Below, one piece after another: positions 1 through 64,000 of a stretch of DNA of 64,000 nucleotides (position 1 is its first letter; every line of letters starts with the position of its first letter). The DNA comes from Clostridiales bacterium UBA1206 (GTDB lineage: Bacteria > Bacillota > Clostridia > Oscillospirales > CAG-382): the NCBI GenBank assembly GCA_002310055.1, contig DBXS01000034.1, positions 69,153 to 133,152 of the forward strand. Reading direction: 5' to 3'. Both the position numbers and the translations under genes were made by a program. The notes beneath the pieces were generated by a model that made no database searches, was not told where the DNA came from, and worked only from the letters and a program-made list of their open reading frames with translations.

Positions 1-799
1 TTTTTTTGCCGTACGGGCGGCGCATCGTCTTGAGCACGCCGTCGCTCGCCGACTGGACCGAAAGGTGCAGATGTCTGCAGAAAGCCGGAGTCTCTTTTAT
101 TATGCGCACAAAATCTTTTGTAACGGTGTTGGGGTTCAAAGACCCCAAGCGTATGCGCTTCACGCCTTCGATCTCAGCCGCCTTTTTTATAAGCCTTCCA
201 AGCGCCGTAGAGCCGTAATCCGAAACTTCTATCCCCGTGAAAATGAGCTCCGAAACGCCGTCTTGAATAAGCCTTTCGCATTCGGCGAGGATATCGCTTT
301 CGCTTCGGTTATAAGACCTTCCGCGCAGTTTGGGGATAACGCAGTACGCGCATCTTCCGTTGCAGCCGTCTTCTATTTTCACGTACGCGCGGTAGCGCTC
401 GTTGGGGAGCGCCCCGGTGGTGCCGATATTCAGAAGCTCGTATGATGTTTTGATCCGGTATTCCGCAGACGCGCCTTCGCAGATCTCAAAGATCCTGTCG
501 CGCATACTGCAACCGCCGCACCACATCACGTTCGCGGGCATATTCCCGGTAAGTCGGCAAAGTTCGCCGTAACAGCCGGTGACTATCACCCCGGCGCTGC
601 AGCGCGAGGCGCGCGATATGGCGTTGCGCGACTTTTTTTCGCTTTCTTTTGTTACGGCGCAGGTGTTTATTATACAGAAATCGCACTTTTTGCCGAACGC
701 GACTTCGGTGTAGCCGCCGTTTACGAACCGTTCGCGTATCGCCTGGATCTCGTACTGGTTGACGCGGCAGCCGAGCGAGCAGAAAGACACCGTTTTCAT
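1..799 (-). CDS. mtaB: MiaB/MtaB-family radical-SAM tRNA methylthiotransferase, N-terminal part (3' end beyond window edge)
   Basis: Own translation of the minus strand from ATG (797-799): MKTVSFCSLGCRVNQYEIQAIRERFVNGGYTEVAFGKKCDFCIINTCAVTKESEKKSRN. The radical-SAM motif CNGRCAYC is encoded at 341-364, in frame. It is missing from the ORF track because it runs off the edge. The start overlaps the upstream stop (ATGA). Confidence 0.8.
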   Translation of the reverse strand, partial: MKTVSFCSLGCRVNQYEIQAIRERFVNGGYTEVAFGKKCDFCIINTCAVTKESEKKSRNAISRASRCSAGVIVTGCYGELCRLTGNMPANVMWCGGCSMRDRIFEICEGASAEYRIKTSYELLNIGTTGALPNERYRAYVKIEDGCNGRCAYCVIPKLRGRSYNRSESDILAECERLIQDGVSELIFTGIEVSDYGSTALGRLIKKAAEIEGVKRIRLGSLNPNTVTKDFVRIIKETPAFCRHLHLSVQSASDGVLKTMRRPYGKK

Positions 800-1398
800 A
801 AATCGTTTTCTCCTGCGGCATTTTCGAGCGCCGAGATATATTCGGGCTCCGTAAGGTTTTCGTTTATATATTCCATAAGCGCTTTTGCCGAAACGTTCTT
901 GGGTATCCCTAAGACAGCGCAAAGCGAAGCGCGCAGGGCCGCGCTGCCCGCGGAACCCGTAAGTTTGTCGGCATAAGCGCGCGCCGGCGTGAGGAACGCT
1001 GCCTTTTCGTTATTTTCGGGCAGGGAATACGGCAGCAGCAGATCGTAGAGCGTGTCTTCGTCGGTGCTTTCCACTCCCAACACGCCTTCCTTGCACACGT
1101 GATTGCGGCGGCTGTCCGACCCTACCACCGCCGGAGCGTAGACGTTTATTATTTTTATATTACCAAGCAGCGTCTTCAGTTTTCCGCGTATAAAAGTCCC
1201 CGCGTTGTCCGGGTCTGTAAGCAGGATAAGCCCTTCCTTGCCGCTCGCTTTGAGCAGAGAAATCGTTTCAGCGCTGTTGAACGCCGAAAAACCGTTCAGC
1301 ACTATGATCGGGGAAGACACCACGTTCGCAACGCGTATCTTATCGTACTTTCCTTCCACTACGACCGGGTACGAAAGCTTCAGTTTACTTCTTTGCAT
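796..1398 (-). CDS. Toprim-domain protein (RNase M5-like / DUF4093-type)
   Basis: 200-aa ORF. The N-terminus VVVEGKYDKIRV...LILLTDPDNAGTFIRGKLK fits the Toprim E...DxD pattern. Tightly coupled to the neighbouring genes. Confidence 0.65.
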   Translation of the reverse strand: MQRSKLKLSYPVVVEGKYDKIRVANVVSSPIIVLNGFSAFNSAETISLLKASGKEGLILLTDPDNAGTFIRGKLKTLLGNIKIINVYAPAVVGSDSRRNHVCKEGVLGVESTDEDTLYDLLLPYSLPENNEKAAFLTPARAYADKLTGSAGSAALRASLCAVLGIPKNVSAKALMEYINENLTEPEYISALENAAGENDL

Positions 1399-2416
1399 AA
1401 GACATTATCCTGTAAAGCGTTATCTCAATGACCGTATACGGGTCCGAAGCACCGGCCTTGACTTCGGCGTCGCATCTGCGGCATTCGGCGAGCGACTTCG
1501 TAATCGTTTCGGGCGAAAAATTCTTCATCGCGTTGAAAACGCGGTTGTACTGCCAGTCGGCCATCCCCAGCGCCTTTTTCACTTCGGCGGGCGGGACCCC
1601 GGTGCCGAGCGCCTTTTTGACTGCGGCCATATCGGTGAAATAGTTCGCCACGGTGCCGGAGATGACTTCGGGCGGAGTTTTGGCAAAAACCAGACCGTCG
1701 TAGACCTTCTTGAGCCGCGACGCGTCGGCGACGCCGAGACAGTTGACGATATCGTAAAGTTTGTAATCGTAATTCTCGCAGCACACCAGCTTGACGTCGT
1801 CAACGTCCAGCGCTTTGCCGTTGTAATACGAGCAAAGCTTTTCTATTTCGCCGTTCAATATATACATATCGCTGCCGCAGTATTCGGGCAGGAACTCCGC
1901 GCCGCGGCGCGTGATCTCGGCGCCGTTGCCGGTAAAATGCCTTATTATCCACTGGGTGAGCCTCGCGCCCGACTGCTTTTCAAAATTCACGCGTATGCAC
2001 GAGTCGTCAAAGAAATCCAGCACGTCGTTGGAACCGGGCTTTCTCTTTATAAATGCGTCCTCGGTCAGTTCGCCCGAGCGGTACACGAACACCACCGCGA
2101 CCCCTTCGGGAAGTTCCGAAAGTATATCCAGATAATCAGAAACGTCGTTTGCCGCGCCCGAAAACGGAAATCCGTATATCTCAATGATTTTCCAGGGCGA
2201 AACGAAAGAAGGCGTGTCCACCGCCACGGCGAGCGATTCGGGCGTTAACGTGCCCGGCTCGAAAACCACGTTGGCGTATTCCGCCGCGCTCTCTCCGCAG
2301 AAAGCGCGCAGTTTGCGCAGATAATGGTCTTTGGTATATTCCTCGTCGCCGTAAAAAACGTAGACTCCGGTTATGTCTTTAGATTTAAGTTTGGCTGTGA
2401 GCGCTTCGGCTGACAT
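1385..2416 (-). CDS. holA: DNA polymerase III delta subunit
   Basis: MSAEALTAKLKSKDITGVYVFYGDEEYTKDHYL... is a typical HolA N-terminus. The internal ATG at 2414-2416 was chosen because an AGGAGG sits about 9 nt upstream (2425-2430). Classic comEC-holA adjacency. Confidence 0.8.
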   Translation of the reverse strand: MSAEALTAKLKSKDITGVYVFYGDEEYTKDHYLRKLRAFCGESAAEYANVVFEPGTLTPESLAVAVDTPSFVSPWKIIEIYGFPFSGAANDVSDYLDILSELPEGVAVVFVYRSGELTEDAFIKRKPGSNDVLDFFDDSCIRVNFEKQSGARLTQWIIRHFTGNGAEITRRGAEFLPEYCGSDMYILNGEIEKLCSYYNGKALDVDDVKLVCCENYDYKLYDIVNCLGVADASRLKKVYDGLVFAKTPPEVISGTVANYFTDMAAVKKALGTGVPPAEVKKALGMADWQYNRVFNAMKNFSPETITKSLAECRRCDAEVKAGASDPYTVIEITLYRIMSYAKK

Positions 2417-2433
2417 ATTGCCGACCTCCTTTT

Positions 2434-4476
2434 TCAGGGTATTACGGCGACGCACTCGTTCCGCTTTATGAACGTGGCGTATCCCGCCGGGAATTCGTCG
2501 TAAACGCAATAGTAATGCGAAAAGATATCTATATCGCCTTTCGGCTGAGGATAGTACGTTGAAGGAAGGACTATCTTGTCGTACCTGTGGTATCCGTCGT
2601 AGATGTATTTTCTTGCAATGCAGACGGTTTCTTCGGGTGATGAGATAACAACACCGCCTTCGTCTATAAACAGCCTCATATCGCCTACGGTAAGCGCGAG
2701 TTCGGTATAGGATTCAAAAACGCAGCCTTCCCCGTGCGCGGCAAAGTATGACAAATCAAAATATTCCCGTTCGTCGTCCGTCTGCGGCTCGGGGACCGCG
2801 ACCCGTTTGGTCCCGTAGACTTTGGCAAAATACGTTATCATCCTGTACGAATTCTTGTTGAGTTTGGCGATCACCAGCGTGTCGCATCCGGCGAACCCCG
2901 CGGCGCTGATGACGTCGGTGGCGTTGTACGCGCTGCCGCTGTCTATAAAGACGCATTCGCCTTCGCTCGCGACCGCCGCGCCGTATCCGCCGAAAACGTC
3001 AGAATAATAAACGGAGTCGTTACGGATGATATATGGTATCGATACCGCCGAAACGAGCAGCACGGGTATCAGCGCGCAGGTGATAAAAAACGCTTTTTTG
3101 CGTATTCGTTTGTTAAGTATCAAATACGCCGCCGCGGCGAGGCCGCATATCGCGCATATCGCGGGGACGAGCGGAGGGTAAAACGGCGCGGATGCAAAGG
3201 GAAGCCCGGCGATAACGCGTATCGCGCCGGTAAAGATATGTGAAATAAACGAAACCGCGCTGCCTAAAACGTTCGCAGCGAACGGCATAACGCTTGATAT
3301 CAGGCAGAACAGATACGATATTCCAAGCAGAAGCGGGAACAGCAGTATGCACACAAGCGTGGAAAGCGGCGCGTAAAGCGAAAATCTGCCGAAGTTGTAG
3401 ATGATGACCGGCAGCGTGAATATCACTACCGCGAGCGAGGTTACGAACGGCGTAACGACGAGATCGAACAAAACCTTCTTGAAGCGCGTATCGGCTTTGT
3501 ATTCGTACGAGTTGCCCACGCAGATCATCCCGAGCGTGCAAAGGAACGAAAGCTGCAGCGAAAGCGAAGCGGTGGCAAACGGATCGAACAGCGTAATGAT
3601 CCCGAGCGCCGCGAACAGCGAAGTGAGCGAATCGCTCCGTGCCGATATCGCGGATGCGATGAACGTTATGCAGAGCATAAGTCCCGCACGTATCGCCGAA
3701 TACGGAAAATCGGCGACCGCGCAAAAGCAGAATACCAGAAAACACCCGGCGATACAGCAGACGTATCTGTTGCGTGTTAATTTCTTTATAAGCGAATAAA
3801 GGAGCATAACGACGATCGAAAGGTGCATTCCCGAGACCGCCAGCACGTGCGAAGCGCCCGCTTTTGCAAAGATCGCGCTGTCTTCGGCGCTTATATCAGA
3901 TCTGTCGGCTATCGTCACCGCTTTCACGAACCACGCGGCGTCCGGGTCGAGGTATTTATCGCACATATCGGCGATCCCGCGGCGTATTCGTGTGAAAAAC
4001 GAGCCGCTTTCGCCAGCGTACGAAGTCGAACCTGCAAATTCGTAAAATTCGCCTCTCGCGATCGCCTGCGCGTCGTCCGTCGGTATGAACTTGCCACGGC
4101 AGCGTATGATATCGCCGCAGCGGTAACCGGAGTTGCCCGAAATATAAACCTTTATCCCGTCGCCGCGCCGTATCCCGGCGTCGCCTTCAAGAGCCTTTAC
4201 CGTGGCGCTGCTGCCGTTGAAATAGGTGCTGACGTTCGACACTTCGGCGTAGATCGTGACTTCCGCCTGCGTTTCGGGCAGCCGTATCGCGGCGTACGCC
4301 TTTGTATAGGCTATCGCGATAAACGGAATGAGCGCAAGGATCACCGCGGTACGTATACGAACAAACCGTATCGCGCTCAAGAAGCAGCACGATACGGCAA
4401 GCGCGGCAAAACAAAGCGGGAAAACTACGCTGCCCGTCGATACCGTTATAAAGGCGGCGCCGGAAAAAAGCAGCAC
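2434..4476 (-). CDS. comEC: ComEC/Rec2 DNA-uptake channel protein (C-terminal metallo-beta-lactamase-like domain looks degenerate)
   Basis: 680-aa polytopic membrane ORF. It has an N-terminal OB-like region, a central competence domain (SGMHLSIV motif) and a C-terminal VFIDSGS... segment. Confidence 0.85.
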   Translation of the reverse strand: MLLFSGAAFITVSTGSVVFPLCFAALAVSCCFLSAIRFVRIRTAVILALIPFIAIAYTKAYAAIRLPETQAEVTIYAEVSNVSTYFNGSSATVKALEGDAGIRRGDGIKVYISGNSGYRCGDIIRCRGKFIPTDDAQAIARGEFYEFAGSTSYAGESGSFFTRIRRGIADMCDKYLDPDAAWFVKAVTIADRSDISAEDSAIFAKAGASHVLAVSGMHLSIVVMLLYSLIKKLTRNRYVCCIAGCFLVFCFCAVADFPYSAIRAGLMLCITFIASAISARSDSLTSLFAALGIITLFDPFATASLSLQLSFLCTLGMICVGNSYEYKADTRFKKVLFDLVVTPFVTSLAVVIFTLPVIIYNFGRFSLYAPLSTLVCILLFPLLLGISYLFCLISSVMPFAANVLGSAVSFISHIFTGAIRVIAGLPFASAPFYPPLVPAICAICGLAAAAYLILNKRIRKKAFFITCALIPVLLVSAVSIPYIIRNDSVYYSDVFGGYGAAVASEGECVFIDSGSAYNATDVISAAGFAGCDTLVIAKLNKNSYRMITYFAKVYGTKRVAVPEPQTDDEREYFDLSYFAAHGEGCVFESYTELALTVGDMRLFIDEGGVVISSPEETVCIARKYIYDGYHRYDKIVLPSTYYPQPKGDIDIFSHYYCVYDEFPAGYATFIKRNECVAVIP

Positions 4477-4528
4477 GCCGATTGAAAGCAGACGGTTGCG
4501 GATCAGACGTTATCAGTCCTTTGCTTTT

Positions 4529-4867
4529 TCAGTTTAATTTGACCGAAAGCTTGGTCCCGCCAAGCAGATGGAAATGCAGATGCTTTACGGTCTGACCGCC
4601 GTCTTCGCCTACGTTGGTTATTACGCGGTAGCCGTTTTCAAGGCCGCATATCTTTGCGATCTGCGGTATAGCCTTGAGCACTTCGTCTGCGGCGCAGACG
4701 TTACGGCAATCGATCTCGTCTATGGAACCTATATGCGTTTTGGGAACGATGAGCACGTGGACCGGGGCATTGGGATTAATATCCTTGAACGCGTATACGT
4801 GTTCGTTTTCGAATACCTTCGCGGAAGGTATCTCGCCCTTGATTATCTTACAGAAAATGCAATCCAT
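4529..4867 (-). CDS. HIT-family (histidine triad) nucleotide-binding protein
   Basis: 112 aa. MDCIFCKII... N-terminus and the HLHFHLLGG histidine-triad motif. Confidence 0.9.
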   Translation of the reverse strand: MDCIFCKIIKGEIPSAKVFENEHVYAFKDINPNAPVHVLIVPKTHIGSIDEIDCRNVCAADEVLKAIPQIAKICGLENGYRVITNVGEDGGQTVKHLHFHLLGGTKLSVKLN

Positions 4868-4870
4868 TAT

Positions 4871-7507
4871 TCATTCTCCTATCTGAGTCTTTATGACTCC
4901 GTAGACGGCGTCTATCGCTTCGCCGAGCTTTTCGGGGCATTTGCCGCCGCAGGAAGCGCTGTCGGGCCTTCCGCCGCCGCCGCCGCCCACTATGGGGGCG
5001 ATCGCCGAAAGCAGCTTGCCGGCGTTCGCGCCTTTGGTAAGCGCCGCTTTGCCGCAGCGCGCGGTGAACATCACTTTGCCGTCGTTGACTGTCGCAAACA
5101 CGGCCACGCATTCGGGATGCTTGTCGAGCAGGGAATCGGCGGAAGTGCGGAGCGTGTCCACGGGCAGACCCTTGAAGCACGCCTTGACTATCTTCAACCC
5201 GCTTATTTCGGAAGCGTTTCCGTACGCGTCGTCAATCTTGGCGAGCGCCGCGGAAGCGTTGGCGGCTTCTAGCGCTTTCTTCACGTCGCGCAGCTCCGCC
5301 ATTACTGAATCCGCCCTGTGCTCGAGCTCGTTAAGATTAGGCGCTTTGAGCGAAGTCGCCACGTTTTCAATCAGCTTTTTATCGGCGTAGATCTGCTCGA
5401 GTACGTTCATACCGGTGATTATCTCTATCCTTCTCACGCCGGCGGCGACCGAAGATTCCGAAACTATGCGCATAAGCCCGGCTTTCGCGGTGTTGTCGAG
5501 ATGCGTGCCGCCGCAGAGCTCGGCTGAGAAATCGCCCATACGGATAACTCTTACGGTGTCGCCGTATTTTTCGCCGAACAGCGCCATCGCGCCGGTCTTC
5601 TTGGCTTCTTCGACGGGCATTTCGGTGCAGGTGATCGCGTCGCCTTTGAGTATCTCTTCGTTGGCGAGTTTTTCTATCTGAAGCAGTTCTTCTTTGGCGA
5701 CCGCCTGCTGGTGCGTGAAGTCGAACCTGCCTATGTGTTCGTCGACGTACGAACCGGCCTGCTCGACGTGCGTGCCGAGCACTTTTCTCAGAGCCGCCTG
5801 GAGCAGATGCACCGCCGAATGGTTGCGCGCGATCGCGGCGCGGCGAGCGGTATCTATCTGCGCGTGCGCTTTGCCAAGAGCGATCTCACCTTCGGTGACG
5901 GAACCCGTGTGGATGAACTGGCCGTTGGGGGTCTTCTTGGTATCTGTGACGGTAAAAGTGCCGGACGCCGTCTTTATAACGCCGGTATCGCCCACCTGTC
6001 CGCCGCTTTCGGCGTAGAAAGGCGTCCTGTCGAGCACGATCGTGGCGTTGCCGCCTGAAGCGAGCGACTGGAGTTCGCCGTCTTTGATGATATAAAGTAT
6101 CTCGCAATCGCATTCGTTTTCTTTGTATCCTACGAATTCGGTCTTGAGCGATTTATCTATGAGCGCGTTTTCGTCGGTCCAGCCGAAATCGCCGAGCGCA
6201 AGGCGGGCGTCGCGCGCTTTTTTGCGCTGTTCCTGCATAAGCGCCTTGAATCCTTCTTCGTCCACTTCAAGACCCTGCTCGTCGGCGAGCTCTCTGGTAA
6301 GGTCTATGGGGAATCCGAACGTGTCGTACAGTTTGAAAACGTCAGCGCCCGGAATCGTGTTCCCGCCGGCGGCTTTGATGTCGTCAACTATTTTGTTCAG
6401 GATATTCAAACCGGAATCGAGCGTCTGGCTGAAACGCGATTCTTCGGCGGCGATGGTCTTTTTGATATAGTCGCGGCGTTCGGCGAGATTGGGGTACGCG
6501 CCCTCGTTTTCCTTGATGACCGCTTCGCACAGGTCGCAGAGGAACGCCCCCTTGATGCCGAGCAGTCTGCCGTGACGCGCGGCGCGGCGCAGCACGCGGC
6601 GCAGGATATATCCGCGCCCTTCGTTGGAAGGAAGCACGCCGTCGCCTATGAGGAAGGTGGCGGTGCGGATGTGGTCGGTAATAACGCGCAGCGAAACGTC
6701 GGTCTTGCCGCTGCCGCCGGTGTATTTGACCCCGGCGATATCCGAAAGCCTGAGCATTATATTGCGCACGGTGTCGACTTCAAACAGGTTGCCGACGTCC
6801 TGCATCACGCAGGCGAGGCGTTCGAGCCCCATGCCGGTGTCTATGTTCGGGTGAGCGAGACGGGTGTAATTGCCGTTGCCGTCGCCGTCGAACTGGGTGA
6901 ACACTATGTTCCAGATCTCGATATATCTGTCGCAGTCGCAGCCGAAATGGCAGTCGGGCTTGCCGCAGCCGTACTTTTCGCCGCGGTCGAAATGGATCTC
7001 GCTGCACGGTCCGCAGGGGCCGGCGCCGATCTCCCAGAAGTTATCCTCTTTGCCCAGCTTGTATATGCGATCCTCGGGCACGCCGGTCTTCATCCATATC
7101 TCTTTGGCTTCGTCGTCGTCCTGATAGACGGTTATATAAAGGCGGTCTTCGGGGATCTCGAGCACTTTGGTCAGGAATTCCCACGCCCAGGGAATGGCTT
7201 CGGACTTGAAATAATCGCCGAAAGAGAAGTTGCCAAGCATCTCGAAGAAGGTGCCGTGGCGGGCGGTCTTGCCCACGTTTTCTATATCCAGCGTGCGCAC
7301 GCATTTCTGGCAGGTGGTGACTCTCTTGCGGGGAGGTATCTTTTCGCCCGTGAAATACGGTTTGAGCGGCGCCATGCCGGCGTTGATAAGCAGAAGCGAA
7401 TTGTCGTTCTGCGGAACGAGCGGGAACGAATCCATGCGCAGATGTCCCTTGGAAGCAAAGAATTCAAGGTATTTTTCGCGCAGGACGTTTAACGATAATT
7501 TTTCCAT
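4871..7507 (-). CDS. alaS: alanine--tRNA ligase
   Basis: 878 aa. N-terminus MEKLSLNVLREKYLEFFASKGH, the editing-domain HSAVHLL motif and a C-terminal GGGGGRPD motif. Confidence 0.97.
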   Translation of the reverse strand: MEKLSLNVLREKYLEFFASKGHLRMDSFPLVPQNDNSLLLINAGMAPLKPYFTGEKIPPRKRVTTCQKCVRTLDIENVGKTARHGTFFEMLGNFSFGDYFKSEAIPWAWEFLTKVLEIPEDRLYITVYQDDDEAKEIWMKTGVPEDRIYKLGKEDNFWEIGAGPCGPCSEIHFDRGEKYGCGKPDCHFGCDCDRYIEIWNIVFTQFDGDGNGNYTRLAHPNIDTGMGLERLACVMQDVGNLFEVDTVRNIMLRLSDIAGVKYTGGSGKTDVSLRVITDHIRTATFLIGDGVLPSNEGRGYILRRVLRRAARHGRLLGIKGAFLCDLCEAVIKENEGAYPNLAERRDYIKKTIAAEESRFSQTLDSGLNILNKIVDDIKAAGGNTIPGADVFKLYDTFGFPIDLTRELADEQGLEVDEEGFKALMQEQRKKARDARLALGDFGWTDENALIDKSLKTEFVGYKENECDCEILYIIKDGELQSLASGGNATIVLDRTPFYAESGGQVGDTGVIKTASGTFTVTDTKKTPNGQFIHTGSVTEGEIALGKAHAQIDTARRAAIARNHSAVHLLQAALRKVLGTHVEQAGSYVDEHIGRFDFTHQQAVAKEELLQIEKLANEEILKGDAITCTEMPVEEAKKTGAMALFGEKYGDTVRVIRMGDFSAELCGGTHLDNTAKAGLMRIVSESSVAAGVRRIEIITGMNVLEQIYADKKLIENVATSLKAPNLNELEHRADSVMAELRDVKKALEAANASAALAKIDDAYGNASEISGLKIVKACFKGLPVDTLRTSADSLLDKHPECVAVFATVNDGKVMFTARCGKAALTKGANAGKLLSAIAPIVGGGGGGRPDSASCGGKCPEKLGEAIDAVYGVIKTQIGE

Positions 7508-7548
7508 TTGATATGCCTTTCGTATGCTTTCACATATAAATTCAGTTT

Positions 7549-7576
7549 ATTATAGCATATATTTCAAAAAAGTCAA
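7549..7576 (-). promoter_or_regulatory. sigma-A-type promoter for alaS (TTGACT-16-TGcTATAAT)
   Basis: The reverse complement reads ttgacttttttgaaatatatgcTATAAT, about 40 nt upstream of the alaS ATG. Confidence 0.5.
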
Positions 7577-7640
7577 CTGATTTTGTAGATTAAACGCCTT
7601 TGCCGTCCATTTATTTTCTCTTTGCCGCCGCCGCTTGCGC

Positions 7641-7669
7641 TTGACTTTTGACGAGCGTTGTGATAAAAT
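7641..7669 (+). promoter_or_regulatory. sigma-A-type promoter (TTGACT-17-TAAAAT, TGTGa extended -10)
   Basis: ttgacttttgacgagcgttgtgaTAAAAT, 30 nt upstream of the ATG at 7699. Confidence 0.45.
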
Positions 7670-7698
7670 GATTTTTCAGAAAAGGAGTGTGCAAAATA

Positions 7699-8919
7699 AT
7701 GGATAAACAACTGATCAAATCGTATCAAAACTATTACAGGAGCCGCCTGCTCGACGACTGTATCCCGTTCTGGATGAAGAGCGACCTGCTCGACAGGAAA
7801 TACGGCGGGTATATGACTAACGTGGACCGCGAAGGAAGAGTCTATAACGAAGACAAATCCGGCTGGTTCCAGGGTAGGTGCCTCTGGACTTTTTCGGCGC
7901 TCTGCAATAACTACGGCAAGCGTCCCGAATGGGTCGACGCGGCCGAGCTCGGCGTAAAATTCCTCAACGAAAAATGCATCGATACCGACGGCAGGATGTT
8001 TTTCACCCTCACGCGCGACGGCAGACCGCTCAGAAAACGCCGCTATATGTTTTCCGAAAGCTTCTACGTGCTTTCCATGGCTGAATACGGCCTTATGACC
8101 GGCGACAAAGAGGCGCTCAAAAAAGCCGAAGACTGCTTTGAAATGATGCTCAGATTATATCGCGATCCTTCGAGCGATCCTTATAAGATCACACCCAAAA
8201 CCTATGCTTCCACCCGCGCAGAAAGAGCTTCCGCCGTGCCTATGGTGCTCGTCTCTTCAGCGCAGCTTCTTCGCAGGTGCGATCCCGAAAAAGCCGAATA
8301 CTATACTGCCGTAACGCGCGAGATGGTGGATTCCATAATAAAATACCATTACAAGCCCGACCGTCATTGCGTGCTCGAGACCGTGGGCGCCAACGGGGAA
8401 TTCATCGATAACCCCGCCGGCCGCTGCATCAACCCGGGCCATTCTATGGAAAACAGCTGGTTCCTTATGAGCGAAGCCGTTTATTCCAACGATAAAGACC
8501 TGCTCGAAAAAGCGCTCAATATACTTAACTGGTCGCTCGAATGGGGCTGGGACAAACAGTACGGCGGCTTCATCTACTTCACCGATTGCGACGGCAGACC
8601 TCCCGAGCAGCTCGAACACGATATGAAACTCTGGTGGGTCCACGACGAAGCGCTCATCGCGACCTTGTACGCGTACGGCATAACCGGCGAACAGAAATAT
8701 TTCGACTGGTTCAAGAAAGTCCACGATTTCGCGTTCGGTCATTTCACCGACCACGAATTCGGCGAATGGTACGGCTATCTGCACCGCGACAACACCGTAA
8801 GCCACACTCAGAAAGGCTCTATGTGGAAAGGACCGTTCCATTATCCGCGTATGCTCATGCTTATGGATAAACTGCTCGGTATGATCGCCGACGGCAAACC
8901 AATGGAACCCATTCTTTGA
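7699..8919 (+). CDS. AGE-family (N-acylglucosamine 2-epimerase / cellobiose 2-epimerase-like) enzyme
   Basis: 406 aa from the ATG at 7699 (AAGGAG at 7682-7687). The (alpha/alpha)6 AGE-like sequence includes DREGRVYNEDKSGWFQGRCLWTFS and WWVHDEALIA. Confidence 0.75.
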   Translation: MDKQLIKSYQNYYRSRLLDDCIPFWMKSDLLDRKYGGYMTNVDREGRVYNEDKSGWFQGRCLWTFSALCNNYGKRPEWVDAAELGVKFLNEKCIDTDGRMFFTLTRDGRPLRKRRYMFSESFYVLSMAEYGLMTGDKEALKKAEDCFEMMLRLYRDPSSDPYKITPKTYASTRAERASAVPMVLVSSAQLLRRCDPEKAEYYTAVTREMVDSIIKYHYKPDRHCVLETVGANGEFIDNPAGRCINPGHSMENSWFLMSEAVYSNDKDLLEKALNILNWSLEWGWDKQYGGFIYFTDCDGRPPEQLEHDMKLWWVHDEALIATLYAYGITGEQKYFDWFKKVHDFAFGHFTDHEFGEWYGYLHRDNTVSHTQKGSMWKGPFHYPRMLMLMDKLLGMIADGKPMEPIL

Positions 8920-8968
8920 TATAGTTTATAAAAAAGCGCAAATTACCGCAAATTATTGTAAAAAACAC

Positions 8969-8997
8969 TTGATTTTTTGCAAAAAGTGTGCTATAAT
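8969..8997 (+). promoter_or_regulatory. sigma-A-type promoter for rpsB-tsf (TTGATT-17-TATAAT, TGTGc extended -10)
   Basis: ttgattttttgcaaaaagtgtgcTATAAT. It leaves a 5' leader of about 135 nt. Confidence 0.55.
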
Positions 8998-9138
8998 CCA
9001 ATGTCTTTTGCGGAAAATGCGCAAAAAATACACACACCGCTTTTCTGCCGCGGGTGCTTCGCCGGTCAATACGGCGGGGAATTACGGTAAATTCAAAAAA
9101 AGCGTGTGGCGGGCAAAGACCCGGAAGGAGAATATCCA

Positions 9139-9885
9139 ATGTCAGTTATTTCCATGAAACAGCTGCTCGAAGCGGGCGTCCATTTCGGACACCAGACCAG
9201 AAGATGGAACCCCAAAATGGCGGAATACATCTTCACCGAAAGAAACGGTATCTACATCATAGACCTGCAGAAGACCGTCAAGAAGATCGAAGAGGCCTAT
9301 ATGTTCATCCGCGACGTGGCCGCCGACGGCGGCACGGTGCTTTTCGTAGGCACCAAGAAACAGGCGCAGGAAGCCATTAAGGAAGAAGCCGAAAGAGCCG
9401 AAATGTACTATGTCAATATGCGCTGGCTCGGCGGCATGCTCACCAACTTCAAAACCATCAAACGTTCTGTCAACAAGCTTCATCAGCTCAACAGAATGAC
9501 CGAAGACGGCACCTTCGATATGCTCACTAAAAAAGAAGTCGCCGCCAGAATGAAAGAAATGGGCGACCTCGAAAAGAACCTCGGCGGTATCAAAGAGATG
9601 AAGACTCTGCCTTCCGCCATGTTCGTCGTAGACCCCAAGAAAGAAGCAAACGCTGTCAACGAAGCGCGTAAACTGGGTATCCCCGTAGTCGCCATCGTCG
9701 ACACCAACTGCGACCCCGACGAAGTCGATTACGTCATCCCCGGCAACGACGACGCCATCCGCGCCATCAAGCTCATCGCTTCCGTTATGGCAGACGCCGT
9801 TCTGGAAGGCAAACAGGGCGAACAGTTCACCGATTCTTCCGCAGAAGAAGAAAATGCAACCGAGGAGGAAGAAAACAATGGCTGA
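9139..9885 (+). CDS. rpsB: 30S ribosomal protein S2
   Basis: [38 protein letters not shown] upstream of the ATG at 9139. Confidence 0.97.
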
Positions 9886-10816
9886 GATTTCCGCAAAACA
9901 GGTAATGGAACTCCGCAAGAAGACCGGCTGCGGCATGATGGAATGCAAAAAAGCTCTGGTCGAAGCTAACGGCGATTTCGAAGAGGCTACCAAGCTTCTG
10001 CGCGAAAAAGGACTTGCTGTTGCCGCTAAAAAGGCGAGCAGGATCGCCGCCGAAGGCCTTGTCGATATCGAAAAGTGCGAAAAATGCGGCTACACCGCAA
10101 TGGTCGAAGTCAACAGCGAAAGCGATTTCGTCGCCAAGAACGATCAGTTCAAAGGTTTCGTCAAATCCATACTTGCCACCATACTCAAGAATAAACCCGC
10201 CGACATCGCCGCTCTTATGAGCTGCACTCTCGAAGGCACCGAAAACACCGTAGAAGCCGAACTCAAGGATAAGATCTTCACCATAGGCGAAAATCTCACT
10301 ATCCGCCGTTTCGAGCTCATCTCCGGCGTTACCGGCACCTATATCCACGGCGGCGGCGCCGCGGGCGTCATCGTCAAGTTCGAGACCACCAACGGTATAG
10401 AAAACACCGACGCTTTCAAGGAATACGCCAAGAACATCTGCATGCAGATCGCGGCTATGTCTCCTCTTTACGTAGCTCCCGCCGACGTTCCCGAATCCGT
10501 CATCGACAGCGAAAAAGAGATCATCCTCACCCAGATCAAGAACGATCCCAAATTTGCCAACAAACCCGCAGCCGTCGTCGAAAAGATGGTCACCGGCCGC
10601 GTGAGCAAGTATTACGACACCAACTGCCTCGACGAGCAGCAGTACGTCCGCGACGAAGCTCTCAAAGTCAAAGCATACACCCAGAACACCGCCAAAGAAC
10701 TGGGCGGCGATATCAAGATAGTCTCGTTCGTCAAATACGAACGCGGCGAAGGCATCGAAAAAGTCGAAGAAGACTACGCTGCCGAGATCGCCAAACTCGC
10801 TGGTGGCGGCAAATAA
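9878..10816 (+). CDS. tsf: translation elongation factor Ts
   Basis: [47 protein letters not shown]. Overlaps the rpsB 3' end by 8 nt. Confidence 0.97.
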
Positions 10817-10837
10817 TTCTGAACGATATCGCAAACC

Positions 10838-10878
10838 GACCGCTTTTGCATTACTTGCAAAGGCGGTCTTTGTTTTGG
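10838..10878 (+). terminator. rho-independent terminator after tsf
   Basis: The arms gaccgcttttgca / tgcaaaggcggtc form a stem, followed by tttgtttt. Confidence 0.7.
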
Positions 10879-10971
10879 AATCGCAATAATAAAAATATCT
10901 TGATAAGCCGCTTTTTTTATGGTATAATAATCGAGACAAACCGAAAGGGGAGACGTACCGCTTTGAGTAAG

Positions 10972-11733
10972 ATGCTGCCTGTGCCGCTTAAAAAAGAATA
11001 CAGACGTTACTACAAGTCGCGTCTTTTTCTTTACGGCTTTCACGTCTTCCTGGTGATTTCGCTCGCCGTTATCGCACCGTTCGAATTCTGGTCCGGCATG
11101 CGTATGTTCGACGAAATCGGCGCAATAATTTTCCATAACGTCGCCGAGACGGGGAATCCCGTGGCTTACGCGATCGTTTTCTTTTCGCTCGTCATTATCG
11201 AACGTGTCTTTAAGATGATATATAAGCGGGTGCGCTTAAAAGAGCTCGACAAGGCGCTCGACTATATGGAAAACCGCTTTACTATGATGGATCCGGAAGA
11301 TCCGGTCGTGGAACGCGCCGCGTTGTCAAAGAATTCCTTCGGCGACGTGCTCGATCAGAAGCTCGAGCTTATAAACACCGTGCTGCTTATAGTCACGCTT
11401 GCCGTTATATGCTGTATCACCAACGTCTACGCCGGCGCGCCGTTTATTATCGTGTCGCTTATCACCGCCGTGCGCGCCGTCAAACAGAAACCGCCCAACA
11501 GATGGCTCAAGCTCGCGGATAACGCTTTATTGCAGGCGTTCCTGTTTTCCACCATTTTGCTAATGATATTCCATTACGTTTCGTACGGCAGCGTGCTCGG
11601 CTATTACGCGGTCATACTGGTCAGGATGCTTCTGCAAAAAAACGTGCCGGAAGATATCGCTCTTTTCAAAGTACATACCGCTCGACTCACGGTACTTTCC
11701 GAAGCTTTCGCGCGCGATCCGGTCGTAAAATAG
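10972..11733 (+). CDS. hypothetical polytopic membrane protein
   Basis: The ORF has several hydrophobic segments and I recognise no family. The start is uncertain: ATG 10972, or in-frame TTG 10963 placed 9 nt after GGGGAG. Confidence 0.5.
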   Translation: MLPVPLKKEYRRYYKSRLFLYGFHVFLVISLAVIAPFEFWSGMRMFDEIGAIIFHNVAETGNPVAYAIVFFSLVIIERVFKMIYKRVRLKELDKALDYMENRFTMMDPEDPVVERAALSKNSFGDVLDQKLELINTVLLIVTLAVICCITNVYAGAPFIIVSLITAVRAVKQKPPNRWLKLADNALLQAFLFSTILLMIFHYVSYGSVLGYYAVILVRMLLQKNVPEDIALFKVHTARLTVLSEAFARDPVVK

Positions 11734-11824
11734 CGCGTTTCAAGCCCGGATTTCGCCGGAAAACCTTGTATTCATTACGCTTTTGGCACCCAAAAAAATA
11801 TTTTTACTTTTTTTCAAAAAACTA

Positions 11825-11853
11825 TTGCAAAATAGCAAAAAGTGTGGTATTAT
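11825..11853 (+). promoter_or_regulatory. sigma-A-type promoter for the tRNA operon (TTGCAA-17-TATTAT, TGTGg extended -10)
   Basis: ttgcaaaatagcaaaaagtgtggTATTAT, about 30 nt upstream of tRNA-Asp. Confidence 0.55.
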
Positions 11854-11883
11854 AACAAAGCTCCGTTTGAGAGCCAACGATCC

Positions 11884-11960
11884 GGTTCGGTAGTTCAGTT
11901 GGTTAGAACGCCGCCCTGTCACGGCGGAGGTCGTGGGTTCGAGTCCCATCCGAATCGCCA
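11884..11960 (+). tRNA. tRNA-Asp (GTC)
   Basis: Hand-folded cloverleaf. Acceptor ggttcgg/ccgaatc, anticodon loop c-t-GTC-a-c, T-loop ggttcgagtcc, encoded CCA. Confidence 0.9.
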
Positions 11961-11977
11961 TACTATTCAATGATCAC

Positions 11978-12053
11978 GCCTCTGTAGCTCAGTTGGTAGA
12001 GCAGGGGACTGAAAATTCCCGTGTCGTTGGTTCAATTCCGACCGGAGGCACCA
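11978..12053 (+). tRNA. tRNA-Phe (GAA)
   Basis: Acceptor gcctctg/cggaggc, anticodon loop ctGAAaa, T-loop ggttcaattcc, encoded CCA. Confidence 0.9.
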
Positions 12054-12073
12054 TAATCATTGAATAGTTTTAT

Positions 12074-12149
12074 GCGGATTTAGCTCATTTGGTAGAGCGC
12101 CACCTTGCCAAGGTGGAGGTAGCGGGTTCGAACCCCGTAATCCGCTCCA
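12074..12149 (+). tRNA. tRNA-Gly (GCC)
   Basis: Acceptor gcggatt/aatccgc, anticodon stem ccacc/ggtgg with loop ttGCCaa, T-loop ggttcgaaccc, encoded CCA. Confidence 0.9.
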
Positions 12150-12263
12150 TTTTTTCGACGTGTCGATTTCGTTCGGCGTGTTTACACGGTTCGGATCGGG
12201 CGCAAACGTCGAAAAAAGTAACGCGGTAAATACCGCTTAATAAACGGTTCTGCCGTTTATTTT

Positions 12264-12339
12264 GCTGATGTGGCACAGGTGGTAGCGCACATCCTTGGTA
12301 AGGATGAGGTCACGAGTTCGAATCTCGTCATCAGCTCCA
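12264..12339 (+). tRNA. tRNA-Thr (GGT)
   Basis: Acceptor gctgatg/catcagc, anticodon stem catcc/ggatg with loop ttGGTaa, T-loop agttcgaatct, encoded CCA. Confidence 0.9.
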
Positions 12340-12340
12340 G

Positions 12341-12367
12341 AAAACCGTTCCGAAAGGGACGGTTTTT
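12341..12367 (+). terminator. rho-independent terminator after tRNA-Thr
   Basis: Hairpin aaaaccgttccgaaagggacggttttt followed by a T-run. Confidence 0.7.
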
Positions 12368-12483
12368 CAATTATTATAAGCGTTAGTCAATAATTAGTAA
12401 CACTTTATCTCTTGACTATTTTTATTTAATATGATAAAATTCAAATACTGAAAAATATGACTATTTTGAAAGGGTATGAACAT

Positions 12484-13491
12484 ATGAAACGTTTGATTGC
12501 TGTTTTGCTTTCGCTTTGCCTGCTCCTCGCTTTGGCGGCGTGCGGCGGAAACTCCACAGAGACCTCCGAAACTTCCGGAAAAGAGAGCTCTTCTTCTGCT
12601 GATCCTTCTTCCGATACTTCCGGCGCAGATGTTTCCGCGCCTCAACCTGATGAAAGCGGCGTTGAACCTCAGGAAAGCGAAGATGTTTCGCAGATAGTCG
12701 AAGACGAGTATTTCACCAAATTCGACCAGACGACTTCCTATGACAGCGACGATACTACAATAGTGTTCGACGGCTCTTCCGTCACGATTTCCGGCGTCGG
12801 CGCCACCGCGAACGGCGCGTTCGTCACCATCACCGCCGCGGGCACCTACGTCGTCTCCGGCAGATCTACCAACGGCCAGATAATCGTCGAAGTGGCAAAG
12901 ACCGACAAAGTGCGCCTCGTCTTCAACGGGCTCGACCTCATCTGCTCCAAATCGGCTCCTGTATGGGTCAAATCCGCCGACAAGGTGGCTGTTACCCTCG
13001 CAGACGGAACCAAGAACTTTCTGACCGACGGCAAGACTTACGTGTACGATAACGCAGATAACGAACCTAACGCCTGTCTGTTTTCCAAGGACGACCTCAC
13101 CGTAAACGGCGGCGGGTCGCTCGAGATCAAGGCGAACAATAATAACGGCATAGGCACCAAGAACGACCTACGCATCTTTTCCGGCAATATTACCGTCAGC
13201 GCAGCCAAGAACGCGCTCAAGGGCAACGATTCCGTGGCGATCAACAGCGGAGTCGTCATCAATATCACCAAATGCAAGGACGGCATAAAGACTGACAACA
13301 CTGAAGAAGTCCTCAAAGGATTCGTATATATCCGCGGCGGCGACATAAGCATCACCGCTTCCGACGACGGCATCCAGGCGACTCGAAAAGTGACGGTCGA
13401 AGGCGGAAACATCACTGTCAGCGCACGCAGCAACGTCATCAACTGCGACGGCGAGGTCAAGGTGGCTAAAGACGTCATTACCGAAAAATGA
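12484..13491 (+). CDS. lipoprotein, carbohydrate-binding-domain (DUF4353-like) beta-helical repeat protein
   Basis: Signal and lipobox MKRLIAVLLSLCLLLALAAC. After a Ser/Glu-rich linker come motifs as in the DUF4353 family: TITAAGTYVVSGRSTNGQIIVE, DDLTVNGGGSLEIKANNNNGIGTKNDLRI, GNITVSAAKNALKGNDSV. Confidence 0.7.
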   Translation: MKRLIAVLLSLCLLLALAACGGNSTETSETSGKESSSSADPSSDTSGADVSAPQPDESGVEPQESEDVSQIVEDEYFTKFDQTTSYDSDDTTIVFDGSSVTISGVGATANGAFVTITAAGTYVVSGRSTNGQIIVEVAKTDKVRLVFNGLDLICSKSAPVWVKSADKVAVTLADGTKNFLTDGKTYVYDNADNEPNACLFSKDDLTVNGGGSLEIKANNNNGIGTKNDLRIFSGNITVSAAKNALKGNDSVAINSGVVINITKCKDGIKTDNTEEVLKGFVYIRGGDISITASDDGIQATRKVTVEGGNITVSARSNVINCDGEVKVAKDVITEK

Positions 13492-13994
13492 GCAAAAAGC
13501 TTTTCGTAATACTGCTTGCAGTATGCGTCGCGGCGGTCGCTTTGGGCGTTTTCCTCGTAGTGAGGACGCTTACGCGGACGGGCGCCGATGATCCGGTCCG
13601 GGCGGTATGGCGGTATCAGAAAGCGGCTATGCTGTACGACGCCGACGGTATGCTTAAATATTCTTCGGAATATAACAAGGCCGTACTAACCGACCACGCG
13701 CCGCGCAATACCGACCTCAAGGATTATTTAAAAAAGCAGTATTCTTCCGTCACTTCGCGCTACGCCGGCAAAAAGCTCACTTATAACGCAGAAATTACAG
13801 GGGAGTATTCTGACGGAGACGCGGAATACGAAACGCTTTTTGCCGAATATACGGCGCGCGTGCCGGAAGCAGAAAAGCCGGATCGCTTTGCGCAAGTGAA
13901 AATGACTGTATTTTCCGAAAACGCAAAGGCGTTCGAGATCACGGCGTACGCGGTCCGGGCCGGCGGCAGCTGGTATTACTGGAAAACGAACTGA
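13488..13994 (+). CDS. hypothetical membrane-anchored protein (single N-terminal TM)
   Basis: 168 aa. MSKKLFVILLAVCVAAVALGVFLVV anchor. ATGA overlap with the preceding lipoprotein gene. Confidence 0.55.
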   Translation: MSKKLFVILLAVCVAAVALGVFLVVRTLTRTGADDPVRAVWRYQKAAMLYDADGMLKYSSEYNKAVLTDHAPRNTDLKDYLKKQYSSVTSRYAGKKLTYNAEITGEYSDGDAEYETLFAEYTARVPEAEKPDRFAQVKMTVFSENAKAFEITAYAVRAGGSWYYWKTN

Positions 13995-14322
13995 AAAATA
14001 CTAAAAGCGCTGAAAACCGCAGGTTTTCAATTTAGCTGATAAGACAAACCGAAAGAAAACGACCCACTATGACACTTTCTAAAATCGAAAGATGCCACAG
14101 TGGGTTTGTTTTTGCTTTATGTTGGCTCTTACTTCGCCGTGCTATTTCGTTTCTTGTGCAGTTTGACGCCAAAAACGAACTATATGCACAAATCATTGGT
14201 GTATATTTTATGCAATATTACAAATCATCTAACATATGTTAACACAATATTCACAAATAGCGAGTATAATACCCGCGAATTCAGACAAGGGCAATACTCT
14301 TTACAGAAAGGATGACGTCTAT

Positions 14323-14574
14323 ATGGAAAACGTATTGACCGAAAAAATAAAATACAAATACAAAGTAGAACTCGATACAATGAGCGACGTGCGCGAATTC
14401 GTCGCCGCCGCGACAAAGTGCGAGACCAAAGTTACGCTCCGTGCCGGTAACTTCACCGCAAATGCGCAGAGCATGCTCGGAGTTGCGCTCGCCCGTAAAA
14501 TTGACTGGAACGATCTTATTATAGAAAGCGACCGCGATTATTATGGCGAGTTCAGAAAATTCATCGTCGAATAA
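14323..14574 (+). CDS. HPr-fold protein lacking histidine (HPr-like, not a PTS phosphocarrier)
   Basis: 83 aa from the ATG at 14323 (AAAGGA RBS). NAQSMLGVALA resembles the HPr KSIMGVMSL segment. The protein contains no His at all. Confidence 0.55.
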   Translation: MENVLTEKIKYKYKVELDTMSDVREFVAAATKCETKVTLRAGNFTANAQSMLGVALARKIDWNDLIIESDRDYYGEFRKFIVE

Positions 14575-14605
14575 TCACAGCTCAAACGAATACCCGCCCA
14601 AGTCT

Positions 14606-14647
14606 GAAATACAGTAGATCCGCCTTACGTACAACGTAACGGCGGAT
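14606..14647. terminator. bidirectional rho-independent terminator
   Basis: The arms agatccgccttacgt / cgtaacggcggatct form a long stem followed by ttgttttt. It lies between convergent genes. Confidence 0.75.
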
Positions 14648-14658
14648 CTTTGTTTTTG

Positions 14659-15756
14659 CTATATCAGTTCGGCGATTATTGCGTTGGAAACGCGGAACCC
14701 GGTCTCGTTCAGCGCGAAAACGCCGTCTTTGAACGTACCGAATCCGCTTTCCGCGAACTTTTTGGCCTTTTCGGTTTTATCTTTTGGCAGCTTTACACCG
14801 TCGGCGAGCCGCATACCCAGCATAACGCGTTCTTCTTCGCTTTCTTCGGGAGTTAACGGCATGGCGGACTCATAATCGGTATCCGATAAAAAAGGCAAAA
14901 CCGAGCGTTTGATGAACCGCTGCGTGTCTTTAGGAGTTTCGAACCGCCTTGAATTATAAAAAGAATGCGCCGCCGGACCTATGCCTATATATTCGCCGCG
15001 TTTCCAGTAGACCGTGTTGTGCGCCGATCCGTAGCCCAGCTTGGCAAACGACGAGATCTCGTAATGGCGGTATCCGTGCGCGCCGAGTTCGCGGCACAGC
15101 GTTTCGTACTGCGCGTCTTCTTCGTTTTCGTCGGGGAAAACGTATTTGTCTCTGTTTTCATACAGCGGCGTGCCTTCTTCTATCATTAACGAATACGCCG
15201 AGACGTGCTCGGGGTCAAGGTCGGTTATCTGTTTAACGGTAGCCGAAAAACCGTCGCCCGGCAGACCGAAGATTGCGTCCAGCGATACGTTGCCGAAATA
15301 CTTACGCGCGTCTTCGTAGCATTTCAAAAACGTGCCGTTGTCGTGTATCCTGCCAAGCGTTTTAAGGGTGGAGTCGTCAGCGGACTGCATCCCCAGCGAC
15401 AGCCGGTTGAATCCCGCGCTGTGAAGATCATAAAGGTCTTCCGCATCGACCGTGCCTGGATTGGCTTCCAGCGTTATTTCGGTATTTGATTCGATATTGT
15501 ATTTTTTGAATATCGAAACGAGTATACGGCAAAGTCTTGCGCTTCCCATCACGGTCGGCGTGCCGCCGCCGAAATACACGGTTTTGACGTTTATTTCCGG
15601 CAGCGATTCTATCCGTCTTATAACTGCGCGCTCGTATTCGTCTTTGAGCTCCTCGTTTTGGCACGGCGCGGAAAAAAATGCGCAGTACGCGCATTTTTTG
15701 ACACAGAAAGGGAAATGGATATAGAGCGAAACGTCGCGTTTACTGTTCGTCGTCAT
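14659..15756 (-). CDS. hemW: radical-SAM heme chaperone HemW (oxygen-independent coproporphyrinogen-III oxidase-like)
   Basis: [21 protein letters not shown] CxxxCxxC motif. 365 aa. Conserved position downstream of lepA. Confidence 0.88.
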
Positions 15757-17551
15757 ATTTCAAGACCGCCATGAACGCTTCCGGCGGCACTTCCACCGTG
15801 CCGAAAGAGCGCATACGTTTTTTGCCTTCCTTTTGCTTTTCCAAAAGCTTCTTTTTGCGCGTTATGTCGCCGCCGTAACACTTGGCGAGCACGTCCTTGC
15901 GCAGCGCCTTGACAGTCTCGCGCGCGATTATCTTGCCGCCTATAGCCGCCTGCACCGGTATTTCGAACAGCTGGCGCGGGATATTTTCTTTGAGTTTTTC
16001 GCATATCTTGCGCGCGCGCATATACGCTTTGTCGGCGTGGACTATGAACGAAAGCGCGTCGACAATGCTGCCGTTGAGCAGGATATCGAGCTTGACGAGC
16101 TTGGAAGGCTCGTACTCCTTGGGCTCGTAATCGAGCGATGCGTACCCCTTGGAACGCGACTTTAGCGCGTCGAAGAAATCGTAGATTATCTCGTTGAGCG
16201 GCATTTCATAACGCAATTCCGCACGGTTGGTATCGAGATAGCTCATACCTACGTAAACGCCGCGCCTGTCGCGGCAGAGCTCCATGATCGAACCCATATA
16301 TTCGGTCGGCGTGATGACCGAGGCTTTTACTATCGGCTCGGCGGAAGATTCTATCTCTTCCTGCGGCGGATAGTTGGTGGGGTTATCAATAAACAGCGTC
16401 TCGCCGTTGTGCTTGGTTATTTTGTAAATGACCGAAGGCGCCGTGGTTATGAGGTCGAGGTTGAATTCGCGTTCCAGCCGCTCTTCGATTATCTCCATAT
16501 GCAAAAGTCCTAAGAATCCGCAGCGGAAGCCGAATCCCAAAGCCACCGAAGTCTCGGGCTCGAAAGCGAACGCCGCGTCGTTGAGCCGCAGCTTTTCGAG
16601 CGCGTCGCGCAGATCGCCGTAGCGCGAGCCGTCGGCGGGATATATGCCGGCGTAGACCATGGGCAGGCATTTCTTGAACCCGGGCAGCGGTTCTGACGCG
16701 GGATTTGCGGCGTTTGTAACGGTGTCGCCCACGGTCGTTTCGGCTACGCTTTTTATGGAAGCGGTGAAATAGCCGACTTCGCCGGGGTACAGCCTGTCGC
16801 GCGGGTTGAGCCCAAGCGCGCCCAGAGTGCCGGTCTCCACGACCGTGAATTCCGAACCGGAATGCATCATCCTGACCGTGTCGCCAACTCCAATGGAGCC
16901 GTTCATCACGCGGAAATATACTATAACGCCCTTATAACTGTCGTAATACGAATCGAATACCAGCGCTTCCAGCGGTTTTTCCGTATCGCCTTTGGGGCAC
17001 GGGATCTCTCTGACCACGGCTTCGAGCACGTCTTCTATGTTTATGCCGTTCTTTGCCGAAATCTTCGGGCAGTCTTCGGCTGGCAGCCCCAGTACGTCTT
17101 CGATCTCGCGCACGGTCATATCCACGTCGGCGGAAACGAGGTCGATCTTGTTTACGACCGGTATTATCTCAAGGTCGTTGTCTATGGCAAGATACGCGTT
17201 GGCGAGCGTTTGCGCCTGTATGCCCTGAGTGGCGTCAACAACGAGCAGAGCGCCCTCGCACGCTTTGAGCGAACGCGAAACTTCGTAGTTGAAATCAACG
17301 TGGCCCGGCGTGTCAATGAGGTTCATAACGTATTCCTCGCCGTCCTTGGCGCGGTAAACGAACCGCACTGCGCGCGCCTTTATGGTGATGCCGCGTTCGC
17401 GCTCAAGTTCCATATTGTCGAGTATGCGGTCTTCCATTTCGCGCTCGGAGACCGATTTGGTGATCTCTAGCAGGCGGTCGGCGAGCGTCGATTTGCCGTG
17501 GTCGATATGCGCTATTATCGAAAAATTGCGTATCTTAGTGATGTCGTACAT
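15740..17551 (-). CDS. lepA: translation elongation factor 4
   Basis: 603 aa. [24 protein letters not shown]1 motif and a LepA C-terminal domain. Confidence 0.97.
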
Positions 17552-17554
17552 AAA

Positions 17555-18019
17555 CTATTCCTGTTTTTCTTTTTTGAATACGAATATCTTTCTGCCTAAA
17601 TAGTTCCAGATAAGGACGATACCTGCGGAGATTATGTGCGTGGAATAATACGGTACGGTCTCCTTGCCGAATTCCGAAAGGCTTACGCCGAAAATCCACG
17701 CGCCGGCGTTCATAAGCAGCTCCTTGAGCGCAAAGCCTATAAGCCCCACGACGGTAAAGATGATGAACGCCTTGACGTTCCGTCCCTGCTTTTTCTGCTT
17801 TTCGGTGGTGAATACCCAAAGGACCGAAAGCACGTAGTTGACTATAAGCCCCACGATAAAGCCGACCGCGGTGGCGATGAAGGTGTTTAGCGAAGATTCT
17901 TCCTTGAGTATGAATTTCCAGAGCAGCCAGTGCGTGCCGGTCTCGAACAGAAAAGCCGTTCCGCCCACCACGCAGTAGCGCAGGAATTCCCATAAAGTGC
18001 GTTTTTGTTCGTCAGTCAT
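17555..18019 (-). CDS. GtrA-family membrane protein
   Basis: 154 aa with 4 TM segments. LRYCVVGGTAFLFETGTHWLLW is the GtrA-like N-terminal motif. Confidence 0.7.
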   Translation of the reverse strand: MTDEQKRTLWEFLRYCVVGGTAFLFETGTHWLLWKFILKEESSLNTFIATAVGFIVGLIVNYVLSVLWVFTTEKQKKQGRNVKAFIIFTVVGLIGFALKELLMNAGAWIFGVSLSEFGKETVPYYSTHIISAGIVLIWNYLGRKIFVFKKEKQE

Positions 18020-19155
18020 TATTTGTTTCCTTTCAGCGCCCGAGCCAGTACGGGATAAATGGCTTTCGCCATATAATAGTGGCCGAGATCATTGGGATGC
18101 AGGTTGTCCACGCAGAACAGATCTTTCATCGGCGCGGGGAAAAACCTGCCGCCGTCAATGAAATACACGTTGTCGCCGCGCTTTTTCATTTTGTCGTAAG
18201 TCCTGCGGCAGATGCGGCTCTTTTTGCGGTCGTTTTCGGTGACGTCCCAGAAGCACGGATGCGTTACAATGAGGATCGGAATATCGGGATGCGCGCTGCG
18301 TACGGTCTCGTAAAAAGGCTCGTGAGTCGTATCGAGTTCTTCAACGGAGCGCGAATTGTAATCGTAATCCATAACGAACGCCGAAATGTCGCGTTTGCCT
18401 ATCCATTCGGCGACGTAAAGCTCGCCGAAAGCCGAACCGGAATAGCCCATATTTATGTTGTCGCAGTCGAGCGCGCGGCAAATTATGTTGGAATACATAG
18501 ACCCCGGCCTCGAAACGCACCCGCCCTGCGTGATGGACGAACCGTAAAACGCAACCGGCTTGAATGTCCTCGGCGCCGGTTTTGCGATATGCGCCCCTCT
18601 GGGTATACCTATATCGAGCGTTTGGATACCGCCGTAGAGAGGAAATTCGACAGTTACTTCTTTGTATCCTGCCGGCATTCTAAGTATCTGCGCGTTTTCC
18701 GAAGGATCGTCGGCGAAAGTCTGCATCATAGCGCCGCAGTACGTCTTGTCGGTGCCGGTACCGAGATACATATCAAAGCCGTAAACGCCCCTGTCGCAGA
18801 AGTGATGCATCCCCAGGCAGCACGAACGGTATTTGACTTTGAGCACGAACCTGTCGGCGTCGGTGTAAAAGCGAAGCGTGCCTCCGGGCGTGCAGTCCGA
18901 AAGGGTATCCTTCCCGTCGTGATATTCGCTTCGTTTAGAGGCGTCGAGCCTGTAGTATTCGTTGTTGTTAAGGCGCGGAGGAAGCAAACCGCCGATCTCG
19001 AAAACGTCGTTGTCGGCGTTTATATACACGTATTCGTCGGTAAGTTCAGTAACGTATTTTTTCTTGATCTTCTCGGCTTTGATCGTGACGGCTTTTGAAT
19101 AGTCGTATCCGCTTGGCGCGGGTCTGCCGAAATAATAAGAGTCCATCGTTTTCAC
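18019..19155 (-). CDS. SGNH/GDSL-family hydrolase with N-terminal beta-sandwich domain
   Basis: 378 aa. FYGSSITQGG (block I Ser) and DNLHPNDLGH (block V D..H). Confidence 0.75.
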   Translation of the reverse strand: MKTMDSYYFGRPAPSGYDYSKAVTIKAEKIKKKYVTELTDEYVYINADNDVFEIGGLLPPRLNNNEYYRLDASKRSEYHDGKDTLSDCTPGGTLRFYTDADRFVLKVKYRSCCLGMHHFCDRGVYGFDMYLGTGTDKTYCGAMMQTFADDPSENAQILRMPAGYKEVTVEFPLYGGIQTLDIGIPRGAHIAKPAPRTFKPVAFYGSSITQGGCVSRPGSMYSNIICRALDCDNINMGYSGSAFGELYVAEWIGKRDISAFVMDYDYNSRSVEELDTTHEPFYETVRSAHPDIPILIVTHPCFWDVTENDRKKSRICRRTYDKMKKRGDNVYFIDGGRFFPAPMKDLFCVDNLHPNDLGHYYMAKAIYPVLARALKGNK

Positions 19156-19251
19156 CTCGTGCTATTTTAACATAACGCGCGTAAATTTGCAAGTATATAT
19201 TGAAAAACATAAAATAATATGTTAGAATAATCAAAAAGCGGAGGTGGACGA

Positions 19252-20505
19252 ATGCTTTTCCGTAACGTTGTCATACTGGATGAAAATTTCAAGCCCCGCG
19301 CCGGAGCGTGCGTAGGAATAAAGGACGGAGTTATTTGCCATATAGGCGGATACGCCGAAGGGTACGGTGAAGAATACGACTGTACCGGACTCCTTATGGC
19401 GCCGGCGTTTTGTTCTGCGCATTCACATAACGCGATGGTACTGCTGCGCGGCGCAGGTACCGACCTTCCTCTGCAGCGCTGGTTGAACGAGGCTATATTC
19501 CCAAAAGAGGCGCAGCTTACAGGCCGGGATATCTATAACGGCACGCTCGCCGCCTGCGCCGAGATGCTCAAATACGGCATCGCATCTTCGAACGATATGT
19601 ATATCGTCTCCGGCAAAGATATGATCCGCGCCTACCGCGACGCCGGGATAAAGGCGAACGTTTCGGTTTCGGTGGTCTGTTTCGATCCTTCGGATCCTTT
19701 TATAAACAGGCCCGAGATACGTATGTACGAAGAGCTGTTTTCCGAAGTCGGCGCAAACGACGGCGATATCCGGGTCGACTGTTCCGTCCACGCCGAATAC
19801 ACCAATACCAAAAACAGCGTGCGCGCAATCGCCGAACTTGCAAACAGACACGGCGCCGGGTTCCACGTGCATATTTCCGAGACAAGGGCAGAACACGCCG
19901 CCTGTATCGAACGCCGCGGGATGACCCCCGTGCGCTTTATGGAAAAATGCGGGGCGTTCGAAAACCGCGTAATCGCCGCTCACTGCGTATACTGTTCCGA
20001 TGACGATTACGCTCTTATGGCGGAAAAAGGCGCGTTTATGGCGTCCTGTCCCACGTCGAATCTAAAACTCGGAAGCGGGATCCCCGATTATTCCAGAAGT
20101 TTCAAAAACGGCGTCACGGTATGCCTCGGCACCGACGGCGTGGCGTCGAACAACAATCTCAATATGCTCAAAGAAGCCAAGCTTATGGCGCTTCTTGCCA
20201 AGGGATACGCGTGCGACCCGACAATATGTACCGCCGCGCAAGCGCTCAAAGCCGCCACCCGCACCGGATGGCTTTCGCAAGGGAGAACCGACAGCGGGCT
20301 CATCAAAGAAGGTATGCGCGCGGACCTCGCGCTGTTCAGGATAGACACCGTCAATACCAAGCCTTCGCCCGACGAAGCCGATACGCTTTTGTATTCCTGC
20401 GACGGCGAGGCGTATATGACGGTGGTAAACGGAAAGATACTTTACAAAGACGGCGAATACTTCACTATAGATACAGAAAAACTGAAATACGAGATAGGAG
20501 AATGA
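19252..20505 (+). CDS. mtaD: amidohydrolase, 5-methylthioadenosine/S-adenosylhomocysteine deaminase-like
   Basis: 417 aa. PAFCSAHSHNAM (HxH metal motif), HVHISET, GTDGVASNNNLNM. Confidence 0.8.
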   Translation: MLFRNVVILDENFKPRAGACVGIKDGVICHIGGYAEGYGEEYDCTGLLMAPAFCSAHSHNAMVLLRGAGTDLPLQRWLNEAIFPKEAQLTGRDIYNGTLAACAEMLKYGIASSNDMYIVSGKDMIRAYRDAGIKANVSVSVVCFDPSDPFINRPEIRMYEELFSEVGANDGDIRVDCSVHAEYTNTKNSVRAIAELANRHGAGFHVHISETRAEHAACIERRGMTPVRFMEKCGAFENRVIAAHCVYCSDDDYALMAEKGAFMASCPTSNLKLGSGIPDYSRSFKNGVTVCLGTDGVASNNNLNMLKEAKLMALLAKGYACDPTICTAAQALKAATRTGWLSQGRTDSGLIKEGMRADLALFRIDTVNTKPSPDEADTLLYSCDGEAYMTVVNGKILYKDGEYFTIDTEKLKYEIGE

Positions 20506-20508
20506 GTT

Positions 20509-21324
20509 ATGTACAAAAAAGCAGCTGAAGTCATCACTTCGTTTGCCGCGCAAAAATTCCCCGGAGTAAAATTCAAGACCGCGCTGGTCCTCGGTTCGGG
20601 GCTCGGCGGTTTTCCTTCGCTTTTCGGCGACGTGCCTTCGCTTTCGTACGCGGATATCGACGGAATGGCGGTATCTACCGCTCCCGGCCATGAAGGGCGC
20701 CTCTATTTTATCAAGATAGGCGATAACGGCGTGCTGTGCTTTTCCGGAAGGACGCACTACTATGAAGGCAAGGGGATCGATAAAGTAGTCTATCCCGTTA
20801 AAGTTATGAAAGCTGCGGGAGTAGATACTTTGTTCATCACCAATGCTTCCGGCGGCATCAATCTTCGCTTCACGGCGGGCGATCTTATGCTCATCACCGA
20901 CCATATCAACTATCTGCCAAATCCGCTCGTCGGCGCAAACGATCCCGAACTGGGGGTGAGATTCCCCGATATGACGCAGGCGTACGATAAGGAACTCGGC
21001 AAGTTAGTAAAAGCCAAAGCGTGCAAAATGGGCGTTTATATGCAAGAAGGCGTGTATATCGGCGTTACGGGACCTTCTTATGAGACGCCGGCTGAAATAC
21101 GCGCGTTCCGCACTCTGGGAGCAGACGCCGTAGGTATGTCCACGGTGCCCGAAGTCATACAGGCGCGACATTGCGGCATTAGGGTGTGCGGAATATCGCT
21201 CATCGCCAACGCCGCCGCCGGCATCACCGGCAACAAGCTCACCGAAGAAGAGGTCATCGAAGCGGGCGTCAAGGCTTACGCGATGTTCGGCGCACTTATG
21301 AAAGACGTACTCGCCGAGATATGA
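20509..21324 (+). CDS. purine nucleoside phosphorylase, trimeric PNP/MTAP family (possible methylthioinosine phosphorylase)
   Basis: 271 aa. GRTHYYEG, TNASGGIN, GVTGPSYETPAEIR, GMSTVPEV. Confidence 0.85.
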   Translation: MYKKAAEVITSFAAQKFPGVKFKTALVLGSGLGGFPSLFGDVPSLSYADIDGMAVSTAPGHEGRLYFIKIGDNGVLCFSGRTHYYEGKGIDKVVYPVKVMKAAGVDTLFITNASGGINLRFTAGDLMLITDHINYLPNPLVGANDPELGVRFPDMTQAYDKELGKLVKAKACKMGVYMQEGVYIGVTGPSYETPAEIRAFRTLGADAVGMSTVPEVIQARHCGIRVCGISLIANAAAGITGNKLTEEEVIEAGVKAYAMFGALMKDVLAEI

Positions 21325-22367
21325 AAGACGTGACAAAAAGTCTGCTTCGGACTCTGTATTTCGATACCAGTACCGACGAACTCGTAATAATAGATCAGAC
21401 GCGGCTTCCGGGCGAACTCGTTTATAAACGCATTTCCGCCCCGCGCGACCTGTATGAATCCATAAAAACGCTCGCTCTTCGCGGCGCGCCGGCTATCGGA
21501 GTCGGCGCCGCGCTGGGGCTTTACGCCTGCGCGTGCAGGTTCGAAGACGTAACGGCCGAAGGGTTTTCGTATTCATTCAAAAAGACCTGCGAATTCATAT
21601 CTTCGTCGCGGCCCACCGCCAGAGATCTGTTTTACGCCTGCGAGCGTATGATCGCCGCCTGCGGCAGGGGAAACACGTTAAAGAAAAAGCTTGCGGAACT
21701 TCGCAAAGAAGCGTTTGATATCGAAAAAGAAAATATCGCCGTTTGCCATTCCATAGGCTCGTTCGGCGAACAACTGCTTTCTGACGGTTGTACGGTCATA
21801 ACGCACTGCAACGCCGGGTCGCTGTGCGCCGTGGAATACGGCACCGCCCTTGCGCCGATATACGAAGCGGTCGCGCGAGGGAAAAACGTGCGAGTTTACG
21901 CGGATGAGACGCGTCCGCTGCTTCAGGGCGCGCGGCTCACATGCTTTGAGCTTTGCAGCGCAGGGATCGACACCACTCTTATCTGCGATAATATGGCGGC
22001 GGGTCTTATGGCGGCGGGCAAAATAGACATAGCTATCGTAGGGTGCGACAGAGTCGCCGCAAACGGCGATTTCGCCAACAAGACAGGCACGCTTTCGCTC
22101 GCCGTGAACTGCGCTCATTTCGGCGTTCCTTTCTACGTCGCGGCGCCTAGCTCGACGGTGGATAAAAGCATCCCCGACGGAAGCGCGATCGTGATCGAGC
22201 ACCGCAAGCCCGAAGAAGTGACCGAGTATTTTTACAAGGAACGTATGTCCCCGGAGGGAGTCAAAGTATACAACCCCGCGTTCGACGTGACGCCCGCGTC
22301 GCTCGTGACCGGTTATATCACCGAAAAAGGCGTTTTTGACAATAAACAGATTTCGGAGTTTATATGA
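21321..22367 (+). CDS. mtnA: S-methyl-5-thioribose-1-phosphate isomerase
   Basis: Internal ATG at 21321 (ATGA overlap with the PNP stop). LVIIDQTRLPGELVY, LALRGAPAIGV, GADRVAANGDFANKTGT-like motif (CDRVAANGDFANKTGT). Confidence 0.88.
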   Translation: MKDVTKSLLRTLYFDTSTDELVIIDQTRLPGELVYKRISAPRDLYESIKTLALRGAPAIGVGAALGLYACACRFEDVTAEGFSYSFKKTCEFISSSRPTARDLFYACERMIAACGRGNTLKKKLAELRKEAFDIEKENIAVCHSIGSFGEQLLSDGCTVITHCNAGSLCAVEYGTALAPIYEAVARGKNVRVYADETRPLLQGARLTCFELCSAGIDTTLICDNMAAGLMAAGKIDIAIVGCDRVAANGDFANKTGTLSLAVNCAHFGVPFYVAAPSSTVDKSIPDGSAIVIEHRKPEEVTEYFYKERMSPEGVKVYNPAFDVTPASLVTGYITEKGVFDNKQISEFI

Positions 22368-23239
22368 AAATTCTCGTTATAGTGAACCTCAGAGCCGGCA
22401 GAGGAAAATCCGCCGAGCATCTCGAAACGATAAGGCGCAAGCTTAAAGAGGGAAACGAATTAAAAGTATACGTCACGCAGAGCAAGGAACAGACTATTTG
22501 CTTCGTGCGCGAAAAATGCCGCGATTTCGATATGATAATCGTAGTCGGCGGCGACGGTACGCTCAACGAAGTGCTCAACGGATATCTTGCGTGCGCGTGC
22601 GGCGTTCCGCTGGGGTATATCCCCGCGGGGTCGACCAACGACTTTGCAAACACATTAAAACTCGAATCCGATCCCGAAAAAGCCTGCGACATTTTCTTGC
22701 GTATGAATACCAGAAGGCTCGACGTCGGCTGCTTGAACGGCACATATTATTCGTACGTCGCGGCGGCGGGAGCATTTTCTGCTACTTCGTACAACACGCC
22801 GGCGAAGCTCAAGAACAAGATCGGGCATATGGCGTACATACTCGGCGGATTGACGTCGATACCGACTATCAAGCCACAGCATATGAGAATAACCATCGAC
22901 GGCGAAGTATACGAAGACGATTATCTCATCGTCGCGGTGTCGAATTCAACCAGCGTGGGCGGCGTTTTCACCTATGAAGAGGCAATGGTCACGCTCGACG
23001 ACGGTATGTTCGAAGTCGCTTTGCTCAAAAGCCCCGAGCAGCTGAACGAGATAGGTTCGGTGCTCAAAGAAGTGTTCAGCCACGAATACGCGGGCGATTA
23101 TTTCACGGTGATTTCCGGTTCTCACGTTACGATCGAATCGCCAAAACCCGTTTCGTGGTCGCTCGACGGCGAATACGGCGGCGAATACTACGTCACCGAA
23201 ATCGAAAATCATCACGGCGCGCTGAATTTGCTCGTTTGA
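22364..23239 (+). CDS. YegS/DagK-family lipid kinase
   Basis: 291 aa. IVVGGDGTLNEV and GYIPAGSTNDFA motifs. ATGA overlap with mtnA. Confidence 0.85.
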   Translation: MKILVIVNLRAGRGKSAEHLETIRRKLKEGNELKVYVTQSKEQTICFVREKCRDFDMIIVVGGDGTLNEVLNGYLACACGVPLGYIPAGSTNDFANTLKLESDPEKACDIFLRMNTRRLDVGCLNGTYYSYVAAAGAFSATSYNTPAKLKNKIGHMAYILGGLTSIPTIKPQHMRITIDGEVYEDDYLIVAVSNSTSVGGVFTYEEAMVTLDDGMFEVALLKSPEQLNEIGSVLKEVFSHEYAGDYFTVISGSHVTIESPKPVSWSLDGEYGGEYYVTEIENHHGALNLLV

Positions 23240-23259
23240 ACGCCGGCACAAAAAAGTTG

Positions 23260-23287
23260 TTGACTTTTCGGCAAAAATATGTATAAT
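23260..23287 (+). promoter_or_regulatory. sigma-A-type promoter for secDF (TTGACT-16-TGtTATAAT)
   Basis: ttgacttttcggcaaaaatatgTATAAT. Confidence 0.5.
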
Positions 23288-23352
23288 AGATTTGTTATGT
23301 AAAAATGTGCGGACGTATACCTTTTTGATCGTCCGTTTTGGAGGTACAACTA

Positions 23353-24654
23353 ATGAATTACTCCCGTGCAGTGGGCGTTGCCCGCTTTGTATTGGTGATA
23401 CTCGTCATCGCCTTGGTAATGGCCCTGGCTGTGTTCGGTTTCAAGCCGTGGGGCTTGGGCGGAGTCTTTGAAGAAGGCACAGTCACTCTTGGGCTCGATC
23501 TGCAGGGCGGTTCGGTGATCACTTACCGCGCAGTTCCTGCGGAAGGTGAATCGATCAGCTCTTCCGGCATGGCTTCCATTAGCAACGTAATGCGTACGCG
23601 TCTCGACGCCGCCGGACTCCTCGAAGCCACCACTTATCTCGTGGGAGACGATATGATCGCCATCGAGATCCCCGGCGACTCCGATCCTACTTCTTCCGTC
23701 GAGAAATTCGGCGCCACCGGCGTCCTCACTTTCAGAATGTGGGACGACGATTCCGAAGGCTACGACAAAGTAGTCCTCAACGGCGACGACGTCACCAGTG
23801 CTTTCGCAAAGACTTCCAGCGACACCGGAATTTTCGTCGAACTCAACTTCACGGCCGACGGCGCAAGAAAATTTGCGGATATAACCGAGCAGGTAGCAGC
23901 GCTTTCAGCCTCGGGTCACAATTATCTTGCGATTTATATGGACGAAAACTCCATTTCCATCCCGCGCGTTACCGAAAAGATCGAGAGCGAGACCTGCATC
24001 ATAACTCACGAAGGCGGTTTCGAAAGCAGTGAAGCCAACTATCTCGCCAACGTTATAAACGCCGGTTCGCTCAAGTATAACCTCGAAGTAGCGTCCACAC
24101 GTTCCGTTGGTCCTACGCTCGGCGAAAAATCGCTTTCTACTTCGCTCCGCGCCGGCGCTATCGGTATACTTCTCGTCATAGTGTTTATGATCTGCGTTTA
24201 CCGTATCCCCGGTCTTATGGCGTCTATAGCTCTTGTCGCTTACACCGCTATCTTTATGCTGGTGCTCGCTTTGCTCCATACCAACCTTACGCTGCCGGGC
24301 ATCGCCGGTATCGTGCTTTCCATCGGTATGGCGGTCGACGCGAACTGTATCATATTCGAACGTATGAAAGAAGAGATCCGCGCGGGCAAATCCGCTAAAG
24401 CCGCGATCAAAGAAGGCTTCAGCAAAGCGTTTTCCGCGATTCTCGACTCCAACGTGACCACGTTTATCGCCGCCGCTGTGCTTTATATGCTCGGCTCCGG
24501 TACTATCAGGGGCTTCGCCGTTACGCTCGGTCTGGGCGTCGTGATCTCCTTCTTCACCGCGTTGGTGATAACGCGCGTGCTTCTTTACCTCGGCTGCGCA
24601 ATGGGGCTTACCAATATCAAGCTCTACGGCGTTTCGGAAAGGAGTGCTGAATAA
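23353..24654 (+). CDS. secD: protein translocase subunit SecD
   Basis: ATG at 23353 after GGAGG. LGLDLQGG motif and C-terminal RND-like TM bundle. Confidence 0.93.
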   Translation: MNYSRAVGVARFVLVILVIALVMALAVFGFKPWGLGGVFEEGTVTLGLDLQGGSVITYRAVPAEGESISSSGMASISNVMRTRLDAAGLLEATTYLVGDDMIAIEIPGDSDPTSSVEKFGATGVLTFRMWDDDSEGYDKVVLNGDDVTSAFAKTSSDTGIFVELNFTADGARKFADITEQVAALSASGHNYLAIYMDENSISIPRVTEKIESETCIITHEGGFESSEANYLANVINAGSLKYNLEVASTRSVGPTLGEKSLSTSLRAGAIGILLVIVFMICVYRIPGLMASIALVAYTAIFMLVLALLHTNLTLPGIAGIVLSIGMAVDANCIIFERMKEEIRAGKSAKAAIKEGFSKAFSAILDSNVTTFIAAAVLYMLGSGTIRGFAVTLGLGVVISFFTALVITRVLLYLGCAMGLTNIKLYGVSERSAE

Positions 24655-25607
24655 TGAAATTCTTTAGACAATTCGACGTTATCAAAAACTCCCGTATCAT
24701 CCTCATCGTTTCGTGCGTGCTCGTACTCCTCGGTATCGTTTCCATGATCGTCCTCGGTTTCAATATCGATATCGACTTTTCCGGCGGTACCGAAGTTCAG
24801 ATCGATATCGGCAGAGAAGTCACCGCACAGGACTGCGACGACATCAACGGTATTGTCGAACGCCTCTTCGGCAAACAGTACGTTTCTTCCACGACCAAAG
24901 ACTTGAATAACACTTCGCTTGCGATCATCCGTACCGGCACCGCTGAGCTCACCAACGAACAGCAGGAACAGCTGCTCAACGAACTCGACACGACTTACGG
25001 CATCGACCATACCGAAAGCAAGAACTTCCAGATCAACTATATATCCGCCACCGTGGGCAAACGCCTTACCAGAACGGCGATCCTTTCTGTCATTATAGCC
25101 GTCGCCTGCATGCTCGTGTATATATCGTTCCGCTTCCATTCGGTCGATTCCGCGCTCGCCGCTATCTTCTGCCTGGTGTTCAACTCTTTCATAATGATGG
25201 CTGTCTACTCCATATTCCAGATCCCCGTGGACTCCAACATCATAGCGGCACTGCTCACCATACTCGGTTATTCTATCAACGCGACCATCGTTATCTTCGA
25301 CCGTATCCGCGAGGATAAAAAGCGCTACGGCGAATCAAAGACTTTCGCCGAGATCGTCGCTCTCGGTACTTCCGAGACTATGGGACGTTCGATCAACACC
25401 ACGATCACGACCTTGCTCACCATCCTTATGATCTATATCTTCGGCGTCGAATCCATCCGCGATTTCGCTCTGCCGCTGATCATAGGCATAATCGCCGGTC
25501 TGTTCTCCTCGGTTTGCCTTTCCGGCTACGTCTGGCTCAAACTCGACCAGTTCTTCGGCAAGTTCAAATCCAAGTCTGCTTCCAAGAAGACCGCAAAAGC
25601 AAAATAA
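24654..25607 (+). CDS. secF: protein translocase subunit SecF
   Basis: 317 aa. IDFSGGTEV motif and six TM segments. Its start overlaps the secD stop. Confidence 0.93.
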   Translation: MKFFRQFDVIKNSRIILIVSCVLVLLGIVSMIVLGFNIDIDFSGGTEVQIDIGREVTAQDCDDINGIVERLFGKQYVSSTTKDLNNTSLAIIRTGTAELTNEQQEQLLNELDTTYGIDHTESKNFQINYISATVGKRLTRTAILSVIIAVACMLVYISFRFHSVDSALAAIFCLVFNSFIMMAVYSIFQIPVDSNIIAALLTILGYSINATIVIFDRIREDKKRYGESKTFAEIVALGTSETMGRSINTTITTLLTILMIYIFGVESIRDFALPLIIGIIAGLFSSVCLSGYVWLKLDQFFGKFKSKSASKKTAKAK

Positions 25608-25625
25608 TTGCAAAATAACTAAACA

Positions 25626-25657
25626 AGACCTCCGCAAAACGCGGAGGTCTTATTTTA
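25626..25657 (+). terminator. rho-independent terminator after secF
   Basis: Stem agacctccgc/gcggaggtct followed by tatttta. Confidence 0.75.
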
Positions 25658-25659
25658 CA

Positions 25660-25708
25660 AAAAACACCGGCTGAAAGAAGCGATATCCTTTTCAGCCGGT
25701 ATTTTTTA
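25660..25708. terminator. bidirectional terminator hairpin
   Basis: Stem accggctgaaa/tttcagccggt, flanked by an A-run upstream and a T-run downstream. It serves the minus-strand gene ending at 25718. Confidence 0.65.
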
Positions 25709-25717
25709 TCTTTCAGA

Positions 25718-26683
25718 TTATGCCCAGTACATTCCGCCGGGACGCTCTTCTATGCGGCATTCCTTAAGGAACGCCACAGCCTTTGCTAACCCTTCATAGG
25801 TCGTCATAAGCGAATCCTCGTGCTCTATGGAAAGCACGTCGTCGTAGCCGACCATGCGCAGATTTGAAACGAAATCCTTCCAGTACTGGTAGCCGTTGCC
25901 GTAGCCCACGGTACGGAATATCCACGAACGGTGTATCTCGTCGGAATAGTGTTTGGTGTCGAGCACGCCGTTGATACCGGTATTGATAGCGTCGACCTTG
26001 GTATCTTTGGCATGTACGTGATAGATCGCTTTTCCCAGATATCTTATCGCCGCGACGGGATCGACCTGCTGCCATATAAGATGCGAGGGGTCGAAGTTGG
26101 CACCGATGATCTCGCCGACTTCGTTACGGAGCTTCATAAGCGTTTCGGGATTATAAACGCAGAAACCGGGATGCATTTCGAAAGCGATCTTTTCTATGCC
26201 GTGCTTGGCGCAGAATTCGGCTTCTTTTTTCCAGTAGGGGACGAGCACTTCTTTCCATTGCCAGTCGAGTATGGCGAGGAAATCTTCGGGCCAGGGGCAG
26301 GTCACCCAGTTGGGATATTTACTGTCCTTACAGTCGCCGGGGCAGCCGGAAAAGCCGATTATCTTCTTTATGCCGAGCTTTTCGGCAAGAAGGACGGCGT
26401 TTTCGAAATCGGTGTGGAACTTGTTTGCGATCTCTTTGTTCGGGTGCAGGGGGTTGCCGTGGCACGAAAGGCAGTTGAGTTCGATCCCGTATTTGTCGAA
26501 CGCTTTTCTGAACTCGGTGATCTTGTTTTCGTCTGCAAGCAGCTTTGCGGGGTCGCAGTGCGCTTTTCCGGGATATCCGCCTGCACCGATCTCCGCGGCT
26601 TCTATGCCTGCGTTTTTAAAATATTCAAGAGCTTTGTCAAGTGGTCTGTCGCCGAGCAAAACGGCGCATACGCCTATTTTCAC
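25718..26683 (-). CDS. sugar phosphate isomerase/epimerase (xylose-isomerase-like TIM barrel)
   Basis: 321 aa. Overall resemblance to AP-endonuclease-2/xylose-isomerase-like TIM barrel proteins (IEHEDS near the C-terminus). Confidence 0.7.
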   Translation of the reverse strand: MKIGVCAVLLGDRPLDKALEYFKNAGIEAAEIGAGGYPGKAHCDPAKLLADENKITEFRKAFDKYGIELNCLSCHGNPLHPNKEIANKFHTDFENAVLLAEKLGIKKIIGFSGCPGDCKDSKYPNWVTCPWPEDFLAILDWQWKEVLVPYWKKEAEFCAKHGIEKIAFEMHPGFCVYNPETLMKLRNEVGEIIGANFDPSHLIWQQVDPVAAIRYLGKAIYHVHAKDTKVDAINTGINGVLDTKHYSDEIHRSWIFRTVGYGNGYQYWKDFVSNLRMVGYDDVLSIEHEDSLMTTYEGLAKAVAFLKECRIEERPGGMYWA

Positions 26684-26686
26684 GGT

Positions 26687-27790
26687 TTATTCCTCCTCGT
26701 CAAAGTAATAGGGCTTGCCGGTCTTTGCGGAAGTATAAATGCCGTCGAGTATGCGCGATACGCAGTACGCCTGTTCCGCGGTGCAGAACGGGGTCTTGTC
26801 GTTGATAACCGCTTCGATCCAAAGCCTTGCTTCGTGGTGGGAAGCGTCCTCGTTGCCGTTGGCGTCATAGAAATCCGCGCCGCCCGCGTTGAGGTTGGGT
26901 TTCATTACGTACTGTCTGCCGTTGAGCACGCCGTTGAAACGGAGACCGTCGTTCATATCGAGACCGCCGTCGGTACCGCAGAGAGTGGTGACTGCTTCAC
27001 GCGAGTCGAGTATGTTGAGCGCCCACGAGGATTCGAGTATAACAGTCGCGCCGTTTTCCATCACTATAAAGCCGAACGCGGCGTCTTCAACGGTGAATTC
27101 TTCTTTTTTCCATTCGCCCCAGGCGTTGCCGGTGGGGAACTTGTCGCCCAGTTTCTTGAACGTGGTGCCTACGCAGTATTTGGGTTTGTAGTTATCCATA
27201 CACCAGAGCGTAAGGTCGAGCGCGTGCGTGCCTATATCTATGAGCGGACCGCCGCCCTGTTCGTATTCGTTGAGGAACACGCCCCAGGTGGGAACGGCTC
27301 TGCGGCGGATAGCCGTGGCTTTTGCAAAGTAGATTTCGCCGAGCGTGCCTTTTTCGCATTCGGTCTTGGCAAAGAGCGAATCGGGCCTATGGCGGTTCTG
27401 ATAGCCTATGGTGAGCTTTTTGCCGGTGCGTTTTGCGGCGTCGACCATTTTTTTGGCTTCCGCGGCGTTGATAGCCATAGGCTTTTCGCACATAACGTGC
27501 TTGCCGGCTTCGAGCGCGTCGACAGTGATGAACGAATGGCTCCTGTTGGGAGTGCAGACGTGTATTACTTCTATGGATTTGTCTTTGAGGAGTTCCTTAT
27601 AGTCTTTATAAACTTTGGCGTCGGGCGTGCCGTAGCGCTTTGCGGCGGCTTCGGCTTTTTCCACGATAATATCGCAGAAAGCGACAATTTCTACGTTAGG
27701 GAGCGAATGCAGAGAAGGAAGGTGCTTCTGGTTTGCGATACCACCGCAGCCGATGATACCGATGCGAACTTTTCTTTCGGGCATGGTCAA
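26687..27790 (-). CDS. Gfo/Idh/MocA-family NAD(P)-dependent oxidoreductase
   Basis: VRIGIIGCGGIANQKHLPSL Rossmann N-terminus and the EKPMA motif. Confidence 0.88.
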   Translation of the reverse strand: MTMPERKVRIGIIGCGGIANQKHLPSLHSLPNVEIVAFCDIIVEKAEAAAKRYGTPDAKVYKDYKELLKDKSIEVIHVCTPNRSHSFITVDALEAGKHVMCEKPMAINAAEAKKMVDAAKRTGKKLTIGYQNRHRPDSLFAKTECEKGTLGEIYFAKATAIRRRAVPTWGVFLNEYEQGGGPLIDIGTHALDLTLWCMDNYKPKYCVGTTFKKLGDKFPTGNAWGEWKKEEFTVEDAAFGFIVMENGATVILESSWALNILDSREAVTTLCGTDGGLDMNDGLRFNGVLNGRQYVMKPNLNAGGADFYDANGNEDASHHEARLWIEAVINDKTPFCTAEQAYCVSRILDGIYTSAKTGKPYYFDEEE

Positions 27791-27845
27791 ATCTCCTTTA
27801 TTTTGGTTTATATAAATTATATCACTATTCGCAAAAATGTCAATA

Positions 27846-27879
27846 CAAAAAGAACATCCCGCACAAAAATGTGCGGGAT
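27846..27879 (-). terminator. rho-independent terminator after the yccF-like gene
   Basis: The minus strand reads atcccgcacatttttgtgcgggat followed by gttcttttt. Confidence 0.7.
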
Positions 27880-27889
27880 AGAATGCGTT

Positions 27890-28246
27890 TTATCTGATCT
27901 TCGCTCCGAACGGGCAAAGGGCGAGCAGAGCGAGTTTTAAGCATTGCAGACCGAACGGGATCCCTATAATGGAAATGAAGAATATGAACGCCGCCACGCA
28001 GTAGATTATGGCGAGCCACCAGCCGACAAAGAACAGCCATAACAGGTTCATAATGGGGTGCGACCCGAAATCCGGATCCACGTCCGAGCCGAAAGGCAGG
28101 AACGTGAGACGTGCGAATTTCAGGCATTGTATCCCAAACGGGATCCCTATGATAGTCAAGCAGAGCAGCAGGCCGGATATCAGCCATATCAGCGCGGGGA
28201 TGAAGCCGACAAGTAAGATCCAGAAAATATTGCCGATAATACTCAT
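27890..28246 (-). CDS. YccF-domain inner membrane protein
   Basis: 118 aa with an internal duplication of the IIGIPFG(I/L)QC(L)K(F/L)A motif. Confidence 0.85.
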   Translation of the reverse strand: MSIIGNIFWILLVGFIPALIWLISGLLLCLTIIGIPFGIQCLKFARLTFLPFGSDVDPDFGSHPIMNLLWLFFVGWWLAIIYCVAAFIFFISIIGIPFGLQCLKLALLALCPFGAKIR

Positions 28247-28255
28247 ATAAACACC

Positions 28256-28969
28256 TTAAAGTTCAAGTTCTGCGAGATAAGGACGGTGGTCGGAAGCGAC
28301 TATCTCGGGTATATCCGCGGATATGATATTGAAATCTTCCGAAACGAATATGTAATCGATCTTCTGCGTAGGCGCGTCGGAAGGGAAGCTGAGCTTGGGC
28401 GAATCGAAAACGTCGGCGGTATCCGCCATCGAGATCCTTATCGGATCGAGTATGGGACTTTCGGGCGTGAGATTGAAATCGCCCATAAGTATCTTGGGCG
28501 TGCTTGTCCCGGCAAGCGCCTCGACGACCGACGCCGAAGCGTTTTCCGCTTCGGGCGGCTTGAGACCGAAGTGCGTAACGAACACCGTCACCGGCCTTCC
28601 GATATCGAGAACGGCTCTGAGTATGCAGCGCGGTTCGCAGTAATAGCCCGTGTCCGGCACGGGGATGAGGATGGTTTTAACGTCCAGTATAGGGTATTTT
28701 GAAAGCAGCGCATTGCCGTAAGGGCCGCCATGCGGCACGGTGAACGCGGGAGCAAAGGCGTAAAACATCTCGGTGCGCGCGGCAAGCTCCGGCGCCTGAT
28801 CGGTGTATTTGGGGTTTTCGCCTTTTCCGCGCACTTCCTGCAGACCGACTATGTCCGGGTCGTACTTGCGTATGGCGTTTGCCGTAACGTCAAAGTCTAT
28901 GCGGTCTTCAAGCGGGAAATTATAGTTGCGGCAATGCTGGATGTTGAACGACATTATTTTTATTCGCAT
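28256..28969 (-). CDS. endonuclease/exonuclease/phosphatase (EEP) family protein
   Basis: 237 aa. IMSFNIQH..., GLQEV, GDFN, SDHRP motifs. Confidence 0.85.
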   Translation of the reverse strand: MRIKIMSFNIQHCRNYNFPLEDRIDFDVTANAIRKYDPDIVGLQEVRGKGENPKYTDQAPELAARTEMFYAFAPAFTVPHGGPYGNALLSKYPILDVKTILIPVPDTGYYCEPRCILRAVLDIGRPVTVFVTHFGLKPPEAENASASVVEALAGTSTPKILMGDFNLTPESPILDPIRISMADTADVFDSPKLSFPSDAPTQKIDYIFVSEDFNIISADIPEIVASDHRPYLAELEL

Positions 28970-28998
28970 ATGTAACTCCTGTGGTGAAAAAGACGGCG

Positions 28999-29853
28999 TC
29001 AGGCGAATATGCCTGTAATGTCTACTATCAGACCTCCCACGACGCCGACCGCGTAAAGCAGCGTGGTTATCAAGACGTTTTGCTTTAAATTCTTATTGAC
29101 ACGGTAAAGTACGAGCAGACCGACTCCGGCGCCCACGAAAAGGCCGGCCATCATACTGCCGAAATTGATCACGCCCTCCAGATACAGTTCGGTTATCATA
29201 ACGGAAGCCGCGCAGTTGGGTATAAGGCCGACAAGCCCTGAAATGAACTCGCCGACGACGGGGATATTTAAGAAAATATGTTTGAGATTATCCTCGCCTA
29301 TAAGGAATATCGCCGTGTTGAGCACGAAAACGAACAGAAAGATATATATTGTTATGCTGAGCGTGTGCCTAAGCGCGGAGACCCAGATGCCGTTTTCGCA
29401 ATGGCAGTGGTCGTGTTCGCACAGGTCGTGGATATGGTCTCCGCTTTCCTGTGCTTTCCTGCGCGCGAAAAGGTCTATGACGATGCCGCATATCATACCG
29501 AACACGAGCTTGATCCCTATAACGGTGAAAACGATCTCGAGCTTGGTGCCGTGGGAGATCATTATAGGCAGCATTTCGTCGGACGTTGAAAGATAGATCG
29601 CGATCAGCGTGCCGACAGATATCACGCGACCGGCAAAGAGCCCGGATGCAGCCGCCGAAAATCCGCATTGCGGAACGCAGCCGCACAGCGAACCGATGAC
29701 CGGCATGAACCATTTGCGTTTGCCGTTTTCCAGCGCGTGCTGCATTTTTTCGCCTATACGGTGTTCGAGATATTCCATAAGCAGATACGTTACAAACAGA
29801 AAAGGTATCAGTTTTGCCGTATCTAAAAGAGTGTCTAAAATTACGTCAGTCAT
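28999..29853 (-). CDS. polytopic membrane permease, ArsP_2 / putative metal-transporter-like family
   Basis: 284 aa. ILDTLLDTAKLIPFLFVTYLLMEYLEH, a CGCVPQCGFS cysteine motif and a His/Cys-rich loop (HIHDLCEHDHCHCENG). The family name is recalled from memory. Confidence 0.55.
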   Translation of the reverse strand: MTDVILDTLLDTAKLIPFLFVTYLLMEYLEHRIGEKMQHALENGKRKWFMPVIGSLCGCVPQCGFSAAASGLFAGRVISVGTLIAIYLSTSDEMLPIMISHGTKLEIVFTVIGIKLVFGMICGIVIDLFARRKAQESGDHIHDLCEHDHCHCENGIWVSALRHTLSITIYIFLFVFVLNTAIFLIGEDNLKHIFLNIPVVGEFISGLVGLIPNCAASVMITELYLEGVINFGSMMAGLFVGAGVGLLVLYRVNKNLKQNVLITTLLYAVGVVGGLIVDITGIFA

Positions 29854-29949
29854 TTGCGTGCCTTTACTTTATAATTTACAGTACATTATAGCACAAAATA
29901 TAAAAAAGTCAATATCTTTGCCGCTTGCCCAAAAATAATGAAAAAACGC

Positions 29950-29978
29950 TTGACAATTCCGTTTTGTTGTGATATTAT
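29950..29978 (+). promoter_or_regulatory. sigma-A-type promoter for tRNA-Arg (TTGACA-17-TATTAT, TGTGa extended -10)
   Basis: ttgacaattccgttttgttgtgaTATTAT, 25 nt upstream of the tRNA. Confidence 0.6.
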
Positions 29979-30002
29979 ATGTCTTGCTCGAAAAACGAGT
30001 AT

Positions 30003-30079
<77 letters not shown>

Positions 30080-30080
30080 T

Positions 30081-30119
30081 GCAAAAAGCGTCTTTTGTCA
30101 AACAAAAGACGCTTTTTGC
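30081..30119 (+). terminator. terminator hairpin after tRNA-Arg (perfect 17-bp stem)
   Basis: gcaaaaagcgtcttttg-tcaaa-caaaagacgctttttgc. Confidence 0.65.
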
Positions 30120-30281
30120 AATGTTATCCGTTAATTATTTGCGCTCTTTCTTTGGTAGGGTTTACAAATACTCTCTTTTCACGGTTTCAAAGCACCTAAC
30201 GGGTGTTTTTCTTTTCATTATCGCGCATCTCAAAAGCCAAAATCCTTACCGCTTCATATGCCGAAAATAGCAACGCCGGTA

Positions 30282-30310
30282 TTGACAAATTTGTCGATTT
30301 GTGCTATATA
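30282..30310 (+). promoter_or_regulatory. sigma-A-type promoter for the pilus-like operon (TTGACA-17-TATATA, TGTGc extended -10)
   Basis: ttgacaaatttgtcgatttgtgcTATATA, about 70 nt upstream of the first prepilin ATG. Confidence 0.6.
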
Positions 30311-30380
30311 TAATATGATATACAGGAGTAATATGTTCATTTGACGTACAACTGTAGTTTTATGAAAGGAGCGCGGTATT

Positions 30381-30902
30381 ATGCATCGTCGTATAGGCAA
30401 ACGGCCGGTATCTTTAAGACGCGGCGTTACGCTTGTGGAACTCTGTATAGTGCTTGCGCTTATTTCCGTTGTTACGGTGATGGTCACTTCGTTTACCGTG
30501 CTCACGCGTTCTTACGCGTATAAGGCCTCGCGCGAAAACGGCATACGCCTTTCGCTAAACGCCGTAGAGCACGCGTTCGACACCTGGGTTTCCGCTTTTG
30601 ACGATTCCGATAATGAGTTTTCCGCCGATGGAAGCGCTTTAAACGTGAACACAACAGAAACTTTGCGATTTGATGACAATGCTAAGCGCTTTACTGGTTC
30701 GACAGATAAATACGACATTGCGATAGACTTTGATGTTGAAAATATTGAAAGCGTCAGTTTCAGTATCGAAGGATCTAATGGAGCTGTCTGCCTTATAAAA
30801 TGTGAAGTTACGTATATTCTTGATGACGGCGTAGAAGAAACGATCGCTTTTCTTCGCGCGACGCGCGCAGCTAAGAAAGCCGTAACTGAGGGAGGCGATT
30901 GA
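30381..30902 (+). CDS. prepilin-type N-terminal cleavage/methylation-domain protein (pilin/pseudopilin 1)
   Basis: 173 aa. A basic 15-aa leader MHRRIGKRPVSLRRG is followed by VTLVELCIVLALISVVTVMV, with Glu at +5 and a hydrophobic helix. AAGGAG RBS. Confidence 0.75.
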   Translation: MHRRIGKRPVSLRRGVTLVELCIVLALISVVTVMVTSFTVLTRSYAYKASRENGIRLSLNAVEHAFDTWVSAFDDSDNEFSADGSALNVNTTETLRFDDNAKRFTGSTDKYDIAIDFDVENIESVSFSIEGSNGAVCLIKCEVTYILDDGVEETIAFLRATRAAKKAVTEGGD

Positions 30903-30903
30903 T

Positions 30904-31281
30904 ATGGGGATATTCAAGCGCCTTTTCAGGAAAAAGAGTCACTGCGGCAAGCGCGGCATGACTGTAGGCGAAGTGATAATCGCGATCGCTGTTATCGTTA
31001 TAGTCACAATCTCCGCCGCTTATACCATCCGTATGAGCGCCTCGGCGACCTCCCGTGATTTCAACTACGAGCGAGCTCGCATTGCCGCCAGAAATTCTTT
31101 GGAAGAGTTCAAGTATTACGATACAACAAGATATGTGGAACAGTTCGGCGATCATTATACGGAGCAGTTCGGCAACTATACGTTATATATCTATATCGAG
31201 GTTTCACGCAACAACTACAAAGCTTGGATCACTTACGACGGTGAAAGTAATTTGCTGTTAGATTATACCAAAGGCGGTTAA
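30904..31281 (+). CDS. prepilin-type protein (pseudopilin 2)
   Basis: 125 aa. An 18-aa basic leader ...HCGKRG is followed by MTVGEVIIAIAVIVIVTISAAY (Glu at +5). 1-nt gap to the upstream gene. Confidence 0.65.
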   Translation: MGIFKRLFRKKSHCGKRGMTVGEVIIAIAVIVIVTISAAYTIRMSASATSRDFNYERARIAARNSLEEFKYYDTTRYVEQFGDHYTEQFGNYTLYIYIEVSRNNYKAWITYDGESNLLLDYTKGG

Positions 31282-31282
31282 T

Positions 31283-31690
31283 ATGTTAAAGAATAAAAAG
31301 GGGATCGCAATTGAGACCGCGGTCTTTATGATGATAGTCATCTTTGCGCTATGCACGTTAATTGTGACAATAACGTTGTATTCGCGGCAGCATTCAATAA
31401 AAGCGAATAACGATTTTATAAACCGCGTTAATCTTGATAAGGTGGGCGAGAAGTTTATTGCTGCTTTAAATGCTGCTTTAAAAGAGAATAACGACGCCGA
31501 TTCGTTTGATTTCGACGGAAAAGTATATTCGATCATTTCCGACGGCAACGAACGCATTCTTACCGTTTACGACGATAACGGCAAAGTGGTACTTAACGTC
31601 GTTGCGGAGCCTGACGGTGGCAATTATACAATAAAACGCTGGAGCTGTTTTGAAAAAGCGAGCGAAACTTCGGCGAATCCGGGAGAATAA
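31283..31690 (+). CDS. pseudopilin-like protein 3 (ComGG-like minor pilin?)
   Basis: 135 aa. MLKNKKG then IAIETAVFMMIVIFALCTLIV, where Glu is at +4 if cleavage follows Gly. The C-terminal ...YTIKRWS recalls the ComGG tail. Confidence 0.5.
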   Translation: MLKNKKGIAIETAVFMMIVIFALCTLIVTITLYSRQHSIKANNDFINRVNLDKVGEKFIAALNAALKENNDADSFDFDGKVYSIISDGNERILTVYDDNGKVVLNVVAEPDGGNYTIKRWSCFEKASETSANPGE

Positions 31691-31701
31691 AGGGAAGAAT
31701 T

Positions 31702-32919
31702 ATGGCTGTTAACAATTCATCTTGCATATATATCGACACCCGCGACAAGGCGGTGCATTATTACGGCTCGGTCGGCGGAAGAGCGGTGCACGACGTCGCC
31801 AATTATAATTCGCGCACGCTCGACAGCGCCTTCTTCAACGATTTTACCGAGATACTCGTCGGGTTTATGCGCAAGTATACCCCGGCGCAGGCCGCCAATT
31901 CCACAGTCATACTGCCGGATTCCGTCATTATGACCGATATCATCACGCTGCCCGCGATGAAAAGCAATATTATGCGCGGCACCGTGGAATCGACTCTTTC
32001 CGGCCTTTATAAAAACCGCAAGGAACTGCGGCTCAACACGTTTTACGCCCTGCAGAACAGGCAATATTCAGAAGTGTGCATCTGCGGCGTAAAGGAACTT
32101 CTGATTTCTGCCGTAAAGAACTCCTGCGTCACTTCGCGTTTCAACGCGCAGAACATAACTTTTGCCGCCGAAACTTCGGCGCGCGCCGCCTCCGCGCTCA
32201 ATTCCAAGCTCAAAGGCGCGACGTATCTGCTTTTGGATATCAAAGAGACCTATACCCGCGTGGTTTACGTTTACAAAGGAATGTCTCTTGGCTTTTCGGC
32301 ACTGCCTTTCGGCTATTCCATACTCGAAAAACCCAAGCTCGCGTCCGAGGATATGCTGTTTGACCATTCCGTAGCTGAACTCGCGGTGCTCAACGCGCGC
32401 GAGCGCGCCAAGGCGAGAGCGGTCACGTTTATAGGCGAAGGCATAGTCGACGCCACACAGGTCGTGATACCGCAAAATGACGAAAACGACGAAAACGGCG
32501 AAGAAGACGACGACGCGTTTTCCGGCGGCGACTTTGCCGATCCGGCGCGTCAGCCCGGCACGGTTTATAAGACTCTGCCCAAGAAATCCGCGCGCAAACT
32601 GCCCAAATATATGCTGCGTCCGACGCCCTCTGCCGACGAAGGCGTGGCTGACGAAAACTTTCGCATTTTCGCCAAATGGGCGCTGTGCTATCTTCAGGGG
32701 AATCCAAAGCTCGAAAGCCTCGCGGGCGCAAAAGCGGTGTACGTCAACCTTCCGGAGCACCTCAATCACGTGATAACCGCTATCAACGAAGAACACAGCG
32801 AAAACAAATATCAGTTCCTGCCCGCGTCGTTCGACACGCGCGACGAGTTCGTGCAGCGCAATATAGAGCTGTACGGCGGACTTTTCGTTGGCGGCAGCCG
32901 GAACAACAACGTCTTTTAA
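31702..32919 (+). CDS. PilM-like actin-fold pilus assembly protein with an acidic/basic disordered insertion
   Basis: 405 aa. VILPDSVIMTDIITLPAMKSNIMRGTVESTL... and YLLLDIKETYTRVVYVYKG...LPFGYSIL follow the PilM pattern. The insertion is QNDENDENGEEDDDAFSGGDFADPARQ...KKSARKLPKYMLRP. Confidence 0.55.
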   Translation: MAVNNSSCIYIDTRDKAVHYYGSVGGRAVHDVANYNSRTLDSAFFNDFTEILVGFMRKYTPAQAANSTVILPDSVIMTDIITLPAMKSNIMRGTVESTLSGLYKNRKELRLNTFYALQNRQYSEVCICGVKELLISAVKNSCVTSRFNAQNITFAAETSARAASALNSKLKGATYLLLDIKETYTRVVYVYKGMSLGFSALPFGYSILEKPKLASEDMLFDHSVAELAVLNARERAKARAVTFIGEGIVDATQVVIPQNDENDENGEEDDDAFSGGDFADPARQPGTVYKTLPKKSARKLPKYMLRPTPSADEGVADENFRIFAKWALCYLQGNPKLESLAGAKAVYVNLPEHLNHVITAINEEHSENKYQFLPASFDTRDEFVQRNIELYGGLFVGGSRNNNVF

Positions 32920-32933
32920 GGATCGTACGCGTT

Positions 32934-33737
32934 ATGATCATATCTGTTACCGATCCGTTTTATCTGACCGTTGCGTATATACTCTGCGGTCTGTTGGGAC
33001 TTTGCGTGGGCAGCTTCCTCAACGTAGTCATTTACCGAGTTCCGCTTGGGATGAGCGTGGCGCGCCCCGCGTCGCACTGTCCGGTCTGTTCGGCAAAGAT
33101 ACGCCTGTACGACAATATACCAATCGTTTCGTATATTTTGCTCGGCGGCAAATGCCGCAGCTGCAAATGCCGCATTCCGTTCAGATATACAGCCGTGGAG
33201 GCGCTTAACTGCGCGTTGTGGCTGCTGTGCGTACTCGTTTATCACACCAATCTGATCTTTATGATCATTTCGTGCGCCGTCTGCTCGGTGTGCATATGCG
33301 TTTTCTTTATAGATCTCGAGCATATGATAATCCCCGACCGCTTTCAGGTGATACTCGGAGTTCTCGCCGTTACAAGCGTGTTTTTCGATACCGAATACGA
33401 CTGGCTTTCACATCTTATAGGACTCGCAGCGGCGCTTGTCGTATTCATCGCGGTGGGATACGCGGTGAGCAGGTATAAAAAGCGCGAATCGCTCGGCGGC
33501 GGCGACATAAAATTTGCCGCCTGCGCCGGACTTCTGCTCGGCTGGCAGAGGTTCATACTTATGATGCTCATCGCATCCGTGAGCGCAAGCGTCGTGCTGC
33601 TTATCAAATCAAAACGTTCAAAAGACGAAACGTCTAAAGAATACCCGTTCGGGCCTTTCCTCGCAACGGGCGCCGTATTGGCACTGCTGTTCGGTCATTA
33701 TGTGATCGAATGGTATATTAAGCTGCTTGTCGGCTGA
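32934..33737 (+). CDS. pilD: prepilin peptidase (A24 family, PilD/ComC type)
   Basis: Internal ATG at 32934. GLCVGSFLNVVIYRVP, the Zn-finger CPVCSAKIRLYDNIPIVSYILLGGKCRSCKC, and GGGDIKFAA (catalytic Asp motif). Confidence 0.9.
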   Translation: MIISVTDPFYLTVAYILCGLLGLCVGSFLNVVIYRVPLGMSVARPASHCPVCSAKIRLYDNIPIVSYILLGGKCRSCKCRIPFRYTAVEALNCALWLLCVLVYHTNLIFMIISCAVCSVCICVFFIDLEHMIIPDRFQVILGVLAVTSVFFDTEYDWLSHLIGLAAALVVFIAVGYAVSRYKKRESLGGGDIKFAACAGLLLGWQRFILMMLIASVSASVVLLIKSKRSKDETSKEYPFGPFLATGAVLALLFGHYVIEWYIKLLVG

Positions 33738-33767
33738 AATTCCTGTATTCTCGAAAGGGCTTTTCTG

Positions 33768-34979
33768 ATGCAGCAATTCAAATACACGGCTATCAATCTT
33801 CAAAACGAAAAGATAACGGGCAACTTCATCGCCGCCGACGAGCAGGATCTCGCGGTCCAGCTTTCCAAGCAGGGGCTGTATCTGCTTTCCGCAACTCCGT
33901 ACAGCGGCAAGTCGCCTTCCGCGTTCTTTACTACCGGTACCGGCAAAGTCAAACTTTCCGAACTCACGGCGTTCTGCCGCCAGTATTCCATAATGCTTAA
34001 TTCCGGCATATCGCTGCTTAACGGTATAGAGATATTGAAAGAGCAGAGCTTTTCGCGCTATTTCAGGTCTCTCTTGCAAGTCGTTTACGAAGACGTCAAG
34101 ACCGGCGTGATGCTTTCCGACGCGATGGCGAAGCACAAGCGCGTTTTCCCGGATTTCTTTCGCAGTATGATAAAAGTCGGCGAGCTCGGCGGAAGGCTCG
34201 ATATCGTTATGAATTCGCTTGCCGATTATTACGAGCGCGACAGGGCGATAAAGAAAAAAGTCAGCAGCGCTTTCGCTTACCCCATAATGCTGGCGCTGAT
34301 GACGGTCGGCATCGTCGTCCTTATGCTCGCGTTCGTCATACCCACGTTCCGCAAAACGTTCGCCGAGCTGAATATGGAAGTCACCGGACTGACCAAAGCG
34401 GTGTATTCGATTTCTGATTTTCTAATGAATTACTGGGCGTTTATGCTTTTGGGCGTCGTGCTTCTGGTGGGTATATTCCTTATAGTCAGAAAGACAAAAA
34501 AGGGAAGGTATTTCATCGACTGGTACAAAATGCACGGCCCGTTCGTAAAGAAAGTCTACCGCGAACTTATTACCGCCCGATTTGCAAGAGGTTTCGGCCT
34601 GCTGCTTTCAAGCGGTATGGATATGACCGAGGCGATGAAATCGGTGGTCATAGTTTTCGGCAATAAATACGTCGAAGAACGCTTCAACAAAGCCGCTGAC
34701 GACGTCTGCCACGGCGTTTCGCTCGCCGTCGCTTTCGACAGGCAAAAGCTGTTCCCGGACATTATGCTGCAGATGATCGCCATAGGCGAACGCACCGGTT
34801 CGCTCGACGAAGTGCTCACGCGCTCCTGCACTTTCTTCGACGACGCCGTTGAGACAACGCTCACGCGCGTGACGACCAGGATACAGCCCATTATGCTCGT
34901 TATACTTGCCATTGTCGTGGCGCTGCTGTTCCTTGCAGTATACTCTCCTATGCTTTCAATAATGAACGTCCTTCACTGA
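33768..34979 (+). CDS. pilC: type II secretion system F-family platform protein (PilC/ComGB type)
   Basis: 403 aa with two T2SSF repeats (SGISLLNGIEIL..., MIKVGELGGRLD / MIAIGERTGSLD). Confidence 0.9.
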   Translation: MQQFKYTAINLQNEKITGNFIAADEQDLAVQLSKQGLYLLSATPYSGKSPSAFFTTGTGKVKLSELTAFCRQYSIMLNSGISLLNGIEILKEQSFSRYFRSLLQVVYEDVKTGVMLSDAMAKHKRVFPDFFRSMIKVGELGGRLDIVMNSLADYYERDRAIKKKVSSAFAYPIMLALMTVGIVVLMLAFVIPTFRKTFAELNMEVTGLTKAVYSISDFLMNYWAFMLLGVVLLVGIFLIVRKTKKGRYFIDWYKMHGPFVKKVYRELITARFARGFGLLLSSGMDMTEAMKSVVIVFGNKYVEERFNKAADDVCHGVSLAVAFDRQKLFPDIMLQMIAIGERTGSLDEVLTRSCTFFDDAVETTLTRVTTRIQPIMLVILAIVVALLFLAVYSPMLSIMNVLH

Positions 34980-35012
34980 ACATAAATTCGCCGCATTTTC
35001 AGAGGTTTTCCA

Positions 35013-36701
35013 ATGAACATTGATTACGACCTTTTACAGTTTTACGTCTATAAAAGAATAATCGACAGAAAAGACGTCGACGAGATACTTTCGGAAAGCA
35101 AGCGCCTCAAAACGCCCGTGCGTGACTATCTGCTCGCCAAGGAATACACCACCGAAACGACCGAGCTCGAAGCGCTTGCCGAGTATTACTGTATGCCTTT
35201 TATAGAGCTCGATATGCTCGATATCGACCAGACGCTGTTCGAACGTTTTTCTTTCGACTATATGAAGAAAAACAAGTTCATACCGGTAAGTATCGAAAAG
35301 AACGGCGTACTCATAATTGCGGTAGGCAAACCGCTCGATTTCAACGCTATGACCGCGTACTCCGCCGCTTTTGACTGTCCCGTTGATTTTATCCTCACGC
35401 CGCCCATACAGATCGACCGTTATATCGATTCCATCGCAACTGTCATTTCCACGTCCGACGCGTTGAAGGATATAAACACCGAAAACGACGACCGTCTGTT
35501 TGCGGGGCTCCGGAACGCCACCGCTTCCATATCTTCCGCCGACGACGTGGTGAACAATCCGTCTGTCCGGCTCGTCGATTCTATTATAAAAGAAGCCATA
35601 CCTTACCGCGCGTCCGATATCCATATTGAACCGTTTGAAAAACGCGTACGCGTGCGTTACCGTATAGACGGCGACCTGCAGGAACGCGCCAATTTCCCGA
35701 TCGAAGCGTACCCCGCGATATGCGCCCGCATAAAGATAATGGCGGGGCTTAATATCGCCGAACGCCGCGTGCCGCAGGACGGCAGGATCAATATGCGGAT
35801 AAGCGGCAAGGATTACGACTTTCGCGTTTCGTCGCTGCCTTCGGTCCACGGCGAAAAGTTCGTTATACGTATACTCGATAAATCTTCGTTCCGGTTCACA
35901 CGTTCCGAACTCGGCTTCACCGACGAGGAAAACAAGATAGTCGATAAAATGCTTATGCGCCCGCACGGCATAATCCTGCTCACAGGCCCCACCGGATGCG
36001 GTAAATCCACAACGCTTTACTCTTTCCTCAAAGAAGTAAACGTTCCCACCGTCAATATAATCACGGTCGAAGACCCTGTCGAATACACGATGGCAGGGAT
36101 CACGCAGACCCAGGTCAACACCAAGACCAATATGACGTTCGCCACGGCGCTGCGTTCGATACTCCGTCAGGACCCCGATATCATAATGATAGGCGAGATA
36201 CGCGACGAGGAGACCGCCGAGATCGCCGTGCGTTCGGCAATAACCGGCCACCTCGTCTTCAGCACACTCCACACCAACGACGCTCCCGGCGCCGTTACGC
36301 GTCTCGAAGATATGCACGTTCCCGACTATCTCGTCGCGGACGCGCTGGTTGGCGTTATTGCGCAGAGGCTCGTAAAACACCTTTGCCCCGCCTGCAAGAA
36401 GCGCGGCAAGACCAACGCAAAGGAAATGGAAATACTGGGCATTGACGAGCCCGTGAGCATCTACAGGCCGCAAGGATGTCAGTTCTGCAACAACACCGGT
36501 TATAAAGGCCGCGTCGCGATACACGAGATCCTTTATATCGACGAGAATATGAAAAACATCATTGCGCAGAACAAGAACTCCGAATCGCTGCGCACCGCGG
36601 CGGCCCAGAACGGTATGATCAAGCTGTGGGATTCTTGCAGGAATCTCGTTCTTAAAGGGACGACCAGTATTCAGGAACTGATGACGCTCAACATCGAATA
36701 A
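35013..36701 (+). CDS. pilB: type IV pilus assembly ATPase (GspE/PilB family) with N-terminal T2SSE_N domain
   Basis: 562 aa. Walker A GPTGCGKSTT, Asp box, Walker B IIMIGEIRD, His box STLHTND, and a tetracysteine CPACKK...CQFC. Confidence 0.93.
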   Translation: MNIDYDLLQFYVYKRIIDRKDVDEILSESKRLKTPVRDYLLAKEYTTETTELEALAEYYCMPFIELDMLDIDQTLFERFSFDYMKKNKFIPVSIEKNGVLIIAVGKPLDFNAMTAYSAAFDCPVDFILTPPIQIDRYIDSIATVISTSDALKDINTENDDRLFAGLRNATASISSADDVVNNPSVRLVDSIIKEAIPYRASDIHIEPFEKRVRVRYRIDGDLQERANFPIEAYPAICARIKIMAGLNIAERRVPQDGRINMRISGKDYDFRVSSLPSVHGEKFVIRILDKSSFRFTRSELGFTDEENKIVDKMLMRPHGIILLTGPTGCGKSTTLYSFLKEVNVPTVNIITVEDPVEYTMAGITQTQVNTKTNMTFATALRSILRQDPDIIMIGEIRDEETAEIAVRSAITGHLVFSTLHTNDAPGAVTRLEDMHVPDYLVADALVGVIAQRLVKHLCPACKKRGKTNAKEMEILGIDEPVSIYRPQGCQFCNNTGYKGRVAIHEILYIDENMKNIIAQNKNSESLRTAAAQNGMIKLWDSCRNLVLKGTTSIQELMTLNIE

Positions 36702-36722
36702 TTCCAGGGAGGTAAAAAGCCA

Positions 36723-39488
36723 ATGGCGAAACAGCATCTGTACGCCCGCGTGCCCGCAAAACTCAGTATGTTCAATAAAACCGACGGGTACGACACGTTT
36801 GCCTGTTCCGCCGGCATAACCGAGGAATTTGCCGTTAAAGAGCTTTCGTACGTTTGCGATATAAAACTTAATCCGGACGTCGCCGACGACATTCGTTCCG
36901 GAAAGCTTTCTCCGGTTTACAGCCAGTTTTCGACCCGCGACGGTATGCTCGTCCAGAGCTGCGTTACTTATCTTCCGCTCGATTATTCCGGCGAGCGCAG
37001 CACGTATATGGTGCATTCGCTGATCTCCGGAAAAGAAGAATACGTTCAGTTTTTTGCTTCGTTTGAAGACGCCGTCATAAACAAAGACGCGTTCCTTCAC
37101 GATCTTTCGTCTTTCAACGTGACGGATCCTTCGTCTAAATCGGATAGCAGCTATCCCGAAAAGCCGCTCGAACGCGTCAGGTGCGAATCGCAGAACTGGA
37201 TAGCCGAAACGTACGAGCGCGATCTGCTCAGGCGGTTCGTTTATTCCGTCTTTGCCGCGATAAGCGGTAAGATAAAAGGCGTCTTCGTTGCGCTCAAAGA
37301 TACTTCCGAACCGACTTCCGACGGATTTATAAGGTTTATAAATTCGCTGTTCAAAGTCGTGCCGTTCCATCTTCGCCCTGCGCTTTCGTTCGCTACGCGC
37401 GTTATAAATCCCGCGCAGTTTTCGGGAATAAAGCTCAAAGGAATCGCCGCCGGTATTGATACGCTCAAAGTTCCCAAGTGCGCCGTATTCGATTTTGAGT
37501 CCGGCGCTTTTACGGGCGTTAAAGACGACGACGTGAACGCAAATATCCAGGCGGTCGATTTTATCTGCTCGCTGTTCAAAAACGACGCGCTGCGCCGCGA
37601 TTTCCTCACGTTCGCCGATAAAGTCGTCGCCGCGTCTCCCTCGCTCGGCGGAACATCTTTAAATAGTCTTAACGATATAATCTGCCTTTTCCGCTGCGGC
37701 TGCGGCTTTTACGAAGAAAAGGCCGTGCTTCCCAACGACGCAAAACTGCTCGAAGTGTTAGGCGTCTACGAAAGCCACCGCAGGTCGCTCCCCGACGATT
37801 ACCGCGTTACGATAATGCGCAGCGTGAACAGATATCCCGCGTCCAGGATAGAGATACCAAAAAAGATATTTGCAAAACTGCAGAAACTGTACCCCAAAGA
37901 GATCCCCGGGACCAAGCACGTCATAATGAACGCCGTGCTCGACCTCATACACACCGACGCCATGCGCGACAAGCTTTTCGCTTTTATTAAAGCGAATTAC
38001 CGCGACGAAGACGATACTGCAAAAGCCGATATCATCCGCCACCTGTGCAGCGTTTTTTACGGCGGTTTTCTCCAGGCGCAGCTTTTGGAATTCTTTGACG
38101 AATGCTTTGGCGATTCGTCCGGCGAAAGCAGGGACGAGATAATTTCCAAGATACTGCTTGTGATCCGTACCAAATCGCTGTACGATCAGATCACCGCGTT
38201 TCTTAACGCACACTACGGCGAACTGACGCCGGAAAACCGCTCAAAAGTATACGATACCATACTTGAACAGCTGCCCGAAGGCGACGAGCTTGCGTACAGA
38301 CTTATCTGCTTTGCGGACGGTCATATCGAAAGCGAGAACAGCGAATTTGTTTCTTCGTTCGACGCACGGCTTATTAAAGCGGTGAACAAAGAGCAGAGCC
38401 GCGCCAAGCATCCTATGCTTGAAGTGATCTGCAAGACCTCCGGCCACTGTTCAAAAGCGGTCGCGGAATACGTGTTCACCGAATGCGCCGGCGCAAAGAT
38501 ATATGACGAATTCATAAACTTACAGCTTTCGGGTTCGTTTGCTTCTCAAAAGCGCTGTGTCGAATATATGTCCGAATTCTGCGGCGTGAACGACGCGGAA
38601 AAAGCCGTAACGCTTTCCGAAAAAGCGGCGGAAGTCATGCTTAACGCAAAGACCGAATATTCGCTTGGCGAACTTATAGATACCGCAAACGAATTTGACG
38701 GCTCAAGTAATGCGTTTATGTCGCTCGTTTCGCAAAAAGCGCTGTGTCCGCTCGTTTCCGCAAGGCTTACGGACGTGTTCGCGCGAACGGACGGAACTCT
38801 TACCGCGGAAGACGTCGAATCGTTCTGCGAGCGCTTTGCGCAGATAAAAAAAGACGCTCCGTACGGCGTTATCGAGAATTATCTCAACTTTAAAAGCGCT
38901 GTGATTTCGGCGCAGAACGACGAAGTGTTCAAGTACTCGGAAGCGTTCCCTCGCGACAAAAAGCTGCGTTCGCACATAGGCGCATACGCCGAAAAGGATA
39001 TTGCGGAAAAAGTTAATGAAAGCGACGTCATAAGCTACGCATCTTTCCGTTTTGCCGTTTCTTATTTGAAGACCGGCTCTTTCCGCATTGAAGACGCGTT
39101 TGACGAACTGTGCAAGTCGCGCGCTTCGTCAGCAAACGACGAAGACGATATGCAGAACGTTTTCGGTATTGCTGATAAACTTATCGAAGTCTGCGTTTCG
39201 ATCGACTCGAACCAAAGCGTTTCGCCCGAGTTCAGATCGCTCCTAACATATCAGGATTCCGGACTGTACGGAATGCTCGACCAGCTTGCAACGAGGTACG
39301 AGAAGCGCGCCGTCAGGCATCTCGAATCGGTGATAAAGCCGTACGGCGACGAACACGCGGAACTCGTTTCATTCTGCCGCGGAGTCATCCGCCGCAAAAG
39401 AAACACGTCCGGCGGCGTATTATCAGCCGTAGGCAACGCTTTCAAAAAACTCTTTGCCGGAATCAAAGGCGTTTTTACAAAAAAATAG
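36723..39488 (+). CDS. large soluble hypothetical protein, last gene of the pilus-like operon (orphan; possible GAP1-N2-like N-terminus)
   Basis: 921-aa uninterrupted ORF. GGGAGG RBS 8 nt upstream; starts 21 nt after the pilB stop. No signal peptide or TM segment seen. Mostly helical-looking and Cys-containing, with a basic C-terminal tail. Confidence 0.7.
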   Translation: MAKQHLYARVPAKLSMFNKTDGYDTFACSAGITEEFAVKELSYVCDIKLNPDVADDIRSGKLSPVYSQFSTRDGMLVQSCVTYLPLDYSGERSTYMVHSLISGKEEYVQFFASFEDAVINKDAFLHDLSSFNVTDPSSKSDSSYPEKPLERVRCESQNWIAETYERDLLRRFVYSVFAAISGKIKGVFVALKDTSEPTSDGFIRFINSLFKVVPFHLRPALSFATRVINPAQFSGIKLKGIAAGIDTLKVPKCAVFDFESGAFTGVKDDDVNANIQAVDFICSLFKNDALRRDFLTFADKVVAASPSLGGTSLNSLNDIICLFRCGCGFYEEKAVLPNDAKLLEVLGVYESHRRSLPDDYRVTIMRSVNRYPASRIEIPKKIFAKLQKLYPKEIPGTKHVIMNAVLDLIHTDAMRDKLFAFIKANYRDEDDTAKADIIRHLCSVFYGGFLQAQLLEFFDECFGDSSGESRDEIISKILLVIRTKSLYDQITAFLNAHYGELTPENRSKVYDTILEQLPEGDELAYRLICFADGHIESENSEFVSSFDARLIKAVNKEQSRAKHPMLEVICKTSGHCSKAVAEYVFTECAGAKIYDEFINLQLSGSFASQKRCVEYMSEFCGVNDAEKAVTLSEKAAEVMLNAKTEYSLGELIDTANEFDGSSNAFMSLVSQKALCPLVSARLTDVFARTDGTLTAEDVESFCERFAQIKKDAPYGVIENYLNFKSAVISAQNDEVFKYSEAFPRDKKLRSHIGAYAEKDIAEKVNESDVISYASFRFAVSYLKTGSFRIEDAFDELCKSRASSANDEDDMQNVFGIADKLIEVCVSIDSNQSVSPEFRSLLTYQDSGLYGMLDQLATRYEKRAVRHLESVIKPYGDEHAELVSFCRGVIRRKRNTSGGVLSAVGNAFKKLFAGIKGVFTKK

Positions 39489-39501
39489 TGTAAAAATACA
39501 A

Positions 39502-39538
39502 AAAGCCCGAAGTACAACATACTTTCGGGCTTTTTTCT
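39502..39538. terminator. bidirectional rho-independent terminator
   Basis: The arms aagcccgaagt / actttcgggctt form a stem followed by ttttct. It lies between convergent operons. Confidence 0.75.
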
Positions 39539-39546
39539 TTGCCGAC

Positions 39547-40575
39547 TTACAGATCGTCCGCGATCTGATAAATGAGTTTCTCGGTCTTTTCCCAACCGAG
39601 GCAAGGATCGGTTATAGATTTGCCGAAAACGTTTTCACCTATCCGCTGCGCGCCGTCTTCGAGATAGCTTTCGATCATAAGCCCCTTTACGAGCGTGCGG
39701 ATATCTGCGTTGACCTTGCGGCTGTACATCACGTCTTTTGCTATGCGAATCTGCTCGAGATACATCTTACCGGAATTTGAATGGTTGGTATCCACGATGA
39801 CCGCGGGGTTTTCGAGCCCCGATTCGTAATACACGCCGTACAGGCTTTGCAGGTTTTCGTAATGATAATTGGGCAGCGCGTTCCCTGAGTTGTCGGTGTA
39901 GCCGCGGAGCACGGCGTGCGCGAATTTGTTGCCTTTGCTTTTTACCTCCCAGCCGCGGTAGATGAACGTGTGCGGGTGCTGTGCGGCGCGTATCCCGTTG
40001 AGCATTATCGTAAGGTCGCCTTCGGTGGGGTTTTTCATACCGACCGGCACGTTGAGTCCGCTGGCGGCAAGCCTGTGCTGCTGGTCTTCTACCGATCTTG
40101 CTCCAATTGCGACGTAGGCGAGCAGATCCGAAAGATATCTGTGGTTATCGGGGTAGAGCATCTCGTCCGCGCAGGTAAAGCCGTAGTTCTTCAGCGCGCT
40201 CATATGCAGTTCTCTTATCGCGATTATCCCTTTTAGCATATCGGAACTCTGCTCGGGATCCGGCTGATGCAGCATACCTTTGTAGCCTTCGCCGGTAGTA
40301 CGCGGCTTGTTTGTGTACACGCGCGGAATTATTATAATCTTATCCTTTACGTTATCTTGAACTTTGCGCAGCCGCGAGATATATTCAAGCACCGGATCGC
40401 GGCTGTCCGCGGAACAGGGACCTATAACAAGAAGGAACTTATCTGATTCCCCCGTAAAGACTTTTTTTATCTCGCTGTCGCGCTTTATACGCACTTCTTC
40501 CATCTGCTTCGTGATAGGGAAATCACGTTTTATATCCATGGGGATGGGAAGCTTGCGGATGAATTCCATATTCAT
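39547..40575 (-). CDS. aroF: 3-deoxy-7-phosphoheptulonate (DAHP) synthase, class I-beta-like
   Basis: 342 aa. LLVIGPCSADS, a KPRT motif (YTNKPRTTGEGYKGM), and VDTNHSNSGK. Confidence 0.88.
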   Translation of the reverse strand: MNMEFIRKLPIPMDIKRDFPITKQMEEVRIKRDSEIKKVFTGESDKFLLVIGPCSADSRDPVLEYISRLRKVQDNVKDKIIIIPRVYTNKPRTTGEGYKGMLHQPDPEQSSDMLKGIIAIRELHMSALKNYGFTCADEMLYPDNHRYLSDLLAYVAIGARSVEDQQHRLAASGLNVPVGMKNPTEGDLTIMLNGIRAAQHPHTFIYRGWEVKSKGNKFAHAVLRGYTDNSGNALPNYHYENLQSLYGVYYESGLENPAVIVDTNHSNSGKMYLEQIRIAKDVMYSRKVNADIRTLVKGLMIESYLEDGAQRIGENVFGKSITDPCLGWEKTEKLIYQIADDL

Positions 40576-40581
40576 ATTACG

Positions 40582-41445
40582 TCACACTCCTCGCTCTTTA
40601 TCAAAATACCCGCGCCTTAAAGTCGAGCGCCTCATCATATCCTTGACTGTCTCGCCGTCGTCAGATCCTATCGCGTTCCTAAGGCGCTGCAGCTGTTCTG
40701 AAAACGCGTCTATCTCGGCAAGCAGATTCGCTTTGTTGAGCGAAAACAGTTCGCACCACATAGTTTCGTTTATCTTGGCTATGCGCGTGAGGTCGCGAAA
40801 CGAATCGCCGGTGTATTTATATATGTTTTCGTCGTCGCTTGCGCACATCAGTGAAACCGCTATACAGTGAGTGAGCTGCGAAAGGAAGGCGATCATCTTA
40901 TCGTGCTCGTCAACGCTCAGGCGGGAGATCCTTTCGAACCCGAGTTCACGGCCCAGCCATTCGCATATCTTTATCGCTTTTTCGGTGTTCTTTTCGGTCG
41001 GGACGACGATATAGTTCGCGTTCTTGAAGACCCTGTCGTCGGCGTTTTCAACTCCGCTGGATTCCCGGCCCGCCATAGGGTGCGCCGCTATGAATTCGAC
41101 GCCTTCGGGAAGCATTGACTGGATCTTTTCGACTATCTCGCCCTTTACGCCTGTGACGTCGGTGATGACAGCGCCTTCTTTGAACTTGCTGCCGTAACGC
41201 TCGATCCATTCGGTAAACACGTGCGGATAAAGCGCGAACACGGCGATATCGCAGGAATGTATAAGTTCTTCGTCTATTTCGGTCGTGCCGCGGTCTATTA
41301 TCCCTTGCGAAAGCGCGTAGTCGATCGAAGTTTGCGAAAGCGTTATGCAGTTGACGGTATGGCCTTTGCGTTTTAGAGCCATCGCGTAACTGCCGCCCAT
41401 AAGACCGAGCCCTATTATCAGTATGGTTTTACGTTCATTCGTCAT
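40582..41445 (-). CDS. tyrA: prephenate dehydrogenase
   Basis: 287 aa. ILIIGLGLMGGSYAMAL Rossmann motif and AAHPMAGRE. Confidence 0.88.
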   Translation of the reverse strand: MTNERKTILIIGLGLMGGSYAMALKRKGHTVNCITLSQTSIDYALSQGIIDRGTTEIDEELIHSCDIAVFALYPHVFTEWIERYGSKFKEGAVITDVTGVKGEIVEKIQSMLPEGVEFIAAHPMAGRESSGVENADDRVFKNANYIVVPTEKNTEKAIKICEWLGRELGFERISRLSVDEHDKMIAFLSQLTHCIAVSLMCASDDENIYKYTGDSFRDLTRIAKINETMWCELFSLNKANLLAEIDAFSEQLQRLRNAIGSDDGETVKDMMRRSTLRRGYFDKERGV

Positions 41446-42637
41446 ATAATTCGGCTTTTCCTCCGAGCGAGTTGAATGTTTTGAAAAAGTCAGGGAAACT
41501 CTTGTTTACGGCTTCGGCGCCAGATATTTCGCCGCCGCATACAGAAGCGAGAATACAGAAAGCCATAACTATCCGGTGATCGTTGTATCCGTCGACCGTA
41601 TGAAAAGGCGCGTGCAGTTCGGAACGCTCTATAACAAAGTTGTTTTCATAGCGTTCGACGTAGCAGCCGAAAGCGTTAAGCATTTTCTCCATCGCTTCGG
41701 CCCTGTCGCTTTCTTTGAGCGAAAGCCGCCTTGTGTTGACGAATTCGGCGCCGTTGTTCAGCGCCGCGACTGCCGCGAGCGCGGGGAACAGGTCGGGGCA
41801 ATCCGCCACGTCGATTATCGGGCAGGAAGAAGCGAGCTTGCCGAAAAGTTTAAGGCAAACGCTGTCGCCTTGCAGCGTCGGCTCGCTGAGCCCGTTCACG
41901 CGCACGTTTCCGCCGCAGAAAGTGTATGCGTAAAGATACGCCGCGTTGGACCAGTCGGCTTCGACGATTTCGGAAACCGCTCTGAGCCTTTGACTTTCGC
42001 AGCAGAAAACGTTTCCGCTTTGTTTGATCACGGCGCCGTGCGCGCCGAGCTCCGAAATCGTGAGATCTATATACGGCTTGCTTTCGATATCACCCGTGAC
42101 GGCAAGATACAGTTTTACACGCATAAGCGGCGACGCCATAAGCATTCCGCTTATAAACTGGCTGCTGTTCGCGCCGCTCACAGCCACGCATCCGCCGTCA
42201 AGCTTGCCGGAAATTTTCAGCGTCTCGTCTTCAAGTACAAAACCGATACCGCGTTTTTCGCATATTATTCTGTATTCATTAAGCGGACGGCTTAGCAGTC
42301 TCCCTTTGCCTTTGAATACGAAACGTCCGCCCAAAGCGAGGCATATCGGTATAAAGAACCGCAGCGTGCTGCCGCTTTCACCGCAATCGAGAGCGGCGTT
42401 ATTTATGCTTCTGTCGATGCCGGTCAGAACTGTGACGACGTCGCCGTTTATGATATATTTTGCGCCCAGCGCGGACATACAGCGCAGAGTGGCGCGTATA
42501 TCGTCGGATAATTCAATTCCGCACACTTTTCCGCCGCCTGCGATCAGAGCGCATATCAGCATCCTGTGCGCGTAGCTTTTGGAAGGCGTCGCGCTGACCG
42601 TTCCGCACGGCAGGGAGGGAAGTATTACCGCTTTCAT
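41435..42637 (-). CDS. aroA: 3-phosphoshikimate 1-carboxyvinyltransferase (EPSP synthase)
   Basis: 400 aa. PSKSYAHRMLI, LDCGESGSTLRF, LKESDR, DHRIVMAF. Confidence 0.93.
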   Translation of the reverse strand: MKAVILPSLPCGTVSATPSKSYAHRMLICALIAGGGKVCGIELSDDIRATLRCMSALGAKYIINGDVVTVLTGIDRSINNAALDCGESGSTLRFFIPICLALGGRFVFKGKGRLLSRPLNEYRIICEKRGIGFVLEDETLKISGKLDGGCVAVSGANSSQFISGMLMASPLMRVKLYLAVTGDIESKPYIDLTISELGAHGAVIKQSGNVFCCESQRLRAVSEIVEADWSNAAYLYAYTFCGGNVRVNGLSEPTLQGDSVCLKLFGKLASSCPIIDVADCPDLFPALAAVAALNNGAEFVNTRRLSLKESDRAEAMEKMLNAFGCYVERYENNFVIERSELHAPFHTVDGYNDHRIVMAFCILASVCGGEISGAEAVNKSFPDFFKTFNSLGGKAELYDE

Positions 42638-43074
42638 AGCTTTTTGCAGGCGATTTCAGCCAGCTTGTCTATCGCTTCGGTATATCCGCTCGTGCCGTGG
42701 CCGACGATCGAGCATACGCAAACATCGCGCACGTAACTTACGGCGCGGAAACTTTCACGCGCGGAAATATCCGAAATATGCACTTCCGCGGCGGGTATCT
42801 GCACAGCTTTGAGCGCGTCGGCGATCGCAATGCTCGTATGGGTATACGCCGCAGGATTTATAACGATACCGTCGTATTTTCCGTTCGCTTTCTGTATGAC
42901 GTCGATCATCCTGCCTTCGTGGTTCGACTGGAAAAGTTTGACTCTTATTCCGCGCTCGCGGCAATAAGACTTGATATCGCGTGCTAACTGCGCGTACGTT
43001 TGAGTACCGTATATCTGCGGTTCGCGTATTCCCAGCATATTAATATTCGGGCCGTTTATAACGAGGATTTTCAT
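42634..43074 (-). CDS. aroQ: type II 3-dehydroquinate dehydratase
   Basis: Internal ATG at 43074 (ATGA overlap with the upstream stop). MKILVINGPNINMLGIREPQIYG, FQSNHEG, NPAAYTHTS. Confidence 0.93.
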   Translation of the reverse strand: MKILVINGPNINMLGIREPQIYGTQTYAQLARDIKSYCRERGIRVKLFQSNHEGRMIDVIQKANGKYDGIVINPAAYTHTSIAIADALKAVQIPAAEVHISDISARESFRAVSYVRDVCVCSIVGHGTSGYTEAIDKLAEIACKKL

Positions 43075-44309
43075 ATCTGCAACACCTCCAGAAGATCTGC
43101 TGCGCATTTTTCGGGCGTGACGGACGCCGAAAAACGAATATCGCAGCGCGTTTCGTAAAGCGGTAAGCGTTCTTTGTACATTGCCGTAAGTTTTTCATAA
43201 CTTGAGGAAAGCGGTCGGTCGCTGTATACTTTCAGCTCGTCGAACGGTCGGTCGATGAAAACTATCTTTCCGTTCATCCTGAGTTTTCTTATATTACCTT
43301 CGTCAAGTATCGCTCCGCCGCCGGTAGAGATCACGGCGCCGCTGATCTTAGCGATCTCGGATATTATATCGCATTCGATATTCCTGAACTCGCGCTCTCC
43401 GCGTTCGGCGATTATCTCGTGCGGATATCTGCCGGTCTTTTCGCGGATCAGAAGATCGGTGTCGTAAAACGGTCTGCCTGTCTTTGCGGAAATAATACGC
43501 GCAAGCGTGGTCTTGCCCGAACCCGGCATTCCCGTAAGGACTGTGTTTTCCTTTTGCTTGAGCAGCTTTCCGTATATTTCTTCCGTAAGGCTATCGTCGA
43601 AATGTTTGCAAACGAACTTTTCGCTCGCGCTGACCGCTTGAGCGACTAGCATATACAGACCGGCTTCCGCTTTGATACCGAGCGAGCGTGAACGCATAAC
43701 GAGATCCGTGCGCAGCGGATTATAGACGACGTCGACAACGCCTTTCAAGCACTTGAAACGCGCCACGTCGGCGGCGCATCCGTAAATATGCGGCCAGGTG
43801 CCGCAGGGCGTCGTGTTGATGATATAATTCGCGTCGGCGTGTTCTTCGTACGAACGCTCATAGGTCACGCTTCCGGGCTTTTCGGTGCGCGATAGGAATA
43901 TGATATTTGCCGCGCCCAGTTTATTCGCCGCGGCGTACGCGGTGCGCGAAGTTGCGCCGGTGCCGCAGATAAGCACTTTAGCGCTTTTTAAATCGAATCC
44001 GCCGTGATTTATAAGCGCGCAGAGTCCGGTGATATCGGTATTATAGCCGTAAAGAACGCCGTCTTTGTTCACGACGGTATTCACAGCGCCGATAGCGAGC
44101 GCGTCGGGGTCGATGACGTCGATATATTCCATAACTGCGCGTTTATACGGATTCGTCACGTTAATACCTATAAAATCGCGCGCGGTCATAAAGGCTCGAA
44201 GCTCGTCGGGCCTCAGCGCGCGCGGTTCATAGCCGTAACCGCCGATCATATTGTGTATGTCTTTAGAAAAACTGTGTTCGAGCGACTCGCCGATAAGACC
44301 GTATTTCAT
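43071..44309 (-). CDS. bifunctional shikimate dehydrogenase / shikimate kinase (AroE-AroK fusion)
   Basis: Internal ATG at 44309 (ATGA overlap with the aroC stop). N-terminal half: YGLIGESLEHSFSKDIHN, NVTNPYK, NTD. C-terminal half: LTGMPGSGKTTLARI Walker A and STGGG. Confidence 0.88.
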   Translation of the reverse strand: MKYGLIGESLEHSFSKDIHNMIGGYGYEPRALRPDELRAFMTARDFIGINVTNPYKRAVMEYIDVIDPDALAIGAVNTVVNKDGVLYGYNTDITGLCALINHGGFDLKSAKVLICGTGATSRTAYAAANKLGAANIIFLSRTEKPGSVTYERSYEEHADANYIINTTPCGTWPHIYGCAADVARFKCLKGVVDVVYNPLRTDLVMRSRSLGIKAEAGLYMLVAQAVSASEKFVCKHFDDSLTEEIYGKLLKQKENTVLTGMPGSGKTTLARIISAKTGRPFYDTDLLIREKTGRYPHEIIAERGEREFRNIECDIISEIAKISGAVISTGGGAILDEGNIRKLRMNGKIVFIDRPFDELKVYSDRPLSSSYEKLTAMYKERLPLYETRCDIRFSASVTPEKCAADLLEVLQI

Positions 44310-45406
44310 ATGTTTTCCTTTGCAAGATAATCGGTGCCGTACTTTATGCACAGCATATCCGCTACGCAGAACGCCGTCAACGCGTCGACGACGGCCCTGA
44401 CGCGGTGGACGATGCACGGGTCGTGCCTGCCGTTTACGGAAATTACCGCGTTTTCTTTTGTACATATATTCACCGTGTTTTGTTTGACCGAAACGGAAGG
44501 AGTCGGCTTGACGGCGCATCTGAAAATAACGGGCATTCCGTTGGCGATACCGCCGTTAATTCCGCCGTTATTGTTAGTCGTTGTAAATATCCTGCCGTTT
44601 TCAGCGCGGAATTCGTCGTTGCATTCGCTGCCGCGCATATCCGCGACGGCAAAACCGGCGCCGAATTCTACGCCTTTCACTCCGCCTATAGAAAACATCG
44701 CGTGCGATATGACGCTTTCAACGGAATCGAAAAACGGTTCGCCGACTCCGGCCGGAATGCCGTCTACAACGGTTTCCAGCACGCCGCCTACGCTGTCGCC
44801 GGCAGAAGCTGCAAGTTTTATGTTTTCTGCCATTCTTGCCGCCGATACGTCGTCAAGCACGGCGAAACGTTTGTTTTCGAGTATTTCTATATCTTTTGGG
44901 ATATCGCCGAAACTTCTGTCGTCAATCCCCGCGCAGCGCAGTATGTGAGTGGCTATGCGCACGCCTTTTGCGCGCAGCGCGCCGTTTACTATCGCTCCCG
45001 CGGCGCAAAGCGCTGAAGTGACTCTTCCGCTGAAATGTCCGCCGCCGTTGGGGTCGGAAAAGCCGTTATACTTGTAAAAAGCGGTGAGATCGGCGTGCCC
45101 GGGCCGCGCAAGACCGGATATTTCCTTATAATTTTCGCTGTTTATATCTATGTTAGGTATGACGATGCAGACCGGCGTTCCCTGAGTGAAGCCCTTGTAT
45201 ACGCCGCTTATGATCGAATACTCGTCTTTTTCGCGCCGAGTTGTCGAAATATCGCCGAACGGCCTTCTGTTGAAAAGCGCTTTCTCTATGCTTTCGCGAT
45301 TTACGGGGATTCCCGGGGAAAGCCCGTCGATTACCGCGCCGATAGCTTGTCCGTGGCTTTCGCCGAACACAGTAACGGTGAGAACGCTGCCGAACGTATT
45401 TTTCAT
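44306..45406 (-). CDS. aroC: chorismate synthase
   Basis: 366 aa. FGESHG, RPGHADL, GGGHFSGR, GRHDPC. Confidence 0.95.
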   Translation of the reverse strand: MKNTFGSVLTVTVFGESHGQAIGAVIDGLSPGIPVNRESIEKALFNRRPFGDISTTRREKDEYSIISGVYKGFTQGTPVCIVIPNIDINSENYKEISGLARPGHADLTAFYKYNGFSDPNGGGHFSGRVTSALCAAGAIVNGALRAKGVRIATHILRCAGIDDRSFGDIPKDIEILENKRFAVLDDVSAARMAENIKLAASAGDSVGGVLETVVDGIPAGVGEPFFDSVESVISHAMFSIGGVKGVEFGAGFAVADMRGSECNDEFRAENGRIFTTTNNNGGINGGIANGMPVIFRCAVKPTPSVSVKQNTVNICTKENAVISVNGRHDPCIVHRVRAVVDALTAFCVADMLCIKYGTDYLAKENI

Positions 45407-46704
45407 ATCTTCCTCCGTATGACCGAGATCAGTCCGTCGAGCGAACCGATGAATTCATCTGTGGGTATTTCTTTTATCGAATACTTGCCGATCTCTTCCG
45501 CGGTCACTATATTTATCGTATCGCCGGCTCTCTTTTTGTCGAGCGCGATATAATGAGCGAGCTCTTTTGCGTTCACGTCGCATTCCGTAGGCAAGCCGCA
45601 TTCTTTGAGCAGTTTTACAAGCCTCCCGCGCACTTTTTCGGAACACATAGGTATCATTCCGAGCGCGACGCATTCGCCGTGCAGCAAATTGCCGAGCCCC
45701 TTTGCGCTTTCAATGGAATGCCCGAGCGTGTGGCCGAAATTGAGCGCGCGCCTCAGCGACGATTCTTTATGGTCGTTTTCGACTATCACTGCTTTGAGCT
45801 CGACCGCGCGCATGATGACCTTATCTATGTTCCCGTCATACACTCCGCGCTCAAGGAGCTCGAACAGATTCTTATTGCAGGTGACGGCTATCTTGATTAT
45901 TTCAGCCATTCCGTTGGCGATATGTCTGCGCTCGAGCGTCTGCAGGACGTCCGGATCGATTATGACCGCCTTGGGGTCGTAAAAAGCGCCTATAAGATTT
46001 TTGCCGCCGCGGTAGTCGACGCCAACTTTTCCACCCACCGAAGAATCGACCTGCGAAAGAAGGGTGGTCGGCACGTTGTAAAACGAGATCCCGCGGTTGT
46101 AGATCGACGCGGCAAAACCGGCCGTGTCGCCCACAACGCCGCCGCCGAGCGCCACGACGCAATCGGAACGGGTAAATCCGTTTTCGTACAACTTATCAAT
46201 TATTCGGAACAGATTGTCGCGGTTTTTGTTTTCTTCGCCTTGTGGCAATACGAGAGTTTGACATCCGCCGAGCGAGGAAACGCATTTTTCGAGATGCTGT
46301 TTCGGCACGCCGGAATCCGTTACTATAAGAATTCTGCCGGCGCTTTTTACGTATTTGCCGAGTTCGTTAAGCGCGCCGCGTTTGATGGTTACGGTGTATC
46401 CGTCGTTTCCGGTGCTTACAAATATTTCGTTATCTTCGCAAAGCAGCGCGCGCTGGTATTTTTTGGAAAGATTCAACGTATTCCGCACGTTTTCTCTGTA
46501 AAACTTTTTAGTGTCGCCGTCCGGATACGCGTCCGCGCGGGTGCGTATGACTTCCGCTTCGCGAGTAAGATCCGTCACGTCGAGCCCGTGCTTGCGTTTA
46601 TAAAACGCGATCTTCGCCGCATACTCCATTCGCGCGCCGAAAAGCTCGGCGTTTATTTTATCTATATCGTCGATTTTTGCGCGTGCTTTTTCAAGCTCGT
46701 CCAT
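45403..46704 (-). CDS. bifunctional chorismate mutase (AroQ class) / 3-dehydroquinate synthase fusion
   Basis: The N-terminal ~90 aa is LEKARAKIDDIDKINAELFGARMEYAAKIAFYK. AroB motifs follow: GGGVVGDTAGFAA, VPTTLLSQVDSSVGGK, GHTLGH. The start at 46704 was chosen for a GGAG placed 6 nt upstream. ATGs at 46743 and 46785 are in-frame alternatives. Confidence 0.85.
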   Translation of the reverse strand: MDELEKARAKIDDIDKINAELFGARMEYAAKIAFYKRKHGLDVTDLTREAEVIRTRADAYPDGDTKKFYRENVRNTLNLSKKYQRALLCEDNEIFVSTGNDGYTVTIKRGALNELGKYVKSAGRILIVTDSGVPKQHLEKCVSSLGGCQTLVLPQGEENKNRDNLFRIIDKLYENGFTRSDCVVALGGGVVGDTAGFAASIYNRGISFYNVPTTLLSQVDSSVGGKVGVDYRGGKNLIGAFYDPKAVIIDPDVLQTLERRHIANGMAEIIKIAVTCNKNLFELLERGVYDGNIDKVIMRAVELKAVIVENDHKESSLRRALNFGHTLGHSIESAKGLGNLLHGECVALGMIPMCSEKVRGRLVKLLKECGLPTECDVNAKELAHYIALDKKRAGDTINIVTAEEIGKYSIKEIPTDEFIGSLDGLISVIRRKI

Positions 46705-46756
46705 AATACGCTCCGTGTTTAAATTATTTATATTGATTTTCATTGCCGCATAATGT

Positions 46757-46785
46757 ATTATATAATACGGAATCGATAAAATCAA
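46757..46785 (-). promoter_or_regulatory. sigma-A-type promoter for the aromatic operon (TTGATT-17-TATAAT)
   Basis: The minus strand reads ttgattttatcgattccgtattaTATAAT. Confidence 0.5.
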
Positions 46786-46818
46786 TAAAAAGATTCACTT
46801 TTTGCGCGAGGTTTGCTT

Positions 46819-47556
46819 ATGCAGATATCGAATTATGCCTTCAATTCAAATAAAATCGCTCAAAACATACGCGTTGCAGTCATTTCAGACGCCCACGGGC
46901 GAGATATTGCAACGCTCAAAAACGCGCTTAACGAAATAAGACCCGACCTTATCGCCGTACCGGGCGATATCGAAGGCAAGGGCGACAAAGCGACCCGTAT
47001 CGCCTATGCGAGCGAGTTTATAAAAATGTGTTCTACTTTTGCCCCTGCGTTCATTTCGCTCGGCAACCACGACGTCGATATAACAAACGAATTCGTTTCC
47101 GAATGCGGCGCTGCGCTGCTCGACGATTCATATACCGTATCGCGTATTTCCGGAACAGATATTTATATCGGCGGCCTGACTTCCGGTTCGCTCGGGAAAA
47201 GGCACAAAAGACTTAGCAAAACCCCCGATCCCGATATCGCGTTTGCAAACGAGTTTTCAAAACTCAGCGGATTCAAGATATTGCTTTCGCACCATCCTGA
47301 ATACTTTCCGGAACATCTGCGCGATCTGGATATCGATTTAGTCATATCCGGTCACGCGCACGGCGGACAGTGGCGGTTTTTCGGCCGCGGCGTTTTTGCG
47401 CCCGGACAGGGGATATTTCCCAAATACATCTCCGGCGTTTACGAAGGCAGACTGCTCGTATCCCGCGGGGCGGGCGACCACAACGCGATACCGCGGTTTT
47501 TCAATCCGAACGAGGTATGCGTTTGCGAGATAGCCGCCGTGTGTAAAAATAAATAA
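46819..47556 (+). CDS. metallophosphoesterase (calcineurin-like)
   Basis: 245 aa. VISDAHG, VPGDIEG, LGNHD, SGHAHGGQ motifs. ATG at 46819 after GAGG. Confidence 0.85.
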   Translation: MQISNYAFNSNKIAQNIRVAVISDAHGRDIATLKNALNEIRPDLIAVPGDIEGKGDKATRIAYASEFIKMCSTFAPAFISLGNHDVDITNEFVSECGAALLDDSYTVSRISGTDIYIGGLTSGSLGKRHKRLSKTPDPDIAFANEFSKLSGFKILLSHHPEYFPEHLRDLDIDLVISGHAHGGQWRFFGRGVFAPGQGIFPKYISGVYEGRLLVSRGAGDHNAIPRFFNPNEVCVCEIAAVCKNK

Positions 47557-47639
47557 AATGCACTTGAAAAAGAGCATATTATATGATAAAATAATATAAA
47601 TAGAAAAGCTCGCGAATTTATATCAACGGAGGCAAAAAT

Positions 47640-49121
47640 ATGAAACTTATCAGATCGATTATCCCGTTTATACTGATCGCATGCTTGCTTCTCACGTTTT
47701 CCGCCTGTTCCGGCGGCGACGACGGCAGCCAGAGCAGCGCTGTTTCCGAAGACGGCAAACAGACCGACGAGTCGCCTGACGGTTCGGGAACCGTTTCGGA
47801 TGAACCTGTATCCGAAGCGCCCTACGCGCCCGCGGCGCGCAATCTTGAGGGCAGAGAGATAGTTTTCCTCGTCCCCGGCAGCAATTACACTTATTACGAA
47901 TCGTTTGAGATCTACGCCGAAGAAAAGAACGACGAGGCGATAAACGACGCGGTGTTCGAACGCAACCAGATCGTTCAGGAAAGACTCAACTGCGTAATCA
48001 GCGCCGAAAAGACCGCAAACGTCGCTCAGGATATGCTCAAATACATAAATTCGGGCGTCTATTACGACGTCTATATGCCGATGATCAACGACGTGGCGCA
48101 GATAGTCGGCGACGGGCTTATGTACGACCTTAACGAATTCGAAGATCTTAAACTCGACCTGCCGTGGTGGGATCAGCACGCCAACGAAGGCCTTTCGATC
48201 TTCAATAAGCTCTATTTTTCGACCGGCGATATTTCAATACTCGATAACGACTGCACTATGGTCGTGTTTTTCAACAAAAAGCTCACGTCTCAGTACGACG
48301 TCGATCCGTACGCGATGGTCGACGACCGCTCCTGGACTATCGATAAGATATACGAAATTGGCCGCGATTTTACCGAAAATCTCGAAGACGCCGCCTGGAA
48401 CGACAAGGATCACTACGGACTCCATGTGGCGTTCAACGCGCCCCATTCCTTCTTCTTCGGCTGCGGCGGCACGATCACCGAGACCGATAACGACGGCAAG
48501 ATACGCATCAATATGAATTCCGAATCGAACATCAATATAATCAACAAAGTGTTCGAGATCGCGTATAAACCCGACGTCGTCACCAACAAGACTCCCAACT
48601 GCACAACGTTCGAAGACATCTGCCGTATGTTTTTAAACGATCAGATAATGTTCACCACGTTCGCGCTCACCGATCTCAAGAATTTCCGTTCGGTCTACGG
48701 CTTTGAATACGGCATACTGCCTTATCCGCTGCTGAACAGCGAACAGGAAGATTACCATTGTCTGATTTCCACCGTGCTCGTTCCGGTGGTGACAATCCCC
48801 GTCGATTGTCCGGATCCCGAAGACGTGGCGCTCGTACTCGAGAATATGGCGTTCTATTCGCGCGATACGGTCACAAGAGCGTATTACGACATAACGCTCA
48901 AAGGCAGGGATCTCGGCGACGAAGAATCCGAAAAGATGCTCGACCTCATTTTCTCGTCCCGTGTTTACGACCTCGGTTATATCTACAATTTCGGCGGACT
49001 TGGTTTGCTCATCCAGAATATGAACGACGTGAACGATTCAAACTTCGTTTCGAGATTCGCGCAGCTCGAACCCAAAGCGCAGTCTCAGCTTGAAGAAGTG
49101 CTTTACGGCTTTGAAGATTAG
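47640..49121 (+). CDS. large extracellular solute-binding lipoprotein (ABC SBP family 1-like), paralog A
   Basis: 493 aa. Lipobox LLTFSAC followed by a Ser/Asp/Glu linker. Paralogous to 53554-55104: LEGREIVFL/FEGKDIIFL, PWWDQHA/PWWDLNA, YGILPYP/FGILPPP. Confidence 0.75.
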   Translation: MKLIRSIIPFILIACLLLTFSACSGGDDGSQSSAVSEDGKQTDESPDGSGTVSDEPVSEAPYAPAARNLEGREIVFLVPGSNYTYYESFEIYAEEKNDEAINDAVFERNQIVQERLNCVISAEKTANVAQDMLKYINSGVYYDVYMPMINDVAQIVGDGLMYDLNEFEDLKLDLPWWDQHANEGLSIFNKLYFSTGDISILDNDCTMVVFFNKKLTSQYDVDPYAMVDDRSWTIDKIYEIGRDFTENLEDAAWNDKDHYGLHVAFNAPHSFFFGCGGTITETDNDGKIRINMNSESNINIINKVFEIAYKPDVVTNKTPNCTTFEDICRMFLNDQIMFTTFALTDLKNFRSVYGFEYGILPYPLLNSEQEDYHCLISTVLVPVVTIPVDCPDPEDVALVLENMAFYSRDTVTRAYYDITLKGRDLGDEESEKMLDLIFSSRVYDLGYIYNFGGLGLLIQNMNDVNDSNFVSRFAQLEPKAQSQLEEVLYGFED

Positions 49122-49131
49122 GAGAAACGTT

Positions 49132-50517
49132 ATGCGTATAATCAGTTTATTGCTGTGCGTCATTCTTTGCGTATCGCTCGCGCTGACGTCCTGCGGCTCC
49201 GATACGGAGCAAGTCTCTTCCGGGGAGGAATCGAACGTGGTTTCCGAAACTGAAATATCTTCTGTAATAACCGACGAATCTTTGGATGAAAAATCTGCGT
49301 CTGAGGTCTCGGCTCCCGCCGACCCGGAACGAACCGAAACGGCTGCAAAGCTTTATAACGTCCGCGATTACGGCGCCAAAGGCAACGGCGACGCCGACGA
49401 TTCGGAGGCTTTCCAGGCGGCGCTCGACGACGCGGCGAAAAAGGGCGGCACCGTATGGGTACCGGCCGGAAAATACAACATAGCCAAAACGCTTTATAAA
49501 AAGGGAAAAGTCTCGCTAAAAGGCGAAGGTATGTGGGTCTCCACGCTCGTATGGGCCGGCGGCGCAAACGGAGTCATACTCGATATCTCCAACGCCGCGC
49601 TTTGGGGGACTACCATTGAAGATCTGTACTTTACCAACGGGATGATGAACGGTGTCACCGCCATACTCGGCGGCTCGACGATAAGCAATTACAATTCCGC
49701 TATCGGCACGTTCAAGAACCTTGTGTTCTATAATCTCGACACCGCCATCCGCGGAAACGCCGAACCTTCGGGCGTCGGCATTTTCGATTGCTATTTCGAA
49801 AACATCTTCTGTTCCAACTGCGGGACCGGACTTCATCTGTACGGCTCGGGGAACACGGTCGTGCATCCGCGTATAGCCACCTGCAAAGTCGGCATATCGC
49901 TCGACTACCTCAACGGCGAATCTTTTGACGGAATGCACGTTATCGGCGGCATTTTCGCCTCCAACGGCGTGGATATACTCATCCCGTCCGCAAACGGCAT
50001 AAGGCCCACCGATTTCGTCGGCACCTGGTTCGAGAATGCGTCCAAGGGGATACTCAATATCGAAAAAGCCGGAACGCGGGTTATGAACCTGACGTTCCGC
50101 GACTGTATGCTCAATTCCGCGGCGGATAACGTCAATTATTTCTTGTTCGACGCGCGCAACGCGGTCGGCACGGTCACTATCGACGCCTGCACCGTTGTCG
50201 AAAACCGCGGTATCCTCGCGCCGACTTCAGCATCGTCTTATTTCCGTATGGACGGGCTGCAGGTGTACGATTCTACCGGCGTGTACGCGCTGAAAGATTC
50301 CGAAGGCGGCAGGTGCGATATCAAAGAAGGGAAGTACGAAAGAAAAGTCCCGCATAAACTTCGCGCCGTGCCGAGCTACGTGACGGTCACTCCGGCGAGC
50401 GAAGCGGCCGCGCAGTGCAAATACTACGTCACAGCCGACGATTACTATATTTATATCACGGTCACCGAAAAGCCCGAAACGGGCGAGATCTGGTTCTACT
50501 GGGAAGCCAACCGCTGA
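49132..50517 (+). CDS. right-handed beta-helix lipoprotein (pectate-lyase-3 / GH28-55-like), paralog 1
   Basis: ATG at 49132 after AGGAG. Lipobox LALTSC. YNVRDYGAKGNGDADDSEAFQAALDDAAKKGGTVWVPAGKYNI is the hallmark N-terminal motif of this superfamily. Confidence 0.75.
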   Translation: MRIISLLLCVILCVSLALTSCGSDTEQVSSGEESNVVSETEISSVITDESLDEKSASEVSAPADPERTETAAKLYNVRDYGAKGNGDADDSEAFQAALDDAAKKGGTVWVPAGKYNIAKTLYKKGKVSLKGEGMWVSTLVWAGGANGVILDISNAALWGTTIEDLYFTNGMMNGVTAILGGSTISNYNSAIGTFKNLVFYNLDTAIRGNAEPSGVGIFDCYFENIFCSNCGTGLHLYGSGNTVVHPRIATCKVGISLDYLNGESFDGMHVIGGIFASNGVDILIPSANGIRPTDFVGTWFENASKGILNIEKAGTRVMNLTFRDCMLNSAADNVNYFLFDARNAVGTVTIDACTVVENRGILAPTSASSYFRMDGLQVYDSTGVYALKDSEGGRCDIKEGKYERKVPHKLRAVPSYVTVTPASEAAAQCKYYVTADDYYIYITVTEKPETGEIWFYWEANR

Positions 50518-50555
50518 AAATGACGGCGGAATAAGAATTAAAGGAGGCGGTTTTT

Positions 50556-51641
50556 GTGGATGAGCTTATAGAATATAAATGCGCGAAATGCGGCGGTACG
50601 CTGGTATTCGATTCAAATCTTCAAAAACTGAGATGCGAATTCTGCGGAAGCCTGTTTACTGCCGAAGAACTCAAAGCGCTGCAAAACGAACTTTTTGAAA
50701 AGACGCCCGAAGATTACAAACGCACCGAGACCGAAAATATCTTCTGGTCAGAACAGGAAGCGCAAGGCATCTTTTCGTACATATGCGAATCATGCGGCGG
50801 CGAGATAATCGGCGATGCCACTACCGCCGCCACTTCGTGCCCGTTCTGCGGTAACCCCGTCGTTATGAAAGGGAACTTAAGCGGCGAGCTCCGTCCTCAG
50901 TTCGTGCTTCCGTTCAAGCTCGACAAAGCCGCCGCCAAGAAAGCGCTCAAAGAGCATTTCAAGAACAAAAAGCTTTTGCCCAAGGTCTTTTCTTCGGAAA
51001 ACCATTTGGACGAAATTAAAGGCGTTTACGTGCCTTACTGGCTGTACGACGTCGATTCCGACGCGTCTTCCACTTTCAAGTGCACGAATTCCTCTTCCTG
51101 GATCTCCGGCGACTACCGTTATACCGAGACTAAGACTTACAACGTCGCGCGCGCAGGGAATATGCAGTTTATAGGCATTCCGGCGGACGGATCCAAAAAG
51201 ATGGACGACACGCTTATGGAATCCATCGAGCCTTACGACTATTCTGCGTTCGAAAAATTCAACGCCGCGTATCTCGCGGGCTTCCTCGCCGATAAATACG
51301 ACGTCCCAAAAGAAGACTGCGCCGAACGCATAGAATCGCGCGCAAAACGCTCGGCAGTCGACGCGCTCCGCCGTACGGTCAGCGGTTACGCCAGCGTGAC
51401 TCCGCAGGATTCCACGGTCAATCTTAAATACGACGAACCTAAATACGGTCTGCTCCCCGTATGGCTGCTGCACACGTCGTGGAACGGCGAGCACTATCTG
51501 TTCGCGATGAACGGCCAGACAGGCAAATTCGTGGGCGATCTTCCAATCGACAAAAAGCGTTACTGGATGTATTTCGTACGCAATCTTCTCATAGTCGGCG
51601 GTATCGTCGCCGGAGCGCTTTCGCTCATTATGAGTCTGTGA
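50556..51641 (+). CDS. double zinc-ribbon protein with C-terminal TM anchor (hypothetical)
   Basis: GTG start 8 nt after AGGAGG. Two CxxC...CxxC ribbons (CAKCGG..CEFCGS; CESCGG..CPFCGN). C-terminal TM LLIVGGIVAGALSLIMSL. Confidence 0.6.
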   Translation: MDELIEYKCAKCGGTLVFDSNLQKLRCEFCGSLFTAEELKALQNELFEKTPEDYKRTETENIFWSEQEAQGIFSYICESCGGEIIGDATTAATSCPFCGNPVVMKGNLSGELRPQFVLPFKLDKAAAKKALKEHFKNKKLLPKVFSSENHLDEIKGVYVPYWLYDVDSDASSTFKCTNSSSWISGDYRYTETKTYNVARAGNMQFIGIPADGSKKMDDTLMESIEPYDYSAFEKFNAAYLAGFLADKYDVPKEDCAERIESRAKRSAVDALRRTVSGYASVTPQDSTVNLKYDEPKYGLLPVWLLHTSWNGEHYLFAMNGQTGKFVGDLPIDKKRYWMYFVRNLLIVGGIVAGALSLIMSL

Positions 51642-51651
51642 GGTGAACGGT

Positions 51652-52434
51652 ATGAAAAGGTATTTATTCATCGCGTTTGCCGCAGTACTGCTAATATCTT
51701 CGCTTCTTGCGACGTGCGTTTCCGCATCAGATCATCCCGCGCTGGTAGTCGACGAATCCGGTAAGCTTACCGACGAACAGGAGCGCGTTCTCGAAGCAAA
51801 ACTAAAAGAGGTCGGCGATAAATACGACCTCGATATCGTCATCCTTATAAACGATTCTACCGGCGGCAAAACGCCCACCGAATTCGCCGACGATTACTAC
51901 GATGAAAACGGCTACGGCAGGAACGCCGGTTATGACGGCATCCTTCTGCTCATTTCGCTCGAAAACCGGGATATCACCACGTCCACTTGCGGTAAAGGCA
52001 TTGAATACTTCAACGACAGCGAGCTCGAATATATAGAAGGTCTGCTCATCCCGTACCTTGCAAGCGAGGATTATTACGGCGCATTTACTGCTTTTGCGAA
52101 CGAATGCGACAGGCATATCGAATCATATCTCGAATCGCAAAAGCCCAAATACGGGCTTTACGCGGTCATAGGCATAATCGCAGGTCTCATTTTTGCCGCC
52201 ATAAAGGGAAGCAGCTATAAAAGCGAACTCGTTTCAGTTTACGCAAAGGGCGACGCCGACGATTATATCGCGCCTTCCGGGCTCGAACTTTCTGTCAAAG
52301 ACGACATATTTGCTTTCAGCAACGTGGCAAAGACGATAATCACGTCGTCGTCTTCTTCGTCGCGCGGGGGCGGATCGTCTACTCACGTTTCTTCGTCCGG
52401 CAGGACTCACGGCGGCAGGAGCGGTCATTTCTGA
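51652..52434 (+). CDS. TPM-domain protein (YgcG-like) with TM and Ser/Gly-rich tail
   Basis: Signal peptide, then LVVDESGKLTDEQERVLEAKLKEVGDKYDLDIVILIN...DGILLLISLENRDITTSTCGKG, a TM segment, and SSSSSSRGGGSSTHVSSSGRTHGGRSGHF. Confidence 0.75.
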   Translation: MKRYLFIAFAAVLLISSLLATCVSASDHPALVVDESGKLTDEQERVLEAKLKEVGDKYDLDIVILINDSTGGKTPTEFADDYYDENGYGRNAGYDGILLLISLENRDITTSTCGKGIEYFNDSELEYIEGLLIPYLASEDYYGAFTAFANECDRHIESYLESQKPKYGLYAVIGIIAGLIFAAIKGSSYKSELVSVYAKGDADDYIAPSGLELSVKDDIFAFSNVAKTIITSSSSSSRGGGSSTHVSSSGRTHGGRSGHF

Positions 52435-52440
52435 AAGTAA

Positions 52441-52472
52441 AAACGGCTTTTGCTCTGTGGCAAAGGCCGTTT
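52441..52472. terminator. bidirectional terminator hairpin
   Basis: Stem aaacggcttttgc/gcaaaggccgttt between convergent genes. Confidence 0.6.
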
Positions 52473-52476
52473 GGCG

Positions 52477-53352
52477 TTATTTTATCGCGTTGCAATAGTA
52501 TTTGGGCGAATATCCTTTTATCTTTTTGAACGCCTTGCAAAACGACTGTGGAGTCGAAAAGCCCACGTTCGCCGCGGCTTCGTTAACCGTCATCCCCAGT
52601 TCCGAAACAAGACGGATCCCTTCTTCTATACGCTTTTCCGCAATATAATCTCGCAGCGTGATACGCATTTCCTCTTTGAATTTGTGCGAAAGGTAAGTAG
52701 GGGAATAGCCCAGCGATTTTGCTGCGTCGCTTATGGAATTGATCTTTCCGATATTCGAATCTATGTATTTTCTCACGGCGTAGATCGATATCCCCGCGTT
52801 CTTTCCTTTTTCGCCGAGCGGTTTTCTTTGGTTTTCCTCAGCTATAAATAACCGCATCACTTTGGTAAGCAGCTCGGCTATAAGGCATTCTTTCATAAGC
52901 TTTGCGGCAGGCTGCGCGGAATAATACTCTTCAAAACATCTGTTGAACAGGTGCATTATATCGTTCCCGCCGCTGATATGCACCGTGGGCGACGCGTCGT
53001 AAAAACGTCTCAAGGACACGCAGTCGGTATTTATTTCGTCTTTTATATCAAAGCCTATGAACATATATCTCAGCCGCGTCACGGCCTCGATACGGTGTAT
53101 CGAATTGAACGGAGTCAGGAACAGATCGCCTTTTGCCATTATCCTGTCTTCGCCGTCGACCGTGTTTACGCCTTCGCCGTCTACCACATAGGTGATCTCG
53201 TAACACCACTGGCGGTGCGAGTCGCATATGTACCCCGGTTCGCAGTTTATCTCGCCCATCTGGTACATCAAAAACCTGCCCACGTCGTCGGGGAGATAGC
53301 AAAAAGACTGCTCGTATTCGTAGCTCTTTCCGGATGTGACGGTTTTTTGCAT
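52477..53352 (-). CDS. AraC-family transcriptional regulator (cupin sensor + HTH)
   Basis: 291 aa. An N-terminal cupin-like domain and C-terminal twin HTH (ISDAAKSLGYSPTYLSHKFK, EAAANVGFSTPQSFCKAFKK). Confidence 0.9.
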   Translation of the reverse strand: MQKTVTSGKSYEYEQSFCYLPDDVGRFLMYQMGEINCEPGYICDSHRQWCYEITYVVDGEGVNTVDGEDRIMAKGDLFLTPFNSIHRIEAVTRLRYMFIGFDIKDEINTDCVSLRRFYDASPTVHISGGNDIMHLFNRCFEEYYSAQPAAKLMKECLIAELLTKVMRLFIAEENQRKPLGEKGKNAGISIYAVRKYIDSNIGKINSISDAAKSLGYSPTYLSHKFKEEMRITLRDYIAEKRIEEGIRLVSELGMTVNEAAANVGFSTPQSFCKAFKKIKGYSPKYYCNAIK

Positions 53353-53465
53353 TTCTTACACCTCTCTGGGGCTGATTATAGCATATATGGACACAAAAAG
53401 TCAATATATTGATTGCGTTCAGATAAAAAAGCGTATTCGGATAATTATGTTCAAACGTCTGAACA

Positions 53466-53493
53466 TTGATTTGAATAAAAAAATCATTATAAT
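53466..53493 (+). promoter_or_regulatory. candidate promoter for SBP paralog B (TTGATT-16-TATAAT), with the palindrome GTTCA-N6-TGAAC (53449-53464) abutting the -35
   Basis: gttcaaacgtctgaacattgatttgaataaaaaaatcatTATAAT. Confidence 0.4.
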
Positions 53494-53553
53494 ATTATTT
53501 AAAGGGTAAGTCGTTATTTCGCGTATCATCTTACCCGGAAAGGACCATCAAAT

Positions 53554-55104
53554 ATGAGAAGAGCATTGACAGCGTTACTTTGCATCGTACTCGTCGCGAG
53601 TATGATATTGGCATGCGGCTGCGGCGGCAATAACGACACGCCCGCGTCGTCTGCGCCCGACAATTCTTCGGAAAACAATTCCGAACAGGGCAATTCGGGC
53701 GAAGAATCCGGCTTTGAACCCGAGACGAGCGACCCCGCGGTGCCTATCGTCGATTTCGAAGGCAAGGATATCATTTTCCTCGCGCGCGGTAAAGACGCCG
53801 GGGATTTCGAGACCTGGGACCTCGAACCCAACGAGCACAACAGCAGCCAGCTCAACGCCGCGCTCGAACAGCGCAACAAATACATAGAAGACAACTACGG
53901 CGTCAATATCAAAGTCATCTATACCGGCGGCGGCGTCAATAACGCCGAACTGCGCAAAACGATAATAAGGGACCAGAGCGCAGGTATGGCTACGTACAAC
54001 GCGGCTTTCGTGCCGATTTACGACGGGCTCGAGCTTGCCGGCGACGGCGCTTTCATCGATCTGAACGAACTGCCCAATATCGATATCAACAATCCGTGGT
54101 GGGACCTCAACGCTATGAAGAGCCTTTCTCTCGCGAACCGCTATTTCTTCGGCGTGGGCGATATCACCGTGCAGATCTACGAGACGCTCCCGTGCATAGT
54201 ATTCAACAAGAATATGCTTAAAAACTATACCGACGAAAACCTGTATGAGCTCGTTGAGACCGGCAAATGGACGTTCGACAAGTTCTATTCCATAGCCAAG
54301 AACGTATCGCAGGATATAGATAACGTAGACGGCCCTTCGGTCGGCGATATTTTCGGCATCGCCGGTCAGAACGACAATATGTGGATCTACTTCAAGTCCG
54401 CTGGCTGCAACACCGTAGAACTCAACCGCTACGGCGAGCCCGAGCTTACCATTTATAACGAACACAGCGAAAAAGTGGTAGACACGATACGTATGATGAT
54501 GAACGACCGCGCCGCGTATATGAACTGCAACCACTACGTATCCACGCCCGGCTACGTTTCTTCGCCTATCGAATTCGTCATCCAGGGCTTCCGCGAACAG
54601 CGCGTGCTGTTCTATTTCGACGGCCTGCTCCACCTTTCGGATTTCGCCGACGTCGATTTTGATTTCGGTATCCTTCCTCCGCCCAAATATACCGAAGAAC
54701 AGGATAACTATTACAGCATAATCGGCGCCTGGGGCGCTACGGCTTGCGTCATCCCCATGAACTGCCCGGACGTCAATATGACTTCGCTCATAATCGAAGC
54801 TATGGCGGCCAAATCCAAATCGACCGTTTCTATCGAATACTATGAAAAGGTACTCAATATCCAGTCCACCCGCGACGAAGAGAGCGAAACTTCGCTCCGC
54901 ATAATACTCGATTCCAAGGGCTTCGATATGGGCACCTGCTTCAAGTGGGGCAACCTTTCGGATATCGTATTCAATTCTGTCTGGAACAACAATATGACTA
55001 TGGCGTCGGATTACGAATCGTTGAAATCCAACATCTACGCCGATATGAACAAGACGATCCAGGTTTACACCGATCTGCCGCACTATATCGTTACGGAGGA
55101 ATGA
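53554..55104 (+). CDS. large extracellular solute-binding lipoprotein, paralog B
   Basis: 516 aa. Lipobox MILACGC and a Ser/Asn/Glu linker. Shares motifs with 47640-49121. Confidence 0.75.
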   Translation: MRRALTALLCIVLVASMILACGCGGNNDTPASSAPDNSSENNSEQGNSGEESGFEPETSDPAVPIVDFEGKDIIFLARGKDAGDFETWDLEPNEHNSSQLNAALEQRNKYIEDNYGVNIKVIYTGGGVNNAELRKTIIRDQSAGMATYNAAFVPIYDGLELAGDGAFIDLNELPNIDINNPWWDLNAMKSLSLANRYFFGVGDITVQIYETLPCIVFNKNMLKNYTDENLYELVETGKWTFDKFYSIAKNVSQDIDNVDGPSVGDIFGIAGQNDNMWIYFKSAGCNTVELNRYGEPELTIYNEHSEKVVDTIRMMMNDRAAYMNCNHYVSTPGYVSSPIEFVIQGFREQRVLFYFDGLLHLSDFADVDFDFGILPPPKYTEEQDNYYSIIGAWGATACVIPMNCPDVNMTSLIIEAMAAKSKSTVSIEYYEKVLNIQSTRDEESETSLRIILDSKGFDMGTCFKWGNLSDIVFNSVWNNNMTMASDYESLKSNIYADMNKTIQVYTDLPHYIVTEE

Positions 55105-55106
55105 AA

Positions 55107-56879
55107 ATGAAAAGGTGCTTGGTATTTATGCTTTGTTTGATGCTTATGTGTACCGCTTTTATGTATTCGTGCGATAAAGGCGATGTCGAAGAAAGCGCGG
55201 CTCTTTCCGGCGAGACCCCGTCGGAAGCCGATACGTCATCCGCCGAAGGCTCGCAGGCTGAGATCGAACACGTTTCGGGCACGGCGGTCGTGAACAATAT
55301 CGAAGAGCTTCGCGCGCTTACAGTCGACGAACCCGACGTCACCGTGACGCTGCTCGGTTATTACGAACCGGGCGACGGCGGCCAGGGGATATTCTACTGG
55401 AGCGAAAAAGAAACGAGCCCCGATAACGGCGGTACGTTTATCAAATGCCAAAACGAAAAAGGACGTTTCGTCAGACTCTGCGAAGAGCAGGAAAGAAACG
55501 TCAAATGGTTCGGCGCCAAAGGCGACGGCAAGACCGACGACTGCAACGCGATACAGGCGGCGATCGACAGCCTGCCTCTGCGCGGCGGCATCGTCCGTAT
55601 CCCCGGCGGCTCGTATATCGTATCCAAGACGATAAACGTAGGCAACGGCAACGCTGCGGACAGCCGCTCGACTAAGAACGGTATCTCGCTCATAGGCAAC
55701 GGCTCAGGTCAGGGCGTGCATTCTTCCGCCGTACCCACTACCATTACGGCCGCCGCCTCTATGGAAAACGTCATTTCGGTAAACGGTCTTATTTCCGACG
55801 TCAAGCTGGAAGGCCTTTACGTAAGCGGCAACCTCACTGCCAAGAACGGCGTGTTTCTTCACGCGTTCATCGGCCTGCAGATGAAAGACGTGCGTATCTC
55901 GCAGTTCACCGAAAAAGGTCTGTATATTCTCGCAGGCGAGGCGCCTACCGGCAACTACAACATCTATAACCGTTTCGAAAACGTCAACGTGACTTCCGGC
56001 CGCGACGGCGCAGAATGTCTGTATATGGACGGCTGCTATGAAGCTTCCAACGACACGTGGCTCACCACCTTTACGCAGTGCGTTTTCGATACTCAGAACG
56101 GCAAGGGCAGCTACGGCGCACATTTCAAATTTGTCGACAGTATCTCCTTCTATTCCTGCCGCTTCACCGCAGGCGAGGAAAGCACGGGCATACTTTTCGA
56201 CGCGCTCGATAACAAGGATTTTCCGTCCGGCATAGGATTCTATTCGTGCTCGGTCAGCTCCACCAAGGTGCTCGAAGATAACGACCACAGCATACGCAAA
56301 CAGTATTTCTACGGTTTCTCGACCTCGAACGGCGAGATGATCCCCGATCACAGCCGTCTTATAGGCATAACCGATACAGGTATACCGTTCAACTTCGACG
56401 ACCTTATGATAAATGGCGGCGACGTATCGACACTCCCCGCCAAAAAGGGACTTGTCGATATCTATAATAACGCTGCGTGGAACCATTACAACCTCGCGGC
56501 GTCGGGCGCAAAAGTCGGCGTGCGTATCAACTGCGGCGGCAAACTTTCCGGCGGCAAAGCATATCTGCCGAGTTACGACAACTCTATCGGAACGGTTTAT
56601 ATCAAAGTTTATAAGTGGGATACCGACTACGATACAACTATCGGCGGCGAAGTTCTCACCGAATACGACTTTGTCGATTTCCAGGAAAACACCTGGCTGT
56701 CTTTTGAATTCCCGGATAAACTCGATCCCGGCGAATATCTCGTGGTATTTTCCGCCACAACACGCGCCGGCGATTACGGCGCGGGCATATGGGCGCAGGG
56801 TAAAACAAACAGCGTCATCACCTACTACAACGGAAGCGAAGTCGATTTCGGCGTGGCGGCGTCGCTCGATATAAAATAA
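55107..56879 (+). CDS. right-handed beta-helix lipoprotein, paralog 2, with an extra C-terminal ~170-aa beta-sandwich-like domain
   Basis: ATG at 55107, 6 nt after GGAGGA (55101 is also possible). Cys-containing signal FMYSC. NVKWFGAKGDGKTDDCNAIQAAIDSLPLRGGIVRIPGGSYIV. Confidence 0.72.
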   Translation: MKRCLVFMLCLMLMCTAFMYSCDKGDVEESAALSGETPSEADTSSAEGSQAEIEHVSGTAVVNNIEELRALTVDEPDVTVTLLGYYEPGDGGQGIFYWSEKETSPDNGGTFIKCQNEKGRFVRLCEEQERNVKWFGAKGDGKTDDCNAIQAAIDSLPLRGGIVRIPGGSYIVSKTINVGNGNAADSRSTKNGISLIGNGSGQGVHSSAVPTTITAAASMENVISVNGLISDVKLEGLYVSGNLTAKNGVFLHAFIGLQMKDVRISQFTEKGLYILAGEAPTGNYNIYNRFENVNVTSGRDGAECLYMDGCYEASNDTWLTTFTQCVFDTQNGKGSYGAHFKFVDSISFYSCRFTAGEESTGILFDALDNKDFPSGIGFYSCSVSSTKVLEDNDHSIRKQYFYGFSTSNGEMIPDHSRLIGITDTGIPFNFDDLMINGGDVSTLPAKKGLVDIYNNAAWNHYNLAASGAKVGVRINCGGKLSGGKAYLPSYDNSIGTVYIKVYKWDTDYDTTIGGEVLTEYDFVDFQENTWLSFEFPDKLDPGEYLVVFSATTRAGDYGAGIWAQGKTNSVITYYNGSEVDFGVAASLDIK

Positions 56880-56889
56880 GGTGGCCGTT

Positions 56890-58140
56890 ATGAAAAAAAT
56901 CAAAACGATCATCGGGTTTCTTTCGGTACTCTTCGCCTGCGCGGTAGTTTTTACTTCCTGCGCCGGCGCGAGCTTATCGAATATAAACGCGCTTACTGAT
57001 CAAGAACTGAATGCAAACGCCGCAGAGGTAGATATGGGATCTGTTATTACGTATTCATTTGATAACATTATGCAAATGCGCAAATTCGTTCCCGGTCAGA
57101 ACACCGCTTCGGTTTTGCTCAAAGGATACTATTATACCACAGACGGCGGCGGCGGGATGTTTTATTGGGACGGCGAATCTACGCTTGAACACGACGGCGG
57201 CATCGTAATTGCTCCCAACAACGCGGAAAAGGGAAGATATATCCGCATCTGCGAAAGCGATTACCGCAACGTCAAATGGTTCGGCGCGGTCGGCAGCGGT
57301 TCTAACAACGATACCGACGCCATAAGGAAAGCTATCGCCAGCCTGCCTCCTTCGGGCGGCACCGTGTATTTCCCCGGCGGCACGTACTGCATCAACGATA
57401 CGATAAACATCGGCAACGGCGACGGAGAAGGCGTGCGTTCTGAATACAACGGCATCAAGCTCATCGGCTGCGGATGTTCCATCAGAGCCACAAGAGATAT
57501 CGACGTTATGATATCTATCAACGGCAGGATCTGCGACGTCGTTATCGACGGCATCGATATTTACGCAAATCAGCTCGCAAAGACTTGCATACTGGCGCGC
57601 GCGGTCAACTCGCTGCGTGTTTCAAACCTTGCCGTGAGTATGTTTACCGAATGCGGCCTGCATCTTATTGGCGGCAAGACTAACGGCAGCGGCAACGTCA
57701 ACTGCACTTTTGAATCGGTGAATTCCGTATCTATCGTGAACAACGTCATATGCGTGCTAATCGACGGCGACGGCACGAACTGTCCTACCGAAAACTGCAG
57801 ATTCATCGACAGCCGTTTCGACGTCCACACCACCGCCGGCAGTATGGCGACTCTCATTCGCAACGCACACGCGATCGAGTTTTACCGCTGCCACTTCGCA
57901 GGATACAACGACGAAGAGTCTGAATATCTCGTGCTCGAAGCAGCAGCTGACGGCTCGCCCTACGGCATCACCTACTACGACTGTTCGGTGAAACGTATAA
58001 AAATAATTGAAGAAAACGGCAATTCCATAGGCGACAGCTTCTTCTACGGATACGGCACGTACGATCTCGAAGATACGCCCGATCATCCGCGCCTCCACGG
58101 TATCACGGACAGCGGAATGCCGTTTAATCTCGGCGGTTGA
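56890..58140 (+). CDS. right-handed beta-helix lipoprotein, paralog 3
   Basis: ATG at 56890 after AAGGTGG. Lipobox VFTSC. NVKWFGAVGSGSNNDTDAIRKAIASLPPSGGTVYFPGGTYCI. Shares the C-terminal HPRLHGITDSGMPFN motif with paralog 2 (HSRLIGITDTGIPFN). Confidence 0.72.
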   Translation: MKKIKTIIGFLSVLFACAVVFTSCAGASLSNINALTDQELNANAAEVDMGSVITYSFDNIMQMRKFVPGQNTASVLLKGYYYTTDGGGGMFYWDGESTLEHDGGIVIAPNNAEKGRYIRICESDYRNVKWFGAVGSGSNNDTDAIRKAIASLPPSGGTVYFPGGTYCINDTINIGNGDGEGVRSEYNGIKLIGCGCSIRATRDIDVMISINGRICDVVIDGIDIYANQLAKTCILARAVNSLRVSNLAVSMFTECGLHLIGGKTNGSGNVNCTFESVNSVSIVNNVICVLIDGDGTNCPTENCRFIDSRFDVHTTAGSMATLIRNAHAIEFYRCHFAGYNDEESEYLVLEAAADGSPYGITYYDCSVKRIKIIEENGNSIGDSFFYGYGTYDLEDTPDHPRLHGITDSGMPFNLGG

Positions 58141-58144
58141 TGCT

Positions 58145-59674
58145 ATGATGAAAAACGACGCTTCGTTCAAAACAACCGATAAGCTCCTCAGCGCCATATA
58201 CGACAGCGCAGTCAGGACCGAAAAACACAATATTGTCGATTTCAACGGCAGGCGCGCCGTGGTCGAAGGCGGCGATTACCGCAATCTCTGGCTCGAAACG
58301 CAGCCGATGGGCGGCGAGATGTACGCAAAATACGATCTCGAAGCCGGGTTCAACAACATCGACCTGTTTATGGACGCAATGGACGATGAAGGCATGATGC
58401 CCGGTATGCTCACCTATATCGATAACGTTTACGGCGAGCGGCACGATTTTATCCAGGGCTACTGTTTCCCGTATCCTGCGCTTAATATGTATTATCTCAT
58501 AGGCGAGGACAGGGAGTGGCTTTTAAAGCTCTACAACGTGCTCAAGCTCAACGACGAATGGTTCTGGAAGAATCGCGAAAGCGACGGCGACGGGTGCCTT
58601 GAAGCCTGGTGCCCCTGCGATACCGGCGAGGACTATTCCGCAAAGTTTTTCGGCGCTCCGCATTTCTGGACCGCCAAAACTCCGCCGGACGAATCGTGGG
58701 CAAAGTATCATCTCCCGCGCGAATCTATGGACCTTATGGCTTATTCATACGACGCGCGCAATACGCTCGCAAAGATAAGCGAAATACTCCAAAACGGCGA
58801 GACAGAATACTGGCTCGAAAAAGCAAGGTATGTAAAAGATAAAGTCCGCTCGTATCTGTGGCGCGAAGAAAAGCACGCGTGCTACGACCGCGATGAAAAC
58901 AACGAATTCTTGGAGATATTGGTCCATAACAACATCCGTTGTATGTACCACGGTCTGTTCGATCAGCATATGGCGGATAACTTCATCAAATACCATATGT
59001 TCAATCCCGAAGAGTTCTGGACCAAGATGCCGCTGCCATCTATTGCAGTTAACGATCCGTGTTTCAAGAACATAAAGACCAACGACTGGAGCGGTCAGCC
59101 CGAAGGGCTCACTTTCCAGCGTTCGGTGCGCGCTCTTGAAAATTACGGACATTACGCGGAGCAGGTCCGCGTCGCCGAAAAGCTGTTCGAAGGCGTCGGC
59201 ACGCAGGCGCTGTTCACGCAGCAGTTCGATCCGTTCACCGGCGAGCCTTCTATGGAAAACAATCCCGGCGACTACGGTCCCACGCTGCTTGCCTGCTTAG
59301 AGTATATGTCGCGCCTTTACGGCGTGAGCCGCAGCATAGATACTATGATCTGGGGCGCCTGCGCCAAGGACGGCAATACCTACGATTACGTTCAGAAATA
59401 CGGCGAAAAGGAATACCGCATAGTCAGCGATTCCGTAAATGCCACTGGGTACGTCGACGGCAAAGCTGTTTTTAATGTCAGCTGCGGATGCCGCGTCGAG
59501 ACCGGCCTTGACGGCTCGTTAAAGCGCGTTATATGCACAAATAGAGAGCCGACGGTATTCCATATCGTTTCGCAAGATATCGTCCTTGACGTCCTTCTGG
59601 AGCCCAACGCGTTAATCGATATCGAAAACGGGATTTCGGTTCCGGATAATTCCGTCAAGTATTACGGCGACTGA
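58145..59674 (+). CDS. cytoplasmic (alpha/alpha)6-barrel glycoside hydrolase-like protein (GH63/trehalase-like clan)
   Basis: 509 aa with no signal peptide. LWLETQPMGG, DGDGCLEAW...DTGEDYS and WSGQPEGLTFQ resemble six-hairpin glycosidases. The family assignment is tentative. Confidence 0.5.
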   Translation: MMKNDASFKTTDKLLSAIYDSAVRTEKHNIVDFNGRRAVVEGGDYRNLWLETQPMGGEMYAKYDLEAGFNNIDLFMDAMDDEGMMPGMLTYIDNVYGERHDFIQGYCFPYPALNMYYLIGEDREWLLKLYNVLKLNDEWFWKNRESDGDGCLEAWCPCDTGEDYSAKFFGAPHFWTAKTPPDESWAKYHLPRESMDLMAYSYDARNTLAKISEILQNGETEYWLEKARYVKDKVRSYLWREEKHACYDRDENNEFLEILVHNNIRCMYHGLFDQHMADNFIKYHMFNPEEFWTKMPLPSIAVNDPCFKNIKTNDWSGQPEGLTFQRSVRALENYGHYAEQVRVAEKLFEGVGTQALFTQQFDPFTGEPSMENNPGDYGPTLLACLEYMSRLYGVSRSIDTMIWGACAKDGNTYDYVQKYGEKEYRIVSDSVNATGYVDGKAVFNVSCGCRVETGLDGSLKRVICTNREPTVFHIVSQDIVLDVLLEPNALIDIENGISVPDNSVKYYGD

Positions 59675-59683
59675 TAATCAAAT

Positions 59684-59718
59684 AACGGCGGTCATAAGGC
59701 CGCCGTTTTGCTTTGTTT
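59684..59718 (+). terminator. rho-independent terminator after the glycosidase gene
   Basis: Stem aacggcgg/ccgccgtt followed by ttgctttgttt. Confidence 0.65.
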
Positions 59719-59721
59719 ATA

Positions 59722-59753
59722 AGAAAAAAGCTCCCGTTATTCGCGGGAGCTTT
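59722..59753 (-). terminator. rho-independent terminator after the AI-2E transporter gene
   Basis: The minus strand reads aaagctcccgcgaataacgggagc followed by ttttttc. Confidence 0.65.
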
Positions 59754-59756
59754 AGT

Positions 59757-61118
59757 TTATTTTTCGTGCTTGAATACGTATTTGATCTTTTTGAAGAGCT
59801 TGCTGAAAAATTCGGCGATGCCGCTGTTGCGCGGCTTGACGCGCTCTTCCATCTCTTCGCGTTTTTCGGCTTCGTGATCTATCATTTCAAAGCGGTCTTC
59901 GTCTATATTATACGAATGGACTTCAAGATAATACTCGGTATCGACCGGGTATCCCTTTTTGGCGGCGCGCTTGTCGGTAAGACGGTGTATGACGTACGCG
60001 ATGACCGCGAGCATGGGAACGCCGAGGATCAAGCCGATAAAGCCGAACATCGCACCGAAGAAAAGCAATGCGAACGTTACCCAGAATTCCGAAACGCCCG
60101 TAACGTTGCCAAGGATCTTAGGCGCAATTATGTTGCCTTCGATCTGTTGCAGGATAAATATGAATATTATGAATATCAGCGCTTTTATCGGGCTTATGAT
60201 GAATATGATTATCGCCGAAGGGATGGCGCCTATGAACGGCCCGAAGAACGGTATGATGTTCGTTATACCTACAAGCGCCGCGATAAGCGCCGAATAAGGT
60301 ATACCGGCGATAAGGTTGAAAATGAAGCAGATGATGCCGACGACGAGCGAATCGATGACCGAACCGAGCATATATTTACCGAAAACGCGGTAGCCGACTC
60401 TGCCTACGTCGACGATAAGATTCGACGTTTCCGGCTTGAACGTCGCGTAGACGATCTTTTTAGACCATTTTACAAAGTCTTTTTTCTCGTTCAATATATA
60501 GATCGCTATAATAAAACCGATCAAAAAGTCGAGTATGAATTTGAGCACGTTCCAGGCGGCGCTTGTGATGGTCGACACGCTTGAGAGGAGGGAATTGTTG
60601 ACCCACGCTTCGAACTGCGCAAAAGCGGTGTCGACGTATTTCTGGAAATTGCCCGCCCAGGATTTGTCGGCGTTCCATTCTTCGAGCTTGGAATTGACCT
60701 TCTGGATCAGTTCGGGGATATCTTTTGCGAAAGTCTTTATGGAGTTTAAGAGTTCGGGTATGATGAGCATCGCGACGAGAGCCACCAGAAGGACGCCTAT
60801 GGTGATGGCGATGGCGATCGACCAGTGGCGCGCCTTGACTTCCGCTTTCCTGCGAACGCGCTCTCTTTTTGAATTTTCAAAACGTTTTTGAAAAGTTTCG
60901 TGCAGCAGAACGACAATCGGGTTCAGTATGAGCGCGAACATCAACCCGCATATGATCGAAGCTAAATACCTTAAATAATAATTGACCGTTTCTTTGATCG
61001 AAGGAAAATACCAGATCAGCGTAAATACGGCAAGGCACGCTACGATAAGCCAAAAGATGCCTTTATAATCGCGGAACGTCTTGGTGCGATTTTCATTGGA
61101 ATTGTTTTCAATATCCAT
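59757..61118 (-). CDS. AI-2E family transporter (PerM/UPF0118)
   Basis: 453 aa, polytopic. GIPYSALIAALVGITNIIPFFGPFIGAIPS is the family signature. Confidence 0.85.
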   Translation of the reverse strand: MDIENNSNENRTKTFRDYKGIFWLIVACLAVFTLIWYFPSIKETVNYYLRYLASIICGLMFALILNPIVVLLHETFQKRFENSKRERVRRKAEVKARHWSIAIAITIGVLLVALVAMLIIPELLNSIKTFAKDIPELIQKVNSKLEEWNADKSWAGNFQKYVDTAFAQFEAWVNNSLLSSVSTITSAAWNVLKFILDFLIGFIIAIYILNEKKDFVKWSKKIVYATFKPETSNLIVDVGRVGYRVFGKYMLGSVIDSLVVGIICFIFNLIAGIPYSALIAALVGITNIIPFFGPFIGAIPSAIIIFIISPIKALIFIIFIFILQQIEGNIIAPKILGNVTGVSEFWVTFALLFFGAMFGFIGLILGVPMLAVIAYVIHRLTDKRAAKKGYPVDTEYYLEVHSYNIDEDRFEMIDHEAEKREEMEERVKPRNSGIAEFFSKLFKKIKYVFKHEK

Positions 61119-61188
61119 AGCGTACTCCTTTTTTCTTTTTATTTTACATTATTTTTTTTACTAATACAATACTTTTTTAAAAATATTT

Positions 61189-61581
61189 TTATCTTCTGCG
61201 TAATATTTTTCGTTTGTTTGGCCGCTTTGTTTTTGTGCGCGACTTTGATACGAACACAATAAGACCCGCGGCGGCGCAAATCAGCGGAGACGCGAACGAA
61301 GAAACGCTTTCGGTACCCGCAAAAAGCGAAAAGCACAGCATAAGGACCGCAAGGATCGCCGAAAAGATAAGCGCGTCATACGGGCTGCCTCCGGCGCGGA
61401 CGAGATACTCGCAGGATATAATGCAGGAAATAAGATCCGCGGCACACGCCGAATAGAACGCGAGCGTTTTGTCAGCGTCGGTCTTCAATAATATGAACGC
61501 GAATATCGCCGATACCGATATCAGCACAAGTAGAAATACGACCAATGCAAATCCGTAACGTTTGACGGTTTCTTTTTTCAT
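61189..61581 (-). CDS. small integral membrane protein (about 4 TM), hypothetical
   Basis: ATG at 61581 after AAGGAG. 130 aa, hydrophobic, with a basic C-terminal tail. Confidence 0.55.
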   Translation of the reverse strand: MKKETVKRYGFALVVFLLVLISVSAIFAFILLKTDADKTLAFYSACAADLISCIISCEYLVRAGGSPYDALIFSAILAVLMLCFSLFAGTESVSSFASPLICAAAGLIVFVSKSRTKTKRPNKRKILRRR

Positions 61582-61633
61582 AATGGCGCTCCTTATAATC
61601 GTTATAGTCAATTATATTAAGAGCGCCCGGAAC

Positions 61634-62698
61634 TTATACGCCGAAAATCTCTTTCGCAAGATCCACGAACGCCTTGTCGGCTGCTGCAAAATCCGCGCGC
61701 AGCGAATAAACCGATTCTATCTTCATATGCACCTGTTTGGCTTGGATCATATATTCGCGCGCGGAATTTATCGCCCGGTCATAGACGGATTTGACACGTG
61801 AAAGCTCGGCTTTCGCGTTCTTATATCCGATAGGATCGACAAACCGTTTTTTGTTTATACTCCTTGCGTTATCAAGCACGAAATATCTTCCGCTGACGTA
61901 CGCTTTTTCGCCGATACACAGAGCGCAAACGCTTTCGGTATTCACCGGCGAAGGGATAATCAGGCATTCAACGCCGTTTGTTTCGCACGTCTTCGCAGCA
62001 TTCTCCAGCACAAGCTCGGACGAGCCGAAAACGTCGCCTATAACGGTGATATCTGCGGCGTTTTCGGGCAAAGAAACAGTAAAACCGTCGCAGTTGAAAC
62101 ACGCGCACGGCAGTACGGTCGCTTTTCCGCGCATACGGTTTTTGATTATAGATTTTGTAAAACGCTCTGTTCTTTCTCGGCCTATTACTTTCTGCAATGC
62201 TGATCTCATAATTGCATCCGCGTTTCCCGCGGCGGCCAGCGATAAATATGCTTTGGAATAGAGTTCTTTCTTTTTATCCGCGGCTTCTATTATCGAAGAA
62301 CCGTATTTTTCTGCGAAATCGCCGTCAAAGTCTGCCGATATGTCTATTATCTTGTCTTTTATCAAAGGCGTTTGCGGTTCAAGTACGTGAGGCGCCGTTC
62401 CGTCTGCGACCGCATATCCCAGTTCGGGAAATATCACTCCGTCAAACGAATCGCTGTCCGCCGAGCATCTCACTGGTACCGTTTTCGTGCCGAGCTTCTT
62501 GCCTCTGTAAAACAGCCTCTTCATAAGAGTCGATTTTCCGCACCCCGGAGTGCCTTTGAGAATAAAGATCCTGTCAACGTCTTCAAGCAGTCTTTCCAGC
62601 GCCGGGACGTAACCGCCGTATGTGTTGTAACCTGCGAATAAATTGCCGAAACCGATGCTTTCCGTAAAGATTCCTCCAATACAAAACTCTGTTGACAT
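61634..62698 (-). CDS. P-loop NTPase of unknown function (PRK06851-like)
   Basis: 354 aa. Walker A GTPGCGKSTLMKR. The rest is unassigned. Confidence 0.6.
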   Translation of the reverse strand: MSTEFCIGGIFTESIGFGNLFAGYNTYGGYVPALERLLEDVDRIFILKGTPGCGKSTLMKRLFYRGKKLGTKTVPVRCSADSDSFDGVIFPELGYAVADGTAPHVLEPQTPLIKDKIIDISADFDGDFAEKYGSSIIEAADKKKELYSKAYLSLAAAGNADAIMRSALQKVIGRERTERFTKSIIKNRMRGKATVLPCACFNCDGFTVSLPENAADITVIGDVFGSSELVLENAAKTCETNGVECLIIPSPVNTESVCALCIGEKAYVSGRYFVLDNARSINKKRFVDPIGYKNAKAELSRVKSVYDRAINSAREYMIQAKQVHMKIESVYSLRADFAAADKAFVDLAKEIFGV

Positions 62699-62721
62699 TA
62701 TATTCGCTTAAATACGATATG

Positions 62722-62752
62722 ACAAAAAAGCGGAGCGCGTCTGCGCCCCGCT
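62722..62752 (-). terminator. rho-independent terminator after the PrsA-like gene
   Basis: The minus strand reads agcggggcgcagacgcgctccgct followed by tttttg. Confidence 0.6.
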
Positions 62753-62767
62753 GTTAAAAACGGTATT

Positions 62768-64000
62768 TCAGGAGTTTTCGTCGATAGGCACGAGATCGAG
62801 CGCGAGCGCGGTAAGGAAATCGAACTTGGAAAGCTCTTCTTCGTCCACTATCACTTCGGAATAAAAGCCTCTGATGAATTTGTCGAATTCGCTTTGCGCG
62901 AGCGATTTGTAAGTTTCGTCGTATCTTTCCTTGTAATCATCTTCGGAAAACGCGACTTTCTTTAGCACGACGCATCCGCTCGAAAGTTCAACTATGGCGT
63001 AATCGTTTACGTTGATCTGGTTGGCTTTCTCTACGATAGATTCGTCCATTTCGTCGTCTTTGTAGATGATTCCGGGAGTGTAATTACCGAAAACGTCCGG
63101 TTTGGATTCGCTGTCGGAATAGTCTTCAAATGAAGCCATACCGCCGACTACTTTCTCGTACGCGGCCTGTGCGTATTGGTTTATCGCGTCGATCGCAAGG
63201 CCTTCATATGCAGTAGATTTGATCGAATCGTCTATATCGTCGCCTTCCATCATTTGGCGCTCGATGACGTAATAGCCGATCTCGGTGCTGACGAGAGCGC
63301 ATTCGCCGGCTTTGAGCGCAAACGCGGCGTCTTCGACCGGTTTGACGCGTTCGTCGGTTTCGCCCTTTGAAAGAACGATGGGGTCGGATTTGGATTCGCT
63401 GTATTTTTCCACGGCGGCGTCGAATGTGATCTCGCCGTTTTTCAGTTCGCTGTACGCCTGATTTGCGGTCGCTTCTTTTTGGGCTATCTCCTCTTCGCTG
63501 AGCTTGTTAAGGGTGGTGATATCGATAGTATAAAGAAGAACGTATTTGATCTTTGCGTACTTGTTTGCGATATACTCGTTGATCTGTTCGTCGGTGACGG
63601 AATCGATCTGCTTGATCGTTTTGTTGCCTTCATCGTCGCTTTCGTAATATGCGTAGTACAAAACGTCGATCTTGTTGTAATCTTTTTCGAACTGTTCTTT
63701 AACGGCGTTTTCGTCAAGACGCTGCGCGCCGTTTTCGCCGTAGAGATGATCGAAAAGCAGATCCGCCGACATCGTGCTGTAAAGATACTGCTTTTCAACG
63801 TCGTAATCGGCGCCAAACTGCGAAAGCAGAATGTTGAGATATTCCAGGCTGCCTGCGGTCTGGATATCTTCTTCAAGCACTTTTTCTATTTCGGCTATAG
63901 CGGATTCGTCGGTTATCTCGAGCCCGTACTGCTTGCAGAAATGATCAATTATGACCAAATACTTCGCGCTTTCGATGATCATATTGTTCGTCGCCTGAGC
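62768..64000 (-). CDS. PrsA/SurA-like peptidylprolyl isomerase (parvulin domain), C-terminal part; 5' end beyond window
   Basis: The frame stays open to position 64000. FDAAVEKYSESKSD...VEDAAFALKAGECALVSTEIGYYVIER fits a parvulin PPIase. No signal peptide follows the first in-window Met, so the true start lies outside the window. Confidence 0.6.
   Translation of the reverse strand, partial: AQATNNMIIESAKYLVIIDHFCKQYGLEITDESAIAEIEKVLEEDIQTAGSLEYLNILLSQFGADYDVEKQYLYSTMSADLLFDHLYGENGAQRLDENAVKEQFEKDYNKIDVLYYAYYESDDEGNKTIKQIDSVTDEQINEYIANKYAKIKYVLLYTIDITTLNKLSEEEIAQKEATANQAYSELKNGEITFDAAVEKYSESKSDPIVLSKGETDERVKPVEDAAFALKAGECALVSTEIGYYVIERQMMEGDDIDDSIKSTAYEGLAIDAINQYAQAAYEKVVGGMASFEDYSDSESKPDVFGNYTPGIIYKDDEMDESIVEKANQINVNDYAIVELSSGCVVLKKVAFSEDDYKERYDETYKSLAQSEFDKFIRGFYSEVIVDEEELSKFDFLTALALDLVPIDENS

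Follow-up and report, generated by a model that had tools for sequence, protein, structure and literature searches.

A probable type IV filament assembly operon of uncultured Clostridia encoding PilM-like and GAP1-like proteins

What defines the type IVa pili of monoderm Firmicutes is a recognisable set of PilM, PilN and PilO together with PilT (PMC6916266). The examples considered here are the pil locus of Streptococcus sanguinis, the pil operons of Clostridium perfringens and C. difficile, and the cellulose-binding pili of Ruminococcus albus and R. flavefaciens, the last encoded in the order pilM-pilF-pil1-pil2-pilD-pilB-pilT-pil3-pil4 (PMC3672088). The Com pilus of Bacilli (comGA-GG plus comC) is a compact monoderm machine without PilN/O, described as eight components with no PilM-like or large accessory protein (PMC10790768). 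A GAP1-type N-terminal module partners P-loop GTPases in DO-GTPase systems, where a DO-GTPase gene lies upstream of that for GAP1; this sole published description of GAP1-N2 concerns conflict systems and makes no mention of pili (Kaur, Burroughs, Iyer and Aravind 2020, PMC7159879). No publication that we found connects GAP1 with pili.

The operon analysed here, in a 64-kb stretch of DNA (the window), probably encodes the machinery that assembles a type IV filament belonging to the PilB/GspE (T4aP/T2SS-like) clade, in a lineage-specific variant with PilM-like and GAP1-like proteins. Its point of interest is a conserved GAP1-related protein of 900 residues, whose gene adjoins that of the pilus motor ATPase in dozens of species that appear to be without the customary PilN/PilO. 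With monoderm Firmicutes type IVa pili it shares a PilB with an MshEN-type N-domain, PilC, a bifunctional PilD, several pilins with class III signals, a predicted cytoplasmic actin-fold PilM-like protein, and a single gene cluster in a single-membrane host (PMC6916266). Unlike them, its PilM is recognisable by fold only, PilN/PilO are absent from the locus and PilT from the window, the major pilin appears to be unlinked, and the 900-aa GAP1-like protein follows PilB. The features are as follows.

30003 to 30079, forward strand: tRNA-Arg(acg), found by ARAGORN; upstream boundary and separate transcription unit
30282 to 30310, forward strand: sigma-70-type promoter-like site, read from the sequence
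30381 to 30902, forward strand: P1, 173 aa, prepilin-like, class III signal RRG/VTLVE, Glu at +5
30904 to 31281, forward strand: P2, 125 aa, prepilin-like, KRG/MTVGE, Glu at +5, by motif scan
31283 to 31690, forward strand: P3, 135 aa, pilin-like bitopic protein, motif (K/R)G-x-A-x-E
31702 to 32919, forward strand: P4, 405 aa, soluble PilM-like protein, predicted actin/ASKHA fold
32934 to 33737, forward strand: PilD, 267 aa, bifunctional prepilin peptidase/N-methylase
33768 to 34979, forward strand: PilC, 403 aa, PilC/GspF-type platform protein
35013 to 36701, forward strand: PilB, 562 aa, PilB/GspE-type extension ATPase, MshEN N-domain
36723 to 39488, forward strand: P8, 921 aa, cytoplasmic GAP1-like protein
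39504 to 39539, forward strand: intrinsic-terminator-like hairpin and T-run, arms AGCCCGAAGTA / TACTTTCGGGCT, read from the sequence

The eight forward-strand open reading frames (30381-39488) are all intact and tightly packed, most with a Shine-Dalgarno-like site in front, and their gaps of 1, 1, 11, 14, 30, 33 and 21 nt are exactly those given by the sequence-only reading that preceded this analysis. Since every gap is at most 33 nt, no further ORFs can be hidden in the operon, and PilN/O cannot lie in small ones there, as that reading had allowed. For PilD we took the ATG at 32934, because it fits both the Pfam match and the 261-268 aa of relatives' PilD; the mechanical ORF begins at 32676. 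Both proposed bracketing sites could be read as consensus matches. TTGACA (30282-30287) and TATATA (30305-30310) flank a 17-nt spacer, with a TG two bases 5' of TATATA (extended -10); the promoter scanner missed this site because it accepts only T as the sixth base of the second hexamer. In L004, the closest relative, the corresponding spacer contains a TTGACA-17-TAAAAT of its own. Downstream, the terminator-like hairpin (39504-39531) is followed by TTTTTTCTTT. It may act both ways, since it is T-flanked on the other strand too and the next gene, for DAHP synthase, is convergent on the operon (reverse strand, end at 39547) and could share it.

The operon does sit directly downstream of tRNA-Arg, which has its own promoter-like site (29950-29978; 11/12 matches in the promoter scan) and a hairpin after it; L004 keeps the tRNA and its promoter. 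Computed composition agrees with the earlier impression that the pilin genes (P1-P3) are more AT-rich than their surroundings (GC 0.42-0.47; GC3 0.45-0.57, versus 0.60-0.67 in the remaining operon genes and 0.62-0.73 in neighbouring genes). A tRNA-linked island is not borne out, as the tRNA 3' end has no repeat elsewhere in the 64-kb window and composition deviates in the pilin genes only.

The assignment to a type IV filament is carried by PilD, PilC and PilB, which all match Pfam families and whose identities are, by sequence comparison, clear-cut. PilD matches A24_N_bact (1.4e-31) and Peptidase_A24 (9.6e-17). PilC matches T2SSF twice (1e-58) and, in the PDB, M. xanthus PilC (3jc8_Ca, 7.5e-60); it scores 307 bits with the GspF model and 252 bits with the PilC model, both below the equivalog cut-offs. 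PilB matches T2SSE (6.7e-137) and MshEN (3.1e-12), and its translation shows a CxxC...CxxC motif. Its model scores (GspE 571 bits, PilB 560 bits, ComGA 276 bits) are likewise all below cut-offs, and together with the MshEN domain they uphold the earlier description of the ATPase as PilB-like, not ComGA-like.

The marginally higher scores with GspE/GspF than with PilB/PilC raise the question of a type II secretion-like endopilus, which would export protein across the cell wall and form no surface pilus. GspE is also among the top PDB matches of PilB (GspE and T4aP PilB all at ~1e-113), the P4 model resembles the GspL cytoplasmic domain as well, and the only pilin genes of the operon are minor-pilin-like. 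We nonetheless judge this reading improbable: neither the GspE nor the GspF score reaches its cut-off, GspC, L, M and a secretin are not present, T4aP PilB aligns full-length with the N-terminus included, relatives have large modular pilins of the kind usual in adhesive pili, and the bacteria for which T2SS is described are diderms (PMC6916266).

DNA uptake by a Com-like pilus that would work with the ComEC channel, in a lineage without a comG operon, is the reading suggested by comEC. The gene reported at 2434-4476 is present, on the reverse strand, and encodes a Competence domain; its proposed link to the operon is not supported, as it lies 26 kb off on the other strand in the usual setting beside holA. 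The operon resembles minimal Com systems in being compact, with PilT and PilN/O absent within the window (PMC10790768), and in having a minor-pilin set whose last member, P3, lacks Glu5 as ComGG does. However, ATPase, platform and pilins fail the Com equivalog cut-offs (ComGA 276 versus 300, ComGB 155 versus 240, ComGC 13 versus 75), and scores with the PilB/GspE and PilC/GspF models are roughly double those with the Com models. The long MshEN N-domain of the ATPase is missing from ComGA, gene order differs, the prepilin peptidase lies inside the operon, the described Com machinery has neither a PilM-like nor a GAP1-like component, and relatives' pilins (400-840 aa) are unlike ComGC. An uptake pilus is possible, but on the unlikely side; adhesion is favoured over it, weakly, as the use of the filament.

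P1 has N_methyl/TIGR02532 matches (E 7e-4) and a prepilin signal by motif scan, with homologues at the equivalent position in 35 loci; P2 has GspI-type family matches only, and weak ones (E 0.08), and its homologues were detected by tblastn in 13 loci, which suggests that it is fast-evolving. Both are candidate minor pilins. P3 keeps its motif in 39 loci, with Glu at +4 in place of +5, and is for this reason a candidate for capping the minor-pilin complex, by analogy with GspK and ComGG, cap subunits without Glu5 (PMC10790768). The ComGG-like tail ascribed to it found no counterpart: P3 has no Pfam or NCBIfam family match, ComGG, PilN and PilO included, and it is the missing Glu5 alone that recalls a cap subunit.

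As the sequence-only reading had noted, a clear major pilin is missing: we found no major pilin-like gene in the 64-kb window and, by motif scan, no second prepilin motif. Its description of the operon as self-contained has to be dropped. Most inspected relatives have one to three extra pilin genes with a near-identical N-terminus directly upstream, and none of these is in this window; the main subunit, presumably a GFTIVELV-type pilin like those of relatives, is therefore probably encoded elsewhere in the genome. Such absences would also suit a decaying or incomplete remnant that makes no filament, as would the lack of PilT in the window and of PilN/O among the operon proteins, and the deviant composition of the pilin genes. 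Against this stand eight intact, tightly spaced ORFs, mostly with Shine-Dalgarno-like sites, a gene set kept by more than 50 deeply diverged species, a matching layout in L004, likewise without upstream pilins, and the precedent of unlinked pilin genes among Gram-positive bacteria (PMC3244431). There is only a small chance that the operon is such a remnant, and a working assembly machine is preferred.

The two other parts reported missing were also not recovered: Pfam gave no PilN/PilO match among the operon proteins, nor within 10 kb in three annotated relatives (L001-L003), and no PilT-like gene lies anywhere in the 64-kb window. Like the major pilin, they could be encoded outside it. P4 had been called PilM-like, a label that its fold bears out and its sequence does not. 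It has no Pfam/NCBIfam family match and no PDB sequence match, and none of the 120 listed among its 237 homologues has a Pfam domain. Its AlphaFold2 model (pLDDT 84.5, pTM 0.80), compared with the PDB by Foldseek, gave PilM of three species first (5eq6, 2ych and 3jc8; E 5e-13 to 1e-10), then FtsA and GspL/EpsL (4pht_X, 1yf5; E ~1e-8). The model points to a very divergent PilM-like protein, recognisable by fold only. A partly disordered loop (245-310) bears the invariant motif LPKKxPRKLPKFMLRP. The likeness to GspL is to its actin-like cytoplasmic domain, which binds the ATPase GspE. GspL has a transmembrane anchor helix of its own and a PilN-like domain in the periplasm; P4, unlike GspL, has no predicted transmembrane segment.

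P8 had been set aside as an orphan; it belongs instead to a conserved protein family that carries a GAP1-N2 domain (4.6e-11; 43 bits versus a Pfam cut-off of 24). Its AlphaFold2 model (pLDDT 92.9) has an N-terminal alpha/beta module of GAP1-N2 plus GAP1-M (residues 1-285/330), an alpha-solenoid (288-893) in which one patch is highly conserved (339-483; HTDxMRDKL, VFYGGFLQ), and a low-confidence linker before a basic-hydrophobic helix (902-917); no transmembrane segment is predicted, and a fold search matched HEAT/ARM solenoids only. The P8 family profile matches canonical GAP1 at positions 1-330 only (E 1e-24 to 1e-33), in proteins that themselves have strong GAP1-N2 and GAP1-M matches, and a polar core (Q4, R9, D24, T25, S29, D87, R92, H98, R218) is common to both. 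Residues 1-330 are, on these profile matches, homologous to GAP1, partner of DO-GTPases in conflict systems; the gene upstream of one canonical GAP1 whose context we looked up (L083) has weak DO-GTPase2 and faint DO-GTPase1 Pfam matches. P8 also resembles GAP1 of DO-GTPase systems in lying immediately downstream of a P-loop NTPase gene and in a predicted role at the membrane inner face.

This kinship, with the conflict-system setting of the published GAP1-N2 description, would allow P8 to be an unrelated neighbour, the GAP1 component of a DO-GTPase defence system. Genome context makes that very improbable: of the 73 species genomes that could be evaluated, 64 have PilB directly upstream of P8 (median gap ~38 nt between tblastn matches; 21 nt between the genes here). 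In addition, tblastn searches of the window and of 82 loci found no DO-GTPase, FNIII, vWA and tubulin partners are absent from annotated loci, and PADLOC gave no match. The NTPase neighbour is the hexameric secretion ATPase PilB (PilT for two paralogues), and the C-terminal two-thirds of P8 differ from canonical GAP1, its last 600 residues forming a family-specific alpha-solenoid. The synteny indicates functional linkage of P8 to the pilus genes, not mechanism.

In the assembly machine that we favour, PilD would cleave and methylate the prepilins, P1, P2 and the Glu5-less P3 would form a priming or tip complex of minor pilins, and PilC and PilB would act as membrane platform and extension motor. 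Two soluble cytoplasmic proteins, P4 and P8, would replace the PilM-PilN-PilO ring as a scaffold or regulator of PilB: the N-terminal module of P8 may dock onto, or regulate, the PilB hexamer, its alpha-solenoid would serve as scaffold, and its tail could hold the complex at the membrane. This tail (GG(L/F)Fx(R/K)LFG(K/R)K; net charge +3 to +6) presumably resembles the basic-hydrophobic tail of MinD, and its hydrophobic moment of 0.49 is indistinguishable from that of internal helices (0.45 +/- 0.10). SgmX of Myxococcus xanthus offers an analogy only: this large TPR protein connects PilB with the small GTPase MglA, and it stimulates the formation of type IVa pili (PMC7519303, PMC7668184). P8 would similarly be a large scaffold of alpha-helical repeats at the cytoplasmic face of a type IV pilus machine, connected to GTPase-type regulation; unlike SgmX it has no known GTPase partner. 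SgmX is not known to be encoded beside pilB.

The gene order, earlier judged atypical, is the norm across a clade of uncultured Clostridia. P4, PilC, PilB and P8 are colinear in 51/51 loci with enough flank, down to ~30% P8 identity, with PilD between P4 and PilC in 50 of the 51, and the order recurs in metagenome contigs. All 51 loci belong to uncultured Oscillospirales-type Clostridia and all carriers are MAGs; the variant is confined to uncultured gut/rumen Clostridia (Oscillospiraceae, Acutalibacteraceae and Ruminococcus-like MAGs). Seven P8 homologues stand apart from every pilus ATPase gene (L059, L060, L062, L070 and L075 among them; in L053 PilB is 2.5 kb upstream of the P8 homologue). 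Two genomes have a P8 paralogue with a PilT-like ATPase immediately after it, and one of these also has a copy of the operon.

The pilus-like locus consists of eight genes on one strand, ending in a large gene, P8, that encodes a GAP1-like protein.

Features of the operon (window positions; genes and lengths from the ORF list)
30381-30902, + strand: P1, pilin-like protein, 173 aa
30904-31281, + strand: P2, pilin-like protein, 125 aa
31283-31690, + strand: P3, pilin-like protein, 135 aa
31702-32919, + strand: P4, PilM-like protein, 405 aa
32560-32640, + strand: basic-proline motif of P4, residues about 290-310
32934-33737, + strand: PilD, prepilin peptidase, 267 aa from the likely start ATG at 32934 (mechanical ORF start 32676)
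33768-34979, + strand: PilC, platform protein, 403 aa
35013-36701, + strand: PilB, extension ATPase, 562 aa
36723-39488, + strand: P8, GAP1-like protein, 921 aa

The intergenic gaps of 1, 1, 11, 14, 30, 33 and 21 nt counted in an earlier, sequence-only reading agree exactly with the ORF list, and the signals it placed at either end are present. A promoter-like site can be read from the sequence upstream of P1, with TTGACA at 30282-30287 separated by 17 nt from TATATA at 30305-30310 and a TG before the latter. On the 3' side of P8, a T-run follows the hairpin at 39504-39531. As consensus matches, the two are a putative promoter and terminator. The automatic promoter scan missed the former because it demands a T in the last position, where this site reads TATATA. 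The next gene after P8, encoding DAHP synthase, converges on the same hairpin, and Shine-Dalgarno-like sequences precede most of the operon ORFs.

Upstream of the operon lies tRNA-Arg(acg) at 30003-30079, with its own near-consensus promoter (TTGACA-17-TATTAT) and a hairpin directly 3' (window 29950-30117). The closest relative (L004) keeps this tRNA and its promoter, and the spacer between tRNA and pilus operon is not conserved. The pilin genes, previously judged AT-rich by eye, are indeed so when computed, with a GC of 0.42-0.47 and a GC3 of 0.45-0.57, compared to a GC3 of 0.60-0.67 in the remaining operon genes and 0.62-0.73 in neighboring genes. An origin of the locus as a genomic island at tRNA-Arg was considered and rejected: the search for a repeated tRNA 3' end gave none, only the closest relative shares the tRNA linkage, and the core genes are normal in composition. 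Nothing supports a 778-aa open frame antisense to pilB and P8 (window 35034-37370, - strand), which is most probably a shadow ORF of the GC3-rich + strand genes.

Pfam assigns A24_N_bact and Peptidase_A24 domains to PilD, two T2SSF domains to PilC (1e-58), and a T2SSE domain (6.7e-137) with an MshEN N-domain to PilB; in the PDB, PilC also matches M. xanthus PilC at 7.5e-60. In NCBIfam, all equivalog cut-offs are nonetheless missed. PilB scores 571 bits against GspE (cut-off 630) and 560 bits against the T4aP PilB model TIGR02538 (cut-off 675), and PilC, at 307 bits against GspF (cut-off 424), is closer to GspF/PilC than to ComGB. The Com models score 276.4 bits for ComGA (cut-off 300), 155.5 for ComGB (cut-off 240) and 13.2 for ComGC (cut-off 75). 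PDB matches to PilB are led by GspE and the T4aP PilB proteins of Geobacter and Myxococcus, all at approximately 1e-113, with BfpD and PilT at approximately 1e-35, and the T4aP PilB alignments span residues 14-560, nearly the full length of the protein. These scores place the machine within the PilB/GspE clade of type IV filaments and outside all curated equivalogs; the shortfall against TIGR02538 thus marks PilB as a separate clade within the type IVa pilus type. The earlier view that this ATPase is PilB-like rather than ComGA-like is borne out by its GspE and PilB scores, against that of ComGA, and by its MshEN domain.

No PilT was found in the 64-kb window, where tblastn with the PilT-like proteins of two related loci (L068 and L082) matches PilB only. 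Likewise, no operon protein matches PilN or PilO in Pfam or NCBIfam, neither is annotated within 10 kb of three related loci (L001-L003), and there is no free coding space inside the operon in which small PilN/PilO ORFs might be hidden. Monoderm type IVa pili are defined by recognizable PilM, PilN and PilO together with PilT (PMC6916266). The operon shares with them a T2SSE-family PilB, a PilC platform and the prepilin peptidase PilD, but none of its proteins matches PilN/PilO, and neither PilT nor a major pilin with a class III signal was found in the 64-kb window. In the Ruminococcus flavefaciens cluster, pilM and pilT occur together with linked major pilin genes, and the gene order differs (PMC3672088). 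Eight core parts, none of them PilM, make up the Com pilus; its genes run comGA-GB-GC-GD-GE-GF-GG with comC distant (PMC10790768), whereas here pilins are followed by the PilM-like gene, PilD, PilC, PilB and P8, with no ComGA, ComGB or ComGC equivalogs. In comparison to type II secretion, GspE and GspF equivalogs are absent, and Pfam and NCBIfam give no GspC/L/M, secretin or other Gsp match. The locus therefore fits none of the monoderm T4aP, the R. flavefaciens cluster or the Com pilus fully, and is best called a type IV filament machine whose cytoplasmic module is lineage-specific.

To place the operon among its relatives, one genome per species was scanned, which yielded 79 loci. All carriers are MAGs of uncultured gut or rumen Clostridia, labeled Oscillospiraceae, Acutalibacteraceae, Ruminococcus, Faecousia and the like. 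Mapping of the eight proteins onto these loci places PilB directly upstream of P8 in 64 of the 73 that could be evaluated. P4, PilC, PilB and P8 are colinear in this order in all 51 loci whose flank extends for 6.4 kb or more, with PilD between P4 and PilC in 50 of them, while P8 identity among mapped loci falls to about 30%. Metagenome contigs follow the same gene pattern, and their precomputed annotations include neither PilN nor PilO. The eight ORFs of the sequence-only reading stand, but its view of the operon as unique, minimal and self-contained is right only in part; we found no paper on Oscillospiraceae type IV pili with this layout. The genes for prepilin processing, platform and extension motor form a tightly linked, conserved set with those for the three pilin-like proteins, P4 (PilM fold) and P8 (GAP1-like).

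Contrary to the earlier proposal, that set is not self-contained, and the reason lies in its pilins. The class III signals of P1 and P2 are canonical, with a G at position -1 and an E at +5, and a motif scan finds such signals nowhere else in the 64 kb. P3 and its 39 homologs instead share a conserved (K/R)G-x-A-x-E motif with Glu at +4. A ComGG-like tail had been ascribed to P3, a claim that profile searches do not uphold: P3 has no ComGG, PilN or PilO match in Pfam or NCBIfam. Other type IV filaments cap their tip complex with the sole subunit lacking Glu5, GspK or ComGG (PMC10790768), and by analogy, rather than homology, P3 is a candidate cap subunit. Most relatives inspected have between one and three additional pilin genes immediately upstream of the P1 homolog (L002:367-3333, L013:364-3263, L016:179-3313, L023:1194-3317 and others), whose products are 74 to 747 aa long and share GFTIVELVIVIAVIAILAAVLIPTF as an almost identical N-terminus. 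An 840-aa pilin of one locus (L020) has a P2-type N-terminus instead. The GFTIVELV-type pilins suggest themselves as main subunit and as modular pilins. None was detected in the window by motif scan, nor in the 3.6 kb upstream in L004, which is why the operon cannot be called self-contained. In the large pilins of relatives, Pfam detects the N_methyl motif and one odd HTH_SUN2 match but no adhesion module, so the use of the filament cannot be read from domains. The HTH_SUN2 match (1.7e-10) is an unexpected feature of the 747-aa pilin of L002.

P4 has no Pfam or NCBIfam family match, PilM included, and no sequence match in the PDB; among its 237 homologs, none of the 120 listed carries a Pfam domain. 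An AlphaFold2 model built from 100 sequences (pLDDT 84.5, pTM 0.80) is confident except for the loop at residues 245-285. Its best PDB fold matches are PilM of Pseudomonas aeruginosa, Thermus thermophilus and M. xanthus (E 5e-13 to 1e-10, at 10-12% identity), followed by FtsA, the GspE-binding cytoplasmic domain of GspL/EpsL, and MreB. The PilM-like label given earlier is thus supported at the level of fold but not by sequence family. P4 has no transmembrane segment. An otherwise disordered loop of the protein contains an invariant basic-proline motif, LPKKxPRKLPKFMLRP (R298, P301, R306, P309), which might be a docking peptide.

The most interesting element of the operon is P8. Far from the orphan it was first taken for, it belongs to a family of at least 139 homologs of about 900 aa sharing a GAP1-N2 domain (PF20013), which in P8 spans residues 1-105 (43.4 bits against a cut-off of 24, E 4.6e-11). 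GAP1-N2 is present in all 120 P8 homologs listed, many of which also match GAP1-M (PF20014), a match that is weak in P8 itself (14.7 bits against a cut-off of 24). In the P8 model (pLDDT 92.9), an alpha/beta module (residues 1-285) leads into an alpha-solenoid (288-893), which a linker of low confidence connects to the terminal helix (902-917). PDB sequence searches with P8 and its family profile returned nothing meaningful, and a full-length fold search retrieved only generic HEAT/ARM solenoids (importin-beta, AP2, CAND1) at E about 5e-4. In the model, the strand-helix order of residues 1-111 suggests a possible longin/roadblock-like fold. P8 has no transmembrane segment or signal peptide. 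The family C-terminus bears a short basic-hydrophobic motif, GG(L/F)Fx(R/K)LFG(K/R)K, with a net charge of +3 to +6, which we take to resemble the membrane-targeting tail of MinD; in a hydrophobic-moment test the tail was not separable from internal helices of P8.

An exhaustive search of 1.84 billion representatives with the P8 profile gave only 333 matches, some 65 of them full-length P8-type clusters. Proteins of 600-1100 aa form a second tier that aligns at profile positions 1-330 only (E 1e-24 to 1e-33). These are canonical GAP1 proteins, with GAP1-N2 at 130-150 bits plus GAP1-M, and a polar core (Q4, R9, D24, T25, S29, D87, R92, H98, R218) is common to them and the P8 family. In one canonical context (L083), the gene upstream of GAP1 has a weak DO-GTPase2 and a faint DO-GTPase1 Pfam match and a vWA gene adjoins, in agreement with Kaur et al. 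(2020; PMC7159879), who describe GAP1 as partnering DO-GTPases in conflict systems. P8 shares GAP1-N2 with these proteins, but has PilB upstream in place of a DO-GTPase; tblastn with the L083 DO-GTPase found none in the window or in 82 related loci. The FNIII-repeat partner and variable effector genes of GAP1 systems are also missing from the annotations of loci L001-L003. A phage, plasmid or defense origin of P8 was rejected, with no matches in plasmids, phages, PHROGs or PADLOC. Neither Kaur et al. (2020; PMC7159879) nor its supplement mentions pili, PilB or T2SSE, and our literature search found no paper joining GAP1, PF20013, PF20014 or DO-GTPases to pili.

Beyond the operon, a 343-aa PilT-like ATPase (T2SSE, 2e-49) is encoded immediately 3' of a P8 paralog at two loci (L068:10001-13840 and L082:10570-13880), the first of which is in the same genome as an operon copy (L073). 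The GAP1-like family therefore adjoins both extension and retraction motors. Further P8 paralogs stand alone (L059, L060, L062, L070, L075). At the last of these (L075:4216-13309), a 1121-aa P8-like paralog follows three same-strand ORFs of 581, 866 and 409 aa without Pfam matches, which may represent another system built around a GAP1-like module.

This whole account is based on gene content, fold prediction and synteny, from which a working scheme can be proposed. P1-P3 would prime a filament whose main pilin is supplied in trans. P4 would bind PilB, by analogy with PilM and GspL, and P8 would bind or regulate PilB through its NTPase-partner module. The P8 solenoid could serve as a scaffold while its tail keeps the cytoplasmic complex at the membrane, P8 thereby taking on the anchoring performed elsewhere by PilN/PilO or the transmembrane helix of GspL. 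More speculatively, and we consider it rather doubtful, the soluble PilM-like P4 and a GAP1-like P8 held peripherally at the membrane may jointly replace the transmembrane PilN/PilO ring, as a new cytoplasmic assembly platform that tethers and gates PilB, with a P8 paralog acting likewise on PilT. Were this replacement true, the GAP1 module would have a general role as partner or regulator of P-loop NTPases and would have been recruited to a type IV filament machine; to our knowledge, it has so far been known only as a DO-GTPase partner in conflict systems. SgmX of M. xanthus, a large protein of helical repeats that links a GTPase to PilB (PMC7519303, PMC7668184), is a functional analogy to P8 only.

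How PilB is tethered and coupled to the platform, and what PilM, PilN and PilO really do, are open questions (PMC6916266). The operon provides a comparison case, in which the machine keeps PilB, PilC, PilD and a PilM-like protein, drops PilN/PilO, and gains one large soluble partner. For the GAP1 module, which has no known biochemical function, pairing with PilB and PilT with its polar core intact offers a second, experimentally tractable context. The carriers are abundant uncultured Clostridia of animal and human guts, where such filaments may mediate attachment to fiber, mucus or cells. Adhesion is our first guess for their use because relatives have large pilins and Ruminococcus has cellulose-binding pili (PMC3672088, PMC6916266). 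DNA uptake, suggested earlier from the presence of ComEC, is possible but not specifically supported. ComEC is encoded in the window at a distance of 26 kb from the operon, next to holA and within a core region of the chromosome.

The comEC gene adjoins holA (DNA polymerase III delta; window 1388-4476, - strand) in the usual housekeeping arrangement, and Competence is the sole Pfam family of its product at E<=1e-3. Elsewhere in the window, two fusion ORFs at 43074-46785 (- strand) join a shikimate dehydrogenase N-domain to shikimate kinase and chorismate mutase to 3-dehydroquinate synthase, both clustered with the DAHP synthase and prephenate dehydrogenase genes. Four clustered tRNA genes (Asp, Phe, Gly, Thr) at 11884-12339 precede the gene of a Cthe_2159-type carbohydrate-binding protein at 12457-13488.

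Follow-up and report, generated by a model that had tools for sequence, protein, structure and literature searches.

What does a large cytoplasmic protein that is no standard pilus component do at the end of a type IV pilus (T4P) operon? The question is raised by a 921-aa open reading frame in the window, the whole 64-kb stretch of DNA analysed here. We propose, with about an even chance of being right, that the protein is a peripheral-membrane accessory or regulatory component of a clade-specific T4P motor in gut and rumen Clostridia. Its gene closes the following operon:

30282..30310, + strand: candidate operon promoter (TTGACA, 17 nt, TATATA), read off the sequence on weak evidence
30381..30902, + strand: prepilin-like ORF 1, 173 aa, RRG/VTLVE (N_methyl and TIGR02532 matches; motif scan)
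30904..31281, + strand: prepilin-like ORF 2, 125 aa, KRG/MTVGE (motif scan; no family match)
31283..31690, + strand: pilin-like ORF 3, 135 aa, KKG/IAIET with Glu at +4 (translation; weak tblastn matches in related operons)
31702..32919, + strand: conserved 405-aa ORF in the 'PilM position', a putative label (same place in related operons, 26-77% identity)
32976..33737, + strand: prepilin peptidase, PilD (Pfam A24_N_bact and Peptidase_A24)
33768..34979, + strand: platform protein PilC/GspF (Pfam T2SSF in two stretches; TIGR02120)
35013..36701, + strand: assembly ATPase of PilB/GspE type with an MshEN N-domain (Pfam T2SSE at 456 bits, MshEN; TIGR02538, TIGR02533)
36707..36712, + strand: Shine-Dalgarno sequence GGGAGG, between the pilB stop and the ATG of the GAP1-like gene
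36723..39488, + strand: GAP1-like gene, ATG start, 921 aa, last gene of the T4P operon
39500..39545, + strand: intrinsic terminator (hairpin and T-run), between convergent genes

The upstream pilus genes on which an earlier note on this DNA relied (the PilB/GspE-type ATPase, PilC/GspF, the A24 prepilin peptidase and the prepilin-like ORFs) are confirmed, and the coordinates that it gave for the last gene are borne out. The pilB-like ORF ends with TAA at 36699-36701, leaving a spacer of 21 nt with its GGGAGG ribosome-binding site before the ATG at 36723, a start codon that is backed by homologs aligning from M1/A2. The 405-aa ORF in the PilM position has no match in Pfam, NCBIfam or PDB sequences. 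Downstream of the operon lie convergent aromatic amino-acid genes, and the only strong terminator of the operon follows the GAP1-like gene, as had been claimed: a hairpin at about 39500-39535 and then a T-run (dG -18.4 kcal/mol, z = -4.6; 0 of 200 shuffles fold as well), which a simple terminator scanner overlooked because of a one-base bulge. Inside the operon the scanner reports weak terminator-like sites only, fewer than in shuffles. A stronger promoter-like site at 29950-29978 was rejected as the operon promoter, since the gene it serves is tRNA-Arg (30003-30079); the idea of a riboswitch or leader in front of the operon was dropped too, as Rfam identifies a tRNA-Arg there. A 9/12 promoter-like site at 36156-36184, a candidate internal promoter, counts against reading the last gene as a pilus accessory. 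Horizontal acquisition of this gene was rejected: in base composition it equals its flanks, and nothing marks a mobile island.

In agreement with the earlier note, the 921-aa protein matches no pilus family in Pfam or NCBIfam, and comparison with known T4P, T2SS and Com components (PilM/N/O/T, GspL, ComG and others) gives no match among PDB sequences either. NCBIfam as a whole returns no match, and PDB chains searched with the protein sequence and with an N-terminal profile yield nothing meaningful. The absence of a TM segment (highest Kyte-Doolittle 19-residue mean 1.53) and of a prepilin motif (motif scan) was likewise correctly noted. Literature searches on the GAP1 Pfam families, the TagF/DENN link and Ruminococcaceae pili returned nothing on this protein. 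The analysis suggests a pilus factor not described before, accessory or regulatory in role, with the following parts:

36723..37037, + strand: GAP1-N2 domain, residues 1-105, longin-like beta-beta-alpha-beta-beta-beta-alpha fold (Pfam; AF2 secondary structure; Foldseek)
37197..37496, + strand: GAP1-M domain, residues 159-258, alpha/beta, DENN-core-like (Pfam in relatives; hhalign; Foldseek)
37545..39407, + strand: alpha-solenoid, residues 275-895 (AF2 pLDDT mostly >85; in Foldseek only generic HEAT/ARM repeat proteins)
39414..39485, + strand: flexible linker and basic amphipathic C-terminal helix, residues 898-921, …AFKKLFAGIKGVFTKK (low-pLDDT terminal helix; family motif)

GAP1 proteins are partners of DO-GTPases in GTPase-centred conflict systems (Kaur, Burroughs, Iyer & Aravind 2020, PMC7159879), and our literature search on them found only that computational study, which defined them. 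A classical member has an N domain of N1 or N2 type, then GAP1-M and GAP1-C, and its gene stands beside a DO-GTPase gene, as a rule 3' of it, or is fused to it. The resemblance of the first ~110 aa to GAP1-N2, suggested in the earlier note, proved real. Pfam GAP1-N2 (PF20013) matches residues 1-105 with E = 4.6e-11 and 43.4 bits (cut-off 24) and is also matched by 39 of 39 aligned relatives. GAP1-M (PF20014) reaches 14.7 bits in the 921-aa protein alone, under its cut-off of 24, and is matched by 31 of the 39 relatives, with a best E of 6.8e-10. Profile-profile alignment with classical GAP1 by hhalign (probability 99.9, E = 1.7e-33) covers query columns 2-564 and spans the GAP1-M region, with low similarity past query column ~330. 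Classical GAP1 proteins match the HMM of our family only over profile positions 1 to ~325-363, and the region beyond, where a GAP1-C domain would lie, has no Pfam match in the protein or its relatives. Residues common to classical GAP1 are Q4, Y7, R9, D24, T25, S29, G74, D87, G90, R92 and H98. Residues 1 to ~330 are homologous to GAP1, and the homology possibly extends to ~560.

The term 'orphan', used in the earlier note, has to be given up. Relatives fall into 139 clusters at 90% identity, with 333 representatives at E<=1e-3, and the ~60 clusters at 50% identity share a length of ~900 aa and come without exception from Clostridia of the gut or rumen. A locus search with the single protein recovers one relative only; the loci described here were obtained with an alignment of the family. 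Synteny with pilB had been proposed as a check, and of 80 loci found via the GAP1-like protein, 68 have pilB as the next gene upstream, with differing flanks outside the operon. The gap between the two genes has a median of 30 nt, and an SD-like motif precedes the GAP1-like gene in 61 of the 68 pilB-linked loci. Protein identity in these loci is only 28-63%, and most of them retain the order PilM-position/PilD/PilC/PilB, while genes outside the operon vary among related loci. Sampling from the PilB side used a clade-specific DNA pattern and counts position after pilB; among the matches listed, the GAP1-like gene comes next after pilB in 45 of 84 related operons (~54%), and ~46% of same-PilB-clade operons have no GAP1-like gene downstream, which for most of those genomes may mean either relocation or loss. 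At 10 of the 80 loci the gene lies elsewhere, in housekeeping contexts such as ackA-x-gene-pepF. In MAG DPQS01, the one stand-alone-gene MAG compared in this way, an operon lacking the GAP1-like gene occurs together with a GAP1-like gene at another locus. Because of the operons that lack the gene and the loci that carry it elsewhere, the GAP1-like protein is not a core pilus component. By its conserved co-location and co-orientation with pilB, the gene is an accessory, non-universal part of the pilus operon.

The same exceptions could mean that the adjacency is historical, the protein having a non-pilus role (for example in the envelope or in division at the membrane) and its gene riding at the operon 3' end in one lineage. 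The housekeeping neighbourhoods at 10 of 80 loci and the proportion of related operons without the gene downstream, among the matches listed, argue in this direction, as does the most basal relative, P0170, which is a stand-alone gene. All carriers are related Clostridia, and since the hosts form one group, common descent accounts for some of the synteny. We nevertheless consider a purely historical adjacency quite unlikely: the place right after pilB is kept, with short gaps, down to ~28-30% protein identity, whereas the outer flanks are unconserved. The family is also co-extensive with one PilB clade (at least 64% identity), and more distant PilB loci (<=58% identity), among the matches listed, have no GAP1-like gene. 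In trees of the GAP1-like protein and of PilB, stand-alone genes and GAP-less operons occupy corresponding parts, and the stand-alone copies are nested within pilB-linked branches of the GAP1-like tree.

Structure prediction gives some indication of what such an accessory might do. Two AF2 models, of the whole protein and of the N-terminal region separately (pLDDT 88.4 and 88.9), together with Foldseek divide the protein into a longin plus DENN-like N-terminal module, a HEAT/ARM-like solenoid and a MinD-like C-terminal tail; the separate model was needed because the full-length one retrieves only generic HEAT/ARM solenoids. With the N-terminal 300 aa, Foldseek finds FLCN (E 1.4e-4), DENND10 (E 3e-3, TM 0.39, 341 columns), FNIP2 and the T6SS protein TagF (E 7e-3 to 1e-2; PDB 6iz8, 2qnu, 9t0n; ~110-220 columns). 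The topology of the AF2 models fits a longin/DENN arrangement, with modest Foldseek scores (TM <= 0.39, E 1e-4 to 1e-2), and searches of PDB chains give no signal of this likeness at the sequence level. The earlier description 'largely helical' fits residues 275-895, whose Foldseek matches include importin-like solenoids, but not residues 1-270, which form two alpha/beta domains. The proximal part of the solenoid (to ~residue 600) is conserved and the distal part variable; conservation is ~0.33 in the C-terminal half of the protein against 0.5-0.8 in the N-terminal half, the former evolving much faster.

The tail carries the consensus GGFFxKLFGKK, which is found in 61-73% of 151 family members as against 0.3-1.9% of control ORFs, and in its strict pattern in 0 of 32 classical GAP1 sequences. 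The membrane-targeting sequence of E. coli MinD, KGFLKRLFGG, is closely similar. The word 'soluble' is therefore right as regards TM segments and questionable as regards this conserved basic amphipathic tail, by which the protein is predicted to be tethered peripherally to the membrane.

If the protein serves the pilus, which partner does it address? Classical GAP1 genes, placed directly behind DO-GTPase genes with overlapping stop and start, are the nearest outgroups; among these classical loci, L087 and L088 contain vWA, and L087 also tubulin. Because the outgroup GAP1 genes sit behind a DO-GTPase in the same position, the neighbouring NTPase appears to have been swapped for PilB, a sign that one partner has displaced the other although the two P-loop NTPases are unrelated. 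As the earlier note had it, no GTPase partner is present here: tblastn with two DO-GTPase queries finds no DO-GTPase in the window, and none occurs among the Pfam-listed neighbours in three related loci examined (within L001-L005). A tubulin query finds no match in the window, and the Pfam-listed neighbours of the related loci examined include no FNIII, tubulin/vWA, HSP70/GrpE, kinase/PP2C or effector partners. Pili and PilB are not mentioned in the main text of Kaur et al. 2020 (PMC7159879), and one supplement contains no PilB/PilC/GspE-type names.

The N2 signature residues are kept in both DO-GTPase-linked and PilB-linked proteins. As these NTPase classes are unrelated, such conservation argues against a PilB-specific interface at these residues and would allow for a GTPase partner whose gene lies elsewhere. 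The protein might then be an adaptor for a distant DO-GTPase or small Ras-like GTPase, coupling that GTPase to T4P rather than regulating PilB directly; by analogy with the action of MglA and SgmX on PilB in Myxococcus, the GTPase would, for instance, decide where or when pili are assembled. Full retention of the signature residues would suit this role, as would a fold like that of longin/DENN modules, which are GTPase platforms and regulate NTPases (PMC3521125), and the stand-alone loci and DPQS01 indicate that the gene can work outside the pilus operon. We think an adaptor unlikely, given the lack of a DO-GTPase in the window and near the three related loci and the replacement of the tight GAP1-GTPase gene coupling by pilB.

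We therefore return to an accessory or regulator of the motor itself. We infer recruitment to the pilus motor from the gene order, and with it PilB binding and an effect on assembly. The cytoplasmic protein would be held at the inner membrane face by its MinD-like amphipathic helix, with the longin plus DENN-type fold (residues 1-270) as a putative NTPase-regulator module and the HEAT/ARM-like solenoid as a large protein-binding surface. It could dock, from the cytoplasmic side, on the pilus platform (PilB hexamer, PilC and the product of the 405-aa ORF in the PilM position) and gate or localise PilB-driven pilus assembly. The conserved N2 polar cluster of R9, D24, T25, S29, D87, R92 and H98 may be the sensing or regulatory site. 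A more specific version, in which a longin/DENN-like module was re-partnered from GTPases to a hexameric secretion-type ATPase and, tethered to the membrane, gates the T4P motor or serves as its clutch, is put forward tentatively, as possible rather than probable.

Type IV pili are also common phage receptors, and a conflict or defence sensor, of the kind proposed for classical GAP1 systems, might switch the pilus off, or give up pilus or cell, upon encountering a pilus-dependent phage or incoming DNA, perhaps with the fast-evolving distal solenoid as its sensing surface. The low conservation of the C-terminal half would be in keeping with this, and so would the fact that its GAP1 homologs belong to predicted conflict systems (PMC7159879). 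Such a sensor is distinctly improbable in our judgement. Pfam and NCBIfam reveal no effector-type domain in the protein, the anti-phage defence models of PADLOC do not match it, and FNIII, tubulin, HSP70, kinase or other variable partners are absent nearby. The gene moreover has the base composition of its surroundings and no mobile-island sign, and the ~900-aa length is uniform family-wide, without the domain shuffling that is typical of conflict systems.

A GAP1 member tied to a machine whose working is easily scored (by piliation, adhesion, twitching and DNA uptake) would make the biochemical role of GAP1-N2/M testable. Pili in gut and rumen Clostridia have been linked to adhesion and fibre colonisation, and the T4P operons of these abundant, poorly studied organisms (Oscillospirales and relatives) gain a conserved large cytoplasmic component. 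The exchange of DO-GTPase for PilB would illustrate clearly how unrelated P-loop NTPases can replace one another as partners. The fold-level likeness of the protein to longin/DENN modules and to TagF, if confirmed, bears on the origin of eukaryotic GTPase regulators. Should re-partnering prove true, it would provide the first tractable phenotype for the GAP1 family, hitherto known from prediction only, and, together with TagF and T6SS, would suggest that regulators of longin/DENN type form a broader class, so far unrecognised, that acts on nanomachines of the bacterial envelope.

Several known systems resemble the one proposed here in part. In Myxococcus, SgmX, a large helical-repeat (TPR) protein activated by MglA-GTP, controls PilB-dependent T4P formation; FimX and PilZ are c-di-GMP proteins, and MshEN is a c-di-GMP binding domain. 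The parallel with SgmX and FimX/PilZ is a functional analogy only, between large cytoplasmic repeat-rich or signalling proteins governing where and when PilB drives extension; they have no homology to the 921-aa protein, and we know of none with GAP1-type domains or encoded after pilB in Clostridia. The tail recalls MinD/FtsA-type targeting sequences, likewise short, basic, amphipathic C-terminal helices after a flexible linker, although here it is on an unrelated protein and its membrane binding is a prediction. TagF, a T6SS accessory repressor, is a bacterial protein of related fold (Foldseek) that regulates a membrane-embedded machine post-translationally, without any GTPase. It differs in having no sequence similarity, a length of ~210-320 aa and no solenoid or membrane tail, and it serves another machine in Gram-negative bacteria. 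Eukaryotic longin-DENN proteins of the folliculin/FNIP, DENND10 and C9orf72-SMCR8 type share the succession of a longin-like domain, an alpha/beta domain and helices; this is fold-level likeness with modest scores, not evidence of common descent, and their partners are small GTPases, of which none is evident near the GAP1-like gene. With GAP1 of DO-GTPase systems (PMC7159879) the protein shares the N2 and M domains, possibly the start of the helical part, the signature residues, a gene immediately 3' of a P-loop NTPase gene and predicted action at the inner membrane face. FNIII-repeat partners and the tubulin/vWA, HSP70 or kinase themes are missing here, and the C-terminal ~400-600 residues form a family-specific solenoid, unaligned to classical GAP1, that ends in a MinD-like amphipathic tail instead of TM segments or effector domains. 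Unlike GAP1 genes in mobile neighbourhoods, this one resides in a chromosomal pilus operon, and the NTPase encoded upstream of it is the hexameric T4P assembly ATPase PilB.

The gene that closes the pilus operon is arranged as the earlier note had described it, with the ORF coordinates, the 21-nt gap to pilB and the GGGAGG ribosome-binding site all recovered. The features around it are:

29950-29978, promoter-like site of the tRNA-Arg gene, strong (11/12 matches, with TG)
30003-30079, tRNA-Arg (ACG) gene, directly upstream of the pilus operon
~30083-30119, hairpin terminator of the tRNA-Arg gene
35013-36701, PilB/GspE-type ATPase ORF with MshEN domain, ending in TAA
36707-36712, Shine-Dalgarno GGGAGG ahead of the GAP1-like ATG, within the 21-nt spacer between pilB stop and ATG
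36723-39488, + strand, GAP1-like ORF, ATG start, 921 codons

The ATG is supported by homologs that align from Met1/Ala2. Following the stop codon, a hairpin at ~39500-39535 with a T-run (-18.4 kcal/mol, z = -4.6, matched by 0/200 shuffles) bears out the strong terminator proposed there. This hairpin contains a bulge and so escaped a simple terminator scan, whose matches inside the operon were all weak and fewer than in shuffled sequence. Past the terminator lie convergent aromatic amino-acid genes. Domain matches and a motif scan likewise gave the pilus-like neighbours named in the earlier note: the PilB/GspE-type ATPase (MshEN), a PilC/GspF platform protein, an A24 prepilin peptidase and prepilin-like ORFs, two of them clear and a third (31283-31690) with Glu at +4, not +5, after the putative cleavage Gly (MLKNKKG/IAIET). 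The 64-kb window yielded neither a PilT nor a second ATPase of the PilB type, and no gene for a separate major pilin. A 405-aa ORF at the PilM position (31702-32919) is kept in most related operons at 26-77% identity and had no Pfam, NCBIfam or PDB sequence match; a divergent PilM is one possibility, a new component another. Because the 29950-29978 site serves the tRNA-Arg gene, which has its own hairpin, the pilus-operon promoter must lie 3' of the tRNA gene, and it is probably the TTGACA-17-TATATA element at 30282-30310. Elsewhere in the window, a putative 669-aa GTG ORF (25931-27940, +) had no Pfam or PADLOC match; two long ORFs on the minus strand, 25718-26683 and 26687-27790, overlap it.

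The GAP1-N2 likeness that the earlier note saw in the first ~110 residues holds: residues 1-105 match Pfam GAP1-N2 (PF20013) with E 4.6e-11 and 43.4 bits, against a cut-off of 24. In Pfam with the query alone, residues 159-258 gave a weak GAP1-M match (14.7 bits), and NCBIfam, PADLOC and PDB sequence searches gave none. The protein is not the orphan it had been called, since a search of 5.8 billion proteins matched 139 clusters, the best 120 of which are all 874-959 aa, all with GAP1-N2 and many with GAP1-M. Among aligned members N2 is present in 39/39 and M in 31/39; conservation spans the N-terminal ~600 residues and falls off strongly over the distal ~300. When 1.84 billion representatives were searched exhaustively with a profile, there were 333 matches, comprising ~60 full-length members above 595 bits, two intermediates and a remainder of 600-1100 aa in which only profile positions 1 to ~325-363 are covered, at ~100-120 bits.

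Two outgroups that were located (loci L087 and L088) are classical, DO-GTPase-linked GAP1 genes, each with a start that overlaps the DO-GTPase stop. Their clusters (L087 507-12234, L088 1138-7440) both encode vWA, a small ORF, DO-GTPase and GAP1; upstream in L087 there is also tubulin plus one more ORF. This vWA/tubulin/DO-GTPase/GAP1 arrangement is a firmicute theme of Kaur et al. 2020 (PMC7159879). A single gene on the opposite strand separates the L087 cluster from the S10 ribosomal protein operon, ~1.5 kb away. Comparing profiles of the GAP1-like family and classical GAP1 gave a probability of 99.9 (E 1.7e-33, query columns 2-564), and the two share the conserved residues Q4, Y7, R9, D24, T25, S29, G74, D87, G90, R92 and H98; the resemblance is thus real homology. 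Retention of this N2 signature would suit an adaptor linking to a GTPase encoded elsewhere in the genome, a reading that we consider unlikely. The signature is itself unlikely to be a PilB-specific interface, since the NTPase class of PilB differs from that of DO-GTPases.

The hosts of the relatives, sampled as 80 genome loci and several metagenome contigs, are all gut/rumen Clostridia MAGs (Acutalibacteraceae, Oscillospiraceae, Faecousia, Ruminococcus, CAG:448 and similar labels). As for synteny with pilB/pilC in other genomes, pilB lies directly upstream of the GAP1-like gene in 68/80 loci; one ORF intervenes in 2 further loci, and pilB is absent within 10 kb in 10. The order PilM-position ORF, PilD, PilC, PilB, GAP1-like gene is kept in most loci and persists down to ~28-30% GAP1-like protein identity, with PilB at 64-95%. 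The gap to pilB has a median of 30 nt (<=60 nt in 53/68), and an SD-like motif precedes the GAP1-like gene in 61/68. Genes beyond the operon vary between loci, so that what is conserved is the unit and not the neighbourhood. Here the gene again follows a P-loop NTPase gene, as classical GAP1 does, with PilB standing in for the DO-GTPase. Given so deep and tight a linkage, it is improbable that the protein is a mere neighbour of pilB with an unrelated role. Slightly less probable still is a conflict-type sensor guarding the pilus, as no effectors, partners, PADLOC matches or island features were found.

Individual loci vary. The intervening ORFs are of 515 aa (L078 8395-9942, with a weak sub-threshold SAP-domain match) and 676 aa (L056 854-2884). 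At L004 (12702-17429; also L005) a 1575-aa same-direction ORF with a faint N_methyl (prepilin) match follows the GAP1-like gene, with a Big_3-like ORF next, and the GAP1-like gene is thus not last. Longer basal relatives at L074 (10001-13702, 1233 aa) and L080 (9944-13309, 1121 aa) have no pilB nearby; L074 adjoins an 892-aa BspA-type LRR protein on the opposite strand. Stand-alone copies at L041, L063, L065, L072 and L075 occupy a recurring housekeeping setting, with an ORF-size pattern of ~157 aa, ~398 aa, GAP1-like gene and ~600 aa, which in L041, the sole Pfam-annotated one of the five, reads DUF212 (PAP2-like), acetate kinase, a short unannotated ORF, the GAP1-like gene and Peptidase_M3 (PepF-type). 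One stand-alone copy follows glgC/glgD-like genes. Stand-alone copies are nested among pilB-linked ones in the distance tree, which is neighbour-joining without support values and is to be read lightly.

From the PilB side, a clade-specific DNA pattern drawn from the N-terminal part of PilB matched at least 119 stretches, every one in MAGs of the same kind. Among listed loci with room after a complete pilB, the GAP1-like gene lies directly downstream in 45/84 and not in 39/84. Many of these 39 listed operons are labelled Christensenellaceae or Eubacteriales (GAP-less loci, often so labelled, include L170, L172, L188, L200, L205, L219, L271, L283 and L284), which suggests lineage-specific relocation or loss. 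In an earlier sample, GAP-less operons among the matches listed simply end after pilB. Seven of them (L091-L097) adjoin L052, L064 and L004 in the PilB tree, the region that holds stand-alone copies in the GAP1-like protein tree; an eighth (L089) falls among the GAP-linked loci L046 and L047. In MAG UBA11477 (DPQS01) a GAP-less operon (L225) coexists with a stand-alone copy (L062), and together with the matching tree regions this favours relocation rather than loss in that lineage, in at least one genome. The gene is absent at more distant PilB loci among the matches listed (<=58% identity, including Streptococcus sanguinis). With its presence in 45 of the 84 listed operons, this makes the GAP1-like protein an accessory component tied to a single PilB clade rather than a core part of all such operons.

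A full-length AlphaFold2 model from a 39-sequence alignment is confident (pLDDT 88.4) and predicts:

residues 1-110, beta-beta-alpha-beta-beta-beta-alpha order
residues 140-270, second alpha/beta domain
residues 275-895, solenoid of ~35 helices
residues 895-905, low-confidence stretch
residues 901-912, terminal helix

The description "largely helical" therefore fits the solenoid but not the two N-terminal domains. Against the PDB, the full model matched only generic HEAT/ARM repeat proteins (importins, Pds5, adaptor beta subunits; E ~1e-3, TM 0.1-0.2). Residues 1-300 modelled alone (pLDDT 88.9, pTM 0.89) best matched folliculin (E 1.4e-4), with DENND10 (E 3e-3, TM 0.39, 341 columns), several TagF structures (E 7e-3 to 1e-2), folliculin again, FNIP2 and then PAS/LOV domains among further matches. 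Modules of the longin-DENN kind regulate NTPases, and GTPases use longin and roadblock domains as platforms (PMC3521125). A sequence-level search gave no support for longin/DENN, and the GAP1 paper (PMC7159879) mentions neither; with such modest structural scores, we read this as a fold-level resemblance and not as membership.

No TM segment is predicted, as the earlier note had it, but "soluble" is better replaced by a predicted "peripheral membrane" assignment. The C-terminal ~20 residues form a basic, amphipathic stretch with a family consensus end of GGFFxKLFGKK, and the tail pattern occurs in 110/151 full-length members (loose; strict, 92/151), compared with 3/32 classical GAP1 proteins (strict, 0/32) and 27/1455 other ORFs of the same loci (strict, 4/1455, two of these four being family fragments). 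The membrane-targeting sequence of E. coli MinD is KGFLKRLFGG, which we take the tail to resemble closely.

Based on gene order and predicted structure, we propose, with about an even chance of being right, that the GAP1-like protein regulates or localises PilB-driven assembly at the pilus base. It would sit there on the inner membrane face, with the solenoid as its surface for docking and the conserved polar cluster of N2 as the possible regulatory site.

GAP1 of the N2 type is the closest known family, two or three of whose domain features are found in the GAP1-like protein. Its system context differs: no DO-GTPase is adjacent, in agreement with the earlier note's "no GTPase partner", and FNIII and variable partners are absent. 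Because this defining context is missing, we name the protein GAP1-like and not a GAP1 system member. Tubulin, HSP70 and kinase themes account for 76% of N2 neighbourhoods in Kaur et al. 2020 (PMC7159879); pili go unmentioned in the main text, and one supplement holds no PilB/PilC/GspE-type name. The other literature searched held no mention of GAP1 domains. By analogy only, the GAP1-like protein might be functionally likened to TagF of the T6SS and SgmX of T4P, and as a clean testable case it could yield the first phenotype for a GAP1 module and add a component to Clostridial pili.
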